Shown in pieces: positions 1 to 64,000 of a DNA stretch of 64,000 nt (the stretch's first letter is position 1; every line of letters begins with the position of its first letter). The stretch is from Dictyostelium discoideum. Taxonomy: Eukaryota. The stretch spans positions 4,640,001 through 4,704,000 of the forward strand of contig CM000154.2 of NCBI GenBank assembly GCA_000004695.1, in the 5' to 3' direction. The translations under genes were made by a program, and so were the position numbers. The notes under the pieces are model-generated. The model was not told the DNA's origin and did no database searches. It saw only the letters and a program-made list of their open reading frames with translations.

Positions 1-149
1 AATGAAAAAAGGGTTTAAAATATTGAAAAACTTTCTAAGTTAATTATTATGAATATTTATTTGTTTTTAATTTTAAAAAATTTAAAACTACACAATAAAA
101 ATTTTTATACTAAAATTTCTTTGAAAATAAAAAAAAATTTATTTATTTT

Positions 150-150
150 A

Positions 151-215
<65 letters not shown>
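150..215. repeat. (ATT)n microsatellite
   Basis: Perfect tta/att trinucleotide run seen directly; the ORF track translates it as poly-I. Confidence 0.9.
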
Positions 216-216
<1 letters not shown>

Positions 217-959
217 AGTTTTATTATTTATTTTATAAACAAATTACCTTTGGATGAAAGGAACAACTCAAACAAATTTTTAATTTTTTAGGATATCCTG
301 GGCATGGTTGGCATGGTGTAGCACCCCTTCTTTTTTGGCTGGTGCAATTGCTATTGAGTTTGTGATTACAATATAGTTTGATTGAGTCCATTATAAAATT
401 GAGGTATGTTTAAATATATAAACGAAAATGATATTAATAAATATTAAATAAATAATAAATAAATAAAATAAATATGAAAAGAAAAAAAAAATAATAGATA
501 AATAAAATATGAGTGAATAAAATAATTAAAGTTAAAAAAAAAAAAAATCTATTTAAATACTTAAAATATTTCATTGCAACCGAGTTAATATATTTTTGAT
601 CAAAGATTTTGTTTTTATTTTATTTTATTTTTCTTTTTTTAATTTATTATAATTTGATTTTTTTTTTTTAATTTTCTTTTTATTTGAAAAAAAGGGGAAA
701 TGTTTTACAGTTAAAAAAAAAAAAATTCACTCATTATTTTAACCAACTATAAATAAAATGAAATACAATTGTTCATTTATAAAAACTATGGCCATTATAA
801 TATTAAACCATCACATCTATATTTTTGGTTAAAATCAAATGATCATTTTTTATTTTAAATAAAAAAAACCACTTTTAGTTTATAATAATAAAAACAATTT
901 AAAAAACATAATTAATAAAACCAAAATAATAATATAATTAATTATACATATAATAGTAA

Positions 960-1230
960 TAGAAATAGAAATATTAATATCAATAGTTATAGCAATAGCT
1001 ATATAGTAGTAATGGTAATAGTAATAATAGTAATAATAGTAATAGCAATAGCATTATAGTAGTAATAATAGTAATAATAGTAATAACAGTAATAGCAAGA
1101 GCAATATAGTAATAATAGTAATAATAGTAATAACAGTAATAGCAATAGCAATATAGTAGTAATAATAGTAACAATAGTGATAGCAATAGCAATATAGTAG
1201 TAATAATAGTATTAATAGCAATAATATAAT
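960..1230. repeat. Complex minisatellite built from agtaataatagtaataacagtaatagcaatagcaatat-type units
   Basis: Tandem higher-order repeats of GTAATA/GCAATA units, read directly from the sequence. Confidence 0.8.
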
Positions 1231-1314
1231 GAAACCTAAAAGAATGAATGCTCATTTTCTTCTAGAGGTATTATATTTTATTATTTTACATTGAATATAA
1301 ATATTTGTACTAAA

Positions 1315-1345
<31 letters not shown>

Positions 1346-1479
1346 AATTTTTTTTTTTTAATATTTGTCTTTCTTTCCATCCTTTCCACAATTAACATTA
1401 TAAGGTAATTATATAACTATTTATTAATTTTTTATTTATTTTTTATTACAAAATAAATAATTAAAACTAATAAAGTTTT

Positions 1480-1819
1480 TTATTAGAATTAAGGATATCT
1501 AAAGACGTTGGACCAATTGGAGAGCCGGTTTATGTTACTAATAGCACCAGCATTTCTGAGACCTACATGGGTTTTTCACCATCTGTTTGGATGATTGTTT
1601 GTATAAAATCCGTGATAAAACCAATAATACAGAAGACTTCTTTCAATATGTTAGAGAACTTTTGGAAAGTGGATTTTGCAAGCCTGGTTTATTATTGGTA
1701 ATGGACAATGCTCCAATTCACGGTGGTATCGTGGCTTTAAATGCACTATTTGAATTGTTTAATCAATATTCGGTTCAATTGATATTTCTGAAAAAAAAAG
1801 AAATCAATACCAAAAGGTG

Positions 1820-1830
<11 letters not shown>
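1480..1830 (+). mobile_element. Tc1/mariner-like DNA transposase fragment (truncated)
   Basis: ORF 1587..1820 contains 'LVMDNAPIHGG...VQLIFL', matching the DDE 'DNAPIH ... LPPYSP' signature region of Tc1/mariner transposases. It ends in a poly-A tract and has no N-terminal DNA-binding part. Confidence 0.55.
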
Positions 1831-1851
<21 letters not shown>

Positions 1852-2035
1852 ATCACCCATATGGTATCTGTATTGTTTATGGATTGATTTAAAATTTGTG
1901 GAAAATCTTTGACCTTAAGATTCTATTTTAATTTCCAAAAAAAAAGTAATATCAAATTGAATTTTTAAATGACAAATGATAGTATTTTATTTTTTAATTG
2001 TAAATTATTCTTTTTCAATACAAACTTTAACTAAA

Positions 2036-2110
2036 TAAATCAATTTCATTTAAAGTTTGTAATATTGAACAAAACAAATGGGAATTAAAAAATGAATTTA
2101 ATGTTGATGA
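2036..2110 (+). pseudogene. Fragment homologous to the N-terminal region (FKVCNIEQNKWE...) of the 4529..5722 / 6192..7415 family, in inverted orientation
   Basis: DNA-level similarity to the reverse complement of about 5540-5610; encodes KVCNIEQNKWELKNEFNVDDFLKNE on the + strand. Confidence 0.5.
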
Positions 2111-2214
2111 TTTTTTAAAAAATGAATTATTAAAGTCATATTGACTCTTCATGTGATTTAATAATAAAAAACCAGTCTCTGGCTCATTACCAAAATTTGG
2201 CTTTTTTTTTATCC

Positions 2215-2330
2215 AATATTTTTGAACCAAAATGGTATGAATAAATTGTACTATTATACTGATTTTAACCTTGAATAAATTGGATTGGAGCTGATACAAA
2301 ACCATTTAAATGATAGTTTTATTTTGGTTT
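2215..2330 (-). pseudogene. Fragment homologous to the 3' coding end of the same family (roughly 85% nt identity to 6248-6350)
   Basis: Direct nucleotide comparison: ttttgaaccaaaatggtatgaataaattgtactattata... versus ttttgaaccgaaatgacctgaataaattgtactattata... Confidence 0.55.
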
Positions 2331-2424
2331 GAGATCTTTTTTTATTTTTTTTTTATTTGGTTTGTATTTTAAACTTAATTTTTTTATGATTTTTTTTTTT
2401 TATTTTTTTTTTCTTAATTTTTAA

Positions 2425-3418
2425 GTGATTTTTTTTATTTTATTTTTTTTTTTAATTTTGATGGTGGTTATACATTCTCATATAAAAAATTTCATACCAA
2501 AAAATTTCAAAAATAACTTTTTTTTTTTCAATCAACATAATTACAAAACAATGATATCCAATCAAAATACAATAAATAATATTGATAATAATAAAAAGTG
2601 TACACTTCACCCAAACAAAGATATAGTATTCTTTTGTTTGGATTGTAAATTAATACCATGTTGTATTCAATGTACATCAAGTAAAGGTGAACACCATGGT
2701 CATAGAACTGATACATTAGAATCAACATCAAATATTCTTTCATTAATGAATAATTTTAAAAATGATGTATATCAAAAAGTAGTTGAAAGAATAGAAAATA
2801 ATAAAACAATATTAAAACAATCAAATGATAAATACAATGATATTCAATCACAATTTGATATTAATAATAGTTTATTAAAAAGAGAAATTAGAAAAATTCA
2901 TGATATCATTTCATTCATAGAATTAGATATTAAAAAACAATTAGAAACAACCTATGAAAATAATACATTAATAAATACAATTATAACTTCTTCAACCAAT
3001 AATGATAATGAAATACTTTCAAAAATAATTAATAATAAAAATAAAAATAAAAATGAAAATGAAAATGAAAATGAAAATGAAAATGAAAATGAAAATGAAA
3101 ATAATATTACAATCATTGAAAAATTAAATCAAATTTTAACTATTAATGATCCACAACTTTATGATGTTGGAGATGATTTTGTTATTGATAGAGATACTAT
3201 TAAAATTATTAAACAATATCAACAATCATTAATAGTATTGAATAATAATAATAGTAATATTGATAATTCAAATAAATTAAATGAATACGATAATCAAATC
3301 ATTCATTTCCATTATCAAATAATTGATGATATTAAAAATAAATTAAAATCAATTTATACATTAAATAATTGTACATTTAAAATTGAAATCGATGAAAATA
3401 ATAATAGATTTTTTAAAT
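2425..3418 (+). CDS. B-box zinc-finger protein, exon 1 of a B-box/FNIP-repeat family gene (copy 1)
   Basis: B-box-like Cys/His cluster 'CTLHPNKDIVFFCLDCKLIPCCIQCTSSKGEHHGH'; a (NE)n tract; the exon ends ...FFKCK with a GTAAGC donor at 3419, as in the paralogous copies at 52.8 and 53.9 kb. Confidence 0.6.
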
Positions 3419-3539
3419 GTAAGCTTTAAACAGTTTTTTTTTTATAAATGATATTCACATTACTAACTTTCAAATATAGGGTAATTTAAAGTTTTTTATT
3501 TATAAAAAGGGTGATGTTCTTAAACCCAACGAAATTAAA

Positions 3540-4192
3540 TGAATAGCATTCGAAGACAATTTTAATATTTTATCAAAATTATAAAAAAATCAATTACCAC
3601 CAACTGTAATGCTATTGGATGGATTCAATCAAAAATTAACACCAGGTATATTACCGGATGGTGTTGAATCATTGTATTTGGGTAATATTAAACAAAAATT
3701 AATTATTGGCTCAATTCCTAATACTGTAACTCATGTCTTTTTAAAAGATGGATCAATTGAATATTATCACCAGGTATATTACCAGATGGTGTTGAATCGT
3801 TGTATTTAGGTGATATTAAACATCAATTAATAATTTGTTCAATTCCTAATACTGTAACTTATGTCTCTTTAAAAGATGGATTCAATCAAAAATTAATAAC
3901 AGGTATATTGCCAGATGGTATTGAATGGTTGGGTTTAGGTGACATAAAACAAGAATTAATAATTGGTTCAATTCCTAATACTGTAAAGAGTGTCTCTTTA
4001 AAAGATGGATTCAATCAAATATTATCACCAGGTATATTACCAGATGGTGTTGAATCGTTGGGTTTAGGTGATATAAAACATGAATTAATTATTGGTTCAA
4101 TTCCCAGTACTGTAAAGGAAGTATATGTTTCCAATGGCTTTAAACATCAAATTGAACCTTATTTTTCAGAAAATGTAAACATAATTAAATAG
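3540..4192 (+). pseudogene. FNIP-repeat region (about 8 repeats of LDGFNQKL..GILPDGVESL.LGDIKQELIIGSIPNTV), apparently disrupted
   Basis: FNIP repeat consensus visible. An in-frame TAA (aaattaTAAaaaaatc where the paralogs have GAA) precedes MLLDGFNQ, and a 1-bp deletion near 3780 shifts the frame (ORFs 3609..3809 and 3800..4192 sit in different frames). It cannot be joined in frame to exon 1. Confidence 0.5.
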
Positions 4193-4528
4193 AAAAATAA
4201 TATTTGGTTAAATTAAACAATTTCAATAAAAAAGATAATAAAAACAAAATTATAACTTCACAACTATATAATATTCCTTTTTTTAATAATTTCTTTTTTT
4301 AACCATCATCTGTTGAATAATAAAAAAATAAGCAAACTAAATAATATGTTGGATTTTAAACATTTTAAACTACTATATAAAGAAATAACTGGTGCCACAA
4401 CAAAAACACCAAAAAAAGAGGCAACGTTGAATACAATTTTAGAAAATCAAGAATATTCAAAAAATACATAGGTTAATCGATCTAAAAAAAAAGAAAAAAA
4501 AAAGGTCTAATTAAATTTAATTTTATTT

Positions 4529-5722
4529 TCATAAAAGTTTAGCAATAATAAACCAATCTAATGATGGTATTAATTTTGAATTATTATCTAAAAGTTTTGA
4601 ACCGAAATGACCTGAATAAATTATACTATTATATTCTTGATCTAAATCTTTGAGTAAAACTGGACATGATACAAATCCATTTGGAATTGAATCAGCATTA
4701 ACTCTTGGCCATGGAAAATCCTCTTCTTCCTCAAAAGAATATGATTCTGTATATTCATCATCATTATATTTACCATCATTATCGAATACACAAAAAGTAG
4801 CTAACCAGCCTGTTAAAACATTGCCACCAGATTGTTCTCTATAATCTACTATCTGATTCCACCAAGTTGTATCAGGATTCCCATTTACAGAATCAATGAA
4901 TTTATCAATCACTGGTAATAAATAAACTAACCATTTTTTAATTTCACCATTTTTATTATCGAATTGAATTAATTTTTCAACTCTTTCTTTTAAATTTATC
5001 CAATCATTAATTTCACCTAATAATGTTACTTCTGAAAGGCCACAATATGTTTTAAAAACAAAATTAAAATATTTCTTCATTGTTGACATTAATGCAATTG
5101 AAAATACAACTTTATCAGATTCTGTCGTAGTTGTAAAATCTGGTATAATTAAATCTTTAATTGATGGATCTTTAATATTTGATTGAATTTGATTTGACAT
5201 TTCAATGGTTAATTTATCAAAAGGTGCTTCTAATATTGGATATACTGTCTCAACTATTAATTCTTTTTTACCAGTAAAATCTACAAATTTTTCACGTAAT
5301 TCTTCAGAGTTTTTATTTACGTAGAATGATAGTTGAGTTAATATTGCCATCCAGATATTATCAGGACGTAGTACTAAATGATTGTGATTATTATAACTTT
5401 CCCAAGCAGAGTATACGAAACTATTTGAACCAAAACATGCTAAATCATCATTAATAATACTTGTTTGCAATACTTTAACTCCTATATCAATTCCATTTTT
5501 TAATGATGGATCCATTGTTTTAAAAGATTCAGCATTTAAAAAATCATTAACTTTAAATTTACCATTAATTTCCCATTTATTTTGCTCAATATTACAAACT
5601 TTAAATGAAATTGATTTATTAATTTCATCTCTTTTAATTTTAGAATTGTATTTAATTACTTTTGAATCATTGTTAACAAAACCACTATGACTTCTTACTC
5701 TATAATTAAAAATAGTATTCAT
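4529..5722 (-). CDS. Uncharacterised conserved protein (397 aa), tandem paralog 1
   Basis: Uninterrupted ORF, about 75% identical to 6192..7415 over the C-terminal roughly 300 aa (WESYNNHNHLVLRPDNIWMAILTQLSFY...WWNQIVDY...SLDWFIIAKLL). No recognisable catalytic motif. Confidence 0.7.
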   Translation of the reverse strand: MNTIFNYRVRSHSGFVNNDSKVIKYNSKIKRDEINKSISFKVCNIEQNKWEINGKFKVNDFLNAESFKTMDPSLKNGIDIGVKVLQTSIINDDLACFGSNSFVYSAWESYNNHNHLVLRPDNIWMAILTQLSFYVNKNSEELREKFVDFTGKKELIVETVYPILEAPFDKLTIEMSNQIQSNIKDPSIKDLIIPDFTTTTESDKVVFSIALMSTMKKYFNFVFKTYCGLSEVTLLGEINDWINLKERVEKLIQFDNKNGEIKKWLVYLLPVIDKFIDSVNGNPDTTWWNQIVDYREQSGGNVLTGWLATFCVFDNDGKYNDDEYTESYSFEEEEDFPWPRVNADSIPNGFVSCPVLLKDLDQEYNSIIYSGHFGSKLLDNNSKLIPSLDWFIIAKLL

Positions 5723-5961
5723 TTTTTGAGAATTATTATCATTACCTTTTATAAAAAAAAATAAAATAAAATAAAATATGGTGATTTAAAATCTGTTGAA
5801 AAAAAAAAAAAAAAAAAAATTAATTATTTTATTTTTTTTTTTTAATTCAAACTTGAAAAAAAAATAAGTTTGAAAAAAAAAAAAAAAAAAAAAAATTAAT
5901 TATTTTATTTTTTTTTTTTATTTTTTTTTTAATTCTCAAAACTAAAAATAATTAATTATTT

Positions 5962-6015
<54 letters not shown>

Positions 6016-6191
6016 GTAATGATAGTAATTCCCAAAATAATGGTATTAATTTCAAATTATTATCAATCTATGACATCATTTTATTTTGGCATTTAATTAG
6101 ATAAAACTTTAATAAAAATAGGATTAAATAAGTGTACACTTTAATTTTTTTTTTTATTTTTTAATAAGTTGGAATACTGGGAATTTTCATT

Positions 6192-7415
6192 TTATAAAAG
6201 TTTGGCAATAATAAACCAATCTAATGAAGGTATTAATTTTGAATTATTATCTAAAAGTTTTGAACCGAAATGACCTGAATAAATTGTACTATTATATTGA
6301 ATTTCACCTTGAATTAATTTGATTGGAGCTGATATAAAACCATTTGGAATTGAATCACCATTAACTCTAGGCCATTTATATTTTTTATCTTTATTACTCC
6401 ACCATAATATTAAATTATCATTGTATTTACCATCGATATCGAACACGCAAAAAGTAGCTAACCAACCTGTTAAAATCGATCCACCAGATGATGATTTATA
6501 ATCAACCATCTGATTCCACCAAGTTGTATCAGGATTCCCATTTACAGAATCAATGAATTTATCAATCACTGGTAATAAATAAACTAACCATTTTTTAATT
6601 TCACAATCTTTATTATCGAATTGAATTAATTTTTCAACTCTTTCTTTTAAATTTATCCAATCATTAATTTCACCTAATAATGTTACTTCTGGAAGACCAC
6701 AAGATGACATGCATTGATAATCGAAATATTTCTTCATTGTTGACATTAACGCAATTGAAAATACAACTTTATCAGATTCTGTTGTAGTTGTAAAATCTGG
6801 TATAATTAAATCTTTAATTGATGGATCTTTAATATTTGATTGAATTCGATTTGACATTTCAATTACAACTTCATCAAAAGGTGCTTCTAATATCGGATAA
6901 TCAGTCTCAACTATTAATTCTTTTTTACCAGTAAAATCTACAAATTTTTCACGTAATTCTTCAGAGTTTTTATTTATGTAGAATGATAGTTGAGTTAATA
7001 TTGCCATCCAGATATTATCAGGACGTAATACTAAATGATTATGATTATTATAACTTTCCCAAGCAGAGTATATAAAACTATTTGAACCACAACCAATATT
7101 TATTAAATCATCACCATCACCATCTGTAATACTTGTTTTTAAAACTTTATATTGTTCAGCATCATCACCTGTTTTTTCATTTTCCAAGTTTATAAATTCT
7201 TCAATACAAAATTTATCTTTTATTCCCCATGGACTTTTTTCAACTTCACAAACTTTAAATGTAATTGATTTATTATTTTCATCTCTTTTAATTGTTGAAT
7301 CATATTCAATTAATTTATATTTTGAATTATAAAATTCATTATCTTGATCATTTTCTTTGTTTTCATTATTTTTTTTTAATTTTTTGCTTGAAAACTTGGA
7401 AAATAATTTTTTCAT
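6192..7415 (-). CDS. Uncharacterised conserved protein (407 aa), tandem paralog 2
   Basis: Uninterrupted ORF paralogous to 4529..5722; it starts 250 bp downstream of the halogenase stop on the same strand. Confidence 0.7.
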   Translation of the reverse strand: MKKLFSKFSSKKLKKNNENKENDQDNEFYNSKYKLIEYDSTIKRDENNKSITFKVCEVEKSPWGIKDKFCIEEFINLENEKTGDDAEQYKVLKTSITDGDGDDLINIGCGSNSFIYSAWESYNNHNHLVLRPDNIWMAILTQLSFYINKNSEELREKFVDFTGKKELIVETDYPILEAPFDEVVIEMSNRIQSNIKDPSIKDLIIPDFTTTTESDKVVFSIALMSTMKKYFDYQCMSSCGLPEVTLLGEINDWINLKERVEKLIQFDNKDCEIKKWLVYLLPVIDKFIDSVNGNPDTTWWNQMVDYKSSSGGSILTGWLATFCVFDIDGKYNDNLILWWSNKDKKYKWPRVNGDSIPNGFISAPIKLIQGEIQYNSTIYSGHFGSKLLDNNSKLIPSLDWFIIAKLL

Positions 7416-7477
7416 CTAAAAATTGTTATATTTATAAACATTATAATGTGAAAAAAAAAAAAATAAATAAAAAAAAG

Positions 7478-7517
<40 letters not shown>

Positions 7518-7664
7518 AATCAAAAATTTTCGATGATTGTTTTTTGTGAAAAAAAAGATATTTTTTTTTTTTTATTTTTATTTTTTTATTTATTTTTATT
7601 TTTATTTTTATTTTTTTCTTTTTATTTTTTATTTTTTTATTTTTTTTTATTTTTTTAAAAAAAA

Positions 7665-9476
7665 TTAATACTTCCAATCAACAATATTATTTTGATTATA
7701 GTTATAAGATTTAAAATCTTTTTGAATTTTATCATAATAATCATTATTTGGAGTACCAATCATATTAAAAGAATGTAATTTAGAAAGGAAATAAAATTTA
7801 GAGAATCTATAGGTTGTATTTGATAAAGATTTGAAGAAAGATGAATTCCATAATGCACCAATACCATAGACACGATAATATAGTTTACAAATGATTAGAG
7901 ATAGATAAAAATTGGACCAAGATAAACATTTTGGTAAATTTAATCTTTTATGACCATACTTTGCAAGTGAGAGAGCATGATCATAGTCCCAAGATGAAGT
8001 TGGACTCCAATCACCCAATAATTGACCACCTCTATGATTATCCATGAATCCAATGTTTATAGAGTTTTCATTAGCATAATCCAAAGTTGCCAATAATTGA
8101 TTACGTAATGCTAAACCATTTTCATGATCAGTAGTGAAATGATCCGAGAAAATTGGACAAAGATGATATTTACCAATGTAAGCAGGCAATAATATGGAGA
8201 AATAAGTTGAAGATTCAAAATAAATTCTCCAACTCATAATTGAAGCATTACCTAAATGATTTGAATGATCTTTGATTAAATGATTATTAATTTGTGTTAC
8301 ACATCTAATTAATTTATCGAATGCTTCAACACGTCTATGATAGTCATTGGCAGCATTTGAAAGTTTAAACTTTAACATTTCAGTAAGACACTCGATCTCC
8401 ATAGCAATCATTACCATACCAGTTGAATAGAAAGGATCGAAAATTGCAGCAGCATCACCAATTACACACCAATTATTTTTAGAGAAAAAGGTTTTACTTG
8501 TATGTGCAAGTTTTGGCCAACGATGAAAGTCAACAATTTCACCACTTTTAATTAGATTATAGAGTAGTTTTTGATTCTTTTCAAGGAATGACATGAATTT
8601 ATCCAATGAATTTAATTGAGAAGGTTGAATTTTATCACGATGATATGAAACACCAATACTGTAATCACGAGAGCCTCTTTCCAAGGGGATCATCCAAATC
8701 CAATAGCCTGGACCAAAGAAATGATTGGTATCGTAGGTCCAAGAGCATGTCACATCTTGACTTTTGAAATCGAATAAACTTCTCTCTGTGTTTTTCACTC
8801 TCACCCAAGTGCTTGCATTATCCAGACCAAATAAATGCTTTGGATCCTTTAAAATGTTATCGGTACGAGATCCAACAGTAAAGTTTCTACCACTTGCATC
8901 CACAATATAATCAGTTGTCAATGTTATACGTTCAATTGATTGCTGTAATTTGAAATCGGCACCAGATTCAACTTCACTTAGAATTTCAACATCGATTGAT
9001 TTCATATCATCGTTATCTAAATTATCAACATTTCTAACTCTACCATGGTAGTAGACTGCGCCTTGGGCAATTACCATTTTCAATAGATCACGCTCAATCT
9101 TGCAACGGTTCAATTGAAAAGCTTGGATATCTGGATTCTTTACTGCCCATGTACTATAGTAGTCTTCAATGGTATCAGTCTTTGATAATTCTCTTGGCCA
9201 ATGAAATTGTAATGAAAATTTTGGTGGATGATTCTCTATTAAATAATCTTGTAACTCTAATTCTTTGGCGAAAAACATTGCACTAACTTCAACTGTTGAT
9301 TCTCCAACTTTATAATCTTCATCTAAATTATCTCTTCTCTCTGATCTTGGTTCTATCACTGCAATCCTACCAGATAATTCTGGCATTTTTAATAATAAAT
9401 GTCTAGTTGCTGATAATCCTGCTATACCACCACCAATTATAATAATATCATAATGATTAATAATATTTGTATCCAT
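7665..9476 (-). CDS. chlA: Flavin-dependent halogenase (603 aa)
   Basis: N-terminal FAD dinucleotide fold 'IIIGGGIAGLSATRH'; the halogenase-specific WxWxIP motif as 'GYWIWMIPL'; a C-terminal 'GDAAAIFDPFYSTGM' FAD motif; single exon. The symbol is a hypothesis based on adjacency to a Steely PKS. Confidence 0.75.
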   Translation of the reverse strand: MDTNIINHYDIIIIGGGIAGLSATRHLLLKMPELSGRIAVIEPRSERRDNLDEDYKVGESTVEVSAMFFAKELELQDYLIENHPPKFSLQFHWPRELSKTDTIEDYYSTWAVKNPDIQAFQLNRCKIERDLLKMVIAQGAVYYHGRVRNVDNLDNDDMKSIDVEILSEVESGADFKLQQSIERITLTTDYIVDASGRNFTVGSRTDNILKDPKHLFGLDNASTWVRVKNTERSLFDFKSQDVTCSWTYDTNHFFGPGYWIWMIPLERGSRDYSIGVSYHRDKIQPSQLNSLDKFMSFLEKNQKLLYNLIKSGEIVDFHRWPKLAHTSKTFFSKNNWCVIGDAAAIFDPFYSTGMVMIAMEIECLTEMLKFKLSNAANDYHRRVEAFDKLIRCVTQINNHLIKDHSNHLGNASIMSWRIYFESSTYFSILLPAYIGKYHLCPIFSDHFTTDHENGLALRNQLLATLDYANENSINIGFMDNHRGGQLLGDWSPTSSWDYDHALSLAKYGHKRLNLPKCLSWSNFYLSLIICKLYYRVYGIGALWNSSFFKSLSNTTYRFSKFYFLSKLHSFNMIGTPNNDYYDKIQKDFKSYNYNQNNIVDWKY

Positions 9477-11656
9477 CTTTTTTTTAAAAAAAAAAAAAAA
9501 GTTTTAAATTATTTATTTATTTATTTATTTATTTTTTTTAAAAAATTATTTTTAATTATTATTTTTTTTTTAAATTTATTTGTTTAAAAAAAAAAAAAAG
9601 TTTAAATTATTTTTAATTATTTTTTTTTTTTTTTTTTTTTTTCAATTTTTTTTTAATTTAAATAATAGTAATAAATAAATAAATTAAAAATATAATAAAT
9701 AGAATTTAGTATATTTGAAAATGAAAATAATAATAATAAAAAAAAATAAATTTTTCTTTGAATTTATAAAAAAAAAAAATAAAAAAAAAAAAAATATAAA
9801 TTAAAAATAAAAATAAAATTAAAATAACATATGTTAGTATCATTTTTTTTTAAAGAATGTTTCTGTGTTTGGTGATGATTTTTTTTTGTTGGGGGTGAAA
9901 AATAAAATAAAAAAATAAAAAAATTAAAATTATTTTCATTGGACCACCACAATGGGGGTGATTATTTTTTTTTTTTTTTTTTTTTTTTTAAAGATTTTGG
10001 TATTTATAAAAAATGTATATACAATACCCTTTGAGTTTATTAAAAATTTAATAATTTAAAAATAATAATAATAATAATAATTTTTTTATTTATTTATTTT
10101 AAAATAGAAAAAAAAAAAAAAATAATTTTATAATATTTTAAAAAATATTATTATTATTATTTTTGTTATTTCTAAATTTATTTAATGCACACCGAGATAA
10201 AATTAATTTTTTTTTTTTTTTTTATTTTTATAAAAAAAAAAGAAAATTTAAAAAATTATAATTTTTTTAAGTACAATAATATTGTTTAATAGTAATACTT
10301 AATTTTACCACATATTAAATTATTTAAAAACCATTGAATTTAAAAAAATTAATTTATAGATAAAAAAATTTAAATTTTTTTTGATTTTTTTAAATACCAA
10401 TTATTTATTTATTTTAAAAGTTGTCGATTTTTTACCTTTTAAAGTGTATTATTAAACAATAGTAAAAAAAAGGATTTCTTAATATTTTGAAGGTTAAAGA
10501 AAATTTGAATTGACCAATTTGAAGTTTATTAATAAAGATTATTCACAAGATAGTAATATATTCCTTTTATACTTAATCATAACTTTCAACGAAAAAGGAT
10601 TTGTTTTTTTTTTTAAAAAGACCAATCCCAATTAAAAATTGACCAATATTAATTTTTAAAAAAAAAGAAAAAAATTAAAAAAATAAATATAATTATTATT
10701 ATAAACTATTTTAAAAAACATTTATTAAGAATTATATCATTAATCTTTTTGAAGTATACAAGTAATTAAAATTATTTTTATTTCCCCCCCCCCCCCAACC
10801 TATTTTTTTTTATATTATAATAGATCAAAAAAGTAATCTTTTTTTTTTTTTTTTTTTTTACACAAATATGTCAATAATTTCATTTTGAACTATGAAAAAA
10901 TTTTGAGTTTTATAATAAATTAATATAGTTCTCGGCGTTTATTTTTTAAAAAAAAAAAATTGTTGTTTCAATTAAAATAATATTTATAAATATGAGTATG
11001 AATCTATTATTAATTATTTTTTAAAAAATATATTTTATATTTTTTAAAAAAAAAAAGTTTTAACTATAGATAAAATTTGGGGTCATTATTAAAATAAAAA
11101 TGAAAAAAATTAAAAAAAAATAAAAACCAAAGTATATCAATTTCATTGGATGATCTAAAACAATATTTATTTAAAATTAAGCCTCTTTTTAGTGAAATAC
11201 CGATTCTTAAAATAAATAATATTTATGTATCGGCTTCCTTTTATAAATTTTTTTTTTTTTTTTTTTTATTTTTCCTTTATTTTTTTTTTAATTTTTTTTT
11301 TTATATAAATATATGATTTTATTCATTTTTATAAAATCAATTCATTTAAAACCTATCAATAATTATAATAAGGGAATAATAATAATTTAATAAAAAAATA
11401 AAAAAATAAAAAATAGATATAATTATACATTTTAGTAGTCAATCTTTAATTTATAAAATAACAATTTTTTATTTATTTATCTGTTTATTTAAAAAATCAT
11501 TAAAACCGATATTTATTGTAAGGAAATTTTTTTTTATTTTAATCAAATCTAATAATAAGTGCAATGATTGATTTTTGTGATTTTTCAGATTTTTTTTTTT
11601 TTTTGATATTTTTTCCATAAACATATTTTTTTTTTTTTTTTTTTTTTTCTTTAACA

Positions 11657-11689
<33 letters not shown>

Positions 11690-11844
11690 AATTTTTTTTT
11701 TTTTTCCTTTATTAATTAAAAAAAATTATTAAAATTATTAAAATTATTAAAATTAAATTAAAAAAATTAAAAAAAAAACTTTTTTTTTTTTTGGGTTGGG
11801 GGGGGGGGTAAAAAACCTCTTTGTTTTCAAACAGATCTAACACT

Positions 11845-11900
<56 letters not shown>

Positions 11901-12247
11901 GATTAATTTTTTTTTATTATATTAATTTATTACATTAATTTTTTTTTTTTTATTCATTTTTTTATTATAAAATAGAATTGTTTAAAACATTTTCTTTTTT
12001 CAATTATATTTTTTTTAATAATTAATTATTATTATACTTATAAAATACATTTTTTCTATTTCAAATTATAATATTTATTATATATTATTAAAAATAATTA
12101 CAAAAAAAAAAAAATAATAAAATAAAAAAATAATTAAATTAACCACCCCCCCCACCAAAAAAAGAAAAAAAAAAAAAATAAACTATTAAAAGATTAGTGT
12201 AGTAATAATAATAATAAAAATAATAATAAAAAATATATATTTAGAAT
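9477..12247. promoter_or_regulatory. Divergent intergenic/promoter region shared by the halogenase (-) and PKS (+) genes
   Basis: 2.77 kb with no ORFs, flanked by divergently oriented start codons. Contains the homopolymers C12 (about 10786), G10 (about 11806) and a C-rich tract (about 12144). Confidence 0.6.
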
Positions 12248-14298
12248 ATGAACAACAACAAAAGTATAAACGATTTAAGTGGTAATAGCAACAACAACAT
12301 TGCAAACAGTAATATTAATAATTATAATAATTTAATTAAAAAGGAACCAATTGCAATTATTGGAATTGGTTGCAGATTCCCAGGAAACGTTTCAAATTAT
12401 TCCGATTTTGTTAATATAATTAAAAATGGTAGTGATTGTTTAACTAAAATTCCAGATGATAGATGGAATGCTGATATAATTTCAAGAAAACAATGGAAAT
12501 TAAATAATAGAATTGGCGGTTATTTAAAGAATATCGATCAATTTGATAATCAATTTTTTGGAATCTCACCAAAAGAAGCTCAACATATTGATCCACAACA
12601 AAGATTATTATTACATGTAAAGTATTAATTAATTTTATTTTTTTAAATCTATTTGGAAAGTAAAAAAAAAAAAAAACATATATAGATAAAAATAAATCTT
12701 TAAAATTTATTTTTATCTATATATGTTTTTTTTTTTTTTTTTTTTTTTTTTACTGAAAATTTTTATTTTTTTTTTATTTTTTTTTATTTTTTTTTTTTTT
12801 ACTTTCCAAATTTTTTTATTTTTTTCTAATTTTTTTTTTTTTTTTTTTTTTTTATTATTTCATTTTATTAAATAGCTTGCAATTGAAACATTAGAAGATG
12901 GAAAAATTAGTTTAGATGAAATTAAAGGTAAAAAAGTTGGAGTTTTTATTGGATCATCAAGTGGAGATTATTTGAGAGGATTTGATTCAAGTGAAATTAA
13001 TCAATTCACAACACCAGGAACCAATTCATCATTTTTAAGTAATAGATTATCCTATTTTTTAGATGTTAATGGACCAAGTATGACAGTGAATACAGCATGT
13101 TCAGCATCAATGGTAGCAATTCATTTAGGATTACAATCACTATGGAATGGTGAAAGTGAATTGTCAATGGTTGGTGGAGTGAATATTATTAGCTCACCGC
13201 TACAATCGTTGGATTTCGGTAAAGCAGGTTTACTAAATCAAGAGACCGATGGCAGGTGCTACTCTTTTGATCCACGTGCATCTGGATATGTTAGATCCGA
13301 AGGTGGAGGAATACTACTATTGAAGCCTTTATCCGCTGCCCTCAGAGACAATGATGAAATCTATTCATTACTTTTAAACTCTGCAAACAACTCCAATGGT
13401 AAAACACCAACTGGTATCACCTCACCAAGATCACTATGTCAAGAGAAATTGATTCAACAATTACTAAGAGAATCGTCAGACCAATTTAGTATTGACGATA
13501 TTGGCTATTTCGAATGTCATGGTACAGGCACACAAATGGGTGACCTCAATGAAATCACAGCAATTGGTAAATCGATTGGTATGTTAAAATCTCACGATGA
13601 TCCATTGATCATTGGTAGTGTGAAAGCCTCGATTGGCCATCTTGAGGGTGCAAGTGGTATTTGTGGTGTCATTAAATCAATCATTTGTTTAAAAGAGAAA
13701 ATCTTACCACAACAATGTAAATTCTCTTCTTATAATCCAAAAATACCATTTGAAACTTTAAATTTAAAAGTTTTAACAAAAACCCAACCTTGGAATAATT
13801 CAAAAAGAATTTGTGGTGTAAATTCATTTGGTGTTGGTGGTTCAAATTCAAGTTTATTTTTATCATCATTTGATAAATCAACAACAATAACAGAACCAAC
13901 AACAACAACAACAATTGAATCATTACCATCATCGTCATCATCTTTTGATAATTTATCAGTATCAAGTTCAATATCAACAAATAATGATAATGATAAAGTT
14001 AGCAATATTGTTAACAATAGATATGGCAGTAGTATTGATGTTATTACGTTATCAGTTACATCACCAGATAAAGAAGATTTAAAGATTAGAGCAAATGATG
14101 TTTTAGAATCAATTAAAACTTTAGATGATAATTTTAAAATTAGAGATATTTCAAATTTAACAAATATTAGAACAAGTCATTTTTCAAATAGAGTTGCCAT
14201 CATTGGTGATTCAATCGATTCAATTAAATTAAATTTACAATCATTTATTAAGGGTGAAAATAATAATAATAAATCAATAATATTACCTTTAATTAATA

Positions 14299-14331
<33 letters not shown>

Positions 14332-16012
14332 GTAGTGGTAGTAGTAGTAGTAGTAGTAATAATAATAATATTTGTTTTATATTTTCAGGTCAAGGTCAAC
14401 AATGGAATAAAATGATATTCGATTTATATGAAAATAATAAAACATTTAAAAATGAAATGAATAATTTTAGTAAACAATTTGAAATGATTTCAGGTTGGTC
14501 AATTATTGATAAATTATATAATAGTGGTGGTGGTGGTAATGAAGAATTAATTAATGAAACTTGGTTAGCACAACCATCAATTGTTGCAGTTCAATATTCA
14601 TTAATTAAATTATTTTCAAAAGATATTGGTATTGAAGGTTCAATTGTGTTGGGACATAGTTTAGGTGAATTGATGGCAGCTTATTATTGTGGTATCATTA
14701 ATGATTTCAATGATCTATTGAAATTGTTATATATTAGATCAACACTTCAAAATAAAACCAATGGTAGTGGAAGAATGCATGTTTGTTTATCTTCAAAAGC
14801 AGAGATTGAACAATTGATCTCTCAATTAGGATTCAATGGTAGAATCGTAATTTGTGGTAATAACACCATGAAATCATGTACAATCTCTGGTGATAATGAA
14901 TCAATGAATCAATTCACAAAGTTAATATCATCACAACAGTATGGTTCGGTGGTGCATAAAGAGGTTCGTACAAATTCAGCATTTCATTCTCATCAAATGG
15001 ATATTATCAAAGATGAATTCTTTAAATTGTTTAATCAATACTTTCCAACCAACCAAATCAGTACAAATCAAATCTACGATGGTAAATCATTTTATTCAAC
15101 TTGTTATGGTAAATATTTAACACCGATTGAATGTAAACAATTATTATCATCACCAAATTATTGGTGGAAAAATATCAGAGAATCAGTATTATTCAAAGAA
15201 TCAATTGAACAAATCTTACAAAATCATCAACAATCTTTAACATTTATTGAAATTACTTGTCATCCAATTTTAAATTATTTTTTAAGTCAATTATTAAAAT
15301 CATCAAGTAAATCAAACACATTACTTTTATCAACACTTTCAAAGAATTCAAATTCAATTGATCAATTATTAATATTATGTTCAAAATTATATGTTAATAA
15401 TTTATCATCAATTAAATGGAATTGGTTTTATGATAAACAACAACAACAGCAATCAGAAAGTTTAGTATCATCAAATTTTAAATTACCAGGTAGAAGATGG
15501 AAACTTGAAAAATATTGGATTGAAAATTGTCAAAGACAAATGGATAGAATTAAACCACCAATGTTTATATCATTAGATAGAAAGTTATTCTCTGTTACAC
15601 CATCATTTGAAGTTAGATTAAATCAAGATAGATTTCAATATTTAAATGATCATCAAATTCAAGATATTCCATTGGTACCATTTTCATTCTATATTGAATT
15701 GGTTTATGCTTCAATATTTAATTCAATCTCAACTACCACCACCAACACCACAGCATCAACAATGTTTGAAATTGAAAATTTTACAATTGATAGTTCAATT
15801 ATAATTGATCAAAAGAAATCAACTTTAATTGGTATTAATTTTAATTCTGATTTAACTAAATTTGAAATTGGTAGTATTAATAGCATTGGTAGTGGTAGTA
15901 GTAGTAATAATAATTTTATTGAAAATAAATGGAAAATTCATTCAAATGGTATAATTAAATATGGTACAAATTATTTAAAATCAAATTCAAAATCAAATTC
16001 ATTTAATGAATC

Positions 16013-16047
<35 letters not shown>

Positions 16048-19000
16048 AATGTTTTAAATCATTTAATTCAAATGAATTTTATAATGAAATTATTAAATAT
16101 AATTATAATTACAAGAGTACTTTTCAATGTGTTAAAGAGTTTAAACAATTTGATAAACAAGGTACATTCTATTATTCAGAGATTCAATTCAAAAAGAATG
16201 ATAAACAAGTCATTGATCAATTATTATCAAAACAATTACCAAGTGATTTTAGATGTATTCATCCATGTTTATTAGATGCAGTTTTACAATCTGCTATCAT
16301 ACCAGCAACAAATAAAACTAATTGTAGTTGGATACCAATTAAAATTGGTAAATTATCTGTAAATATACCTTCAAATTCATATTTTAATTTTAAAGATCAA
16401 TTATTATATTGTTTAATTAAACCATCAACATCAACATCAACATCACCATCAACATACTTTTCATCTGATATTCAAGTATTTGATAAAAAGAATAATAATT
16501 TAATTTGTGAATTAACAAATTTAGAATTTAAAGGTATTAATTCATCATCATCATCATCATCATCATCATCTACAATAAATTCAAATGTTGAAGCTAATTA
16601 TGAATCAAAAATTGAAGAAACTAATCATGATGAGGATGAGGATGAAGAATTACCATTAGTTTCAGAATATGTTTGGTGTAAAGAAGAATTAATTAATCAA
16701 TCAATTAAATTTACAGATAATTATCAAACTGTTATTTTCTGTTCAACAAATTTAAATGGTAATGATTTATTAGATAGTATTATAACAAGTGCATTAGAGA
16801 ATGGTCATGATGAGAATAAGATATTCATTGTTTCACCACCACCAGTCGAATCGGATCAATATAATAATCGTATCATTATAAATTATACAAATAATGAATC
16901 TGATTTCGATGCTTTATTCGCAATCATTAATTCAACAACTTCAATCAGTGGAAAGAGTGGTTTATTTTCAACACGTTTTATCATTTTACCAAATTTTAAT
17001 TCAATTACTTTTTCAAGTGGTAATTCAACTCCATTAATAACTAATGTCAATGGTAATGGTAATGGTAAGAGTTGTGGTGGTGGTGGTGGTAGTACAAATA
17101 ACACAATTTCAAATTCATCATCATCAATATCAAGTATTGATAATGGTAATAATGAAGATGAAGAAATGGTATTAAAATCATTTAATGATTCAAATTTATC
17201 ATTATTCCATTTACAAAAATCAATTATTAAAAATAATATTAAAGGTAGATTATTTTTAATTACAAATGGTGGTCAATCAATTTCAAGCTCAACTCCAACC
17301 TCAACATATAATGATCAATCATATGTTAATCTATCACAATATCAATTAATTGGTCAAATTAGAGTATTTTCAAATGAATATCCAATTATGGAATGTTCAA
17401 TGATTGATATTCAAGATTCAACTAGAATTGATTTAATTACTGATCAATTAAATTCAACAAAGTTATCAAAACTTGAAATTGCATTTAGAGATAATATTGG
17501 TTATAGTTATAAATTATTAAAACCATCAATTTTTGATAATTCTTCATTGCCATCATCATCATCAGAAATAGAAACAACAGCAACAACAAAAGATGAAGAA
17601 AAAAATAATTCAATAAATTATAATAATAATTATTATAGAGTTGAATTATCTGATAATGGTATAATTTCAGATTTAAAGATTAAACAATTTAGACAAATGA
17701 AATGTGGTGTTGGTCAAGTTTTAGTTAGAGTTGAAATGTGTACTTTAAATTTTAGAGATATTCTTAAATCATTAGGTCGTGATTATGATCCAATTCATTT
17801 AAATTCAATGGGTGATGAATTCTCTGGTAAAGTCATTGAAATTGGTGAAGGTGTTAATAATTTATCAGTTGGTCAATATGTTTTTGGTATAAATATGTCA
17901 AAATCAATGGGTAGTTTTGTTTGTTGTAATTCTGATTTAGTATTTCCAATTCCAATTCCAACTCCATCATCATCATCATCATCAAATGAAAATATTGATG
18001 ATCAAGAAATTATTTCAAAATTATTAAATCAATATTGTACAATACCAATTGTATTTTTAACATCATGGTATAGTATTGTAATTCAAGGTAGATTAAAAAA
18101 AGGTGAGAAAATTTTAATACATTCAGGATGTGGTGGTGTTGGTTTAGCAACTATTCAAATTTCAATGATGATTGGTGCTGAAATTCATGTTACAGTTGGT
18201 TCAAATGAAAAGAAACAATATTTAATCAAAGAGTTTGGCATTGATGAGAAGAGAATCTATTCATCAAGATCATTGCAATTCTATAATGATTTAATGGTGA
18301 ATACTGATGGTCAAGGTGTTGATATGGTTTTAAATTCATTGTCTGGTGAATATTTAGAGAAATCAATTCAATGTTTATCCCAGTATGGTAGATTCATTGA
18401 AATTGGTAAAAAAGATATTTACTCGAATTCAAGTATTCATTTAGAACCATTTAAAAATAATTTATCATTTTTCGCAGTTGATATTGCACAAATGACAGAA
18501 AATCGTAGAGATTATCTAAGAGAGATAATGATCGATCAGCTATTACCATGTTTTAAAAATGGTTCTTTGAAACCATTGAATCAACATTGTTTCAATTCAC
18601 CTTGTGATCTTGTTAAAGCCATTAGATTCATGTCATCCGGTAATCATATTGGTAAAATCTTAATCAATTGGTCCAATTTAAATAATGATAAACAATTCAT
18701 TAATCATCATTCAGTTGTTCATTTACCAATTCAATCATTTTCTAATAGATCAACTTATATTTTCACTGGTTTTGGTGGTTTAACTCAAACATTATTAAAA
18801 TATTTTTCAACAGAATCTGATTTAACAAATGTTATAATAGTTAGTAAAAATGGTTTAGATGATAATAGTGGTAGTGGTAGTGGTAATAATGAAAAATTAA
18901 AATTAATTAATCAATTAAAAGAATCTGGTTTAAATGTATTGGTTGAAAAATGTGATTTGTCATCAATTAAACAAGTTTATAAATTATTTAACAAGATTTT

Positions 19001-21413
19001 TGATAATGATGCTAGTGGTAGTGATAGTGGTGATTTTAGTGATATTAAAGGTATTTTCCATTTTGCATCATTGATTAATGATAAAAGAATTTTAAAACAT
19101 AATTTAGAATCATTTAATTATGTTTATAATAGTAAGGCTACTAGTGCTTGGAATTTACATCAAGTTTCATTAAAATATAATTTAAATTTGGATCATTTCC
19201 AAACTATTGGTTCAGTCATTACAATTCTTGGTAATATTGGTCAAAGCAATTACACTTGTGCAAATAGATTCGTTGAAGGTTTAACTCATTTACGTATTGG
19301 TATGGGTTTGAAATCAAGTTGTATTCATTTAGCTTCTATACCTGATGTTGGTATGGCTTCAAATGATAATGTTTTAAATGATTTAAATTCAATGGGTTTT
19401 GTGCCATTCCAATCACTCAATGAAATGAATTTAGGTTTTAAGAAATTATTATCATCACCAAATCCAATCGTTGTACTTGGTGAAATTAATGTTGATAGAT
19501 TCATTGAAGCAACTCCAAACTTTAGAGCAAAAGATAATTTCATTATTACTTCATTATTTAATCGTATTGATCCTTTACTATTAGTAAATGAAAGTCAAGA
19601 TTTTATTATTAATAATAATATTAATAATAATGGTGGTGGCGGCGATGGTAGTTTTGATGATTTAAATCAATTAGAAGATGAAGGACAACAAGGATTTGGT
19701 AATGGTGATGGTTATGTTGATGATAATATTGATAGTGTTTCAATGCTATCTGGAACATCATCTATTTTTGATAATGATTTCTATACTAAATCAATTAGAG
19801 GTATGCTTTGTGATATTTTAGAATTAAAAGATAAAGATTTAAATAATACAGTATCATTTAGTGACTATGGTTTAGATTCATTACTATCAAGTGAATTATC
19901 AAACACAATTCAAAAGAATTTCAGTATATTAATTCCAAGTTTAACTTTAGTTGATAATTCAACCATTAATTCAACTGTTGAATTAATTAAAAATAAATTA
20001 AAGAATTCAACAACTTCTTCAATTTCTTCAAGTGTATCTAAAAAAGTTTCATTTAAAAAAAATACTCAACCATTAATTATACCAACAACAGCACCAATAT
20101 CAATAATTAAAACACAAAGTTATATCAAATCTGAAATTATTGAATCATTACCAATTAGTAGTAGTACAACTATTAAACCATTGGTATTTGATAATTTAGT
20201 TTATAGTAGTAGTAGTAGTAATAATAGTAATTCTAAAAATGAATTAACATCACCACCACCAAGTGCAAAGAGAGAATCAGTTTTACCAATAATATCAGAA
20301 GATAATAATAGTGATAACGATTCGTCAATGGCAACAGTAATTTATGAAATTTCACCAATTGCTGCACCATATCATAGATATCAAACTGATGTATTAAAAG
20401 AGATTACACAATTAACACCACATAAAGAGTTTATTGATAATATTTATAAGAAATCAAAGATTAGATCAAGATATTGTTTCAATGATTTCTCTGAGAAATC
20501 AATGGCTGATATTAATAAATTGGATGCAGGTGAAAGAGTTGCACTCTTTAGAGAACAAACTTATCAAACAGTTATCAATGCAGGTAAAACAGTGATAGAG
20601 AGAGCTGGTATTGATCCAATGTTAATTAGTCATGTCGTTGGTGTCACTAGTACTGGTATTATGGCACCCTCTTTCGATGTGGTACTCATTGATAAATTGG
20701 GTCTATCAATTAATACTAGTAGAACTATGATCAATTTCATGGGTTGTGGTGCCGCTGTCAATTCAATGAGAGCTGCCACTGCTTATGCTAAATTAAAACC
20801 TGGTACTTTTGTATTGGTGGTTGCAGTGGAGGCATCGGCAACCTGTATGAAATTCAATTTCGATAGTCGTAGTGATCTATTATCACAAGCTATCTTTACC
20901 GATGGTTGTGTAGCTACGTTGGTAACTTGTCAACCAAAATCATCATTAGTTGGTAAATTGGAAATCATCGATGACTTGTCCTATTTAATGCCAGATTCAA
21001 GAGACGCTTTAAATCTATTCATTGGTCCAACTGGTATTGATTTAGATTTACGTCCTGAATTACCAATTGCAATCAATAGACATATCAATAGTGCTATTAC
21101 AAGTTGGTTGAAAAAGAATTCACTTCAAAAGAGTGATATCGAATTCTTTGCTACTCATCCTGGTGGTGCTAAAATCATTTCTGCCGTTCATGAAGGGTTA
21201 GGTTTATCACCAGAAGATCTATCAGATTCTTATGAAGTTATGAAAAGATATGGTAATATGATAGGTGTTTCAACTTATTATGTTTTACGTAGAATTTTAG
21301 ATAAAAATCAAACATTACTTCAAGAAGGTTCTTTAGGTTATAATTATGGTATGGCTATGGCCTTTTCACCTGGTGCTTCAATTGAAGCAATTTTATTTAA
21401 ATTAATTAAATAA
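12248..21413 (+). CDS. stlB: Steely-type hybrid polyketide synthase (type I KS-AT-DH-ER-KR-ACP fused to a C-terminal type III PKS). Exons 12248..12616 and 12876..21413 give 2968 codons.
   Basis: KS: TACSASMV (active-site Cys), ECHGTGT, GSVKASIGHLEGASG. AT: GHSLGE. ER: IHSGCGGVGLATIQ. KR Rossmann: FTGFGGLTQ. ACP: DYGLDSLLSSEL. Type III PKS: MGCGAAVNSMR (Cys), FFATHPGGAKII (His), GNMIGVST (Asn). The intron donor cat|gtaaag (12617) and acceptor aatag| (12875) restore the KS motif RLLLH|LAIETLEDG. The symbol stlB rather than stlA is inferred from the computed length (2968 codons, which I recall as the length of Steely2) and from halogenase adjacency. Confidence 0.8.
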
Positions 21414-21419
21414 AATTAA

Positions 21420-21530
<111 letters not shown>

Positions 21531-21721
21531 TAATAATAAATAATATAATAATAAATAATATAAAACAAATAAAAATTATTAAATTTCATTTATTTAATAA
21601 ATTAAAAATAAAAATAAAATTCTATTTTATTTCTTTATTTTTTTTTTTTTTCGAGCTAACTTATCTAGATTATTTCTTCGATTCCTCCCTCTATTATGAT
21701 CAATACTAAAAATTCGAAAAT

Positions 21722-21756
<35 letters not shown>

Positions 21757-21775
21757 CGACTTTTATTCAGTATAG

Positions 21776-21807
<32 letters not shown>

Positions 21808-22420
21808 AATCACTGAACATCCTTATACAAAAAATATAAAAAAAAAAAAATTATTTTATTTTTGCTTTTTTTTTTAATAATAGTTATTATTTATCTTTTA
21901 TTTCGTTCCATTTATTTTAATTGTTTATAATTGAAAAACAAAAAAATAAAAAATAATATGACATGTCTGAAAAGAGTGATCTCTGTTAAAAAAAAATGAA
22001 AAAAATAGAAAAAGCTCGTCCTGAAATTTTTTAATTTGTATAATATTGTCTTTATGAATTTAAAGGGCCACAGAAAAAAAAAAATAAAAAAATAAAAAAA
22101 ATAAATATGCACTAACTGAAAAGATTGACATTTTTACGAAAATAGTCTACAAAATGATACCTTTTTTTAATTAAAATTTTTCTGGGATATGGTCCAGCCC
22201 GAAAAATAAGATATTTATTTTCTCAACCCCATGTTAATCGAATCTTAAAAATTTGGTGATGATTTGGTTTGCTGCAAAAAAAAAAAAAAAAAAAAATAAT
22301 AAAAAAAAAATAAAAATAAAAAAATGGTGAAAAAAAAAGAAAAAAAAAAAAAGAAAAAAAGGAAAAACATATTGAAGAAGTAAACAAAAAAAATAAAAAT
22401 AAAAATAAAAAACATATATA

Positions 22421-25400
22421 ATGATGAATAAAATAGTTTATTTATTATTTTTTTTTATAATTTTAAATGTCGGATTTGTGTATTCAAAATTTGACATATT
22501 TGATATAACACCACAAAATAAACAAATTTCATACCCAGAAAGTTACTCAAGCCACCAATGCGCCATTTATAAATATATTTTAGTAAAAAATACAACACAA
22601 CCAGAAAGTATAGATAATATTAATCCAGCGAGTTTCTTTTTAACTTCCAATAGTGATAGTGCTATTTATTACCACTATTTGGTATTGGAGTTTGGAAAAG
22701 AACAACAAATCAATTTTACTGTTAATGGAATGGATACTGAAACTGGTTATCTAACAGTTAATTGTATTTGTAAAGGTAATTTATTTTTTATTGTTTTTTA
22801 TTTTATTGTTTTTTCACCCTTTTTCATCCTCCATTTTTTATTAAAGTACTAGTAACAGTTATTTGTTATCAACCAAATTTCAAAAAAAAAAAAAAAAAAA
22901 AAAAAATTATCTAATTTGGTAAAACAATAAATAAAAACATATTAATTTAGTTTTATTTTTTTTTTTAAAAAAAAGAGATAAATGTTTCATTGATTACAAT
23001 AGATATTATACAAAGCGTAACATGGAGTGATCATTTAAAGTATTCATCAATTGTTAGATTAAATGGAGTTCCAGATGAAAGTCCAAATCCAGGTGTTGAT
23101 GGTGTAATATTAAATAGATTGGGAAATTCATTATTCCAAATTCTTTATAAAGAAATTTATTACACCAAAATATCACCAAACCAACTCCAATGGGATATTG
23201 ATTTAGAATTTACAAATAAACAAATTTTAAAAGTTTCAGTTCCATTAAATCAATCAAGTAAGTTATTATTTTTTTTTTATCTCTCTCCAAAACTAGGATA
23301 TCCAATTATTAACCATACTTTAAAATTAAAATTAAACAAAAAGATATTGGACAAATTAATAATGTATTTGGATTTGAAGTTTATAAACAAAATAATTATC
23401 AATATAATGGTTTTTTTGGAGGTGGTTTATTATTTAAATCAAATTCTTCTATTCAAAGACCAATTTATACAGTTCTTTCACTCGTGAGTCCTTATTATTT
23501 TACAATGACACCTATTTCTGGAGTATTTCAAAATGTAACATATTATTTAAACCTTTTCCCAATTGCACCATTTAATCAAAGTTTTTCATTAAACTCTCAA
23601 AATGAAGATCTTTCTTTTGAAATTAAATATGAAACTTTTATAGAATTTATAAGTAAGTTTTCTTTCTTTTTTTTTTTTTTTTTTTTTTATCTAAAATTTA
23701 AAAAATTAATAATATGTATTTAAAATTTAATTTAAACTAGGTCAATCTGTTTCTGCATATTCACCAGCCACTCTTAGATATGATAACAGCTCTAGTTCAA
23801 TTGTATTTTATACAGGTTATTTTGATGGTGTTTCTCCTTATGACTTTAGATCATTTAAATGTAAGTCAAAAGGATTATTTGATTATGGAATAAACTATGC
23901 CTTCCCATTTGGATTTGTAAGTGGTAATAACGAGAATTCAGGAATGGGTATTTCAATACCAATGTCTCCAATTTCATCAAAGGATAAATTTGAATTCACA
24001 TATGATAGTATTAATGTTCCAATTGATGTTTTTTATACATTAGGTAAGTTTATTAAAAAAAAAAAAAAAAAAATTAGATAAATCAGTTTTATTAATATCC
24101 ATTAAATTTAATTTTTTTTTAAAAAAAAAGTTGATTCAAAACCATATCCATATATAACATCAATGGAAAAGATAAATATATATGGATTTAAATATATAGT
24201 AATTATAAATGCATATGATTCTTTTGGTGTAAAATATATCCATACAAGTGTGAATGGAGCATATATTAGAATTGGAACAGAATCATTGGTAAATGGAGAT
24301 AATAAAAATGGAGTTTGGGAATTTTTACATGATGGAGTTAAATTGGGAAGTGATTACGTTAATTCATTTACCATTGAAAATTTTTACGATTTAAAACAAG
24401 AATATCAACCATCCTATCCTTTTTCAACTTCAAATATTGACCAAACATTAGTTTTACCAGAAATTAAATTAAGTGGTATGTATTATTTAATTTAATTTAT
24501 AAAAATAATCTTAATTTAACTTTTATGATTTATTAATTTAATTTAATTTTTTTAAAAAAAAAAAGATAAAATTAATTTTTATAATGATATAAAAGATATT
24601 ACATTTAAGTTTAATAATGTTCATATTACAAATCAAAGTGTAGATAATATTTTATATTTTACATTTGATAATATTGAAAATTATAAAGATTTATCTATTG
24701 GTTTTTCATTAAATGACCCAAAATCATTAAAAGATATGAATTATCAAAGAGATATTAATAATCAAGTAAATTTTAATGATTATACATTTGCTCAATGGGA
24801 TGAATCAAATAGTAGATTTAGTGTTATGTTTAAAATGCCAGCAAATGTTATTCCAGGTGTATTAGATTGGTCATTAACTTTTTCAAAATATTATTCACTT
24901 ATTAGTACTGCTTTACCAGATCAATATCAATTAAAAGTAGTTTCAGAAAATATTGATATCATTGGTCCAATTGTAACAAAGGTTATTAAAAAAACTCCAA
25001 CTGATTTCGGAACTTTAAATGTTGGTTGGTTATTAACAATTGAAGATGAAATTAATGGTTTACTAAATGGTTTTATTACAATTAGAGGTGTTTTAGATTC
25101 ATCAGTATACAATTTCACAATTACACCATTAACAGCAGTAATTGGAAGTGGTGATAAATGGAAAGCAGATTATTTAATTTCAATTCCTTTAGATGGTAGT
25201 TTAAATAATTATGGTTGTATTATTCAAGATTATAGAATTTCAGATTTAAAACTTGTTGATTCATTTGGTAATACAAATTCTTATAACCATAATGTTAAAG
25301 CTAATGATGGTTCTTTAGACTATTCTTTATTTCAACGTCCAAATCCATTTTACTTATTTGATTTAAGCGAATTGACATTTTCAATTGATAATACAATGTG

Positions 25401-27213
25401 CAATGCTGTTTTTGATTCAACTGGACCAAAATTAACTTCTTTCCAAATTTCAAAAACAAAAATCGATGTAGGTTCACAAGATAGATCAATTACCTTTGAT
25501 TTTGCTGCACAAGATTTAGATAGTGGTTTGAAAGATGCTCAATTTCCAATTGTTTATTTAACAACTCAAAATCTTGATACTGCTCAATGTGTTTCTACTA
25601 TTGTTTCAAAAACAGATACATCTACTAATTATACATGTACAATTGATGTACCATTAGGTTTTTCTTATCCATTAGGTTTCACAGTATCAGTTTATGGTTT
25701 CATTAATAATGGTGGTTACTATTCTGGTTTCCCAACTGATGTAATTAAATCAATTTCACCAAATGCTTGGTATGTTTCAACAGATCAATATTCAATGGAT
25801 ATTCCAATCATTACAAGTTCAACAGTAATAACAAATCAAGGTGGTAATTTATGGTTAGGTGGTAGAGGTTTTAATTTTGTAGATGAAATTAAAATTACTT
25901 ACTCACCATCCAATATAGTATATAAACAAGTTTCAACTAATAAATTTAATAGTGCTTTATTAGTTTCTGATATTATTTCAACAAACGATCCATTTACAAT
26001 TCAACTCACAAATTCATCACCATTAAAACAATCAAATATATTTACAATTAATCCAGTATTATACTTTTTTAATTATACTGATCCAATTCCAACTACTTCT
26101 CCAACTCCAACTACTTCTCCAACTGTAGCCCCAACTAAATCACCAATTCCAACTAATCCTCCACAAAAATGTAAAGGTAATCCAGAATGTGGTGGAGAGG
26201 ATAAAGGTGCTTGTACAAGTAAAGGTTGTATTTGTTTCACTCCATGGTTTGGTCCGGATTGTAGTTCAAAATTAGTTGAAGTTGTACCACCATTAATTAA
26301 TGGTACTGGTCCATCTGTTGAAATCCCAACTCCTGGAGGAGAAGGTGGTTCATCAACAACAAGTGGAGGTTTACCACCACAAATAATTTATAAAACATTA
26401 GTTTCAGTTGTTTCATTAAGAGAATTAGATTTTAATGGTAAAGCAATAAAAACTATACCATTAAATTCATGGGAATATACTGAAATAAACTCAACAATTA
26501 GTCGATATGATACAATATTAACAATTGAGGGTAAACAAGAAAAAGTTAATGTAACTACAGTAATGCAGTGGTTTGATAAGAGTTCAACAATAGTTTTCGC
26601 AGGTCAACAATTAAAAATGAATCCATCAACTATTAAATTCAATATTGACATTTCAAGTTACCCTTTTTCACAAGCATTAAATCAACTTCAATTAGTAATG
26701 TCTGCAACATTAATTTCATCTGGTAATGATAATAGTGATATATGTTCATCAAAATCATTTGGTGATACAACAAATGGCGATGATTCAAACTTTATAAAAT
26801 TGCAAGTTGATGATCATTCTGTTTATGGTAGATTCTTAAAGAGAGCAATCGTTGATGATATCATTATTAGTGTTGATAATGTTTTATTAGATAGTTCATT
26901 AAATTCAATTGAATCAAATACACATACTCAACAATCATTTATTGGTATTAATATTCCACATTTTAGTAGACATGTTTCAATTGATCCTGATTTTTCACTT
27001 TTAATTGATCAAAATCCTGCATCAAAGTCAAGTGAAAATTCAATATGTTCAAATGATTCTGGTTTATCAAAAGGTCAAATTGCTGGTATTGTAATTGGTG
27101 CCACTGGATTTGCAGCAGTTGTATTTGTTAGTGCACTTTATTCAATTCACAAAACTAGATCAAACAAAAAAATGATTTCCAATATCTCAAAAAAATTAGA
27201 AACAATTAAATAA
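22421..27213 (+). CDS. Multi-exon gene for a secreted/type I membrane glycoprotein with an EGF-like module and a C-terminal TM anchor (about 6 exons)
   Basis: N-terminal signal peptide MMNKIVYLLFFFIILNVGFVYS. Exon ends at GTAATT/GTAAGT donors (about 22776, 23258, 23652, 24043, 24475) with aaag|/tag| acceptors. Last exon 24567..27213 has a Cys-rich EGF-like 'CKGNPECGGEDKGACTSKGCICFTPWFGPDCS', a Thr/Pro linker, a TM segment 'IAGIVIGATGFAAVVFVSALY' and a basic tail. Exon boundaries are approximate. Confidence 0.45.
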
Positions 27214-27659
27214 AAAAAAAAATAAAAAAATATAGAGAATAATAAAACAAAAATTTATTTTTTTTTAATTAATTAAAATGTATAACACTATTAAAAAAGG
27301 ATTTTCAAATATATGCTGGACCAACATAAAATCCAACATATATAATTATTGGACTCCACTTTGAGTTTTTATTTTCATCACAAAAATAATTTTTATTTAT
27401 ATTTTCATTTATTTTTGTTGTTTTTGATTTATTAATTTGGTTAATTGAAATAATTGATTCTTTTTTTTTTTTTTTTTTGTGAAAAATAATAAAAAGTTTT
27501 ATATATTAGAATAAATAATTTTTAATTTTTATATATAAAGAAAATAACTTACTAAACAATGACATTTTTTTATTTTATTTATTTTCTTTTAGATATGAAG
27601 AACATGGTTTTTATAAAATAAAAATGATTTGTTTATATAGTTTTTTTTTTTTTTTTTTA

Positions 27660-27698
<39 letters not shown>

Positions 27699-28573
27699 TA
27701 CCATTATTTGTTTGGTTAGATTTTTATCTATTAATAAATTTATAGAATATTTTTTATTCAACTTTAAAATAGCCAAAGCATGGTGTAAATTTTATAATTT
27801 TTTTTTTTTTTTCCAAAAAAAAAAAAAAACTATTAAAAATAAAAAAGTAATATCAAAAGAACACAAGCATATACCAACATTTTAAAAATTCATTGTAGTG
27901 GTAAATAAAGTGTGGTAGCATGTGGTTGAATTTTTTAAACCCAATATAAAAAAGTAATAAAACATAATTAATGATTCTCTAAAAAAAGGAAAAAAAAAAA
28001 TTTATAGATAAAGCATGGAAAAAAAAAAAATAAAAAAATTGAATCCACAGATCCATAAATTTATAAACATTTTATTTTTTAAAAAAAAAAAATTTAATCT
28101 TGTACAATCAAAACAAATAATTAATATGATTTTTAATATCATCATAAACAAAGAAATAAAAAAAAATAAAAAGAATGGGTATTAAGTTCTTTTAAATATA
28201 TGGATCGATAATTAAAAAAGGTTGTTTAAAAAATTTATTTTGGAAAATTAACAATTCAAATAATGAAGAATTTAAATCATTTTTTATTAAATTAATATTA
28301 TTTTTTAAAAAAATTTATCATTTATGGAAATAAATAAAAAAATAAAAAAAAAAAAAAAAAAGCTTTTAAAAACAAATAAAAATAAAATAATTTTTAATTT
28401 TAATTAATTATATATTTATTTTTTTATTTATTTTTTTATTTTTTTATTTTTTTATTTAGTTATTTTTTATTTATTTTATATATTTATTTTTTCTAAAAAA
28501 TATTAATTATCTTTTTTTTTTTTTTAATAATTTTTTTTTTTTAAAAAAAATTAATTATTTTTCACAACTCACT

Positions 28574-29371
<798 letters not shown>

Positions 29372-30840
29372 TTTTATTTTACTATATTTTTATTATTTTT
29401 ATTAAAATATAATTATAATTGATAAATAAATGGTAGAAATAAATAAATGATAGAAATAAATAAATTAACTATATAAATAAAAAAAAAGAAAAAAAAAAAC
29501 AAAAAAAAAAAAAAAAATAGTAATAATAAAAGTAAAATAAATTGAAAAACAATGAGTGGGTTGTGTTAAATATTTTTTAATTATTTTTATTCAAAAAAAA
29601 ATTGAATAAATTACTCTTTAATTTTACCACCTTTTTTTTTAAATGTTGCTTTATTAAAATGAAATTTTCTTTTTGGTACTTTATTATAATTAAAATAAAA
29701 TAAATATTAATAAATGTAAAATTTTATAAAATAAATATTATTATAATAAAAGTAATAATAAGGTTAGATTGATTTGATTTCTTGAAATTAATAACGAAAT
29801 TAATAACGAAATTAATTTGATTTCTAAAAAAATGTTTTTTTTTTTTCTATTTTTAGTGTAAAAAAGGGGGAAATAATTTATTTTATTTTAATTAATAAAA
29901 TAATAATAATTAATATTATTAAATTAAATTAAAAAGGAGTTAATAATCTTTTTAAAAACAAAATATAAAATAATTAAAATTATTCAATAGAGATTGAAAT
30001 CTCAGATAGGGTAGTATATTGAATAAAAAAAAAATAAAAAAATAAAAATAAAAAAATTAAAATAATAATAAAAATAAAAATAATAATAAAAATAAATGGA
30101 ATTATACTTTTTTGAATGTTAACCTTATTTGTAAATTATCAACTTATTTTTATTTGTAAAAAATAATTATATATGCTGTTAGTGCTCTTTTTTTTTAATT
30201 GAGTTTTTTTTTTTTGTGTTTTTTTTGTGTTTTTTTTGAGTGTTTTTTTTTTTATTTTAATACCATAAGGGGTATAAGAATTATGTTGTTGTTTTTTTTT
30301 TTTTTTTTGAGTGGTTATTTATTTTTGTGGTAGAGTGAGTATTTGTATCATTTTTTTTCTATTATTATAAATGTAGAATCGAAATTACAAAATCTCATAT
30401 CCTAGATATATTGCTTTGAATTTCTTTTTGTCAGTTATATGTAGAGTTTATAGGATCATAAATGGGACTAATTATAGAGTTTAATTTTTGAATATAAAAT
30501 TAAAAAAATTATTATTGATTTTATTTTTTTATTAAAAAAACTTCAGCGAAAGTGTTCAACTTGAATATTTTGACAATAGCAAATAGTAAATTTCTTGATT
30601 TTCTCCTAATGAATTAATTTTTGATTTTTTTGATTTCATAATTTTATTTTTATCAAAAGAAAAAAAACAAAATGAAAAAAAAAAAAAATAATAAAAATCA
30701 AAAAAAAAAAAAAAAAATTTAACATTGCTTTTTATTTTTTAATTATTAATTTAATTAAAATCAAAAAAAAATAAATAAAAAATAAATAAAAAATATATAA
30801 ATATAAATATTAAAAAAAAAAAAAAAAAAAAAAATCAACA

Positions 30841-31197
30841 ATGGAAATTTCCAAATTACTAAATAAATATAATAAATCTACTTTCTCATTACAACATAAC
30901 TTTGTTTCATATAGAGAAAAATTAAATTTAAAAAGCCATCAACAAAAACCTCAACAACAAATTCAATCATCTTTTGTAAATAATCATTATATTAGTAATA
31001 GCCAAGAATGTTTAAATGAACAATCAAATAAAATCAAAAAATGCCGTCACTTTGGCTGTAATAAACCTCTCCATACTAAGCATCGTAGAAGACACGAGAC
31101 AAGTGTCTTTCACCAAAGAAGACCATGTCCTCCAGATTGTTTGGCTTGTACTGGTGAATTCAAGAAAGGAAGACAAAGAATTAATTATAAAAATTAA
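30841..31197 (+). CDS. Small basic protein (118 aa) with a C-x-H-x2-C...H-x3-H...CPP-x-C-x2-C motif
   Basis: ORF 'KKCRHFGCNKPLHTKHRRRHETSVFHQRRPCPPDCLACTG'. Shares this Cys/His spacing with 32145..33101. Confidence 0.4.
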   Translation: MEISKLLNKYNKSTFSLQHNFVSYREKLNLKSHQQKPQQQIQSSFVNNHYISNSQECLNEQSNKIKKCRHFGCNKPLHTKHRRRHETSVFHQRRPCPPDCLACTGEFKKGRQRINYKN

Positions 31198-32144
31198 TCA
31201 TTAAAAAAAAAAAAAAAAAAAAAAATCTCAATTTATTTAAACAAAAATTAATAAAAAAAAAAAAAATGTATATTATAACCTCTTTTTAATTATTTATTGT
31301 AAGTTTCTATTTTTAATTTTTTTTTTTTTTTATTATTTCATTTTTTTTTTTTTTTTTTATTATTCAATTTGTTTTTGTTTTTTTTTGATTTATCAATATT
31401 ATTGTTAATTTGAATTATTTCGAATTAACCCACACACTCACTCACACACCTCTACCACACATCCTGTCAATTTTTTACTTTTATTTTTTTTTTTTTTATG
31501 ATATAAAATTACTTGTTTCTATTATAATAATAATAATAGTAGTACTCGATCTATAAATTCGATAATGAGCGGATAATATAAATACAAAAAAAAAAAAAAA
31601 AACATATAAAAAAATTAAACTTTATGTGTATACCAGTTTTTACAAACACAAAAAACAAGTTTTTATTAAAAATCTAATGGGGTGATATTATTTTATGGGT
31701 TGTTCTAAAAATAAATCCTATAGGGAAGTTGATATTGATTATTTATATACATGTAAACTTTTTTATATTAAAAATTTTGTGTCAGGGTGAATTTTCTAAA
31801 TTATACCATATAGTAAATAACAATAGCAAATATATTTTCATATGAATAGAATAAAATAACAAGACCAAATGTTGATTTCAATTTTTTCACGTAAAAAAAT
31901 AAAAAAAGAAATAATTAAAAAAATAAAAAATAATAATTAAAAAGAAAATTAAAAAAAAAAAGTACTATTTATATAAACAAATAAATAAAAAAAATATTCA
32001 TTTTGATTATTTCCAAAAAAAAATATAAAATAAAAAATTAATTATTGAATAAATAAATTAATTTTAAAAATAAACAATAAAATTTATTTAAACTATACAC
32101 ATTTTTAAAAAAAAAAAAAATAATTAAAAAAAAAAAAAAAAAAA

Positions 32145-32563
32145 ATGAATATAAATTCATTAATATTAAAAGAATCACAAACATCTACATCACCATCAAA
32201 GGTTACTGCATATGTTTCACCATTGGTAACCTCTAAACATCAATCATCAAGATCAACATATAACTCATCCCCAACACCATTTTCACCAATTTCTCCAATA
32301 CCATCACAATCACCATCACCATTCCAAATTTCTCCAATTGGTTCACCATCACCATTACCATCACCAATTATATTAAATCCATTTTTAAATAATTTTGATG
32401 AAACAAACAATTATAATAATAATAATAATATTAATAATTATAATAATAATAATAATTATAAAACAACTAATACCACAACTACAACAATATCCACTAATTT
32501 TAATAATAATTATAATTATAATTATGAATCAATACAAGCACCAACACCATCATCATCATCACC

Positions 32564-32595
<32 letters not shown>

Positions 32596-33101
32596 TGTCA
32601 AATTTCAACGTCAGTAATAATAATAATAATTATAATAATAATCAAACAAATTATAAATGCAAACATATTAATTGTGAATATTTAAAAAAGTCATTCAGTA
32701 CTGAACAAGCATTATCAAGACATAATGGATATGATCATAATTGTCCACCATCTTGTAATCAATGTTTAAAAAATCAAAATAAAAAAATCAGAAATAATAA
32801 TAATAATTATTTTAAAAACAATTATAATAATTTTGATTATTATAAAAATATTGTTAATAATAATAATAACAGTAATAATAATAATCCATGTCATGTTATT
32901 GTACCACATGTATCAAATACTCACAACCATCCACAAGAACAACAACAACAACAACAACAATCTCAAATAATTTCATCAAATCCAAACCAAAATTCAAATC
33001 AATTTATTGATTCTCAACAAGGTTATGTTAACTTTAAACTTGATTCCACAAATAAAAAATTAAAAACTACACATTCTGTAAATTTAAACAATAGCCAATA
33101 A
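32145..33101 (+). CDS. Low-complexity Ser/Pro/Asn-rich protein (318 aa) carrying the same Cys/His motif (YKCKHINCEY...HNGYDHNCPPSCNQC)
   Basis: Long ORF; paralogous motif to 30841..31197. The internal ORF 32395..32685 is an alternate-frame artefact. Confidence 0.45.
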
Positions 33102-33182
33102 TAACCAATAATAACAACTATTTATTATATTTATTTATTTATTTATTTATTTATTTATTAATTATAATTTATTTAAAAATAA

Positions 33183-33229
<47 letters not shown>

Positions 33230-33269
33230 GCCACTACTTTTTTATTATTATTATTAAATTTTATTAAAT

Positions 33270-34949
33270 TTATTTATTTTTTAATTTATATAATGCCACT
33301 TTTTTATCTATATTATTTGATCTTTCTACTAAAGTTGGATGAGAATGATGATAGGCACTATATAATGGATCATAAACTAAACAACCCAACTCTTTAAAGT
33401 GTAATTTGAATAAATGATTACTATTTAAGAAACCCAATTCAACAGCGAAATCATCAGCTTGGAATTCATATTTTCTAGAGAAAATATTGATTAACAAACT
33501 AAAGATACGGTCAATTGGTGAATATAAAAACATAAACAATGTTAAACCAACCAATACAGAATCCTTTGATGAAACGAATCCAAATTGTTGATATAATTGA
33601 TCATCATTAATCAATAAACTGAATGCATATAATAATGTAACTAAATGAACTTGAACCAATAACATTTGTTTCAATGTATGTGACATTTTATAATGTCCAA
33701 ATTCATGACCCATTACTGCTAATAATTCTTCTTTATCTAATTCATTAACCAATGTATCATATAATACAATTCTTTTTGTTCCAAATAATCCATAAAAATA
33801 TCTATTTAAATAAAAAAAAAAAAAAATTAAAAACAAAATTAATTTTATTTTCCTATCATCTTTTTTTTTTTTTTTTTTTTTTTAAAAAAAATATAATAAA
33901 TGTATACATACGCATTCATATGGCCATCTCTCTTTGAATTATCAACTACAAAAATTGTATCTTTTGAAGCTGGGAAACCAACTCTTTTAGCTAATGCAAA
34001 GATTGATTCTGCTAATTCTCCATCGACTGGTGTAAATTTGTTAAATAATGGTTGAATAAATGTTGGATAAATTGTAATTGATAATAATGTAATTGCAACT
34101 AATAATAACCAACAATCTAAAATTATATAAAAAAAAAATAATAATAATAATAAGAATTTATTAAAAAAATAAAATTAAAAATAATTATTATAATAATAAT
34201 AAAATATATAAAATTTAATAACCTACAAAACCATAATTGTGGACCTGACCAATTTATTATAAAAATTGCCAATGATAAAATTGGTAAACCAAAACCTATC
34301 ATTAAAAGTGTTGAAATTATTTTATCTTTTATAAATAATGTACGAGTCATACGATTATATCCGAATTTCTCTTCTAAAATGAATTGATAATAATATGAAA
34401 ATGGAATTTCTGTTATTACTGATACTCCAACTGTAAATGCAAAGAAAAAACATGATCTAATAATCTATATATTGTAAAGATAATAATTTTATTAATACAC
34501 TATTTATGATGATGATGATGATGATTATTATTAATAATTACCTCATTTGGATAACCAATTTTCTCTGCTAATTCAAGTGATAAATTCCAAAAATATGGGT
34601 AAACTGGATAATAAAATGAAAGGAGTGTTGTTAAAACTTGAATTGTTGATGTTAAAGTTTTATAATCTCTTTTTTTTTTTTTTTTTTTTTTATTATTGTT
34701 AAAATAAAAAATTAGTAATTTGTAATTTTTGATTTTATTTTTATTTTTATTTTATTTTTTAATCGCATACAATTTAGCTTTACTATATTCTTGTGATTTT
34801 TTGAAATCTTCTTGCGTTATTCTATCTTTACAATATTCTGGGACTTTAGTTAAATTCTTTAATAATTTACTTTGTCTAAAATTCAAATAAAATGAATAAA
34901 AGTGCTCTAATAAAAAGAATGAAATCGAAATGATAAAATAATTTACCAT
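33270..34949 (-). CDS. zmpste24: CAAX prenyl protease 1 (Ste24/ZMPSTE24 homolog), at least 5 exons
   Basis: HEXXH zinc site 'AVMGHEFGHYKMSH'; 'VVDNSKRDGHMNA|YFYGLFGTKRIVLYDTL' restored by splicing (GTATGT donor about 33907, atag| acceptor about 33817); C-terminal 'YEFQADDFA...DPLYSAYHHSHPTLVER'; N-terminal exons encode 'NFRQSKLLK...', 'DYKTLTSTIQVL...YPYFWNLSLELAEKIGYPNE' and 'EEKFGYNRMTRTLFIKD', collinear with the human/yeast Ste24 membrane-topology regions. Confidence 0.75.
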
Positions 34950-35390
34950 TTTTAAAAAAAAAATATATTTATATAAATATTATATTATATAATTATTTAT
35001 TTATTTATTTGTGTTTATTTATTTTTATTTATTTATTTATTGATGTGAAGTGATTTCTAAAAAAATAAAATAAAATAAAATAAAATTCCAAAAAAAAAAA
35101 AAAAAAAAAAAAAAAACCCCTGAAAAAAAAAAAAAAAAAATAAAATAAAATAAAATATATTCACATTTTTAGAGAGAATTTAAAAATATTACCATTTTTA
35201 TGAATCAATTAAATCCATTTGTGGAAATTTTTTTTAATTAAAAAAAAGTAAATATATTAAAAATTAATATATTTACTTTTTTTATTTTTTATTTTTTATT
35301 TTTTTGCCCAAGTTTTGATGACGATCATCACCTTTCATAAAAAAAAATTAAAAAAATTAAAAAAAAAAAAAAATTAAAAAATTAATTTTG

Positions 35391-35421
<31 letters not shown>

Positions 35422-35466
35422 TTTTATTTTTATTTATTTAATTAAAAAAAAAAAAAAGAAGAGATA

Positions 35467-35747
35467 ATGCATTCTTTATCGCAAAGAGCCAATACAATTG
35501 TTTGCTTTGGTGGCATTGTTTTAGTTGGAGTTTTATTATTAAATGTTTTAAGTAGAGCATTTTTTTCCGATCATGTAGATGTAGATATAAAATTAAATGA
35601 AATTCACAGATTGTAAATATATCATCAATTCATTCATATACAACAAATCATATAATATATATTATTATATACATAATCACACACACATACCACACATATG
35701 TTAACATATTAATAATAAATACACATATAAATCAATTCTATTATTAA

Positions 35748-35781
<34 letters not shown>

Positions 35782-36080
35782 AAAGTAATACCCAACGTAA
35801 TTTCGAATATTCATTCATTTCAATTGATTTAGACGCAAATTTAGAGCCATTATTTAATTGGAATACAAAGATGTTATTCCTTTATGTTACAGCAGAATAT
35901 AGGACTAAACAAAATGTATTATCTCAAGTTGTCGTGTGGGATCATATTCTCACTGAAAAATCAAAAGCAAATATTCATGAAAAGCGTCTTTCAAAATACC
36001 CAATCATAAATCAAGGCTTAGGTTTAAAGTATGATAATCAATTTATTAATAATAACAATAATAATAATAATAATAATAAC

Positions 36081-36161
<81 letters not shown>

Positions 36162-36355
36162 CATAATATTAAATATATATTGACCCCACCTCCTTTTTTT
36201 TTTTTTTTAATATTTTATAAAAATCATTCAGAAATAATACAATTAAGCTCACTTTCAATTATAATGTTGTACCAATATCAGGAATTTTAACAAGACATCA
36301 AGTAGGTACGAGTGAATTTAAATTCCCAACAACCTACATGAAAGAGGCTTATTAA
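35467..36355 (+). CDS. spcs3: Signal peptidase complex subunit 3 (SPC22/23 homolog); exons 35467..35612, 35786..36028, 36232..36355
   Basis: MHSLSQRANTIVCFGG... N-terminal anchor; 'NWNTKMLFLYVTAEYRTKQNVLSQVVVWDHIL' matches SPCS3 '[32 protein letters not shown]'; C-terminal 'KLTFNYNVVPISGIL'. Intron 2 (GTATGA donor at 36029, ttcag| acceptor at 36231) removes the (AAT)n tract that the ORF track reads as poly-N. Confidence 0.7.
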
Positions 36356-36691
36356 AAAAAATAATAAAAAAAAATAAAGAAAAAATAAAATAAATAAAAA
36401 AAAAAATAAAAAAAAAAATTAAATAAAATATATGTATAATAAATAATAATATAGTTATTTATTATTATATTGATCATCATTTGTTTTTAAAATAAAATAA
36501 TTATGTTTATTAATATTAATACACATAATCATTTTTTGACTAAAATTAAAATAAAATTAAAAATAAAAATAAAAAAAAAAAAAAAAATAAAAAAAAAAAA
36601 AAAATCAAATAATTTGAAAATTTTTTTGAAGTTGTGAAAAACCAACCGATTTTTATATTTTTTTATTTCAAAATAAAAACAGTTCCCAATA

Positions 36692-36840
36692 ATGCCAAAT
36701 AATAATAGTACCAATGATAGCAACAATGATATAGATAAATTGATATCATCTTGCATTTATGGTCAAATACCTATAAATTTAGTAATCAATTGGTTATCAT
36801 CTACAAAAACTAATAAATATAATTCAATAAATGATGTATG

Positions 36841-36874
<34 letters not shown>

Positions 36875-36929
36875 ATTTAATATATTTTTTTTATTTTTAG
36901 ATTATTAATTATTAATTAAAAATTTGCAC

Positions 36930-36961
<32 letters not shown>

Positions 36962-37601
36962 ACTATATATTATAGTATCAATCATTTAAAGAATTTAATA
37001 TATCACCTGTAACTTTTTCTCATTATTTTGTAGAATATTTAAAAAATCATTATATTTCATTCATTGAAAATTTAAATAATAATAGTAATAATAATGAAAA
37101 TAGTACAGTTTTACCTTCACCTTCAATTCCAAAAATTGTAGATGATTTCCCACCTTTAGCAAAGAAACAACCAAAAGAAAATAATAATAGTAATAATAAT
37201 AATAATAATAATAATAGTATATTCCCAAATTTAGAAAATATGAAAAAATCTACAATTCAAGAAATTGAAAATACAGTACATATATATACAACTATTATAT
37301 TTAATAGGTTATATTCTACAACTTTATTAACTGAATTACATTGGATAATTAAATTCCTCACAACACTACAAATTGAAATTTATAAATCACCACCACCACC
37401 TAAAAAAGCAATAATAATAGTACCATCTCCTACATCAATCTTTGAAAATATAGAAAGTTCACTTTTATTCATAATTAAACAAATTAAATCAATTCTACCA
37501 CTACTTCAACTTTTAGAACCAAATTTTTTAATACAATTATCTGAAAATCAATTGTAAGTAGTACAATAGCTATTGTTATATTTATTACTATATTTAGTCG
37601 C

Positions 37602-37671
<70 letters not shown>

Positions 37672-40600
37672 TTACTAATTTGTACACATGTATATTTATT
37701 TATTTATTTATTTATTAATTTAGACTAAATCATTATGAAGCAACATTATGTAAAAGGTTAAATGATATTAGTATTTATCAAAATGAAGAATATTCAAATA
37801 TAAATCAAAAATCAGATTTTAATAAGAATAATATAAACTTTAGGATAGCATCACCATTTAGAAGTGAAATGGATTTTCAAAAAAGATTAAGAAAATCTGA
37901 AGATCAAAGTATATTAAGTAATAGAGAGAAATCATTTGACCAATTTCATGAATTAATTAGATTATTTCAATTAGATTATAAACAACAACAACCAACACCA
38001 CCACCACCACCATCAGTTTCACAACAACAGCAACATGGTAATAGTACAGAATTTGAATATAAAACTAAAGAATTCTTCAACTTGTTACATAAAAGTAATA
38101 TTTGGTGGTTTTGTGATTTATTCATTGACAAATACATTCAATCAAGTAACATATATAATTCAACAAGTAGTACTAGTAATAATAATAATAATAATAATAA
38201 TTTTAACACAGCAGCAACAACAGTAGCAGGAAATACAAACACTACAACAACTACAGTTAATAAAATACCAAATTTAGCCGAGACAATAGCATCAACAATG
38301 TCATTAACACCATTAAAAGGTGGTAGTAATTCATCAACATTTACACCATCAACACCAACTCAACCTGCTGCATTAATACCCGCTGATAAAATGCAATTAC
38401 TTCAAAAAAGATTAGATACTTCACCACATAAATCACAACAACAACAACAACAACAACAGCCATCCACTCAACACCACCATAATCACCATAACCATAATCA
38501 CCACCATAATCATAATCACCAACAATACCAACAACAAAATAACCAAAATAATTCAAATAAAGAGAATTTAATCAACTTTTCAAGACCCCCATCATCATCA
38601 TCATCAACAAATGCTAAACAAACAAACTATAATTACAATCAAAAGCAACAACAACAACAACAACCATCATCATCACCACATAGTAACAAAATAAATAATA
38701 ATAATAATAATAATAAAGAAAAAGAAGAAGAAAATCAATATAGTTATTTAAATAAAAATATTCAATCAATTGTATTAAAATTTTCAAGTAAAGAAAGATT
38801 TTTTATAAATATGATTATAAATTATGATAGTAATACATTTTATCATCATTTGGAATGTAGTATCATTGAAAAGATACAAATACTTCAATATTGTCAATGC
38901 TCGAATTCAGTTCATTTTAATTTACACTATCCAGATAATTTTGAAAGGATACAAAATTTGAAAAAGTTATCGAAATTGTTATCATTGCTATACCACTTGC
39001 CAACTATACAATATACAAGTTATAATATGTCATTGTTAATACCAAACTTTAATGAAATCTCTAAACGTGCAAATACAACCTTACCACTTCCATTGGACAT
39101 GAAACAATTACTCTTTCAATCCATTCAAACTGATCAATTATTATTATCAATACCATTAGTTATTGAATTCTTAAAAATTAGAGACTCAATTTCAAAAGAG
39201 AATCAACAATTAAATGATTTATTAAATTTACTTAAAAATATTTATAATTTACCAAATTTATTAATAACTTTACAACAACAACAACAACAACAACAATTAC
39301 CATCATCAATAATAACACCAACACCAACTACACCAATAAACAATACACCTGTAACACCATCATCATCATCATCATCACCGACAACAACAACAACAAAAAA
39401 AAATAATATCGATACAACAAATAGTGGACAACAATCATTATTTACAGCATTATATATTACATTTGAGTTGGAGCAATTCTTTGAAGAGATTAAAGTTAAT
39501 CCACATCAATTTAATCATGTATCATTACCATTTAAAGTGAATTCACCTTTAAAAAATACAATTTCATCACTCTCACCTTCACCTTCACCTTCACCTTCAA
39601 ATCTAAATAATAATAATAATAATAATAATAGTAGTAATAGTAATTTCATTACACCACCAACAACACCAACTAAACAACCACAAACCCCAACAACTCCAAA
39701 TAACAATAATAATAATAGTAATAGTAGTAGCAATAGTAGTAGCAATAGTAATAATCAAAATAATGCAAATTCAAGTTTATTAATTGATAATAATTCAAAA
39801 ATTGTATATAATTTACTTTGGCCATCAAATAATATGATCATCAATAATAATAATAATTATAATAATAATAATGGTTTATCAGATTTAAAGAGATTATTAA
39901 ATGAACCAATTGAATTTAAAAAACAACAAGAAATTGCTGCTGCTGCTGCTGTTGCTGATTTAAAATTAAAACAAGAAAAAGAAAAAGAAAAAGAAAAAGA
40001 AAAAGAAAAAGAAAAAGAAAAACAATCTCAAAGTGGTGCACCACCACCACCACCATCAACTACAACAACTAATACAACTACAGAAGGAATGGATGCAATT
40101 AAAACTACTACAACCAAAACATTAGTACCAAGACGTATTACACCAATGTTAAAGAATAAATCGAGTAGTATGAGTATTTCACCAACATCAACGATTGATG
40201 ATATAAAAGAATCACCATTACAACATCAATTAGAATGGTGGTATTTTTGGAATCATCCTTCAATTGCAAGAATTTCAAATTTACTATCAGAAACTTTATT
40301 ACCTTTCTTTTCTGAAATGATTTTTAATTTATCAATACCAATAATAATGAATCATTCAAATGAATATGTTAAACAAATTATTATTGAATTATCAACTCCA
40401 TCATCATCAACTCCATCATCAACAACAACAACAACAACAACAACAACGGTATCACCATCATCAAATACTTTATCATCATTATTATTAGATTCAAATAGAT
40501 TACAAGGATTAATTAATACAATTTATAGTAAAGTTAAAATTGAAGCAAGTAAAAAAGTTGAATTCTATTGTATTGAAAATATTAAAACACTTGTATTATT

Positions 40601-42458
40601 ATTATCACCAAATGGTATTGATGAATCAGTATTGGATGTTGGTAGTTCAATCATTTGTAGACATTTGAAAAAATTATCTGAAAATATTTGTCAACGACAA
40701 ACTTTACAAAAAATTGAAATTCTAATTATTGAAATTATTACAAGAAAACAAATATTATTAACAACTCAAATTAATAAAAATGAAACTACAAATAATAATA
40801 ATAATAATAATAATGAAGGAAATAATAATAATAATAATAATAATTTAATTTTAATTAATAATAATGATAATTCATTATCACAAATATTATCATTATCATT
40901 ATCAGATATAACTAGAATGAATCAACAATCATATTATTCATTAGCGTCAATAAAGTCACATCATATATCAATGATACAAGGTTCACAAGATGCTAAATCA
41001 ATTTGTAAAGCTATGGAATATCATCAAAAACTATTAGAACCTTATATAAATGAAATTTATTTTAATATTTTCCCACAAATTAACAATAACAACAACAACA
41101 ATAACAACAACAACAATAGTTCAAATTTTGTAATTGATAATAATTTTAATAATTTACAAATTGAATATAAAAAATCAGATTTACAAATTACTGCTGAATC
41201 AATATTTAATAGATTATCAGATTATATAAAAAAAGTTTTAAATAATGAAAATGAAAATATTAATAATAATAATAATAATGATAATAATGGTAACAACTTT
41301 GATATGACACAATTTAAAAAATCATTACCAACTTTATTTAGATTAGTTTCTGATATAATTACAAATCATTCAATTTTAACAAATTTTCATCAATATAGTA
41401 AATCAATTTTTAATGATATAAATGATAATAATAATAATAATAATAATGATACTAAAAATAAGGAGGAAAATAATAAAAATAATAATAATAATGAAAATAT
41501 AACAGATGGTATTATATTTAATGTTGATTTTAATTCATTTTCAATTGTACAAATGAATGATTCATTCATAACAACATTACCAATTAATGAAAATATAACA
41601 ACATCATTTAGTAAAACAACAATCACTATTATAAAAATATTTAATGAAATTCATCCAGACTTTATGGAAATTTTAACAAATTATTTATTACCATCTTCAA
41701 AGATATTCAATTTAGTAATTCAAACTATTCAATTTATTAAATCAACTTTATTAATTCAAAAGCAACAACAAAAATATCAACAACATCAAGAAGAAAAAGA
41801 AGAAAAAGAAGAAAATGAAAAAGAAAAAGAAAAAGAAATTGATTTTATTGAATTAAAGAAAGAAGAGGAATTTTTATGTAGTAAAATTGAAAATTGTTTC
41901 AATTGGTTACATTGTTTTGATTGGTTATTCATTACATTAATACAAGAAAATATTATTAAAATCATTTCTTTAGAAAGTAGTTGGATAAATATATTTGATA
42001 GATGTTTAACTTTTATTTTTGAATGTGATTCAAATAATAATACAACAGCAACAACAACAACAACAGCAACAACATCCCAACCAGAAATTTCAGATGATAA
42101 TAATAATAATAATAATAATAATTATAAAGAAAATCAATCAAATCATTTATTAATTGGTGCTAGTGTATTAGGATCATTTTTAAAGTATATTTGTCAATTT
42201 GTATCATTTTTTCAAACCTATTTTAAATTATACTACAAGACTCCAAAAGTTGTATTGGGTGGTGGTGGTGGTAATAGTAAACCATATCATTATGATCCAA
42301 TGTCATTCTATTTATGCGTTGATAGCTTTTTACAACGTTTAATTAAATTTAAAAATCGTGAAAAGTTTAGATATAATCAAAATTTTATTGATCAAATTGA
42401 TAAATCAATTAATTATTTAGAAAAATCAATAAATTTATTATTTCCAAGTTTTAAATAA
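36692..42458 (+). CDS. Large low-complexity protein (about 1815 aa), function unknown; exons 36692..36835, 36976..37553, 37724..42458
   Basis: Phase-consistent splice sites (GTATGT at 36836 with tag| at 36975; GTAAGT at 37554 with tag| at 37723) join three ORFs. The product is rich in N/Q/S/T homopolymers and (EK)n; I recognise no domain. Confidence 0.5.
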
Positions 42459-42924
42459 ATAAATAAAAAAAAAAAAAAAAAATTATTATTTCTAAAGTTT
42501 TAAATAAAAATAAAAAAAATAAAAAAATAAAAAAAAATAAAAAAAAAAATTTTAAAAAAAGGTTTGATAATTTATTGATTTTGATATATACATTTATAAA
42601 TGTCTTGTGTGAAAATGAAAAAAAAAAAAAAAAAAAAAACCTTAAATTTGATTTATTGATTTATTGATTTTTTTATTTTCACAAAAGATATATTTAAATA
42701 TATATATCAATAAAAAAACAGAAATAAAAAAATGATCATACTTTAACACACAACCAAATGAATTTCAAAAATTTGGCCACTGTTCGAATTTTTTTTTTTT
42801 TTTTTTTATTTTTTTTTTATTTTTTTTAATTTTTTTTTTTTTTTTTTTTTTTTTTTTCAAAATTATTATAATTTTTCATCACATCAATCACTCATTGTGT
42901 GTTTAAAAAAAAAATAAAAATAAT

Positions 42925-44124
42925 ATGATTTCTTCAGTTTCAACCAAATTAGTAAATATTTTTTTTTTTTTTTAGGAAAAAATAAAAAGAAAAAAAAAAA
43001 AAAAAAAACAAATCACACACAATTAATAAATCTTTTAAAACTTTTTAAAACTAATTTTATCTTTTTTTATTTTTTTTATAATTCTAATTAGAATTCATCA
43101 AAGAAATTATTAAATGTAGTATCATATACTACAGTTGCAAATAATGCAAATAAAAATAATAATAGTAAATCAATTTATAATATTTTAAGAAGAAAGAGAG
43201 ATAGACAAGGTTTAGTTAATGTTGAAGCATTTGAAAATGGTGAAAGTACAGTTTTCCCAAGATCAAGACAAGGTTTAGATTATGATTTAAATTGGACATT
43301 AAATGGTTACTCAATTACACCATCATATTCAGCATATCGTAATCCAAGATTACCATTACTTTTACAACATTCAAATGGTGTAACCGATAAGAACAACGTA
43401 TTGATTACATCATCATCAAGTCAAGAACCAAAAAATGTAGTAAACTTCTTTTTAGATGAAACCATCTCATCAAAGAATAACAAAGATAGTAGTAAAGTCA
43501 TTTCAATCGCAGATTATAAATTAGTTTTGGAAAAAGTTAAACAAAACATTTCAGAATCCACCAATATCTACGTACACGATTCTGCAGTTGGTAGTTGTAG
43601 AGATGTCGAGTCAAAGATCAGATTCGTCACAAATGATGCTGTATCCTCATTATTTGTTAAACATTTATTACCAACCACTACTCCAACTCAAGTAAATGAA
43701 TTTAAACATCAATTAACTGTTTATTGTGTACCAGAATTTAAATTCCCATCATCTTCATCATCATTACCATCATCATCATTCAATATCATTGATACTAAAA
43801 GAGGTATTGCTGTTATCGTTGGTATTCAGTCAACTGAAAACATTAGAAATGTCATCTCTTCAATCTCTTCAAATATCTTAATGAATACCAATCAAGATGC
43901 TCTTAGTTTATCCGCTGATATCTATACCTCATCTGAAGATGCTTCACCAGTACTCATTTTCAATAATGATGGTTTCCTCTTAAATAAGAATTTCGAATCT
44001 GGTAAAGTTGTCTCTCAAGGTGCTATTTGGTCAAAGAATACTCTTTCACGTTTATATAATTCAATTACTTATAATTTTGAATCAATTGCTCAAAATCAAT
44101 TGTAAGTATTTTATTTTAATTTAT

Positions 44125-44161
<37 letters not shown>

Positions 44162-44848
44162 AAAAATATTAATTTATTTGTCAAAATCCCCCCCCCCCCA
44201 AACTTCCATCTTTTTTTTTTTTGTTTTTTGAAAAAAAAAAAAAAAGTGACTTGATTGAAAAATTTGTTGGATCAAAAAAAGTAAATACAACTGTACCAAT
44301 TAAATTCGAAACTAATAGTTTCAAACAACCATCATCAGTTGTATTCATTATTAAAGATAATAGTGGTGTAATTCCAGCATTCTCTCAATTAAATTCTGAA
44401 CAAGCTCAAAAATATTTCGTATCTGGTTTTGTTGGTGATGATGTTTATCAACCATTCTTTATTAAAGAACAAAATACAACTCAAAATATTCAAAAAGCTG
44501 AACTCTTCAAAAGTAAGTTAATTAAATAATTTTTATTTATTTTTTTAATTTATTTTACTAATAATTTATTTTTTTATTTATTTATTTTTAGATTTAATTA
44601 AAGATGGTGGAGTTAATGTATATATTATTAATCCATCCTCTTTCCAAAAAGATGCTGAAGTTGATAAATTACTTGGTTCAATTATGTCTGGTAAAGTTGG
44701 TAAATCAACTACATCTGATGTTTACACTACTTTATCACCAATTCAAGTTTCATCTGCTACTCAACCAAAGAATGCTGAAGAAATTAAAAAATTAGCCAAA
44801 TCTTTTGAATCAAAATTACAAAAACAAGTTGATAGCCTTTTAGTTTAA
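42925..44848 (+). CDS. Phosphoenolpyruvate carboxykinase (ATP)-like protein, divergent; exons 42925..42951, 43092..44101, 44247..44512, 44592..44848
   Basis: Collinear similarity to PckA: 'IYVHDSAVGS...RFVT' versus '[22 protein letters not shown]'; 'VVFIIKDNSGVIPAFSQLNSEQAQKYFVSGFVGD' versus '[34 protein letters not shown]'; 'GVNVYIINPS' versus 'AYLVNTGWNG'. At the P-loop position (G-LSGTGKTTLS) this protein has 'GIQSTENIRN'. Exon 1 (9 codons) is a low-confidence call. Confidence 0.5.
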
Positions 44849-44899
44849 AATAATAATAATCCTTTTTTATAAAAAAAAAAAAAAAAAGTATTCAAAAAA

Positions 44900-45553
44900 A
44901 ATTCAAAAATGGGAACCCAAATTCTTTATGGTTGTCAAGAAAAAAAAAAAAGAAAAAAAAAAAAAGAAAAAAAAAAAAAATATCTAAAAAACAAACCCAA
45001 ATATAATATTATTAAAAATAAAAATCTTAAAAAAATGGAAAAATACAAAATAAAAAAAAATAAAATTAAAATAAAATTAAAAAAAAAAGAAAAAAAAAGA
45101 AAAAAAAAAAAAATTAATTATAATTAAAATTTGACATGTTGGCATGAACAACCAGGTCGTTGAATTCCTTTCAATGAAAAAAAGAAAAAAAAAAGGAGAT
45201 TTATTAAAATTTAAATTAATTTTTTTTTTTTTTTTTTTTCGGCCTTTGCAACCATACGCGCCTACGGTCGTTTTTTTTATTATTTTATTTTAAAAAAAAA
45301 TAATGATCAGCAAAAAAAAAAAAAAATAAAAATAAAAAAAAAAAAAAAAAAAAAAAAAATAAAAGTTTTTTTTTTAAAAAAAAAAAAAAAAACACATAGT
45401 AGTCTTAAAAAATTAATATTTTAACAAAAAAAAAAACAGGTGGATGTAATAATATAAAAAAAGAAAAATAGAAAAATAGAAAAATAGAATAATAGAATAA
45501 TAGAAAAATCCAATAATAGGAAAATAGGAAAATATAATAATATAAAATGTAAG

Positions 45554-45586
<33 letters not shown>

Positions 45587-48471
45587 AAAAGAAGAAAAAC
45601 AAATTTTGGTGATGAAGTGTTTTTTTTTTTTTAATCTAGATCTTTTTTTTTTTTTTTTTAGAAAATAATTTTCATTTTATTATCATTTTTCTTTTAATTA
45701 TCACCCACATTATCACATAATTAATAATCTCATCAATTGACATTAGTTACATTAATACCCTTTTTTATTTTTTAATTTTTTAATTTTTTTTTTTTTAATT
45801 TTTTAATTTTTTTTTTTAACTCATTATTTTAATAATTTCACTAAATCAAACATATTATCCAAATCGGTTTTGTGATATATATTCATGAAATATTATCATA
45901 ATAACTACCCCCAAAAATAAAAAAAATAATTAAAAAAATAATTAAAAAAAAAAATAACCCCCACAATAGAGAGATACACACTAATTAATGCAGACTATGA
46001 ATTTTTTTCACCCCCAAGTTATGATTCATTCAACATAATCACACCATAAAAATAAATAGAATTAATACACATTCTGCACAGTGTTTTTTTTTTTTTTTTT
46101 TTTTGTATTCCATCATCAATTAATATAATTTTAATTAATTTTAAATTTTTTTTATTTTTTTAAAAAAAAAAAAACCTTTTAAAAATACTTTTTATCTGAA
46201 AATGAATAAAAATACTTTTCAAAATTTTTGAAAAAAAAAAAAGAAAAAAAAGAAAAAAAAAAAAAAAAATACAGATTAAAGATTTTTTTTTATTTAAAAC
46301 AATAATAAAATAATAATAATAATAATATTAATAAAAAACACTCACACATTTATTTAAACACATTTATTCTTTTCACCCACATTTACAAAAGTTTTTATAA
46401 ATAATTAAATATTACTATAAAAAAACTGAAAAAACAGAAAAAATTAAAAAAGGTATGGCGCGCAGAATACACTTACTTTTTTTTTATAATTATAATAATA
46501 ATAAATTATTATATTTTAAAATTATTGTATTAGTTTTATTATTATTATTATTATTATTTTTTTAGAATAGTTATAAAAGGAATTCCTTTTTCTATTTTTA
46601 TTTTCTTTTTTTTCATTCAAAATAATAATTTAAACCCAAAATAAAATAAAATAAAATAAATTGTAAATAAAATTATAAAATAAAACACACCACATTTATT
46701 TATATAAATAAAATAATACAATTAAAAAGTGGAAATACAATACTTGAAAAGTAGTTATTCATTTGTTTTTATTATTTTATTTATACACACTACACACACA
46801 TACGCACACACTCCACATATTTAAAAAAAACAATGTAATATCATGATTCATAATTATCATATTATTATTATTATTATTATTTATAGGTGATGAATAAAAT
46901 TAAAATTATCTAAATAATCATTATTGTTAATAATATTTAAAAAAAAATATCTTTTCTATTCTTTTATTTTTTTTTATTTTTTTATTTTATTTATTTTATT
47001 TTTATTATTTTTTATTTTATTTTATAAATAACCACACACACACTCACACACACCACACCCAGGATAATAAGTTTTTATTTTTAAAAATAGAAACAAAACA
47101 TAAAAAAAAAATAAAAAAAAACAAAAAATAAAAAAAAAATAAAAAATCCATAAACCACAACTATCCTATTTTTTTGTTTTTTTTAATTTTTTTTTTTTTT
47201 TTTTGGTCAATGATTATTTTAATTCGTATATCTGAGAGTGTCTCTTTTTTAATGGGTATTTTTGTAATTCTTATCATCATCACCAATTTTTTTATTTTAA
47301 AATTTTTTTTTTTTATTCAATTTTTTTTTATTTAATTTTATTTTTAATATTTAATTTTTTTTTTTTTATTTTCTTAATATAAATTCCAGAAAAAAAAAAC
47401 AAAAAAAAAAAACATTATTTAATCAATTTTTATCCAATTAAAATCCAAATTTATCTAATTTATATTGGTAGGAATTTTAAAAGTAATGATAATAATAATA
47501 AAAAAAATTATTGAATATTCAAATACAAATAATATATATTTTTTTTATTTCTAAATATATATTTTTTATAAACCACCTTTTTTCTTTATTTTTTTTTTAA
47601 TTAATTTCCTAAAAGAAGGAAAAAAAAAGAAAAAAAGATTTTTTTTTAAATTAAAATTTTTACAGTTAAATTAAATAGTAATTTTTTAATATTATTATTA
47701 CAAATAAATAATTTTTTATAATATTATTTTTCTCATAATCAAATATCGTTATTATAAAAAAAAAAAACAAAAAAAAAAGATATTCATTTACACACCATTA
47801 AACACTTGAATATTTGACACTTACACCACACCCCACTCCCACAATTAAGTTAACCACAACACAACTTTCGAAACTACACCCACACACACAAGGGAAAAAG
47901 ATTTTATATATACAAACCGCACTATCTAATTTTATATGAACATTAAACTTTTCATTCGTGTAAAAAAAAAAAAAAAAAAAAAAACAAAAAAAAAAAACAA
48001 CCCCCACTTTCACAAAATATATACACACACATAATATCTAGGTCCGTTTTATTTTTTTTTTTTTTAGAATTTTTTTTTTTTTTTTTTTTTTTCTAAACAA
48101 CACGCATAAAATATTATAATTTTATTTTTATTTAAAAATATTTTAATTTTTTATTTTTTTTTATTTTTTTTATTTTTATATAAAAACCACACTATTTTTT
48201 ATTAAAAAACATTTATTTATATCATTGTTTTTTTTTTTTAAAATATTTATTTATTTTTTTGATTCACAAATATAAAATATTAATATATTTATAATTATTT
48301 TAGAAAAAAAAATATCTCAAACCAAAAATAGACAGCCTAAATATTTTAAAAGAAAAAAAACAAAAAATATACATTTTAAAATAATTAATAGCAATAATTA
48401 GTAATAACAGTTTTTAATTAATTTAAAAAAAAAAAAAAAAAAAACATAATTTATAATTTTTCCAACTTAAA

Positions 48472-48502
<31 letters not shown>

Positions 48503-48535
48503 AACCAACCATTATTTAAAAATTTTAATTAAAAA

Positions 48536-48566
<31 letters not shown>

Positions 48567-48650
48567 ATAATAAATAGTAATAACTTTTATTTATTTAATC
48601 AAAAATCAAACAATTTTTTAAATTAAAAAAAAAAAAAAAAAAAAAATAAA
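44900..48650. other. Extended ORF-free AT-rich intergenic region with CA-rich islands and DUSE-like motifs
   Basis: No ORF of 100 aa or more on either strand over about 3.6 kb; the ORF-track hits here are homopolymer artefacts. Confidence 0.5.
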
Positions 48651-48664
48651 TCAATCAAAATAAA

Positions 48665-50023
48665 ATGGAACCAATTTTAATTCCTTCACAACATAATAGA
48701 TTAGTTATTCCAAGTGAACCAAATGAAGAAGAATTTAATTATATAGCAGATGGATATAAAGGTAAATTAAATATTGATTCCTATGATATTATTTCAACCA
48801 TTGGTAGTGGATCATATGGTGAAGTTTGTATAGTAAGAGAAAAATCCACAAAACAAGTTTATGCAATGAAAAAAATATATTATACAGAAGTTAGTGATAC
48901 AGAATTAGTTGTATGTATTTTAATTAAAATTATTATTTTTTAAGAAAAAAAAAAAAAAAAAAAAAAAAAAATTTATTAATTTTATTTAATTTTATTTAAT
49001 TTTTAATAGAAAAAAAGAGCATTAAGAGAAAGAGATGCTATGGTAATTTGTAATAATAAAAATAATAAAAGAGCACCAAAATTATATTGTTCATTTATTG
49101 ATGATAATGAAGGAGTATTCTATTATGTAATGGAGTTTATTGCAGGTGGTGATTTCAATTCATATTGTTATAAACGTTTAGTTGATGGTAAAAAATTTAC
49201 AGAAGAAGAAATTAAATTCTATATAGCAGAGTTGGTATTATGTTTAGAAGCTTTTCATTCATATGGTTTACTTCATCGTGATGTTAAACCAGAGAATTTA
49301 ATGATAAATAAAGATGGTCATTTGGTTTTAGGTGATTTTGGTAGTTCGAAATTAGCAAATAATAGTGGTGGTGGTGGTGGTAATTTTGGTAATACATTAA
49401 CAGTGCCAATGTCAACATCATATTCAACATCACCATCGTCATCAATTTCATCATCATTATTGGGTGGTAGTGGCGGATTTACACCATCACATTGGAATGG
49501 AATGGCTGGAAGTGCAGGTTCATCATTTGGTTCTTCATCTTTGGGTAGATCATTCGATAATACACCACCAAATTTCAATTCATTCCTAAGAAATCCTCAT
49601 AGTTCCTATACTTCCTATATTGGTACTCCACAATATATGGCAGTTGAGGTGGTTCAAGGTGTAAATTATTCAAAACTTTGTGATTTTTGGTCATTGGGTG
49701 CTATCCTTTTCGAATTGGTAACTGGTCAAGCTTTATTTGTTGAATCACCAGATACAACCGAACAAAAGATTAGAGAAAACATTGGTAATTGGAGAGGTCT
49801 TTTAAATACTGCAGTACAAAAGAATCAACCAATGTCAAAACAAGCTGAATCTTTAATTAGAGAATGTATTGCTCCAGAACGTAAACGTCCTGATGCTTCA
49901 ACCATTAAAAAACATCCATTCTTTGAAGGTATTAATTGGGAAGAAATGGCAAATTTCAATGTTGAACCACCTTTTAAACCAACTTTATCAAGTGATGATG
50001 ATATTTCTTATTTTACAAATTAA
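48665..50023 (+). CDS. AGC-family serine/threonine protein kinase; exons 48665..48910 and 49010..50023
   Basis: GSGSYGEV...YAMKK (subdomains I-II), HRDVKPENL, DFG, GTPQYMAVE, and a C-terminal 'HPFFEGINWEEM' AGC tail. Donor gtt|GTATGT (48911) and acceptor aatag| (49009) are in phase 0. There is a roughly 100-aa Gly/Ser-rich insert between DFG and the APE-equivalent. Confidence 0.7.
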
Positions 50024-50036
50024 ATTAAAAAATCAA

Positions 50037-50068
<32 letters not shown>

Positions 50069-50799
50069 AAGAAAAAAAAAAAAAAAAACAAAACAAAACG
50101 AAGAATCAAGAAAGAGGAAATTAAAGAAATTAGTGTCGGGTGTGTGCGCGTAAAACATTTTCTATATATTTATATATTTATATATCTATATTATTTCAAA
50201 TTTTAAAGTGAAATTGTATTTTCATTATTTTTTTTCAAAAGAAATACAACACTTTTATTATTATTATTATCATTTTTTTTTTTTTTAATTAATTAATTAA
50301 TCAACTATACATATTCAACACAATTTGCCTGTAAAGAAATTTCATTAACAAATTTAATTAATTGGTTAAATAGTTTTTCCAAATTTTATTAAAACTTTAC
50401 GAATATTAACGAATCATATTATTTTTTTATTTTTTTTTTTTAAAATTGAAAAAAAAAAAAAAAAAAAAAAATCTATAAATAAAGCATAATTTGTTTCTAA
50501 AAATATATATAATTATTAAGTTATTAATTTTTTTAATTTTTTTTTTTTTTTTTAAAATTTAAAAGTCTTTTACAATCTGTAAAATTATCTGCTCAGAAAA
50601 TTGAAAAAAAAAAAAATAAAATAAAATAATTTATTGATTTTTTTTTTTTTTTTTCTCAATTTTCCAAGCAGATAATTATATTGATTTTGATCAAAATTAT
50701 TAAAAACTGTAATTTAAATTGAAAAAAAAAATAATAAAAAAAAAAAATTAAATTATTATTCTAAAACCCACCACACTTTTTTTTTTTTTTATTTCCAAC

Positions 50800-51428
50800 T
50801 TTTCTGACAGTCCAAATATAGGTAATGGAATATCGAAATTTTATGTTTATACAGATAAGGAGTCCTTTAAATTTGATAATAAACGTTGTATAGCATTTAA
50901 AGATGATTGTAAAATTTTATCAAAATTAGAAAAAAATCAAATTCCATCGAGTGTAATGTTATTTGATGGATTCAACCAGAAATTAATACAAAATATATTG
51001 CCAGAAGGTATTAAGTTATTGTATATAGGTGATGTAAAACAAGAATTGGTAATTGGATCAATTCCTAATACTGTGTTGACTGTCTTTTTAAAGATGGATT
51101 TAATCAAAAATTAACACCTGGTATATTACCAGAAAGTGTTGATGTATTGCATTTACGTGATATCAAACATGAGTTAACAATTGGTTCAATTCCTAATACT
51201 GTTAAGTTTGTCATTTTATTTGATGGATTCAATCAAAAATTAACGCCTTCTATATTACCAGAAGGTGTTAAATCATTGTATTTGGGTGATATAAAACAAT
51301 AATTAATTATTGGTTCAGTTCATAGCCTTCACTCTTACTTAACTCATGGCCACAGCACCATTCAATAAATAAAACTAATAATGATATCTAAAACCAACTA
51401 ATACCAACCCAATGTACATAAATAAACA

Positions 51429-51517
<89 letters not shown>

Positions 51518-52150
51518 TTTGCTATTATCACAATTGTGCATAATATAAATTACTAACAACTCGAAAAAAAAAAAAAAAAAAAAAAACCAAGATTACATAG
51601 ATTTAAAAATCTCCCCCTCTGCGATTAGTTAATATATACTTTCAATTTTCTAATTTATAACTTTCATGTGTTCATTTATTCTAAAATAATTAAATAAAAA
51701 TTAAAAGCATGGAATGCACCTTTTATTCCTACCACTGTAAGGGGTGTCTTTATTAAATGGATTCAATCAAAAATTATCACCAGGTATATTACCAGAAGGT
51801 ATAACATCATTGTATTTATCTGGTATTAAACAAGAATTAATTAATGGTTCAATTCCTAATACTGTAAAGAGTGTCTCTTTATTAGTTCAATCAAAAATTA
51901 ACACCTGGTGTTGAATCTTTGGTTATAGGTGATATAAAACAAGAATTAATGATTGGTTCAATTTCTGATACTGTAACAAGTGTAAATGTTTCAAATAAGT
52001 TTAAACATCAAATTAAACCCTTTGTTTCTAATAAATCAATAATATCCCAATTTTAAAGAGAATCCTAATACTGTGACTCATGTCTTTTTAGAAGATGGAT
52101 TCAACCAAAAATTAACACCAGGTATATTACCAGAAGGTGTTGATTCATTG
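50800..52150 (+). pseudogene. Degenerate B-box/FNIP family copies (FNIP repeats with frameshifts and stops)
   Basis: FNIP-type repeats (LFDGFNQKLIQNILPEGIKLLYIGDVKQELVIGSIPNTV...) interrupted by indels and in-frame TAA; a second fragment at 51720..52150. Confidence 0.5.
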
Positions 52151-52424
52151 TCCATAGATGATATAAAATAATTTTAATAAAAAAAACTTCTTTAATATTT
52201 GTAAAAATTTTAACAATATTAATGACGATTTTTTAAATTTTTTTTTTTTTTATTATTTAAATAATATTTATTATTAAATTAATAAACCTAAAACTTAAAC
52301 TGAGTTGAAATCTGACATAATGAAAATAACCATGCATGAAAAGAAAATCACCCAGACTTATTTTTAATTTTTTTTTTTTTTTTGTTTATTTTTAATTAAT
52401 AAAAGAAACAATTCATTCAAATAG

Positions 52425-52685
52425 AAAATTAACTCACAAAAAACCAATTATTTTCAAATTATTTTTAATTTTCATATTGATACCAATACAATTAAAATAA
52501 TTAAACAATATCAACAATCATTAATACTTTTAAATAATAATATCAATAATTTTAATAAATTAAAAGAATACAATAATCAATCCATTCATTATTATCAAAA
52601 AATAATTGGAGAAATTAAAAATAATTTTAAATTAATTTACACATTAAATAATAATAATAATAATAATAGTATAAATAATAATAAC

Positions 52686-52771
<86 letters not shown>

Positions 52772-53388
52772 TAATAATATTTATATTAATAGTAATAGAT
52801 ATGAAATAGAAATAGATGAAGATAATAATGAATTTTTTAAATGTAAGCTTAATTTATTTTTTTTATAGATGATATTCACATTATTCTGACAGTGGAGGTC
52901 CAAATATAGATGGAATATCAAAATTTTATATTTACACAGATAAGGAATCCTTTGAATTTAATAATAAACGTTGTATAGCATTTAAAGAAGATTGTAGTAT
53001 TTTATCAAAATTAGAAAATAATCAAATACCATCGAGTGTAATGTTATTAGATGGATTCAATCAGAAATTAATACGAAATATATTACCAGAAGGTATTCTT
53101 TCATTGTATTTATGTGATATAAGACAAGAATTGATAATAGGTTCAATTCCTAATACTGTAGTGGGTGTCTATTTATTAGATGGATTCAATCAAAAAATAG
53201 AACCAGGTATATTACCAAATGGTATTAAATCATTGCACTTGTGTGATATAAAACAAGGATTAACCATTGGTTCAATTCCTGATGCTTTAGAGTATGTCTT
53301 TATAGAATATAGATTCAATCAAAAATTAGCACCTGATTTATTTCCAGAAACTATAAGATTTCAAAGACTCCAAAGATTTTTATATTAA
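52425..53388 (+). pseudogene. B-box/FNIP family copy 2: 5'-truncated exon 1 (52425..52842, no start codon, no B-box) plus an intact FNIP exon (52910..53388)
   Basis: Exon-1 remnant encodes [17 protein letters not shown]...FFKCK, ending at the conserved GTAAGC donor. Exon 2 after caaatatag| encodes ISKFYIYTDKESFEFNNKRCIAFKEDCSILSKLENNQIPSSVMLLDGFNQ... with 5 FNIP repeats. The upstream ORF opens directly after a TAG with no ATG. Confidence 0.45.
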
Positions 53389-53731
53389 TATAATTTCAAT
53401 TTCCTAATTATATATAACTTTCATTGGTTCATATATTCTAAAATAAATTAAAGAAAAATTAAAAGCATGAAATGAACATTATTCCTAATACTGTGTTTTA
53501 TTTAAATAATAGATATTAACATATATTAAAAAAACATATATTAAAAACCAGTGAAATAAATCATTTATTAAATCAAAAAATTATTAAAATTATTAAATAT
53601 TAATAAATACTAATTTTGCCACTTGAAAATAGAAACAAATTATATAGGAAGGAAAATAATAAAAATAAAATAATTTAAAATAAAAAAAATAAATTAGAAA
53701 TAATTTAAAAATAATTTAAAAATAATTTAAA

Positions 53732-53811
<80 letters not shown>

Positions 53812-53859
53812 TAATATTAATAATAATAATAATATTTTAATTAATAATAATATTTTAAT

Positions 53860-54603
53860 AAATAATAATAAATATAAAATAGAAATGGATAAAGATAATA
53901 ATGAATTTTTTGAATGTAAGCTTTATTTATTGATTTATTTTTTCATAAATGATATTTATATTATTCTGACAGTGAGGGCCTAAAAATAGATAATATTAAA
54001 AAGTTTTATATTTATACAGACAAGAAGCCTTTTAAATTTAATAAACTATGCATGGCATTTAAAGATGATTGTAATATTTTATCAAAATTAGAAAAAAATC
54101 AATTACCATCAGATGTAATGTTATTAGATGGATTCAATCAAAAATTCATACAAAATATATTACCTGAGGGTCTTGAATCATTGTATTTAGGTGATATAAA
54201 ACAAGAATTAGTTATTGGTTCAATTCTTTATACTGTAAAGAATGTCTATTTATTTGATGGATTCAATCAAAAATTAATACCTGCTGTATTACCAAAAGGT
54301 GTTAAATCATTGTTTATAGGTGATATTAAACAAAAATTAATTATTGGTTCAATTCCTAATACTGTAAGGAGTGTATATTTAGAAGATGGATTCAATCAAA
54401 AACTAGCACCTGCTATATTACCAGAAGGTGTTGAATCATTGGATTTAGGTGATATAAAACAAGAATTAATTAATGGTTCAATTCCTAAAACTGTAACCAA
54501 AGTAGTTGTTTCAAAAAAGTTTAAATACCAAATTAAACCCTATGTTTCTAATAAAGTTCAAACCACGGGAAAAATTAAAATTCACTGGGAGAAGTTTTAT
54601 TGA
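53860..54603 (+). pseudogene. B-box/FNIP family copy 3: exon-1 remnant (NKYKIEMDKDNNEFFEC|GTAAGC, preceded only by (AAT)n) plus an intact FNIP exon (about 53985..54603)
   Basis: Same donor and short-intron structure as copies 1 and 2. The FNIP exon (ORF 54052..54603) is intact, with 6 repeats and a C-terminal tail. No B-box-encoding sequence upstream. Confidence 0.45.
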
Positions 54604-54738
54604 TAAAAAATTAATAATGAAATGATTCATTAATTAAACAATTCTATTAAAAATAAAAACAAAAATAAAATTTCACAATAATATTATATTATAATAATCC
54701 TTTTTTTTTTTAATTTATTTTAATTTTAATTTTAATTT

Positions 54739-55758
54739 TTAATTAAACAATTCATTAAACATTGATAAAATTATTGAAATATGTTCTTCTTTTTCTATTT
54801 TTGGTATTTGTTTTATTTCATGTTTTTGAAATATTTTTTGAACTTTAATGATATCAGATGAAGGTAATTCATTTTCATTAATTGATGCAATTGCAAAAGT
54901 CGTGAAAATATTTGATAAAATTTCATCTTGATTTTGATTTGTAAAATAAAAATTTGTAAAAACAAATTGAGCATGATTTAATAATAAATAAATGATAGTT
55001 TGTTGAGTTGAATGTAGTTCAGGAATATCATCAACTATTGGTAAATTAATTAAAAAAGTATTTATCAAAATTGGTAATTCTGAGTAAATCATTTCATTTT
55101 GGTTTAAAATTATCTTACCCAATGCTGATATAATATTTTCTTTTGCACCATCATATTCAACTTGATTAATATCGATAGTAGTACCACTACCACTACCATC
55201 ACCATCACCATCACCATTTTTAGGTAAACAATTTAATAATAAATCTATTGATTTAGAAATGTATGGTCTAAAATTATCTTTATAATTTTCATTTTTACAT
55301 AACTTTGCACATGTGCCAATGCAACATGATGAATTTCTAATTAAAAAGTTTGTATAGATTTTGTTATTTTGAAATCCAAATTCAATAGTTGTATTCATTA
55401 TAGTGTGGAAATTATTGGTTGATGTAAATTCTTCACTACATTCTTCAAGTAATACACAAACAATTGAAAATAATGTTACTTTAAGAGCTGGAAATGAGTA
55501 TTTTAATCTTTTTAAAATCGTTGGTAAAAGGAATTCTATGAAAGAATCTGAATTTTCTCCATCTGTTTTTAATTCACTTGAAATACCACATAATGATGAA
55601 AATATTTTACAATAACCTTTATTTAATTCTCTTTGTAGCATATCATCTAATAATTCATTTTCATTAAATGATTTACCATTTTCAATTGTTTCATTTATCA
55701 TAGTTAAAAGTTGTTTCTTTTTATTTTCAAAATAAATTGGAAGTTCATTATTATTCAT
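54739..55758 (-). CDS. Hypothetical protein (339 aa), helical-repeat-like
   Basis: Uninterrupted ORF of ordinary composition; no motif recognised. Confidence 0.4.
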   Translation of the reverse strand: MNNNELPIYFENKKKQLLTMINETIENGKSFNENELLDDMLQRELNKGYCKIFSSLCGISSELKTDGENSDSFIEFLLPTILKRLKYSFPALKVTLFSIVCVLLEECSEEFTSTNNFHTIMNTTIEFGFQNNKIYTNFLIRNSSCCIGTCAKLCKNENYKDNFRPYISKSIDLLLNCLPKNGDGDGDGSGSGTTIDINQVEYDGAKENIISALGKIILNQNEMIYSELPILINTFLINLPIVDDIPELHSTQQTIIYLLLNHAQFVFTNFYFTNQNQDEILSNIFTTFAIASINENELPSSDIIKVQKIFQKHEIKQIPKIEKEEHISIILSMFNELFN

Positions 55759-55975
55759 TTTTTTAATTTAATTTGTTTTTTTTTTTTTAGTGATGTTGCT
55801 TTTTAAAAAAGTAAAAATAAAATAAAAAAAAAAAAAATAAAAAAAAATTAAAATAAAACGAAAACAAAAAAATTCAGATATTTTTTAATTTTCTAAGAAA
55901 ATATTGACCAGTATATATCTGATTTTTATTTTTATTTTTTCATTTTTCTTTTTCTTTTTCTTTTTATTTTCATAT

Positions 55976-56009
<34 letters not shown>

Positions 56010-56039
56010 ATAATTTAATCAAAAAAAAAAACAAACAAG

Positions 56040-56074
<35 letters not shown>

Positions 56075-56104
56075 ATATATTCCAAAATCATTCAATTTTT
56101 GATC

Positions 56105-56786
56105 ATATCTTTTAATTTCAATTAAAAATGGTTTAAATTTAGTTTTACAGTTTTGCCAATTTGATCAGGTAAAACAGATGTTGCCGATTTTAGTGAATCA
56201 TGTGTGAATAAAGGCATTGCTTTGTTGTATGTTAATAAAAGTCCAAATGCTTGTAATTTGCCAAAATGATAAGAAAGACCCATTAAATAATCAAACATTT
56301 GTCCAATGACCTTTGGATCATAAAATGAATCTTCATTACATTTGACTTGAATAAAACCAATATAATTTGTTTTTGATTTTAATAACCAATGATCTGGTTG
56401 TAATCCAACAATATCTTCTTGAGAAACAATTGAAATTTCATGTTCAAAGCATCTATAATAATAGGATTTGTAAAATTATAAAGTTCATATTCATTACGAG
56501 CAGTGAAAGTATCAGAGTCTGTATAAAGAGACAACACACATGATTCTTTATCACCATTCTTTTCTAAAAGATCTTCAAAATTTTGTATTCCAACCAAAGT
56601 GCTAAGTTGTAATTAACATTAATCATGATTTGATGAAGATTGTGATGTTGATGTTATAATGTACTTTGGTATGCCATTATCAATAAGATGTCTGATGGAT
56701 CTTTCTTTTTCTTTTTTTTGAAGTTCTTTTACTTTTTCTAAAAGTTCTTCATATGCTTTTTTGTAATCTATATTATTATCACTCAT
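56105..56786 (-). CDS. Gene of unknown function whose reading frame changes partway through (unresolved short intron or frameshift)
   Basis: ATG at 56786(-) encodes MSDNNIDYKKAYEELLEKVKELQKKEKERS...; downstream segments '...LVGIQNFEDLLEKNGDKESCVLSLYTDSDTFTARNEYELYNF' and 'CFEHEISIVSQEDIVGLQPDHWLLKSKTNYIGFIQVKCNEDSFYDPKVIGQMFDYLMGLSYHFGKLQAFG...NHF*' are in different frames. I could not find a phase-consistent splice pattern. Confidence 0.3.
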
Positions 56787-57071
56787 TTTCTATTTGGTGT
56801 GTTTAATTTGTATAAAGATACCTCTTTTTTTTTTTTATTATTTATTATTTATTATTTTATATTCAAAAAAAAAAAATTAAATAAAAAAATAAAAAAAATA
56901 AAATTTTGGCGGGATATTTTTTATTATATATTTATTTTAATTAAAACAATTCTAATAAAAATAAAAACAAAATTAAAACTTCACAATAATATTATATTAT
57001 AATATATTCCTTTTTTTTTTTAAAAAAAAAAAAATATTTCTTAATAAAATGATTAATGATGATTTTTAAAT

Positions 57072-58587
57072 TTATTTTTTAATAAACCAAAAACTTAAAC
57101 TGAGCGATGTTGATAAAGATCTAACATAATGAAAATAACCACTTGGCATGAAAAGAATATCACCAGGACCTAAAATACATTCTGTATAATGTTGATTTGC
57201 TATTTTTAATAATGGATATTTTTCAAAATCTGTATCTTCAAAATCAACAAAACTAATATTATTTTGAGCAGTTTTTGAATTTTTAACAAGATTATTGTCA
57301 TCACTATCACCCTGATCTTTCTTTAAATAAAGATTTGAAATTTGATTTTGTGGATAAAGACGAACATATTTATAACCAACGATTTGAGTTAAGAAATTGT
57401 CATAGCTGTCGAAATGTAATGGAGTTATTGTATTACCTGTGCCTAACCAAATATGGGGTGATATTCCCTCTTCTTCAGTTTCATGAACTTTTGCATCACC
57501 TGTAGTTTGTAAAAATAATGGGAATTTAAAATCATCCAATAGTGATGGTAACTGTTCGATTAAACCATGTTGTGCTAAATAAGCAACCTTTGATGATTCT
57601 GTAGCTGTACTATCATTATCTTTACTTGAAGGTATCATATATTCTTCAATGAAATCTTTTAATTTCATTAATTTCTCTGACCAATCAATTGAATTATCAT
57701 TATCATTATTTGCTGTAGTAGTAGTAGTTTGTTGTTGTTGTTGTTGTTTCTTTGTTTTTGAATCTAATTTATTATGACCTAATTCAATTGGTACAATTCT
57801 ATTACCATGATTTGAAAGAAAATAATTTAAGTCTTTCCATTTATTTATACATTCCCAATTATTTGCATCACCTTTAATTATACATGGTGTCATTGTGTTT
57901 AAATGTTGATTTTTAAATATTGAAAATTCATTTAAATAATCACCACCACTACCACTAGCGCCACCATTATTTTTACCACATTCAATTACTTTAATTTCAT
58001 GATTTTTATCTATAATTGGAAATTTTGAAAAATTAACATTTTCATCTAAAATCATTGGTATTGTAGGTGAAGTTGAAGTTGTTGTTGTAGTTTGCTTTTT
58101 TGATAATTCATCCATAATTGGTAATAATAATTCTTTTGGTGCACCCATTATAAAAGATTGATCACAGATTTCTAAAGTTTTAATTAAATCATTTTGAGTG
58201 TACCAATAGGTTATACCTGCTAATTGACCCATAATAAATGATTCTCTTAAACAAATATGTTCCCAACCACCTTGTTTCAATAATTTATTCCATGTTAATT
58301 TATAAATTGATTCATGGATATTCTTTAATTGATTAAATTGTTTTTTATTATACATAAAAAATAATTTCTTTAAATCAACTGATAATTGATTTGCATCTTC
58401 ATTACCCAATGACAATAAATCTTGACATGCTAAAAAAAAATAAAAAAAAAAGAATTAAAATTTAATTTTCATGTTTTTATTTTTTATTTTTTATTTTTTT
58501 TTATTTAAATAAATACAAACTTCTTGTATAACAATTCTTTATTAAATTAAAGATTGGTACTCTATACTCCTCTTTAAATGAATTCAT
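57072..58587 (-). CDS. JmjC (cupin) domain protein; main exon 57072..58415 plus a probable short 5' exon near 58518..58587
   Basis: C-terminal JmjC features 'GTGNTITPLHFDSYDNFLTQIVGYKYVRLYP' (HxD) and '...DILFMPSGYFHYVRSLSTSLSLSFWF'. The ORF-track start is a TTG; an acceptor ttttttttag| at about 58430 and an upstream ATG exon (MNSFKEEYRVPIFNLIKNCYTR) fit phase 1. Confidence 0.5.
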
Positions 58588-58616
58588 ATTCGTAATTTTT
58601 TTTTTTTTACAAAACG

Positions 58617-58660
<44 letters not shown>

Positions 58661-58932
58661 CTCGAAAATGAAAAAAAAAGAAATTATATTATAGTCCAAA
58701 AAACATATACATAAATTTCTTTTTTTAAAAAAATATCTTTTTTTTTTTTTATATTCAAAAATAGGTGTTTGGAAATTAAAATGTGTGTATTTAATGTTGA
58801 TTAAATTTTTTTTTTTAATTTTTTTTTTGATTTTTTATTTTTTCTTATAAATACATCATTTTTTTTTTTTTTTTTTTTTTACATTGTTGTATTCTATTAT
58901 ATTTAATTGATAATAAAAAAAAAAAAAAAAAA

Positions 58933-59092
58933 TGGATAATGATATTTTTCCTGAATTAAATAAAATTGAAAATAAAATTGATTATTTGAATAATAGAATG
59001 ACCAATTTAGAAGATTTATTAAGTAACCTTAATGCAATACTTACAAATCTAGAGAATAGATTATCAAAAATAGAAATGAAAATTGGTAATTA
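58933..59092 (+). CDS. Possible small coiled-coil protein, first exon (MDNDIFPELNKIENKIDYLNNRMTNLEDLLSNLNAILTNLENRLSKIEMKIG|GTAATT)
   Basis: ATG in a reasonable context followed by a heptad-like sequence and a GT donor; downstream exon(s) unclear. Confidence 0.25.
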
Positions 59093-59650
59093 TTTTATTT
59101 TTATTTAATTATTATTTTTTTATTTTTATTTTTAAAATTAATTAACCTTTTCTATAATTATCCTTTAGATTTGGTTTTATCTCATTGTAAGTAAATTTAT
59201 AAAAATCTTGCTTTTAATCTTTTTTTTTTTTTTTTTTTTTTTAAATTAACTTAATTTTATTACAAAAAAAAGCAATTGAAATTTCAAATCATTTCAACTT
59301 AAACATTGATCAATTGAATGGTGAATAAACCAAAAAAAAAAAAAAAAAAAAAAAAATAAAAAATGTATTGGATAATAATAAAAATAATAAAAATAAAAAT
59401 AATAATAAAGATAAAAATAGTTTTTAAATTTTTTTTTTTACTTTATTTTGTTAAATATATTTGATGTATTTGAAAAAAATAAGCCACTTTTTAATTTTGA
59501 CAAATAAACCATCACTGACAGCAAAACAGTGTTAAAAAAAAAAAAAATAAAAATATATTTCCAAATCAATTTTTAATTATTTGAATTGGGCCAAAAAAAA
59601 AAAAAAAAAAAAAATAAAAATTTGGATAAAAAAAAAAAAATATATAAAAT

Positions 59651-59681
<31 letters not shown>

Positions 59682-60052
59682 AAAAAAAAAAAATTTGAAA
59701 TTTTTTTTTATTAATTAATTTCAATTAAAAAAAAAAAACAAAAAGTTGTAGTTTTATTTGTATAATATATTTAATTATCTCATTTATTTGTTATTTATTA
59801 TTTTTCTTTATTAATATACATACTTTTATATATTTATGTGTATGTGTACTTTAAACACTTTTAATAATTAAGCAGATAATAAAATAAAAAAAAAAAAAAA
59901 ATTGTAGTTTAAAAAATAATAATATTAAATTTATTGTGATCATCATTGTTATCACCAATATTATAAAAAATAAAAATAAAAATAAAAATAAAATAATTGT
60001 AATTCTTCAAGACCAAATATACATACATAAATAAATAAATAAATAAATTATA

Positions 60053-60092
<40 letters not shown>

Positions 60093-60101
60093 TTTTAGAA
60101 A

Positions 60102-60776
60102 ATGGCAGCACCAAGTAGTAATTATCAACTTTATGGACTTAAAATTGGATTTCCTCCAGGTGGATTAATGAGAAATAAACAAATGAAATTCAATGATTAT
60201 GGTATAACAGTAAAAGAGGCAATTCAAATCATTACAAATAAACAAGGAATGCAAAATCCAGATTCATATACATTACAAATTACATATTCAGATGAACCGT
60301 CATCAATAAATACAAGTAGTGGAAATATTGGTTCAAATAATAATAGTAGTAGTAATACACCTTTAACAGGTTCATTAGGTATGGGACCACCACCACCTTC
60401 TGCATCAATTGGAGGTGGTGGCGGTGGTGGTGATAACGGTATCACCAATAGTGGTAATATTGGAAGTAGTAGTAATAGTGATTTAAAAAAGTCAACATCA
60501 TCTGGTATTGTAAATGTTAATAATAGTAGTAATGCACCAACTAGAAGATTAAAATGGATGGATGATAATGAAAAGTTAATCTCTTATCCATTGGGTGCAC
60601 ATGATGTAGTGATTGAATTAAAAAAGAAATATCAATTAATTAAAGTTTATGATGGTAAACAAACTATGAATTTAATTGTAGATATTACAAAACCATTAAG
60701 CGATTTAATGGATTTGGTATCTTGTAAATTTAAATTAAGATCAACAAGTGATTGTAAATTATTTACATATGGAAAA

Positions 60777-60866
<90 letters not shown>

Positions 60867-62973
60867 TTATAAATTAAATATACATATATAAACTTTTTTT
60901 TTTTTTTTAAAATATATTTTATTAACATTATGTAAAAATAAAAAAAAGAAATTAATTTAAACAGTAATATTAAAAATTTAAATATTGATACATCATTACC
61001 ATTTATTTTAAGAGATAATAATGATCCAAATTCATTATCATTAGAATCAATTCAATGGGATAATGGTAATGGATTTTTTGTTGGTGGTAATGGTGGTATT
61101 GGTGGTATTGGAAGTGATGATGATGCAGATGATATTAATAACAATTTATCTGTACCAGCCAAATCAATCATTAATCCAGTTAGAGAAGGTTATTTAAAGA
61201 AACAAGATAAAAAGAAATCTTGGAAAACAAGATACTTTAAATTAACTGATAAATATTTATATTGGTATAAATCTCCAACTGCTATTAAAGCATCTGGTAT
61301 GATTATTTGTAAAGATTATCATATTAAATTAGCTCCATCAACTCATGTATGTATATTTTATTAATAAAAAATATACATGTATATATATAAAAAAAAGAAC
61401 AATATAATTCTAATTTTTTATTTAGTCAAAAGAAGTTAAATTAGAATTTACACCAAAACATATGATTGCAGGTGCAACAACAATTATTCATTATATTAAA
61501 TTTGAAAATGAACAAGAATTAAAACAATGGACAGTTTTACCAATTGTAATAGAGTCATCAAATGATAGTGGATCAAATAATTCAAATACAAGTGGTGGTA
61601 ATCAATCAATGATTGGTAAGAAAGTATTTGGTGTACCAATTGAAAAGACAGTTAGTGGTAATAATGAAATACCAGCAGTGGTTTTACAAACTATTGATTA
61701 CATAGAGAAGAAAGCAATGGATATTGTTGGTATATTCCGTTTGAGTGGTTCAGTATTGACAATTGAACAGTGGAAAGCAAAATATGATAAGGGTGAAAAG
61801 GTTGATCTCTTTCAAGAGGTTGATCCTCATGCTGTAGCTGGTCTTTTGAAATTGTATCTCAGAGAGTTACCAGACCCATTGTTAACCTATGAAAAGTATG
61901 ATAATTTCATTGCAGCTCAATCAATTGATGATTTCCCATCAAGAATTAAATTAATTAAACATTTGGTGAAATCATTACCACCGGTAAACTATGCGGTTCT
62001 CTCTTATTTAATGGCATTCGTTGGTAAGGTTGCAACTCATTCTGCAGCTAATAAAATGCAAGTTCATAATTTGTCGACTGTGTTTGGTCCAAATCTAATC
62101 AAAGATCGTCAAGATAGTGGTGACTATGGTAACAATGTCCAAGTGTTGGTTGAGGATACACCAATCATTAATGCATTGGCACTTTCACTCATTAGAGATT
62201 ACCAATACATTTTCACCGATAAAGAAATACCAGAACAAAAGATATTGGCAAAGTCACTCTACGAGTATGCTGGTAATGATGATGGTACAACCTCTGAGGA
62301 TGATAAGGATCTTTTGTTCCCAAAGGGTGCAACAATTAAAGTCACTCAACAAGGTACCGATGGTTGGTGGACTGGTGAATATCAAGGTAAACAAGGTAAA
62401 TTCCCAGCTTCCTACGTTGAGTTGTTACCTCATTCACCTTCAACCTTACTTCGTACAAAATCAAATTCAAATCTTACAAAGAAAAAGAAATTCATGTTGG
62501 AGATGGAATCTACTAAAACTAAAAATCAAGAGATCGATAAAAATATCAAACAATTGGAAATCACTAAAAAAGAATTGGAATCAACCATAAACGATTTAGA
62601 GAATGAAAAAGCTGCCCTCGAAAATGATCCAACCATTAAAGCAATGATGAATCTTTTGGCAAATGCTAAAACCAATAAAGATATCGCTATGATTCCAAAG
62701 AATATCGATGTACTTTTCCAAAAGTTTGAAGAATATAAATCAAGTCATGAAGCATTGGCAACTACTAAAACTACTCTCATCGATGAATATGAACAATTTA
62801 ATAATAATCCAAAAAAAAGATTAGATACAAAAGAAAAAGAACAAATTCAACAAAAATATGATAATCTCTCAATAATTATTGATAAATCTCAAAAAATTAG
62901 ATCAAAAAGTATAAATTCAAAGAAAATTATAAATGATGATTTAGTTGAATTAAAGAAAATATTTTCTTTATAA
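60102..62973 (+). CDS. Rho GTPase-activating protein with RA/ubiquitin-like, PH, RhoGAP and SH3 domains; exons 60102..60777, 60949..61346, 61426..62973
   Basis: PH: 'REGYLKKQDKKKSWKTRYFKLTDKYLYWYK'. RhoGAP: 'GIFRLSGS...LYLRELPDPLLT...R(I)K...NKMQVHNLSTVFGPNL'. SH3: 'AKSLYEYAGN...ATIKVTQQGTDGWWTGEYQGKQGKFPASYVELL'. C-terminal coiled coil. Intron 1 (GTAATA at 60778, aaaag| at 60948) removes the (AAT)n tract read by the ORF track as poly-N. Intron 2 runs from GTATGT at 61347 to ttag| at 61425. Confidence 0.65.
60781..60865. repeat. (AAT)n microsatellite (intronic)
   Basis: Direct observation. Confidence 0.85.
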
Positions 62974-63254
62974 AAACTTTCGAATAACTTAAAAAAAAAA
63001 ATAAAAAAAAAAATATATATTATTTAATTTAATTTTTTTTTTTTTTTTTTTTAAATATTTATTTGTGACAAAAAAAAATTAAAATATATATTTAAAATTG
63101 ATTTTTATTATTTGAAAAATAAATACAATACAATTAAAATGGATAAACATGACAGTGCCATTACGATCAAATGAAAGATTATGTAATTTCAATGGAAAAA
63201 AAGGGTTTATCAAAAAAATTTTTTTTTTTTTTTTTTTTTAAAATTTTCACAAAA

Positions 63255-64000
63255 ATGAATCCAAATAAGATTATAGATTTAAAGGTATTATTGTTCATTT
63301 TTTTATTTATATTATTATAATATTTTTATAATATTATAAAACATAATATTTTATCTTTTTGTAGCATGTTAAAACTAACCAACAAACTTTTTTACACACA
63401 GATTATTACTGTAGGTAATTATGGCGTAGGGAAAAGCTCAATTTTAAAAAGGTTTCACCAAGTTGACCTTGATGATAATACCACTGGTTTTAAAACAAAA
63501 AAATTTATTATTGATAATCATCATGTTAGTGTTCAGGTATGTATTAGTATAGTACTATCAATATTATTCAATTTAATAAAAAAAAAAAAACAAATAATAA
63601 TAATAATAATAAAAATAATAATAACCAGACATGGGATACAAGTGGACAAGAACGTTTTTGTTCACTGTCTAGTTCATTTTATAGAAATTGTGATGGTGTA
63701 ATTTTATGTTTTAGTGTTGATAATGAAGATTCATTCAAAGCTTTAGATCTTTGGAGAGATGAATTAATAAAGTTTGGTTATTTCCCTGATAGAGTTCCTT
63801 TTATTTTAGTTGGAAATAAATTTGATTTAGAATTTAAGAAACATGTAATCAATAGTAAAATGGCTCAAGATTGGTGTAAATATCAAAAATTAAAATATCA
63901 AGTAGGTGTTAATAAAGAGTTACCCGATATAATATATCATGAAACTTCTATTGAAAAACTTGTATCAATTGATGAAGCATTTATCAACATCTGTAGACAA
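63255..64000 (+). CDS. Rab-like small GTPase, 5' part (continues beyond the window); exons 63255..63284, 63402..63536, 63629..>64000
   Basis: MNPNKIIDLK|IITVGNYGVGKSSILKRF (P-loop) ... VSVQ|TWDTSGQERF (switch II) ... FILVGNKFD (NKxD) ... YHETSIEK...EAF. Donors gtattatt (63285) and GTATGT (63537); acceptors cacacag| (63401) and aaccag| (63628); all in phase 0. Confidence 0.6.

Follow-up and report, generated by a model that had tools for sequence, protein, structure and literature searches.

Birth-and-death tandem gene families occur in Dictyostelium, the tgr genes being one example. At the locus for DIF-1 synthesis, the halogenase gene chlA adjoins stlB, and a promoter region is common to both genes (PMC9489281); late chlorinated compounds are also made by other slime moulds (PMC9489281). 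Expression of stlB and chlA peaks early, at the time of DIF-1 synthesis, then falls, and later rises strongly again in the stalk (PMC9489281). Here, we analyzed a window of 64,000 nucleotides of the D. discoideum genome (GCA_000004695.1, contig CM000154.2, positions 4,640,001 to 4,704,000 of the forward strand), in which two genes, referred to as pA and pB, follow chlA. The first-pass annotation of this window had offered two readings of these genes, namely accessory genes of the halogenase/PKS locus or members of an unrelated expanding family, and the evidence presented below favors the latter over the former.

Identity of pA and pB and features of the locus

The two ORFs exist exactly as first annotated (Table 1), and both are D. 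discoideum genes that had been annotated already. Specifically, pB is 100% identical to P0001, named DDB_G0290823, and pA corresponds to P0004, a 397-aa cluster named DDB_G0290821 (its listed identity of 74% refers to the pB query). Homologs with 73–91% identity to pB are annotated in other genomes of the D. discoideum complex. The earlier statement that the proteins carry no recognizable motif was wrong, since a Pfam search identified both as full-length members of DUF4419 (PF14388), a family already in Pfam. Matches covered profile positions 1–303 of 303 in pB (E 1.7e-101, 340.1 bits) and in pA (E 1.7e-103, 346.7 bits), with a gathering threshold of 25 bits. With regard to the similarity between both proteins, anticipated at about 75% over about 300 aa, BLASTP yielded 74% identity over a longer span of 389 aa, and the genes share 83% DNA identity over 1162 bp. 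The 3′ 900 bp of pA showed 91% DNA identity to distal copies, compared to 83% to pB.

Because neither protein has a hydrophobic N-terminus, both are probably cytosolic. The possibility of a targeting signal such as a PTS1 was rejected, as the C-terminal ...AKLL, read by eye, does not conform to a canonical PTS1.

Measured from the chlA stop at 7665, the same-strand distances to pB and pA are 249 and 1943 bp, respectively, in agreement with the roughly 250 bp and 1.9 kb reported at first. The gap between chlA and pB is so short that shared chromatin or regulation could therefore apply; direct reading of this gap revealed a TATAAAT motif approximately 25 bp before the pB ATG, which suggests a compact promoter belonging to pB itself, and each of the two genes probably has its own. 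The B-box and FNIP ORFs are called as two genes in GCA_054883475.1. As for the transposase remnant described near the gene fragments, a DDE_3 match was indeed detected, although it is weak and falls below the Pfam cut-off, and in another assembly the same segment serves as the last exon of a gene model annotated as DNase_II.

Table 1. Coordinates of the features at the chlA end of the DUF4419 array (positions of the window)
Feature	Position	Strand	Remarks
DDE_3-like (Tc1/IS630-type) transposase remnant, weak	1587..1820	+	Pfam DDE_3, E 0.003, below cut-off; beside the relics
DUF4419 N-terminus relic (residues about 34–69)	2031..2138	+	Inverted with respect to the array
DUF4419 C-terminus relic (residues about 358–405)	2157..2306	-	Pseudogene fragment; array orientation
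B-box zinc-finger and FNIP-repeat ORFs	2425..4192	+	Between pA and the relics; zf-B_box 1.3e-7, FNIP 4.4e-26
pA (DDB_G0290821)	4529..5722	-	Intact, intronless DUF4419 gene, 397 aa
pB (DDB_G0290823)	6192..7415	-	Intact, intronless DUF4419 gene, 407 aa
chlA–pB intergenic region	7416..7664	-	A-rich stretch with AATAAA motifs, long T run (read directly)
chlA, flavin-dependent halogenase of DIF-1 synthesis	7665..9476	-	Pfam Trp_halogenase; context, outside the family

The two gene fragments placed initially at 2036..2110 (+) and 2215..2330 (-) are real, with the coordinates shifted to those in Table 1. The N-terminal relic, whose translation reads LNKSISFKVCNIEQNKWELKNEFNVDDFLKNELLKS, matches pA residues 34–69 at 67% (tblastn E 1.6e-9), and the C-terminal relic, which contains three in-frame stops, matches pB residues 358–405 at 60% (tblastn E 5e-11). 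Their origin from a single third copy was not borne out. At the DNA level, the N-terminal relic shares 96% identity with the 5′ end of DDB_G0290805, compared to 85% for pA (over 102 bp, E 9e-27) and 78% for pB. For the C-terminal relic, identity is highest to the 3′ end of pB (86%), followed by the D. dimigraforme pB ortholog (81%) and pA (75%). The relics in the window thus derive from two different DUF4419 lineages. DDB_G0290805 is a paralog located outside the window.

Distribution and conserved residues of DUF4419

DUF4419 is a very widespread family, with 9,150 representative clusters at 50% identity in bacteria, amoebae (including Naegleria and Acrasis), fungi, giant viruses and insect viruses, the viral members being found in giant viruses, entomopoxviruses and LbFV. 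A search with an alignment of four distant members as query recovered 369 bacterial loci across at least eight phyla, and a crude scan detected an export-like N-terminus in about 45% of the bacterial members. Association of DUF4419 with halogenase or PKS genes elsewhere is absent: chlA-like or PKS matches were found at none of 80 bacterial loci, and PKS or halogenase genes at neither of two fungal loci. In neighborhood clustering, any given neighbor was shared by at most 6 of the 80 bacterial loci, and no Pfam family occurred more than twice among the likely operon partners (n = 53); Peptidase_C25 was a neighbor only in six related rumen Bacteroidales loci.

Searches of NCBIfam and PADLOC yielded no match to the family, and neither sequence nor profile comparison with PDB chains produced a meaningful hit. 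Literature searches for DUF4419 and the DDB gene identifiers turned up two passing mentions, with no functional data found; the identifiers themselves appeared in no paper retrieved, nor in the supplements of a searched transcriptomics paper, and an experimental basis for the entomopoxvirus label ‘apoptosis inhibitor’ was sought in two papers and not found.

Residue conservation was examined by comparing 297 members (pB numbering). His125 (98%), Thr210 (99%), Cys239 (99%) and Asp252 (100%), together with Trp136, Phe208, Gly248, Trp300, Gly317, Trp318 and Gly381, are kept in 98–100% of them, pB included, and are invariant in an alignment that contains both pA and pB (A1); Arg155 is kept in 93%. 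While pB retains every near-invariant residue, pA differs only by a serine in place of Pro242, a substitution seen in 20 other members. From this pattern, we tentatively propose that pA and pB might be soluble enzymes with a thiol-based active site formed by Cys239, His125 and Asp252, along with Arg155 and Thr210/211, an assignment we hold at somewhat less than even likelihood. Cys239 borders a low-confidence loop of the predicted model, and no fold similarity of DUF4419 to any solved structure, thiol-enzyme superfamilies included, was found.

Array structure and its relation to chlA

From the chlA side, the gene order in D. discoideum is stlB, chlA, pB, pA, FNIP, B-box, DNase_II-like and TIG, followed by a broken DUF4419 copy, DDB_G0290805, a ComC-like gene, Vma12 and Carb_kinase. 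The conserved neighbors of the array are those on the side away from chlA, as the flank formed by the ComC-like gene, Vma12 and the carbohydrate kinase is identical in D. citrinum, D. firmibasis and D. dimigraforme. On the chlA side, a DUF4419 gene directly after chlA and on the same strand was present only in D. discoideum and D. citrinum. In D. firmibasis, the DUF4419 gene lies 23 kb from chlA, with six gene models in the sequenced part of the gap; a relic of a DUF4419 N-terminus located 5 kb downstream of chlA in this species indicates that the adjacency predates D. discoideum. No chlA gene was found within 10 kb of any D. dimigraforme DUF4419 copy, and no DUF4419 gene in the 10 kb downstream of D. 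purpureum chlA. Furthermore, Polysphondylium violaceum and Heterostelium album both retain the stlB-chlA pair, with no DUF4419 gene within 10 kb of it in either species. Conserved synteny of DUF4419 with chlA is therefore lacking. The initial proposal would have been contradicted by a family that is widespread and never halogenase-linked, and this largely describes what was observed, the exceptions being D. citrinum, in which a copy adjoins chlA, and D. firmibasis, in which the distance is 23 kb.

Phylogenetic analysis grouped pB with a D. cf. discoideum copy and D. dimigraforme ACTA71_000187, and placed pA in the DDB_G0290805 lineage, outside that of pB (100/100 bootstraps in both cases). A simple recent tandem duplication from pB to pA was rejected, given that the tree never paired them as sisters (0/100 bootstraps). 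Divergence within the family was fast and mosaic, with a dN/dS of 0.68 for pA-pB and of 0.32–0.83 across the family, compared to 0.046–0.056 for chlA, whose dictyostelid orthologs are 60–96% identical. Synonymous divergence was near 0 in codons 241–280 and 0.3–0.4 at either end, and dS values between DUF4419 copies were lower within species (0.20–0.26) than between species (0.40–0.53). D. citrinum harbors two intact and three broken copies. The ‘local duplication and decay’ recognized in the first-pass annotation was thus a correct description, with relics from two lineages and broken copies beside intact ones.

The explanation that we consider probable is a lineage-specific tandem DUF4419 array whose link to chlA is positional, not functional. 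In this scenario, pA and pB, both intact and predicted to be cytosolic, belong to an array confined to the D. discoideum species complex, which occupies the chromosome-5 interval from chlA to the ComC-like/Vma12/carbohydrate-kinase block and would evolve via duplication, gene conversion or relocation, and decay. Both genes would then adjoin chlA owing to the location of the array, without a functional link to the synthesis of DIF-1 or chlorinated polyketides.

By comparison, a role of pA and pB as lineage-specific accessory genes of the StlB/ChlA locus, in a downstream step or in self-protection, is very unlikely, even though DUF4419 genes directly follow chlA, in the same orientation, in D. 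discoideum and D. citrinum. Candidate steps would be the formation of CDF-1 (chlorinated dibenzofuran), cleavage of an acyl chain from an aryl ketone, or the proteolysis that frees the chalcone-synthase domain of StlB late in development. According to PMC9489281, the route to CDF-1 has yet to be resolved, a Friedel-Crafts hydrolase homologue was not found, and StlB undergoes late cleavage, for which no protease is named; the near-invariant Cys, His and Asp of DUF4419 would fit a hydrolase. However, the adjacency does not exist in D. purpureum, P. violaceum or H. album, even though the latter two keep stlB-chlA, and it is disrupted in D. firmibasis and was not observed in D. dimigraforme. Because production of late chlorinated compounds extends to other slime moulds, this chemistry is broader than the DUF4419-chlA linkage. 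In addition, association with biosynthetic clusters was found in 0 of 82 other loci (80 bacterial and 2 fungal), DUF4419 has a dN/dS tenfold that of chlA, and its copies are gained and lost between sister species. The more specific proposal that the copies beside chlA were recruited to chlorinated-polyketide metabolism in the D. discoideum complex, either as a CDF-1 hydrolase or coupling helper or as the StlB protease, is likewise very unlikely; if it were true, an orphan family that comprises about 9,000 clusters and whose fold is unsolved would gain its first biochemical function.

A conflict-driven family, shaped by interactions with bacteria, viruses or other amoebae and acting as a binding or effector-like factor instead of a metabolic enzyme, would account for the high dN/dS, for the variable N-terminal and 280–360 segments and for the turnover of copy number between close species. 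Horizontal transfer is suggested by the recurrence of the family in giant viruses, entomopoxviruses and LbFV, and this recurrence, like the export-like N-termini of many bacterial members (about 45%, crude scan), points in the same direction. We nevertheless regard this possibility as rather unlikely, considering that no match was found in the PADLOC defence models, that the ‘apoptosis inhibitor’ labels of viral members come from annotation alone, and that the strong conservation of polar residues in all kingdoms is more in keeping with a conserved chemistry than with pure binding. The pA-pB dN/dS, as well as the decay that is common in the array (broken neighbors and relics), would also be expected if one or both genes were functionless duplicates becoming pseudogenes. 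This is highly unlikely, as neither ORF is truncated and both align with the entire profile, the near-invariant residues are all kept in pB and, with Ser for Pro242 as the only change, in pA, pN is 0.01–0.1 in core windows and well below pS, and homologs (73–91%) are annotated in other genomes of the D. discoideum complex.

If the array is positional, as we favor, two tempting candidates are removed from the DIF-1 locus, whose conserved unit would be the divergent stlB-chlA pair, with the downstream genes as lineage-specific passengers. Interest would then attach to the DUF4419 family as a whole and not to the chlA locus. This large family, which spans bacteria, amoebae, fungi and large DNA viruses and combines near-invariant His, Cys and Asp residues with no solved structural relative, is a worthwhile target.

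Comparison with known systems

Within DUF4419 (PF14388), pA and pB keep the near-invariant His, Arg, Thr-Thr, Cys-Gly, Asp-Trp and Gly-Trp, with no difference in the domain itself. Their N-terminal extension is short, of low complexity and without an export signal, like that of other dictyostelid copies and unlike that of many bacterial members, which carry a lipoprotein or hydrophobic N-terminus; one bacterial member (P0074) has a SusC-like N-terminal part. The near-invariant Cys, His and Asp resemble those of Cys-His-Asp thiol enzymes (papain-like, NlpC/P60, transglutaminase-like and arylamine N-acetyltransferase), from which DUF4419 differs in lacking fold similarity to any solved structure. 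As with accessory genes of microbial biosynthetic clusters, pA and pB adjoin, and are co-oriented with, a halogenase gene that shares its promoter region with a PKS gene. In contrast to such genes, their co-localization with chlA is not conserved across species, and DUF4419 has no known tailoring, resistance or transport role and does not recur in clusters elsewhere. With respect to Dictyostelium families of the tgr type, pA and pB differ in being predicted cytosolic proteins of one domain with no known recognition role, while the array resembles these families in its species-specific copy number, its intact copies beside broken ones, its mosaic similarity, which suggests gene conversion, and its elevated dN/dS.

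The DUF4419 gene pair downstream of chlA

Within the AT-rich window, the ORFs for pA and pB (the DDB_G0290821 and DDB_G0290823 proteins, respectively) lie downstream of chlA, the DIF-1 flavin-dependent halogenase gene, whose polyketide synthase (PKS) neighbour is stlB. The first-pass annotation had proposed a tandem pair of ~400-aa ORFs at this position, and both the ORFs and their distances were confirmed, with 249 and 1943 bp separating the halogenase stop from the pB and pA starts, respectively. The proteins were 74% identical over 389 aa (BLASTP) and the genes 83% identical over 1162 bp, with homology almost wholly confined to the coding sequence. While pB was 100% identical to DDB_G0290823, pA corresponded to P0004, a 397-aa cluster under the name DDB_G0290821; both are already annotated in D. 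discoideum AX4 with the public label 'DUF4419 domain-containing protein'. Beyond the window, AX4 carries a further full-length paralog, DDB_G0290805, and has at least three more elsewhere. The tool-free first reading had recognised no motif in these proteins, which did not hold, since both match Pfam PF14388 (DUF4419) over the whole 303-position profile (E 1.7e-103 and 1.7e-101).

Features of the window (tblastn with pA and pB as queries for the relics)
Feature	Position	Strand	Description
ORF	1587-1820		Weak DDE_3 match (Tc1/IS630-like, 'DNAPIH')
N-terminal relic	2031..2138	+	Residues ~34-69, E 1.6e-9
C-terminal relic	2157..2306	-	Residues ~358-405, E 5e-11
B-box ORF	2425..3429		
FNIP-repeat ORFs	3609..3809, 3800..4192		Overlapping
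pA	4529..5722	-	397 aa
pB	6192..7415	-	407 aa
ChlA	7665..9476	-	Flavin-dependent halogenase, 603 aa
StlB	12972..21413	+	PKS, large ORF

stlB and chlA are adjacent and have a common promoter region (PMC9489281). Between the chlA stop and the pB ATG lie an AATAAA-rich stretch, a long T run and, ~25 bp before the ATG, a TATA-like element, from which we infer that pB would have its own promoter. In a second assembly of D. discoideum (GCA_054883475.1), L092 9735-15718 was 99.85% identical over 6 kb to window positions 1-5992; the relics and the pA region therefore occur in both assemblies. The FNIP-repeat region (3609-4192) showed internal direct repeats (offset ~129 bp, ~87% identity); its split into two ORFs suggests a frameshift or small intron, and together with the B-box ORF it may represent one gene.

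Synteny of the array and of the stlB-chlA pair

In the second assembly, the gene order was stlB, chlA, pB, pA, FNIP, B-box, DNase_II-like and TIG (2454 aa), followed distally by a broken DUF4419 copy, DDB_G0290805, ComC-like, a 367-aa gene, Vma12, carbohydrate kinase and FHA, with ~17 kb between the two DUF4419 sub-clusters. Linkage to chlA in other dictyostelids, a check raised by the first-pass annotation, was only partly borne out. In D. citrinum, chlA (95.7% identical) is adjoined by five same-strand DUF4419 copies (two intact, three broken), with the ComC-like/Vma12/kinase block after them as in D. discoideum. In D. firmibasis, a single co-oriented DUF4419 gene is separated from chlA by 23.3 kb, with six gene models in the sequenced part of this gap. 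A short DUF4419 N-terminus ~5 kb downstream of chlA (L005 16835-16953; 76% identical in aa sequence to pB residues 32-60 and 82% in DNA to the window N-terminal relic) suggests that intact copies formerly stood there. D. dimigraforme harbors four copies, one being a pB ortholog that adjoins DNase_II genes, and the ComC-like flank is conserved, but chlA was not found within 10 kb of them. Neither was DUF4419 found in the 10 kb downstream of chlA in D. purpureum, nor, by tblastn, within 10 kb of the divergent PKS-chlA pair kept in P. violaceum and H. album (L090 1-11803 and L091 1-11896, cf. window 7665-21413), where unrelated genes (WD40, TOR1L1, polyubiquitin) lie downstream of chlA. The genes downstream of chlA are wholly different among D. 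discoideum, P. violaceum and H. album. Because the pair is kept across species while the downstream genes change, stlB-chlA is the deeply conserved unit; the stable neighbour of the DUF4419 array is its other flank, away from chlA.

With regard to ChlA itself, the match list (P0080, P0086, P0088-P0196) includes three ChlA-like halogenases from Tieghemostelium lacteum, of which two carry adjacent locus tags (DLAC_07521, DLAC_07522). The nearest non-dictyostelid relatives of ChlA are cyanobacterial halogenases with 38-43% identity over near full length, a likeness compatible with an ancient horizontal origin.

Evolution of the array and its relics

Substitution rates (Nei-Gojobori)
Comparison	dN	dS	dN/dS
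pA vs pB	0.178	0.261	0.68
pA vs DDB_G0290805	0.119	0.202	0.59
pB vs DDB_G0290805	0.173	0.209	0.83
DUF4419 between species		0.40-0.53	0.32-0.55
chlA, D. discoideum vs D. citrinum	0.021	0.453	0.046

Within-species dS (0.20-0.26) was about half of that between species, which indicates that the copies either duplicated after speciation or were homogenised by gene conversion. Synonymous divergence varied along the pA/pB alignment: it was ~0 in codons 241-280, low in 100-180 and 0.3-0.4 at either end. Purifying selection acts on the domain core (pN 0.01-0.1), and evolution is almost neutral in the N-terminal 80 residues and in residues 280-360. In a neighbour-joining tree (100 bootstraps), all copies from the chromosomal interval of the array formed one clade (100%), within which pB grouped with a D. 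cf. discoideum copy and the DNase_II-adjacent D. dimigraforme copy (100%) and pA with the DDB_G0290805 lineage (100%). In agreement with the latter, the 3' 900 bp of pA were 91% identical to the distal copies vs 83% to pB. A sister relationship of pA and pB was recovered in 0% of bootstraps.

The window fragments previously ascribed to a third copy are both real, with slightly shifted coordinates; they are, however, remnants of two separate copies of different origins, the N-terminal relic being 96% identical to DDB_G0290805 and the C-terminal one, with three in-frame stops, 86% identical to pB. In GCA_054883475.1, the ORF with the DDE_3 match supplies the terminal exon of a gene model of 896 aa that has a Pfam match to DNase_II; this model may be chimeric. 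In D. dimigraforme (L001), too, the pB ortholog is flanked by DNase_II genes.

Family context and possible role

Among 1.84 billion representative proteins searched with the profile, 9,150 DUF4419 clusters matched at E <= 0.001 (4,180 at E <= 1e-30). Eukaryotic members occur in dictyostelids, Naegleria, Acrasis and numerous fungi, bacterial loci (n=369) in Bacteroidota, Planctomycetota, Myxococcota, Gemmatimonadota, Armatimonadota, Verrucomicrobiota, Acidobacteriota and Obscuribacterales, and viral members in giant viruses, entomopoxviruses and the wasp virus LbFV. DUF4419 was also seen in P0058 (Bradysia odoriphaga, an insect genome assembly), LbFV ORF1 and many giant viruses (BFVD matches), and its presence in the insect assembly and viruses points to horizontal transfer or contamination. 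Entomopoxvirus members bear the label 'apoptosis inhibitor', for which an experimental basis was looked for and not found; a literature search on DUF4419 returned passing mentions only. Probable gene-model artefacts aside, the sole domain fusion was P0074 (a bacterial metagenome protein of 708 aa), in which DUF4419 is accompanied by a SusC/RagA-type Plug fragment and, at the N-terminus, a transmembrane segment. A 1182-aa D. citrinum model (L002 12906-17062) linking a broken DUF4419 copy with a ComC-like TIG/EGF gene is probably an annotation artefact.

No chlA-like or PKS match was found within 6 kb of any of 80 bacterial DUF4419 loci. All-against-all clustering of 723 neighbouring ORFs gave as top recurrent partner a C25 peptidase, present in six bacterial loci from related rumen Bacteroidales, and no Pfam family occurred more than twice among same-strand neighbours <200 bp away (n=53). 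Two fungal loci had P450, Zn-cluster, HET and glycosyltransferase neighbours, with PKS/halogenase not found.

According to PMC9489281, StlB and ChlA are also responsible for CDF-1, a chlorinated dibenzofuran made late; its authors describe the pathway as still to be worked out, found no Friedel-Crafts hydrolase homologue and report late developmental cleavage of StlB. That pA/pB might fill one such gap in the D. discoideum species complex appears highly improbable. Of the two possibilities left by the first-pass annotation, accessory genes of the chlA/PKS locus or an unrelated expanding family, synteny, family-wide context and evolutionary rates make a role in StlB/ChlA chemistry unlikely, and the breadth of the family favors the second. 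The pA/pB genes form an ordinary tandem array, already annotated, from an orphan family. The array adjoins chlA in one lineage only, and this link is probably positional.

Among 297 diverse members, His125 (98%), Arg155 (93%), Thr210 (99%), Cys239 (99%) and Asp252 (100%; pB numbering) were near-invariant, and all are retained in pA and pB. A hydrophobic N-terminus was absent from pA, pB and 73 of the 76 proteins of the homolog search (mostly eukaryotic); a crude scan detected an export-like N-terminus in ~45% of bacterial members. Our best guess is that pA/pB would be cytosolic thiol enzymes working through Cys239, His125 and Asp252. No match of the fold to known thiol enzymes was found, and DUF4419 as a whole family merits structural and biochemical study.

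Follow-up and report, generated by a model that had tools for sequence, protein, structure and literature searches.

The divergent stlB/chlA locus of Dictyostelium discoideum (DDB_G0290853/DDB_G0290825) was reportedly described by Austin et al. 2006 and Neumann et al. 2010. It was also described by Saito/Kay and colleagues 2022 (PMC9489281), who reported the adjacency of chlA and stlB, their shared promoter region and the requirement of both genes for all chlorinated compounds. The StlB, ChlA and DmtA pathway account is given in PMC4058090 and PMC7259674. The FAS-like type I module of StlB (KS-AT-DH-ER-KR-ACP) builds a hexanoyl starter, which passes to the fused C-terminal type III domain, is extended by three malonyl units and is cyclised into the acylphloroglucinol THPH. 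ChlA, in an FADH2- and O2-dependent manner, chlorinates THPH twice to desmethyl-DIF-1, and DmtA, encoded elsewhere, O-methylates the latter into DIF-1; in published genetics, chlA or stlB null strains make no DIF-1. Late in development, both genes are switched on again in stalk cells, where the released StlB type III domain together with ChlA produces three chlorinated dibenzofurans with antibacterial activity (CDF-1, CDF-2 and CDF-3). The spacer of 2.77 kb, rich in A/T, serves both genes as promoter region. The chemistry, genetics and expression patterns of chlA and stlB are taken here from the literature.

Beyond Dictyostelium, the clusters of PltA/PltM (pyoluteorin), RadH/Rdc2 (radicicol) and CmlS likewise place a halogenase with GxGxxG, Lys and WxWxIP beside the polyketide synthase (PKS) whose aromatic product it chlorinates. 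The solved relatives of ChlA that we found by sequence were only pyrrole- or phenol-type halogenases of such bacterial and fungal systems. In contrast to these clusters, chlA/stlB is an amoebozoan two-gene pair without methyltransferase, partner flavin reductase, regulator or transporter, and its PKS is a fusion of FAS and type III enzymes. The same FAS-like and type III fusion is found in SteelyA (StlA, Pks1), whose solved type III domain (2H84) matches StlB, but StlA is a separate gene, leads to another product (MPBD) and is not what the chlA/stlB locus encodes. To our knowledge, no halogenase neighbouring StlA has been described. The FAS/type III PKS fusion has been reported solely from dictyostelids (PMC12767764).

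Identity of the two genes

The window, that is the whole 64-kb stretch of DNA analysed, carries a halogenase gene and a PKS gene in head-to-head orientation (Table 1). We take it to lie on chromosome 5 of the AX4 assembly. We are practically certain that the locus is the known divergent chlA/stlB pair of D. discoideum, together with the StlB, ChlA and DmtA pathway account. Proteins, intron, spacer length and primer sites are the same as those of the described locus, and we found no difference. The identity and structure of the genes, the order of the domains, the catalytic motifs and the agreement with the published reporter constructs were all observed directly. Since identity is 100% over 603 + 2968 residues and four primer sites are exact, a paralogous locus is excluded.

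Table 1. Features of the chlA/stlB locus (positions in the window)
Feature	Position	Strand	Basis
chlA CDS, flavin-dependent halogenase	7665..9476	-	ORF scan, Pfam, exact match to Q54FI4
Published 'chlA promoter' reporter amplicon	9400..11202	.	primers ChlA-BamHI / ChlA-PstI, exact
Published 'stlB promoter' reporter amplicon, 2831 bp	9447..12277	.	primers StlB-SalI / StlB-XhoI, exact
Divergent intergenic region, 2771 bp; published shared chlA/stlB promoter region	9477..12247	.	PMC9489281
stlB exon 1, 123 codons: N-terminus and start of ketosynthase	12248..12616	+	spliced product exact to Q54FI3
stlB intron, 259 nt, GT...AG	12617..12875	+	position conserved in relatives
stlB exon 2, 2845 codons and stop	12876..21413	+	ORF scan, Pfam, look-up
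Ketosynthase, continuing from exon 1	12876..13724	+	Pfam ketoacyl-synt and Ketoacyl-synt_C, exon 2 product residues 2-283
Acyltransferase	14376..15368	+	Pfam Acyl_transf_1, E 1.3e-41
Dehydratase	15597..16535	+	Pfam PKS_DH_N and PS-DH
Enoylreductase	17712..18665	+	Pfam ADH_N, ADH_zinc_N, ADH_zinc_N_2
Ketoreductase	18753..19334	+	Pfam KR, E 1.6e-30
Acyl carrier protein	19794..19988	+	Pfam PP-binding
C-terminal type III PKS (chalcone synthase-like)	20412..21401	+	Pfam Chal_sti_synt_N/_C, exon 2 product residues 2513-2842

The chlA open reading frame consists of one exon encoding 603 aa, and an exact sequence look-up found its product 100% identical over all residues to D. discoideum AX4 Q54FI4 (DDB_G0290825). 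First, the FAD-binding GxGxxG motif is present as GGGIAG (residues 15-20) and the WxWxIP motif as WIWMIP (residues 259-264), pairing in the alignment with GGGPAG and WVWQIP of PltA, respectively; the WxWxIP motif is the mark that separates halogenases from flavin monooxygenases. Second, another FAD motif, GDAAAIFDPFYSTG, lies at residues 340-353. Third, Lys86 of ChlA, within 'HPPKFSLQFHW', aligns to the lysines of the PltA 'FPKKFGAAW' motif ('PKKF'). The active-site lysine of flavin halogenases (PrnA K79 equivalent) either bears the HOCl or chloramine species or directs it, and in the PltA structure paper the lysine of this 'PKKF' motif was reportedly assigned as catalytic. Outside Dictyostelia, the nearest full-length relatives of ChlA are cyanobacterial proteins with 40-43% identity.

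That the 603-aa protein could be a non-halogenating FAD monooxygenase merely resembling halogenases has some basis in the modest Pfam Trp_halogenase match (E 2.6e-12, 46.8 bits), confined to residues 119-383, and in weak sequence matches to the PDB (best E 1.2e-08). However, every one of these PDB matches is a halogenase (PltA, CmlS, PltM, RadH and tetracycline halogenase), the protein is identical to ChlA with GxGxxG, WxWxIP, second FAD motif and PltA-aligned lysine all present, and chlA-null cells lack chlorinated compounds and are not rescued by THPH (PMC9489281), so that we consider a monooxygenase of this kind extremely improbable. FADH2/O2/Cl- dependent chlorination of the substrate by ChlA is reported to have been demonstrated by Neumann et al. 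2010, as cited in PMC9489281, PMC4058090 and PMC7259674. Motifs, Pfam and the exact ChlA match agree with the single-exon 603-aa halogenase proposed by the sequence-only reading.

On the other strand, the two exons of stlB splice into a 2968-aa product followed by a stop codon. Inside the intron, we noticed a near-perfect palindrome (12657-12745). The Pfam order of the protein is KS-AT-DH-ER-KR-ACP followed by the N and C domains of chalcone/stilbene synthase, the type III domain being part of the same polypeptide. The motifs of the Cys-His-Asn triad in this domain (FMGCGAAVN, THPGG and YGNMIG) align with the corresponding motifs of the type III PKS 4B0N, which is found among the PDB matches along with Steely1 2H84 (E 2e-35).

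Given that FAS-like PKS genes are numerous in D. discoideum, that its Steely enzymes are two, and that StlA and StlB are not separable by domain content alone, the PKS might have been StlA or another PKS, the halogenase then marking an undescribed chlorinated polyketide pathway, as the sequence-only reading had offered as an alternative. But the spliced product is 100% identical over 2968 residues to Q54FI3 STLB_DICDI (StlB, Polyketide synthase 37/Pks37, DDB_G0290853) of D. discoideum AX4, which excludes that alternative. Moreover, the StlB promoter primer of PMC9489281 is exact at the start codon region, and the type III domain solved for Steely1 (StlA) is a distant match only. We therefore give the StlA or other-PKS explanation next to no probability. 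The PKS is thus StlB, a Steely enzyme, and the conserved lysine and WxWxIP are present in its neighbour. The UniProt comparison that had been proposed as a check found both proteins identical to ChlA and StlB, and the exact look-up (Q54FI4 and Q54FI3) bears out the placement of the first two DIF-1 steps in one divergent locus.

The divergent spacer and its reporters

The start codons of chlA and stlB lie 2771 bp apart (12248 - 9476 - 1), which corresponds to the 2.77 kb given earlier for a head-to-head FAS-like/type III PKS of 2968 codons; all numbers of that reading were correct. The spacer has a G+C content of 11.7% and is built of A/T homopolymer runs. An ORF scan of it found no ORF of at least 100 aa, and a repeat search returned A/T low-complexity matches alone, with no discrete repeated element. 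A tRNA scan of the 64-kb window found no tRNA. By dust-filtered blastn (the unfiltered run being swamped by low complexity), four blocks of the spacer were found colinear with the intergenic region of D. firmibasis: 9606-9851, 10752-10786, 11140-11291 and 11829-11937.

The four primers of PMC9489281 map without mismatch at 9447-9476 and 12248-12277 for the stlB reporter, and at 11181-11202 and 9400-9422 for the chlA reporter. The 'stlB promoter' amplicon takes in 30 bp of chlA coding sequence and has the 2831 bp given in PMC9489281, and the 'chlA promoter' amplicon takes in 77 bp of chlA coding sequence, in agreement with the same paper. Co-regulation from the shared intergenic region, as predicted from the sequence, was put to the test in earlier published work: the prespore-to-stalk switch is the same for both reporters, and chlA and stlB mRNAs rise and fall together (PMC9489281). 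In A. subglobosum, the time courses of the two transcripts are also very similar (PMC4058090).

These expression data speak against a chance adjacency of chlA and stlB, with independent promoters in one spacer and no regulatory or selective meaning. Such an arrangement would find room for two separate promoters in 2.77 kb of almost pure A/T, the proximal 1.7 kb sufficed for the chlA reporter, and no shared regulatory element has been mapped; we nevertheless regard it as unlikely. The 'shared promoter' is based on two overlapping reporter fragments, any truly bidirectional element in it being putative.

The gene pair in other dictyostelids

With one assembly considered per species, the head-to-head halogenase/PKS pair is also found in D. 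firmibasis, P. violaceum, T. lacteum and H. album, and the partner PKSs of T. lacteum (LODT01000034.1) and H. album (GL290983.1) are putative Steely B orthologues. The flanking genes are extensively rearranged, yet the divergence of ChlA orthologue and StlB-type gene is kept in these four further dictyostelid lineages, which also argues against chance adjacency. The position of the stlB intron is conserved in the same four species. In C. fasciculata, the partner of the halogenase is a stand-alone type III PKS (EGG14014), and the halogenase itself (DFA_11777) gave no score on the Pfam halogenase model and may be inactive. In D. purpureum, the contig carrying chlA (DICPUDRAFT_47276) breaks off 2.4 kb upstream of it. 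When the type III domain of StlB was used as query, a word-indexed homologue search gave not one full-length Steely protein and missed StlB as well; an exhaustive representative search recovered Steely proteins from P. violaceum, C. fasciculata and A. subglobosum, with StlB's own cluster missing. We found no published statement on cross-species synteny of the pair, within an incomplete coverage of the literature.

In the 64-kb window, neither tblastn with omt10-type queries nor a Pfam scan of large ORFs found an O-methyltransferase, and the third pathway gene, dmtA, is absent from it. Hence, the locus is a two-gene pair and not a full DIF-1 cluster. At the T. lacteum locus, there are in addition genes for a second halogenase and for an O-methyltransferase. 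We considered the latter enzyme as DmtA, which would complete a DIF cluster, but dropped this reading since it is Omt10 (Q54FP4) that is its orthologue in D. discoideum. An omt10-type O-methyltransferase is apparently at the locus in one EukProt dictyostelid too.

We tentatively suggest, as a possibility we hold with little confidence, that the head-to-head halogenase/type III PKS pair is an ancestral dictyostelid biosynthetic locus older than DIF-1 signalling. If so, methylation of those chlorinated dibenzofurans that bear methoxy groups (AB0022A, Pf-1 and Pf-2) would fall to Omt10 orthologues rather than to DmtA, and the conserved function keeping the genes linked would be antibacterial dibenzofuran synthesis rather than DIF-1. 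The stand-alone type III PKS of C. fasciculata may mirror, at the gene level, the proteolysis that sets the type III domain of StlB free in D. discoideum stalks.

Significance of the pairing

Earlier publications cover the chlA/stlB locus, its products, its mutants and even reporters for precisely this spacer, all of it textbook-level for the field. Matching reporters and protein identities thus indicate that the sequence-only interpretation was right and already known, and that a genuine eukaryotic gene pair for a secondary metabolite can be picked out of raw sequence by a tool-free reading. The added value is modest and comparative: the pairing survives across the sampled dictyostelid lineages, which differ in the PKS partner and in the accessory genes. 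Its survival supports the published suggestion that defence chemistry based on chlorinated polyketides is the conserved role, and candidate pieces of that chemistry are the orthologues of omt10 and, in C. fasciculata, the stand-alone type III PKS.

Identity of the chlA-stlB pair and its spacer

By exact-sequence look-up, we identified the halogenase as Q54FI4 ('Flavin-dependent halogenase chlA', DDB_G0290825) and the PKS as Q54FI3 (STLB_DICDI, 'Polyketide synthase 37', DDB_G0290853), both of D. discoideum AX4. Since both proteins were found as exact matches, the gene model derived here is the curated one. The spliced stlB product is 2968 aa long and the two start codons lie 2771 bp apart, and each figure of the sequence-only reading (gene coordinates, sizes and a start distance of 2.77 kb) proved correct by ORF and spliced model. 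The window is extremely A/T-rich (G+C 13-27%), and its ORF scan found no ORF of at least 100 aa between the two start codons.

Features of the window and of a C. fasciculata locus
Feature	Position	Strand	Details
B-box zinc-finger protein ORF	2425-3429		
DUF4419 gene	4529-5722	-	397 aa; Pfam, E about 1e-101 to 1e-103
DUF4419 gene	6192-7415	-	407 aa; Pfam, E about 1e-101 to 1e-103
chlA CDS	7665-9476	-	ORF, 603 aa
Spacer block 1	9606-9851		
Spacer block 2	10752-10786		
Spacer block 3	11140-11291		
Spacer block 4	11829-11937		
stlB exon 1	12248-12616	+	start codon at 12248
stlB intron	12617-12875	+	259 nt, GT...AG
Palindrome	12657-12745		inside stlB intron
stlB exon 2	12876-21413	+	ends with stop codon at 21413
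ComC-like protein (DUF7034/DUF7035) ORF	24736-27213		
Low-complexity protein ORF	37869-42458		1529 aa, no Pfam match
PEPCK exon ORF	43401-44105		
Protein kinase exon ORF	49040-50023		
JmjC/cupin protein ORF	57072-58415		
RhoGAP-SH3 protein ORF	61462-62973		
ChlA-like DFA_11777	6410-7789 of C. fasciculata locus (GL883029.1)	-	
Type III PKS EGG14014	10001-11955 of C. fasciculata locus (GL883029.1)	+	free-standing, 459 aa

First, Pfam places ChlA in Trp_halogenase, and we found the motifs GGGIAG (15-20), WIWMIP (259-264) and GDAAAIFDPFYSTG (340-353), with ChlA Lys86 aligning to the lysines of the PltA 'PKKF' motif. Its relatives of solved structure are halogenases only (PltA, CmlS, PltM, RadH and tetracycline 7-halogenase). 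Second, Pfam orders the StlB domains as KS, AT, DH, ER, KR and ACP with chalcone/stilbene synthase N and C domains after them, in a single reading frame; StlB carries the type III PKS motifs with Cys, His and Asn, and Steely1 is among the solved type III PKSs matched. Domains, motifs and exact matches thus bear out a halogenase next to a Steely PKS, and the interpretation of the pair as DIF-1 genes is supported.

All four promoter primers of PMC9489281 match the window without mismatch (9447-9476, 12248-12277, 11181-11202 and 9400-9422). The first two give a product of 2831 bp, the published length, and the chlA promoter fragment takes in 77 coding bp, as in that study. There, the predicted co-regulation of the two genes had already been put to the test, every chlorinated compound of development needed both stlB and chlA, and the released StlB type III domain supported synthesis of the antibacterial dibenzofuran CDF-1 (PMC9489281). 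PMC7259674 and PMC4058090 set out the StlB, ChlA and DmtA pathway again. The pair is therefore confirmed, and is knowledge already in the literature, not new.

The spacer is rich in A/T homopolymers, and a repeat search found no discrete repeats in it. After low-complexity filtering, only four short blocks aligned colinearly with the D. firmibasis spacer (76-84% identity); all four are candidates for cis-regulatory function. Block 3 takes in the distal end of the chlA promoter fragment of PMC9489281. No mechanism of bidirectional control could be read from the spacer sequence.

Other genes of the window

The O-methyltransferase that the sequence-only reading proposed to look for near the pair was found nowhere in the window, neither by tblastn with omt10-type queries nor by a Pfam scan of the large ORFs. 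The two DUF4419 genes are tandem paralogues directly downstream of chlA and on its strand, a neighbourhood not conserved in the other species examined. The remaining large ORFs are ordinary Dictyostelium genes with no obvious polyketide-tailoring enzyme among them, and a tRNA scan of the window found no tRNA gene.

The pair in other dictyostelids

What the comparison of species adds is of minor weight, and only complete loci together with experiments would make it a separate finding. Every sequenced dictyostelid group yielded ChlA orthologues. The divergent arrangement, whose conservation had been proposed as a check, was seen in D. firmibasis (2952-aa PKS, 2.9 kb from chlA), P. violaceum (CYY_002060, 2798 aa, and chlA CYY_002059, 4.9 kb), T. 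lacteum (StlB-like PKS and DLAC_07521, 3.6 kb) and H. album (StlB-like PKS and PPL_00287, 3.5 kb). The D. purpureum contig breaks off 2.4 kb upstream of chlA and does not allow the arrangement there to be judged. The C-terminal type III domain of CYY_002060 is 53% identical to that of StlB, and over its N-terminal 2100 residues the H. album PKS shares 61% identity with the Steely of A. subglobosum. As the 3' ends of the T. lacteum and H. album PKSs lie outside the DNA examined, we infer that they are Steely from gene length and the number of Pfam families listed.

All four PKS genes share with stlB the position of an intron after about codon 123. In D. discoideum, this intron holds a near-perfect palindrome whose two 44-nt arms are 93% complementary and separated by 1 nt, with an additional outer pair GGAAAGTA...TACTTTCC. 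Its RNA fold reaches -45.8 kcal/mol (z = -10 against shuffles). It is absent from the D. firmibasis intron (164 nt), and the P. violaceum, T. lacteum and H. album introns measure only about 55-65 nt. The palindrome looks like an insertion specific to D. discoideum.

In C. fasciculata, DFA_11777 is divergent from EGG14014, 2.2 kb away, a partner that is no Steely fusion; FAS-like sequence is absent from the 10 kb upstream. The full-length Steely of this species (EGG15969, 2784 aa) lies on a different scaffold; EGG14014 and the type III domain of EGG15969 share 68-70% identity. DFA_11777 has no Pfam halogenase match among precomputed annotations, as also remarked in PMC7259674.

Second halogenases, methyltransferases and distant relatives

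The T. lacteum locus (positions 1-16696 of the stretch taken from LODT01000034.1) carries four genes: the StlB-like PKS (-), chlA (+), a second halogenase after it, DLAC_07522 (+), and a 559-aa O-methyltransferase (+) with a hydrophobic N-terminal segment. We rejected the latter as DmtA; its D. discoideum orthologue is Omt10 (Q54FP4). Further ChlA paralogues are DLAC_06918 and DLAC_08131, the latter with no PKS nearby. In a EukProt dictyostelid, genes 1477 (omt10-like), 1479 (ChlA-like) and 1480 (Steely, 2481 aa) suggest, by their numbering only, the same linkage. Since related dibenzofurans from other species bear methoxy groups (PMC12767764), we hypothesize that the omt10-type enzyme is a candidate dibenzofuran tailoring step.

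Searching with the StlB type III domain also returned a 2467-aa protein on a 14-kb JGI metagenome contig (P0273) with a Steely-like architecture (acyltransferase in the N-terminal part, type III PKS domain at the C-terminus) and 25-30% identity to StlB-type domains. This protein may represent either an StlA-type fusion or one from outside the dictyostelids. A 4818-aa green-algal protein (P0205, Cymbomonas tetramitiformis) holds 12 type III PKS-like stretches.

Among the best 120 ChlA homologues we found no eukaryotes other than Dictyostelia, and the best full-length relatives outside that group (40-43% identity, 89-100% coverage, E about 1e-133 to 1e-144) were without exception cyanobacterial or encoded on metagenome contigs, those with a named source belonging to Microcystis, Moorena, Scytonema, Nostoc and Fischerella. 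This distribution suggests that ChlA was acquired horizontally from bacteria long ago.

Follow-up and report, generated by a model that had tools for sequence, protein, structure and literature searches.

Identity and exon structure of the locus

The region at 12248..21413 of the 64,000-nt window, by which we mean the whole stretch of DNA analysed, raises two questions: which of the steely polyketide synthases (PKSs) it encodes, and whether the gene model proposed from its letters alone is exact. That sequence-only reading had described two exons and 2968 codons and had named StlB rather than StlA (Steely1), whose length it put at 3147 aa. Indeed, the joined exons give 2968 codons followed by TAA, with zero internal stops in the conceptual translation, and 2968/2968 residues are identical to Q54FI3 (STLB_DICDI, "Polyketide synthase 37", Pks37) / XP_635518.1, so that the model is right to the base. 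The window has a GC content of 21% and five of its encoded proteins are exact D. discoideum AX4 entries; a dictyostelid origin is confirmed, and the two-exon gene on the + strand is DDB_G0290853. Compared with StlB of AX4 (Q54FI3, DDB_G0290853), the locus agrees in every residue, in its exon structure and in having chlA as neighbour, without any difference. It is virtually certain that this locus is stlB, whose product, Steely B, is a type I / type III PKS hybrid of 330 kDa, and nothing in the sequence data contradicts this identity. The gene is already known and holds no novelty in itself. Its structure is as follows.

12248..12616, + strand: stlB exon 1, 369 nt, aa 1-123, Asn-rich N-terminus and start of the ketosynthase (KS), last residues DPQQRLLLH; ATG after in-frame stops, part of the exact Q54FI3 match
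12617..12875, + strand: single stlB intron, 259 bp, GT..AG, phase 0, 7% GC
12876..21413, + strand: stlB exon 2, 8538 nt, aa 124-2968, TAA stop at 21411..21413; open frame without interruption, exact match to Q54FI3

In-frame stops sit immediately upstream of the ATG at 12248. The intron, occupied by a poly-T / 53-nt repeat, carries stops in all three frames; an unspliced reading gives HVKY*, and the exon 1 ORF (12248..12628) terminates three codons inside it. Without splicing, the N-terminal KS Pfam match covers profile positions 97-252 (143 bits), whereas the spliced product is matched in one stretch over positions 2-252 (244.5 bits). The segment RLLLH / LAIETLEDG at aa 119-132 straddles the junction, where splicing restores the conserved DPQQRLLLH/LAIE spacing, and a phase-0 intron lies at the same position in the StlB orthologue models of P. 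violaceum and C. fasciculata. The proposal that a 259-bp intron splits the KS between these two motifs is thus borne out: the read-through stops, the unbroken KS match, the shared orthologue position and the identity with the curated protein together argue that the intron is real, and the splice junction 12616/12876 may be regarded as supported by homology, conservation and agreement with the curated model. The 3' region of stlB is described as intronless (PMC9489281).

Several antisense ORFs inside the gene had been dismissed as spurious, and this judgement stands. The gene contains four antisense ORFs of 72 aa or more, against 2.3 +/- 1.4 in codon shuffles, 16% of which contain at least four, so that their count is explained by chance. 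A coding role was rejected, their number and length being matched by the shuffles and their translations being of low complexity. The coordinates 16883..17104 and 19325..19543 are exact, but the ORF given as 13681..14017 does not exist as such: at 337 nt, a length not divisible by 3, it merges two ORFs that overlap but are read in different frames, 13681..13980 (99 aa) and 13730..14017 (95 aa).

Domain organization and catalytic residues

All StlB domains were called by Pfam above the curated cut-offs. They follow the order KS-AT-DH-ER-KR-ACP and then type III PKS in a single frame, with all six FAS-like reducing type I domains on one polypeptide, as had been claimed.

12344..13724 with the intron inside, + strand: ketosynthase, aa 33-406; PF00109 1.7e-72, PF02801 1.3e-26
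14376..15368, + strand: acyltransferase (AT), aa 624-954; PF00698 1.4e-41; GHSLGE with Ser718, conserved
15597..16535, + strand: dehydratase (DH), aa 1031-1343; PF21089 and PF14765
17712..18665, + strand: enoylreductase (ER), aa 1736-2053; PF08240, PF00107 and PF13602
18753..19334, + strand: ketoreductase (KR), aa 2083-2276; PF08659 1.7e-30
19794..19988, + strand: acyl carrier protein (ACP), aa 2430-2494; PF00550 3.1e-12
19989..20351, + strand: ACP-to-type III linker, aa 2495-2615; 19-29% identity to orthologues
20352..21410, + strand: type III (chalcone-synthase-like) PKS, aa ~2616-2968; PF00195 1.5e-17, PF02797 5.2e-20

The quoted catalytic motifs are all found at their implied places in the translation. 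In the KS, Cys198 (NTACSA, 13098..13100), His338 (HGTGT) and His378 (SIGH) are kept by all orthologues examined below. The DH carries His1049 in HQIQDIPLVP, where Asp replaces the Gly of the canonical HxxxGxxxxP; the His is retained across orthologues and the +4 position is variable (G/S/K/D). This position is not known to have an essential role. The nucleotide-binding motif of the ER, HSGCGGVG (aa 1871-1878), is conserved among orthologues, the KR shows the Rossmann motif TGFGGL (aa 2087-2092) and a conserved Tyr2249, and the phosphopantetheine Ser2458 of the ACP (19878..19880) lies in a GLDSL present in every orthologue. StlB also matches the ACP model of highly reducing PKSs, PF23297. A methyltransferase domain between DH and ER was not detected in the Pfam scan of StlB.

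The domain scan proposed as a check on the model does find the C-terminal type III PKS, with PF00195 and PF02797 at aa 2636-2965, fused in frame after the ACP. Its triad is intact, consisting of Cys2747 (MGCGAAVNS, 20745..20747), His2884 (FFATHPGGAKI, 21156..21158) and Asn2917 (GNMIGVST, 21255..21257); solved enzymes have the corresponding motifs GC(A/G)A, HPGG and GNM at the aligned positions, and the three residues are invariant in orthologues. Together with the dictyostelid origin given by the exact AX4 matches, these features are those of a Steely protein. The type III domain represents the C-terminal 12% of the 2968-aa StlB, which is not the architecture of a stand-alone enzyme, although it belongs to the same fold family; proteolysis is the only source of a free form (PMC9489281).

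Orthologues and relatives

A word-indexed search with the type III query returned 10 hits, the fused dictyostelid orthologues not being among them; these were found by an exhaustive HMMER search. The fused architecture is shared by four other dictyostelid proteins. Three StlB orthologues from other dictyostelid genera, P. violaceum KAF2076631.1, C. fasciculata XP_004352294.1 and A. subglobosum XP_012749626.1, retain both this architecture and every catalytic residue. The P. violaceum protein is 43% identical to StlB over nearly its full length, and those of C. fasciculata and A. subglobosum are 39-52% identical in separate aligned blocks. By domain, identity of the three reaches 62-69% in the KS and 49-55% in the type III PKS, and stays below 30% in the ACP-to-type III linker.

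More distant likenesses concern the two halves of the protein separately. Animal fatty acid synthase and fungal highly reducing iterative type I PKSs have the same KS-AT-DH-ER-KR-ACP order and Pfam families, but StlB carries a type III PKS in place of their C-terminal release domain. The closest solved relatives of the type III domain are Ectocarpus siliculosus PKS III (4b0n, 3.7e-60) and M. tuberculosis PKS18 (1ted, 2e-48), which share the Cys-His-Asn triad. Unlike StlB, they are free enzymes of ~400 aa without ACP or type I module. These two stand-alone enzymes take CoA-linked starters, whereas the starter of StlB is proposed to come from its fused ACP.

The chlA neighbour and the surrounding genes

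The genes adjoining stlB are given below.

4529..5722 and 6192..7415, - strand: tandem DUF4419 genes (DDB_G0290821, DDB_G0290823), next after chlA on its downstream side
7665..9476, - strand: chlA, flavin-dependent halogenase, 603 aa; exact match to Q54FI4 / XP_635556.1 / DDB_G0290825
9477..12247, no strand assigned: chlA-stlB intergenic region, 2771 bp, 12% GC, between divergent start codons

ChlA matches PF04820 (Trp_halogenase) and carries an N-terminal FAD motif. Its gene is arranged head-to-head with stlB, the start codons being 2771 bp apart. In the literature, chlA and stlB lie side by side and share a promoter region, and the stlB promoter amplicon of 2831 bp includes 30 bp of chlA coding sequence (PMC9489281); the observed spacing is consistent with that amplicon. 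The head-to-head pair is also found in P. violaceum, where the ChlA orthologue is 71% identical. No halogenase adjoins the StlB orthologue of C. fasciculata.

Conceivably, the stlB-chlA cluster extends to the DUF4419 genes, which could then supply a late step, such as the dibenzofuran coupling of CDF-1 or the processing of StlB, though we consider this very unlikely. A DUF4419 gene is absent beside the halogenase of P. violaceum, and cluster membership was set aside as being without synteny support in this species. A tRNA scan of the 64,000-nt window returned zero.

Alternative readings of the locus

The fused architecture does not by itself single out StlB, since StlA (Steely A, PDB 2h84) of the same organism has the same KS-AT-DH-ER-KR-ACP-type III order, and the type III domain encoded here matches 2h84 at 2.2e-35. 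If the locus were stlA, its product would be MPBD or pyrones and not the DIF-1 precursor. However, the protein is exactly STLB_DICDI (Q54FI3), which refutes this identity. Furthermore, 2h84 ranks only fifth, after the algal and bacterial enzymes, whereas an authentic StlA-type domain, from metagenome locus L002, matches it at 3.5e-89; the two steely genes are indeed termed 'only distantly related' in the literature. The neighbouring chlA is also that published for stlB. We therefore rejected the stlA identity on the exact match and the 2h84 rank, leaving it a negligible probability, and the choice of StlB over StlA made from sequence proved correct.

Two further possibilities concern the StlB model itself. 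A type I PKS gene and a stand-alone type III PKS gene could have been wrongly merged: related stand-alone type III PKSs do occur in dictyostelids, for example C. fasciculata P0005 (459 aa, 47% identity), which has no type I PKS upstream, and a free type III fragment of ~43 kDa is found in stalk cells (PMC9489281). On the other hand, the reading frame continues from the ACP into the type III domain with neither stop codon nor frame change, the fusion is kept in the four other dictyostelid proteins, and knock-in of a C-terminal TAP tag revealed a protein of ~352 kDa on western blot (PMC9489281), in agreement with the 329.9 kDa calculated for StlB and the 21 kDa of the tag. On the continuous frame and the western blot, two mis-joined genes were rejected as extremely improbable. 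Alternatively, the outline of the model could be right and a detail wrong, such as the start codon, a splice site or an additional small intron. Models of 2984 and 2992 aa exist in other D. discoideum assemblies, and a second small intron, after NS/NGKTP, is present in the models of both the P. violaceum and the C. fasciculata orthologue. The deviating lengths, however, reflect low-complexity linker indels of divergent strains and not splicing; D. discoideum lacks the second intron and reads through its site in frame, with the sequence conserved. As the first ATG follows in-frame stops, and as both the DPQQRLLLH/LAIE spacing and the KS profile match are intact, such an error in the stlB model has only a very slight chance of being present.

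Function and processing of StlB

StlB makes the backbone of DIF-1, a stalk-inducing signal. According to the proposed mechanism, its FAS-like part would assemble a hexanoyl chain on the ACP and pass it directly to the type III domain; three malonyl-CoA additions and cyclisation by the latter yield the acylphloroglucinol THPH (PMC9489281, PMC2726288, PMC3188802). THPH is the product of StlB, in contrast to the MPBD or pyrones of StlA, and loss of StlB abolishes DIF-1 (PMC9489281, PMC2726288). Chlorination of THPH by ChlA and O-methylation by DmtA give DIF-1, which is required for formation of the basal disc and lower cup and for slug integrity (PMC9489281, PMC2726288, PMC3188802).

Expression of StlB in late development takes place in stalk cells, where the protein is cleaved, and the free ~43-kDa type III domain thus released, 64 kDa in its TAP-tagged form, supports the production of CDF-1 to CDF-3, chlorinated dibenzofurans with antibacterial activity (PMC9489281). 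By calculated mass, a C-terminal fragment of 42.7 kDa starts near aa 2580, which would place the cleavage site at about this residue, in the ACP-to-type III linker.

Significance

The recovery of stlB is not a discovery. Steely B was reportedly first described in 2006 by Austin et al., and the gene has since been knocked out, tagged and engineered and its protein biochemically characterised, with knock-outs, products and processing already published. It rather serves as a calibration, in which a 9-kb eukaryotic gene model was obtained exactly from raw sequence, the right paralogue was named and the antisense ORFs were correctly dismissed. The biological interest of StlB lies in the direct fusion between a FAS-like type I PKS and a type III PKS, reported only from Dictyostelia (PMC12767764), and in the head-to-head pairing of its gene with that of its tailoring halogenase.

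Gene model and identity of stlB

In the window, whose 21% G+C is usual for Dictyostelium, stlB (Steely B) occupies two exons on the plus strand. Joining 12248..12616 to 12876..21413 (+) yields a stop-free frame of 2968 codons closed by TAA, and several in-frame stops precede the ATG at 12248. The 259-bp intron between 12616 and 12876 begins with GT, ends with AG, has 7% G+C and carries stops in all three frames, so that read-through from exon 1 ends after three codons (HVKY*). With exon 2 only, the N-terminal Pfam model of the ketosynthase (KS) covers profile positions 97-252 (143 bits); in the spliced protein it covers 2-252 unbroken (244.5 bits), and this one-stretch match indicates that the junction restores the KS domain without insertion or deletion. 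A phase-0 intron is found at the exactly homologous place in the gene annotations of P. violaceum and C. fasciculata (RLLLH/ITIE and RLILQ/ISME; RLLLH/LAIE in D. discoideum); both orthologues have a second intron that is absent from D. discoideum stlB. The stlB intron is mostly poly-T/53-nt tandem repeat (12726..12870), and an (AAT)46 microsatellite (21422..21560) begins 9 nt past the stop codon.

The translation matches EAL62021.1 / XP_635518.1 / UniRef100_Q54FI3 exactly from end to end, namely 'Polyketide synthase 37' (STLB_DICDI, DDB_G0290853) of D. discoideum AX4. The two-exon, 2968-codon model proposed by the sequence-only reading is therefore borne out by the stop-free translation, the database match and the restored KS. 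The calculated mass of 329.9 kDa, together with a 21-kDa tag, agrees with the band of about 352 kDa published for C-terminally TAP-tagged StlB (PMC9489281). Two other D. discoideum assemblies encode versions of 2984 and 2992 aa, which differ from AX4 by scattered substitutions and by insertions/deletions in low-complexity linkers, with only three substitutions in the type III domain.

To weigh the StlA identity, we compared the C-terminal domain of StlB with solved structures (PDB).

Structures matched by the StlB C-terminal domain (E-values)
4b0n, Ectocarpus siliculosus PKS III: 3.7e-60
7cb3, chalcone-synthase-like protein: 9e-49
1ted, M. tuberculosis PKS18: 2e-48
2h84, Steely1 (StlA): 2.2e-35

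The StlA structure ranks only fifth, at a value far from the 3.5e-89 that a metagenomic gene's type III domain reaches against it; we consider this gene an StlA-type Steely on account of this match. StlA was rejected as the identity of the gene, and the earlier choice of StlB holds by both the exact STLB_DICDI match and the 2h84 ranking. The metagenomic gene, with KS-AT-DH-ER-KR-ACP-type III order and 2467 aa, lies on a contig of 37% G+C (JGI metagenome 3300062347, Ga0606064_0590, 1..14112), and a short 5' exon missing from its annotation (MTSLDIAIVGLSCRFPGANNK) precedes a GT intron. The source is a eukaryote, presumably a dictyostelid.

Domain organization and catalytic residues

A Pfam scan of the full-length protein placed all of the following domains above curated cut-offs, including the C-terminal type III PKS that had been read from the translation, and detected no methyltransferase domain. 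Every catalytic motif quoted in that reading was found at the implied coordinates.

Domains (Pfam) and motifs (located in the translation) of StlB
33-406: ketoacyl-synt N and C; Cys198, His338, His378
624-954: Acyl_transf_1; GHSLGE
1031-1343: PKS_DH_N / PS-DH
1736-2053: ADH_N / ADH_zinc_N (ER); HSGCGGVG
2083-2276: KR; TGFGGL
2430-2494: PP-binding (ACP); GLDSL
2636-2965: Chal_sti_synt_N and _C; Cys2747 (MGCGAAVNS), His2884 (FFATHPGGAKI), Asn2917 (GNMIGVST)

Judged from its sequence, StlB has all the parts required to assemble a chain on the ACP iteratively and with full reduction, together with a type III domain competent to condense and cyclise. The dehydratase motif is HQIQDIPLVP (aa 1049-1058, window 15651..15680), with Asp replacing the Gly of the canonical HxxxGxxxxP; in a multiple alignment, other dictyostelid orthologues have G, S or K here, and the His is invariant.

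Conservation among dictyostelids

Exhaustive HMMER searching with the StlB type III domain revealed four other long proteins with a closely related C-terminal type III domain (50-55% identity), from three named dictyostelids and one EukProt entry.

Long proteins with a C-terminal type III domain
P. violaceum: 2798 aa
C. fasciculata: 2784 aa
A. subglobosum: 2673 aa
EukProt entry: 2481 aa

Pfam places the domains in the StlB order in the proteins of P. violaceum and C. fasciculata as well. The KS Cys/His/His, AT Ser, DH His, ER GGVG, KR Tyr, ACP Ser and type III Cys/His/Asn are invariant in the alignment, where identity is highest in the KS (62-69%), ER (54-63%) and type III domain (49-55%) and lowest in the ACP-to-type III linker (19-29%).

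Besides its fused orthologue (P0043), C. fasciculata encodes a stand-alone 459-aa type III PKS (P0005; GL883029.1 locus L001, 10001..11380), which shares 47% identity with the type III domain of StlB and has no type I PKS upstream. It could be a paralogue that has become detached or else a copy similar to the ancestor before fusion; a comparable entry, of 383 aa, comes from Synstelium polycarpum. A green-algal model from Cymbomonas tetramitiformis (KAK3233920.1, 4818 aa) gives 12 separate type III PKS domain matches and represents either a tandem gene array that the gene caller joined into one model or a genuine multi-domain protein.

Genomic neighbourhood

A 603-aa ORF at 9476..7665 (-), which has a FAD-binding motif at its N-terminus and matches Trp_halogenase, is identical to Q54FI4, 'Flavin-dependent halogenase chlA' (DDB_G0290825). 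The chlA and stlB start codons are divergent and 2771 bp apart, with a spacer of 12% G+C; this spacing fits the published stlB promoter amplicon of 2831 bp, which includes 30 bp of chlA coding sequence (PMC9489281). In P. violaceum, a chlA orthologue (71% identical) also stands head-to-head with the StlB orthologue. No halogenase adjoins the C. fasciculata orthologue (GL883025.1 locus L003), immediately downstream of which lies a convergent AMP-binding (acyl-activating) enzyme gene (18596..20233, -). Three ComC_SSD genes lie upstream of this orthologue, and one is found downstream of stlB in the window (24736..27213).

Directly downstream of chlA are tandem DUF4419 paralogues of 397 and 407 aa (4529..5722 and 6192..7415, both -), the genes DDB_G0290821 and DDB_G0290823. 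Consecutive accession numbers suggest that the DDB_G0290823 gene also adjoins chlA in three other D. discoideum/cf. discoideum assemblies; no DUF4419 gene adjoins the P. violaceum halogenase. Farther along the window, a 1529-aa ORF (37869..42458, +) probably belongs to a spliced gene, since it has neither a Pfam match nor an exact database entry. GC skew is strongly negative in its region (38-40 kb) and similarly at 32-33 kb and 46-48 kb.

Antisense ORFs

Antisense ORFs within stlB
13681..13980: 99 aa
13730..14017: 95 aa, in another frame than 13681..13980
16883..17104
19325..19543

These ORFs are chance products. When the codons of the stlB CDS were shuffled, antisense ORFs of 72 aa or more numbered 2.3 +/- 1.4, with four or more in 16% of shuffles and a longest ORF of at least 99 aa in 52%, and the translations are low-complexity. 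The earlier reading had rightly called them spurious and placed the last two exactly, but its 13681..14017 merges two ORFs in different frames.

Function and processing

The proposed role of the type I part of StlB is to assemble a hexanoyl unit and pass it to the chalcone-synthase domain, which adds three malonyl-CoA and cyclises the product to THPH, the acylphloroglucinol that is chlorinated by ChlA and methylated by DmtA to give DIF-1 (PMC9489281, PMC2726288, PMC3188802). Slugs of stlB-null cells break up, and in their fruiting bodies the basal disc is missing and the lower cup largely so; 100 nM DIF-1 rescues these defects (PMC2726288). At late stages, stalk cells express StlB, and its cleavage frees a type III domain of 42.7 kDa (PMC9489281), which alone supports synthesis of CDF-1 to CDF-3, chlorinated dibenzofurans with antibacterial activity (PMC9489281, PMC12767764). 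Judging by its mass, this C-terminal fragment would have its first residue near aa 2580, and the cleavage site may thus lie within the poorly conserved ACP-to-type III linker.

Collectively, the initial observation is confirmed and its interpretation supported down to the paralogue: the gene is stlB, an already known, textbook and experimentally characterised gene.

Follow-up and report, generated by a model that had tools for sequence, protein, structure and literature searches.

A probable pseudo-PEPCK of Dictyostelium discoideum groups with a complex I subunit of Euglena and may act as a mitochondrial scaffold

Results

The gene DDB_G0290857 lies on the forward strand at positions 42925-44848 of the window, the 64,000-nucleotide stretch of D. 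discoideum DNA that was analysed. A sequence-only reading of the window had proposed four exons for it, and splicing them at their GT..AG introns gave a 519-aa open reading frame whose product was identical to DDB_G0290857 (XP_635497.1, Q54FH4) of the D. discoideum AX4 annotation, where it carries the label "hypothetical protein". Exon 1 (42925-42951) consists of the ATG and eight further codons (MISSVSTKL), the start of a presequence-like N-terminus, and is followed by a GT donor at 42952; a 27-nt first exon is likewise present in D. firmibasis. Intron 1 (42952-43091; 140 nt, ~12% GC) and intron 2 (44102-44246; 145 nt) both occupy positions that are conserved in D. firmibasis, and a 12-nt poly-C run is found inside intron 2 (44188-44199). 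Between them, exon 2 (43092-44101) forms an uninterrupted reading frame for aa 10-346; it completes the presequence-like region (aa 10-41; 43092-43187) and carries a conserved N-terminal extension (43188-43295), the PEPCK N-terminal domain and a degenerate active-site region. Exon 3 (44247-44512; aa 347-435) encodes strands of the C-terminal domain and, after intron 3 (44513-44591; 79 nt, GT..AG), exon 4 (44592-44848) encodes aa 436-519, comprising the rest of the C-terminal lobe and the terminal helix, and ends in a TAA stop. GC content is ~30% in the exons versus ~12% in the introns. Neither the window nor the 3' intergenic GC islands gave a match in an Rfam scan.

The protein had been described from the DNA as collinear with ATP-dependent PEPCK, and this was borne out. 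It matched the Pfam family PEPCK_ATP (PF01293) above the gathering score (E=4.5e-26), with the best stretch at aa 128-292, and was collinear with the enzyme over ~420-510 residues. An AF2 model built on a 70-sequence alignment reached a pLDDT of 89.4 and a pTM of 0.85, replacing a run on 9 sequences with a pLDDT of 58.6, and in a Foldseek comparison the model superimposed on T. thermophilus PEPCK with a TM of 0.74. As modelled, DDB_G0290857 is a complete two-domain ATP-PEPCK fold, the fold of ATP-dependent PckA (EC 4.1.1.49; E. coli 1AQ2, T. cruzi 1II2, T. thermophilus 1J3B), at 15-17% identity to the canonical enzymes. It keeps the canonical block 'VxFLxxDAxGVLPPxxxLxxxQAxYxFxSG(F/Y)', which in exon 3 reads 'VVFIIKD...IPAFSQL..EQAQKYFVSGF'; the 'FVSGF' noted in the sequence-only reading indeed aligns with E. 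coli 'FLSGF'. Relative to canonical PckA it has ~60 more residues at the N-terminus, and these include a conserved motif specific to its own family.

The catalytic machinery is a different matter. GIQSTENIRN (aa 253-262; 43821-43850) had been taken for the replaced P-loop, an assignment that does not hold: two independent alignments (HMMER, and MAFFT with E. coli PckA) agree in placing it at the PEPCK-specific motif GGTWYGGEMKK (E. coli 203-213, with K212/K213), of which it is a degenerate equivalent (Y207 to S, K212 to R, K213 to N). The true kinase-1a P-loop of E. coli (FFGLSGTGKTTLST; G248-LSGTGK-T255) aligns ~40 residues further downstream with LIFNNDGFLLNK (aa 297-308; 43953-43988), which is three residues shorter and, with 'N---NDGF' as the P-loop counterpart, lacks the G-K-T and does not satisfy GxxGxGKT (K254, T255). 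All six frames of 42000-46000 are devoid of a Walker-A motif, which means that corrected exon junctions cannot restore the P-loop; rescue by shifted junctions is further ruled out since the region lies within the long uninterrupted exon 2. We also considered a cryptic Walker A in the C-terminal 'SGKVGKST' (aa 467-474), but it mismatches the pattern [AG]x4GK[ST] and its middle Gly is N, A or T in other dictyostelids.

The metal- and PEP-binding signatures had likewise been called diverged, and the alignment with E. coli PckA showed that the metal and substrate ligands are lost. The equivalent of E. coli SMHCSAN is LSLSADIY (aa 280-287; 43902-43925), with the Mn2+ ligand H232 replaced by Ser, and that of the kinase-2/Mn site LIGDDEHGW is VVSQGAIW (aa 315-322; 44007-44030), with D268 replaced by S and D269 by Q. 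We tabulated 20 catalytic, metal, substrate and nucleotide positions, whose roles we take from E. coli structures, and found identity at 0 of the 19 that were scored. The changes affect the Mn2+ ligands and the kinase-2 pair D268/D269 (K213N, H232S, D268S, D269Q), the PEP/oxaloacetate contacts (Y207S, K212R, R333N), and both the Mg2+ ligand T255 and the P-loop K254; R449 and T455, the adenine-binding residues of canonical PEPCK, are not conserved either. E. coli R65 aligns with Lys, in a stretch that is poorly aligned. Database entries exist for mutants at K213, K254 and D269. Against the pckA equivalog model NCBIfam TIGR00224 the protein scored 61.9 bits, whereas the cutoff is 590 and the E. 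coli control scored 990, so that, unlike PckA, it misses the cutoff by ~530 bits. DDB_G0290857 very probably has a non-catalytic role. This corrects the automatic annotation "phosphoenolpyruvate carboxykinase (ATP)" that UniRef gives to it and to hundreds of plant orthologs, none of which can be that enzyme.

DDB_G0290857 is under purifying selection, with a dN/dS of 0.19 in comparison with D. firmibasis. Orthologs were present in all dictyostelids searched, at 45-99% identity. Segments of the former active site are conserved at or above the mean within Dictyostelia, with GIQSTENIRN ranking first among the segments scored (0.83 versus a protein mean of 0.65). The N-terminal extension, which runs from RRKRDR (aa 42-47) to FPRSRQGLDYDLNW (aa 64-77), is evident in both the dictyostelid and the family alignments; R42-R47, P65, R68, G70 and L75-W77 are invariant among dictyostelids, the consensus 'RRxxxR...FPxERxGxxYxLNW' holds across the 70-sequence family alignment, and the canonical bacterial PEPCKs that we compared have no such extension.

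We then placed the protein among eukaryotic PEPCK homologues. The canonical Dictyostelium genes, pckA (DDB_G0271678) and pck2 (DDB_G0271904), are loci other than DDB_G0290857, which settles the question raised by the sequence-only reading of whether pckA lies elsewhere. A homolog search with the 70-sequence alignment as query returned only the 11 dictyostelid proteins, and the distant family members come from an exhaustive search of representative sequences. A profile of the dictyostelid proteins matched 640 proteins; among the best 150 of these, only 11 keep the P-loop, and full-length proteins without it reached E-values of 1e-77 to 1e-45 versus 2.4e-22 for the best canonical match. The clade has named members in Amoebozoa, where the sequence-only reading had advised looking for the inactive form, and in angiosperms, Welwitschia, Cyanophora, Heterolobosea and Euglena. 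Among the best 120 plant matches, no Arabidopsis entry could be identified.

The Euglena member is NDUEG2, an accessory subunit of Euglena gracilis complex I that sits on the matrix (peripheral) arm, at its tip, and has no ATP-binding sites (PMC10884005). It is chain E2 of PDB 8J9H and 8IUF and is listed under the names NDUTB12 in Trypanosoma brucei and DIPPA_18104 in Diplonema. Its direct match to the Dictyostelium protein is modest: searching with the single sequence gave E=1.3e-5, about the level of canonical PEPCKs, and searching with the profile gave 1.6e-10. Intermediate sequences bring the two closer: the dictyostelid profile matched a Heterolobosea member at E=1e-47, and a Heterolobosea BB2 member (P0032) matched NDUEG2 at E=2.2e-28 versus 1.6e-7 or weaker for canonical PEPCK. 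In profile-profile comparison with hhalign, the dictyostelids matched the group of Discoba and NDUEG2 at E=3.2e-48 (score 363); against the canonical group the values were 1.6e-29 and 231. A neighbour-joining tree united all P-loop-less proteins, including those of D. discoideum and Euglena, in one clade in 100 of 100 bootstraps, apart from the canonical enzymes sampled; since the link between DDB_G0290857 and NDUEG2 rests on intermediates, profile-profile comparison and this distance tree, it could be affected by long-branch attraction. In the MAFFT alignment, DDB_G0290857 and NDUEG2 show the three-residue gap at the P-loop relative to all eight canonical sequences, as do most of the 30 sampled proteins that lack a P-loop (from plants, Heterolobosea and others).

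Judged from these comparisons, DDB_G0290857 is a member of an ancient eukaryotic clade of P-loop-less 'pseudo-PEPCKs' that includes NDUEG2, and no recent duplicate of pckA or pck2. The sequence-only proposal of an inactive PEPCK paralog co-opted for another role is therefore upheld as far as inactivity and another role are concerned, but the protein is not a Dictyostelium-specific paralog of pckA. The broad distribution of the family appears to be unreported so far. NDUTB12 is tabulated in the literature as a euglenozoan-specific complex I subunit, and each of the three trypanosomatids in the table yielded it when NADH dehydrogenase was prepared (PMC8312217); the Euglena domain that contains NDUEG2 is called Euglena-specific or lineage-specific. 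The family is far wider than these descriptions.

The N-terminus had been suggested to direct the protein to an organelle, and its composition makes this probable. Residues 1-41, disordered in the AF2 model, contain five K/R, no D/E and 11 S/T, and a net charge of at least +2 over the first 30 aa was found in 59 of 66 family members. Throughout the family, the N-terminal composition resembles that of mitochondrial presequences. Together with the location of the homolog NDUEG2, this makes mitochondrial import of DDB_G0290857 likely.

Discussion

NDUEG2/NDUTB12 is the only characterised member of the pseudo-PEPCK clade. Like DDB_G0290857, it has the PEPCK fold and has lost the ATP-binding machinery, with the same three-residue deletion in the P-loop and a place in the same fully supported clade of the tree. 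NDUEG2 is a mitochondrial subunit, and the N-terminus of the Dictyostelium protein looks like that of a mitochondrial protein. The two also differ. The C-terminal domain of NDUEG2 is incomplete (PMC10884005) and only its residues 137-366 match the family profile, whereas DDB_G0290857 keeps the whole domain, and an insertion, 'RIVEEFxG', that is common to NDUEG2 and the Heterolobosea proteins is absent in Dictyostelium. The truncation and the insertion look like specialisations of Discoba or Euglena rather than features of the whole clade. Association with complex I has been shown for Euglena (PMC10884005) and for trypanosomatids (PMC8312217); for Dictyostelium we infer it by analogy.

We propose that DDB_G0290857 would be targeted to mitochondria and there play a structural or scaffolding part in the matrix. 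Its binding surfaces may be the face of the former active site, remodelled but still conserved, and the family-specific N-terminal extension, and its likeliest dock would be the NADH-oxidising N-module of complex I. In short, we read the protein as a mitochondrial scaffold without catalysis that may dock on complex I; how far this reading can be trusted is set by the docking, and as a whole we hold it tentatively. A physical association with Dictyostelium complex I, argued from the Euglena homolog, has in our estimate somewhat less than an even chance. A search of the family profile against every PDB chain matched only canonical PEPCKs and NDUEG2, and a literature search found no mention of DDB_G0290857 or Q54FH4 and nothing relevant on a PEPCK-like protein together with complex I or mitochondria. 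Complex I structures of plants, Polytomella and ciliates are in the PDB and, to our knowledge, a family member is in none of them. Stable binding to complex I is thus not universal in the family, since all angiosperms encode a member and the solved plant structures are without one.

Enzyme folds as parts of respiratory complexes have parallels. In mammalian complex I, NDUFA10 (deoxynucleoside-kinase fold) and NDUFA9 (SDR fold) are non-catalytic or accessory subunits. Gamma-carbonic anhydrases are reported as parts of complex I in plants and in other lineages outside the opisthokonts (PMC2900272), and malate dehydrogenase is tethered to the Acanthamoeba ATP synthase (PMC13632651). The folds of these proteins are unrelated to that of PEPCK, and their association is experimental, in contrast to that of DDB_G0290857, which we derive from one homolog.

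Several other explanations of the locus deserve weighing. That every catalytic motif is lost could at first sight hint at a decaying pseudogene or a gene-model artefact, yet the 519-codon frame is intact with three canonical GT..AG introns, exons and introns differ in GC content, intron positions are conserved, and orthologs occur throughout Dictyostelia and far beyond; identity to the annotated protein and the low dN/dS refute this idea, to which we give practically no weight. Regulation or partnering of pckA and pck2 by an inactive paralog in the cytosol, for example by heteromerisation, would fit the presence of canonical PCK genes elsewhere in the genome and the fact that pseudoenzymes often regulate their own active paralogs. 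We consider it very unlikely, given the presequence-like N-terminus in D. discoideum and family-wide, the antiquity of a clade separate from canonical PEPCKs and the position of NDUEG2 inside mitochondria. Only a little less improbable is an enzyme or tight small-molecule binder with a rebuilt active site, using, for example, another phosphoryl donor or carrying out a non-kinase reaction. Retention of the whole two-domain fold, predicted with high model confidence, and strong conservation of GxxSTENIR and ESGKVVSQGxxW within Dictyostelia speak for such a protein, but all three Mn2+ ligand positions (K213, H232, D269) as well as T255 and K254 are changed, the P-loop is shortened, and the replacements conserved in dictyostelids vary in the wider family. 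In addition, PEPCK activity was undetected in the Euglena supercomplex I+III2+IV, NDUEG2 included (PMC10884005).

The most serious alternative, which we regard as possible though doubtful, is that DDB_G0290857 is a mitochondrial, catalytically dead protein of the NDUEG2 clade that acts apart from complex I, whether as a soluble scaffold of the matrix, as a factor that helps assembly or resembles a chaperone, or as a regulator that senses a metabolite (oxaloacetate, PEP or a nucleotide), with recruitment to complex I being a euglenozoan innovation. Plants encode the family and the solved complex I structures from outside Euglenozoa are without a member, as this alternative would expect. In Euglena, NDUEG2 is attached to the C-terminal strand of NDUFS4, on NDUFS1, and is held by an unusually long NDUFS4 and NDUFA6 among subunits of a domain called Euglena-specific (PMC10884005), which also favours a lineage-specific arrangement, as does the complete C-terminal lobe of the Dictyostelium protein, lost from NDUEG2. 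Conservation of the segments of the former cleft is compatible with ligand binding too. Several points count against this alternative. Every residue of the cleft that would bind adenine, phosphate, metal or substrate has been replaced, and the family as a whole preserves no other polar constellation there. Complex I is the family's only experimental anchor, and many extra subunits are known in amoebozoan complex I; in Acanthamoeba, 13 'unique' proteins co-migrate with it, among them ACANB03328 in the N-like module (PMC13632651).

Returning to the scaffold docked on complex I, a broader version would be that the PEPCK-fold subunit is a vertically inherited pseudoenzyme of early eukaryotes, kept in Amoebozoa, Archaeplastida (angiosperms, Welwitschia, Cyanophora) and Discoba, and that outside opisthokonts it is widespread but has so far gone unnoticed, helping to assemble the N-module or sitting loosely on it as an accessory subunit. 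We consider this speculative and on balance unlikely; if true, DDB_G0290857 would be a genetically tractable entry to the function of the family.

Our findings link an uncharacterised Dictyostelium gene to the sole structurally characterised pseudo-PEPCK, a subunit of Euglena complex I. If the link to complex I holds in amoebae or plants, the evolution of the accessory shell would include the ancient recruitment of a dead gluconeogenic enzyme and its loss in opisthokonts. If it fails, a very old and conserved mitochondrial pseudoenzyme would be left needing an explanation.

A PEPCK-like gene without the catalytic machinery

The gene at 42925-44848 had been read from sequence as four exons encoding a protein similar to ATP-dependent phosphoenolpyruvate carboxykinase (PEPCK). 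Joining 42925-42951, 43092-44101, 44247-44512 and 44592-44848 (+ strand) at canonical GT..AG sites gave a 1560-nt coding sequence, and its 519-aa product is identical to the annotated AX4 protein DDB_G0290857 (XP_635497.1, UniProt Q54FH4), so these coordinates and the exon count were right. NCBI lists a 'hypothetical protein', and the automatic UniRef name is 'phosphoenolpyruvate carboxykinase (ATP)'. Similarity to PEPCK was significant in a profile search, with Pfam PEPCK_ATP (PF01293) matching at E=4.5e-26 (92 bits, gathering score 26.5). An AlphaFold model based on a 70-sequence family alignment reached a pLDDT of 89.4 and a pTM of 0.85, with low values only in the first ~60 residues; a 9-sequence alignment gave a poor model (pLDDT 58.6). 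Foldseek matched the former to ATP-PEPCKs of Thermus, E. coli and others in the PDB (TM 0.70-0.74, ~510 columns, 15-17% identity). As modeled, the protein has a complete two-domain ATP-type PEPCK fold.

We compared residues in a MAFFT alignment of E. coli pck (from NC_000913.3, for standard numbering), seven other canonical PEPCKs, the candidate, a fragment of NDUEG2 (a PEPCK-fold accessory subunit of Euglena complex I) and 30 relatives. The E. coli P-loop, G248-LSGTGK-T255, corresponds to 'N---NDGF', three residues shorter and without Gly-Lys-Thr, within LIFNNDGFLLNK (aa 297-308, 43953-43988). The P-loop is thus absent, as the sequence-only reading had proposed, but its supposed replacement, 'GIQSTENIRN', had been misplaced: this segment aligns with the PEPCK-specific motif GGTWYGGEMKK in both the HMMER profile and MAFFT alignments. 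The metal/PEP-binding signatures have indeed diverged (e.g., Y207S, K212R, K213N, H232S, D269Q and R333N), G209, D268 and K288 are replaced by E, S and N, respectively, and the adenine contacts R449 and T455 are not conserved. These residues have the roles assigned to them in the E. coli structures, and the PDB lists engineered mutants at several of the positions. No Walker A motif was found in the six frames of 42000-46000, and therefore changes to the splice junctions cannot restore a P-loop. Against the NCBI pckA equivalog model the protein scored 62 bits, versus a cutoff of 590 and 990 for E. coli PckA. DDB_G0290857 cannot be a PEP carboxykinase, and apart from the P-loop placement the pseudoenzyme reading was correct. 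The canonical Dictyostelium genes are at other loci, pckA being DDB_G0271678 and pck2 DDB_G0271904 (PMC11832675).

Conservation and genomic context

All dictyostelid genomes identified (Dictyostelium, Tieghemostelium, Polysphondylium, Acytostelium, Heterostelium and Cavenderia) contain an ortholog, at 45-99% identity. The D. firmibasis gene shares all three intron positions with that of D. discoideum, and comparing the two gave a Nei-Gojobori dN/dS of 0.19 (dS 0.33). Within Dictyostelia, the segments replacing the active-site motifs have conservation values of 0.83, 0.71 and 0.77, versus a mean of 0.65. The cleft face has been rebuilt rather than abandoned, and the gene is not decaying; a pseudogene is unlikely.

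Downstream genes for a protein kinase (49040-50023, +) and a Cupin_8/JmjC protein (57072-58415, -) keep their order and orientation in D. firmibasis (L002:11678-13002 and L002:13417-13994); the locus is thus syntenic between species. The immediate upstream neighbor (37869-42458, +) is a single 1529-aa ORF with many poly-N/Q/T/S runs and no Pfam domain; a large gene holds the matching position in D. firmibasis (L002:1-5723). Further away lie tandem paralogous DUF4419 genes (4529-5722 and 6192-7415, both -, each with a full domain at E ~1e-102), a ComC-family gene (24736-27213, +; DUF7035, DUF7034, DUF7949 and ComC supersandwich domains) and a RhoGAP-SH3 gene (61462-62973, +). A 2813-aa ORF (12972-21413, +) combines type I FAS/PKS domains (KS, AT, DH, ER, KR, ACP) with a C-terminal type III chalcone-synthase domain, indicating a 'Steely'-type hybrid polyketide synthase, and a flavin-dependent halogenase (Trp_halogenase; 7665-9476, -) lies ~3.5 kb upstream on the opposite strand. 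Going by the DDB_G02908xx numbering, these two are probably the stlB/chlA pair of DIF-1 biosynthesis.

The window is AT-rich, with exons at ~30% GC versus 10-17% in introns and spacers. Intron 2 of DDB_G0290857, otherwise ~90% A+T, contains 12 consecutive C (44188-44199) adjoined by long poly-A/poly-T tracts, a composition unusual for Dictyostelium non-coding DNA. In the 3' intergenic region, two short GC-rich islands (45133-45176 and 45240-45270, the second being cggcctttgcaaccatacgcgcctacggtcg followed by a T-run) stand in a ~12% GC spacer. They may represent a small RNA gene or structured element; Rfam gave no family match to them at E<=1.

A widespread family of pseudo-PEPCKs

Searching the PDB with phmmer retrieved NDUEG2 (Euglena gracilis, 8J9H/8IUF chain E2; E=1.3e-5) beside true PEPCKs. 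An exhaustive dictyostelid profile search of 1.84 billion representatives yielded 640 proteins, 54 at E<=1e-30, and only 11 of the best 150 had a P-loop. The best canonical PEPCK scored E=2.4e-22, versus 1e-77 to 1e-45 for dozens of full-length P-loop-less proteins. A check for orthologs of the inactive form in other amoebozoans had been proposed; named family members occur there (Ceratiomyxa, Vermistella, Balamuthia mandrillaris, Nolandella, Paradermamoeba, Pellita), as well as in Heterolobosea (strain BB2, Naegleria lovaniensis), the glaucophyte Cyanophora paradoxa and seed plants (Welwitschia, Asparagus). The Asparagus protein as query retrieved 241 plant homologs, with Amborella, Zea, Oryza, Citrus, Quercus and Malus among the 120 matches listed. 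The P-loop and metal ligands are absent in five aligned Archaeplastida-like sequences (Asparagus, Welwitschia and three others). Hundreds of angiosperm orthologs (P0172-P0290 in our set) carry the automatic UniRef or NCBI name 'phosphoenolpyruvate carboxykinase (ATP)', a systematic mis-annotation.

Several comparisons tie the family specifically to NDUEG2. The BB2 protein matched NDUEG2 at 2.2e-28, versus 1.6e-7 or weaker for canonical PEPCKs. In profile-profile comparison, dictyostelids matched the Heterolobosea+NDUEG2 group at E=3.2e-48 (score 363, 440 columns) versus E=1.6e-29 (score 231) for canonical ATP-PEPCKs; the dictyostelid profile matched NDUEG2 directly at 1.6e-10, no better than canonical PEPCKs (5.7e-16). 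The three-residue P-loop deletion is common to Dictyostelium, NDUEG2 and most sampled P-loop-less proteins, and is found in 0/8 canonical sequences. We also built a neighbor-joining tree, a distance method applied here to fast-evolving sequences, with NDUEG2 entered as a 224-residue fragment rebuilt from printed alignments. The P-loop-less proteins (Dictyostelium, NDUEG2, plants, Cyanophora, Heterolobosea) all grouped in a single clade, separate from canonical PEPCKs, in 100/100 bootstraps, both on all conserved columns and on NDUEG2-covered columns alone. The all-columns tree roughly tracks organisms (dictyostelids+Ceratiomyxa; land plants; Heterolobosea+Euglena, the last with low support, 48/100); on NDUEG2-covered columns Ceratiomyxa and NDUEG2 are placed elsewhere. 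NDUEG2 and the BB2 protein share a 'RIVEEFxG' insertion of 11-13 residues ('..F(T/I)Px(R/Q)IVEEFxGPxPxDLG..'), present in 8J9H_E2, two named Heterolobosea proteins (BB2, P0032, and Naegleria) and three further relatives (together P0032, P0073, P0080, P0082 and P0106) and absent from amoebozoan and plant members; it may mark a sub-group of the family made up of these proteins.

According to He et al. 2024 (PMC10884005), NDUEG2 belongs to a five-subunit 'FAS domain' at the peripheral arm tip of complex I, termed Euglena-specific or lineage-specific, and lacks two ATP-binding sites; the supercomplex sample that was assayed showed no PEPCK activity. The NDUFS4 C-terminal beta-strand enters the central sheet of NDUEG2, tying it to NDUFS1. 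NDUEG2 is tabulated alongside T. brucei NDUTB12 and a Diplonema protein in PMC12699882, and a table in PMC8312217 places NDUTB12 in NADH dehydrogenase preparations of 3/3 tabulated trypanosomatids. By sequence, DDB_G0290857 belongs to this NDUEG2/NDUTB12 kind, which, as a point added here, is ancient and widespread and not restricted to Euglenozoa. Within the literature searched, we found no report of such proteins outside Euglenozoa; it found no mention of DDB_G0290857 or Q54FH4.

Location and probable role

Residues 1-41 of DDB_G0290857 contain 5 Lys/Arg, 0 Asp/Glu and 11 Ser/Thr, and all dictyostelid orthologs are alike. Net charge over the first 30 residues is at least +2 in 59/66 full-length family members, and 41 of the 66 have no acidic residue. 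In the family, the distance from the start to the canonical N-terminal 'YRN' motif is 45-95 residues, versus ~20 in the two canonical sequences that show the motif (P0093, P0101). The N-terminal region, disordered in the AlphaFold model, is followed by a family-specific conserved extension, RRKRDR...FPRxRxGLDYxLNW. Such features are typical of matrix presequences, and NDUEG2, the characterized homolog, is a matrix-arm subunit (PMC10884005). A role as a cytosolic PckA or Pck2 regulator and a residual enzymatic or ligand-binding function are both unlikely.

Docking on the N-module of complex I is suggested by the family's only experimental anchor being complex I. The family profile run against every PDB chain, however, retrieved only canonical PEPCKs and NDUEG2, and the complex I structures from plants, Polytomella and ciliates are not known to contain a homolog, although angiosperms encode a family member. 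Dictyostelium also keeps a complete C-terminal lobe, which is incomplete in NDUEG2, and the latter is anchored by NDUFS4 and NDUFA6 subunits of unusual length, in the domain termed Euglena-specific (PMC10884005). Taking these points together, we therefore consider association with complex I a tentative reading, slightly under an even chance, and a matrix role independent of complex I possible, if somewhat less likely. For Dictyostelium we infer that DDB_G0290857 is most likely a non-catalytic mitochondrial matrix protein, which would act through the binding of partners.
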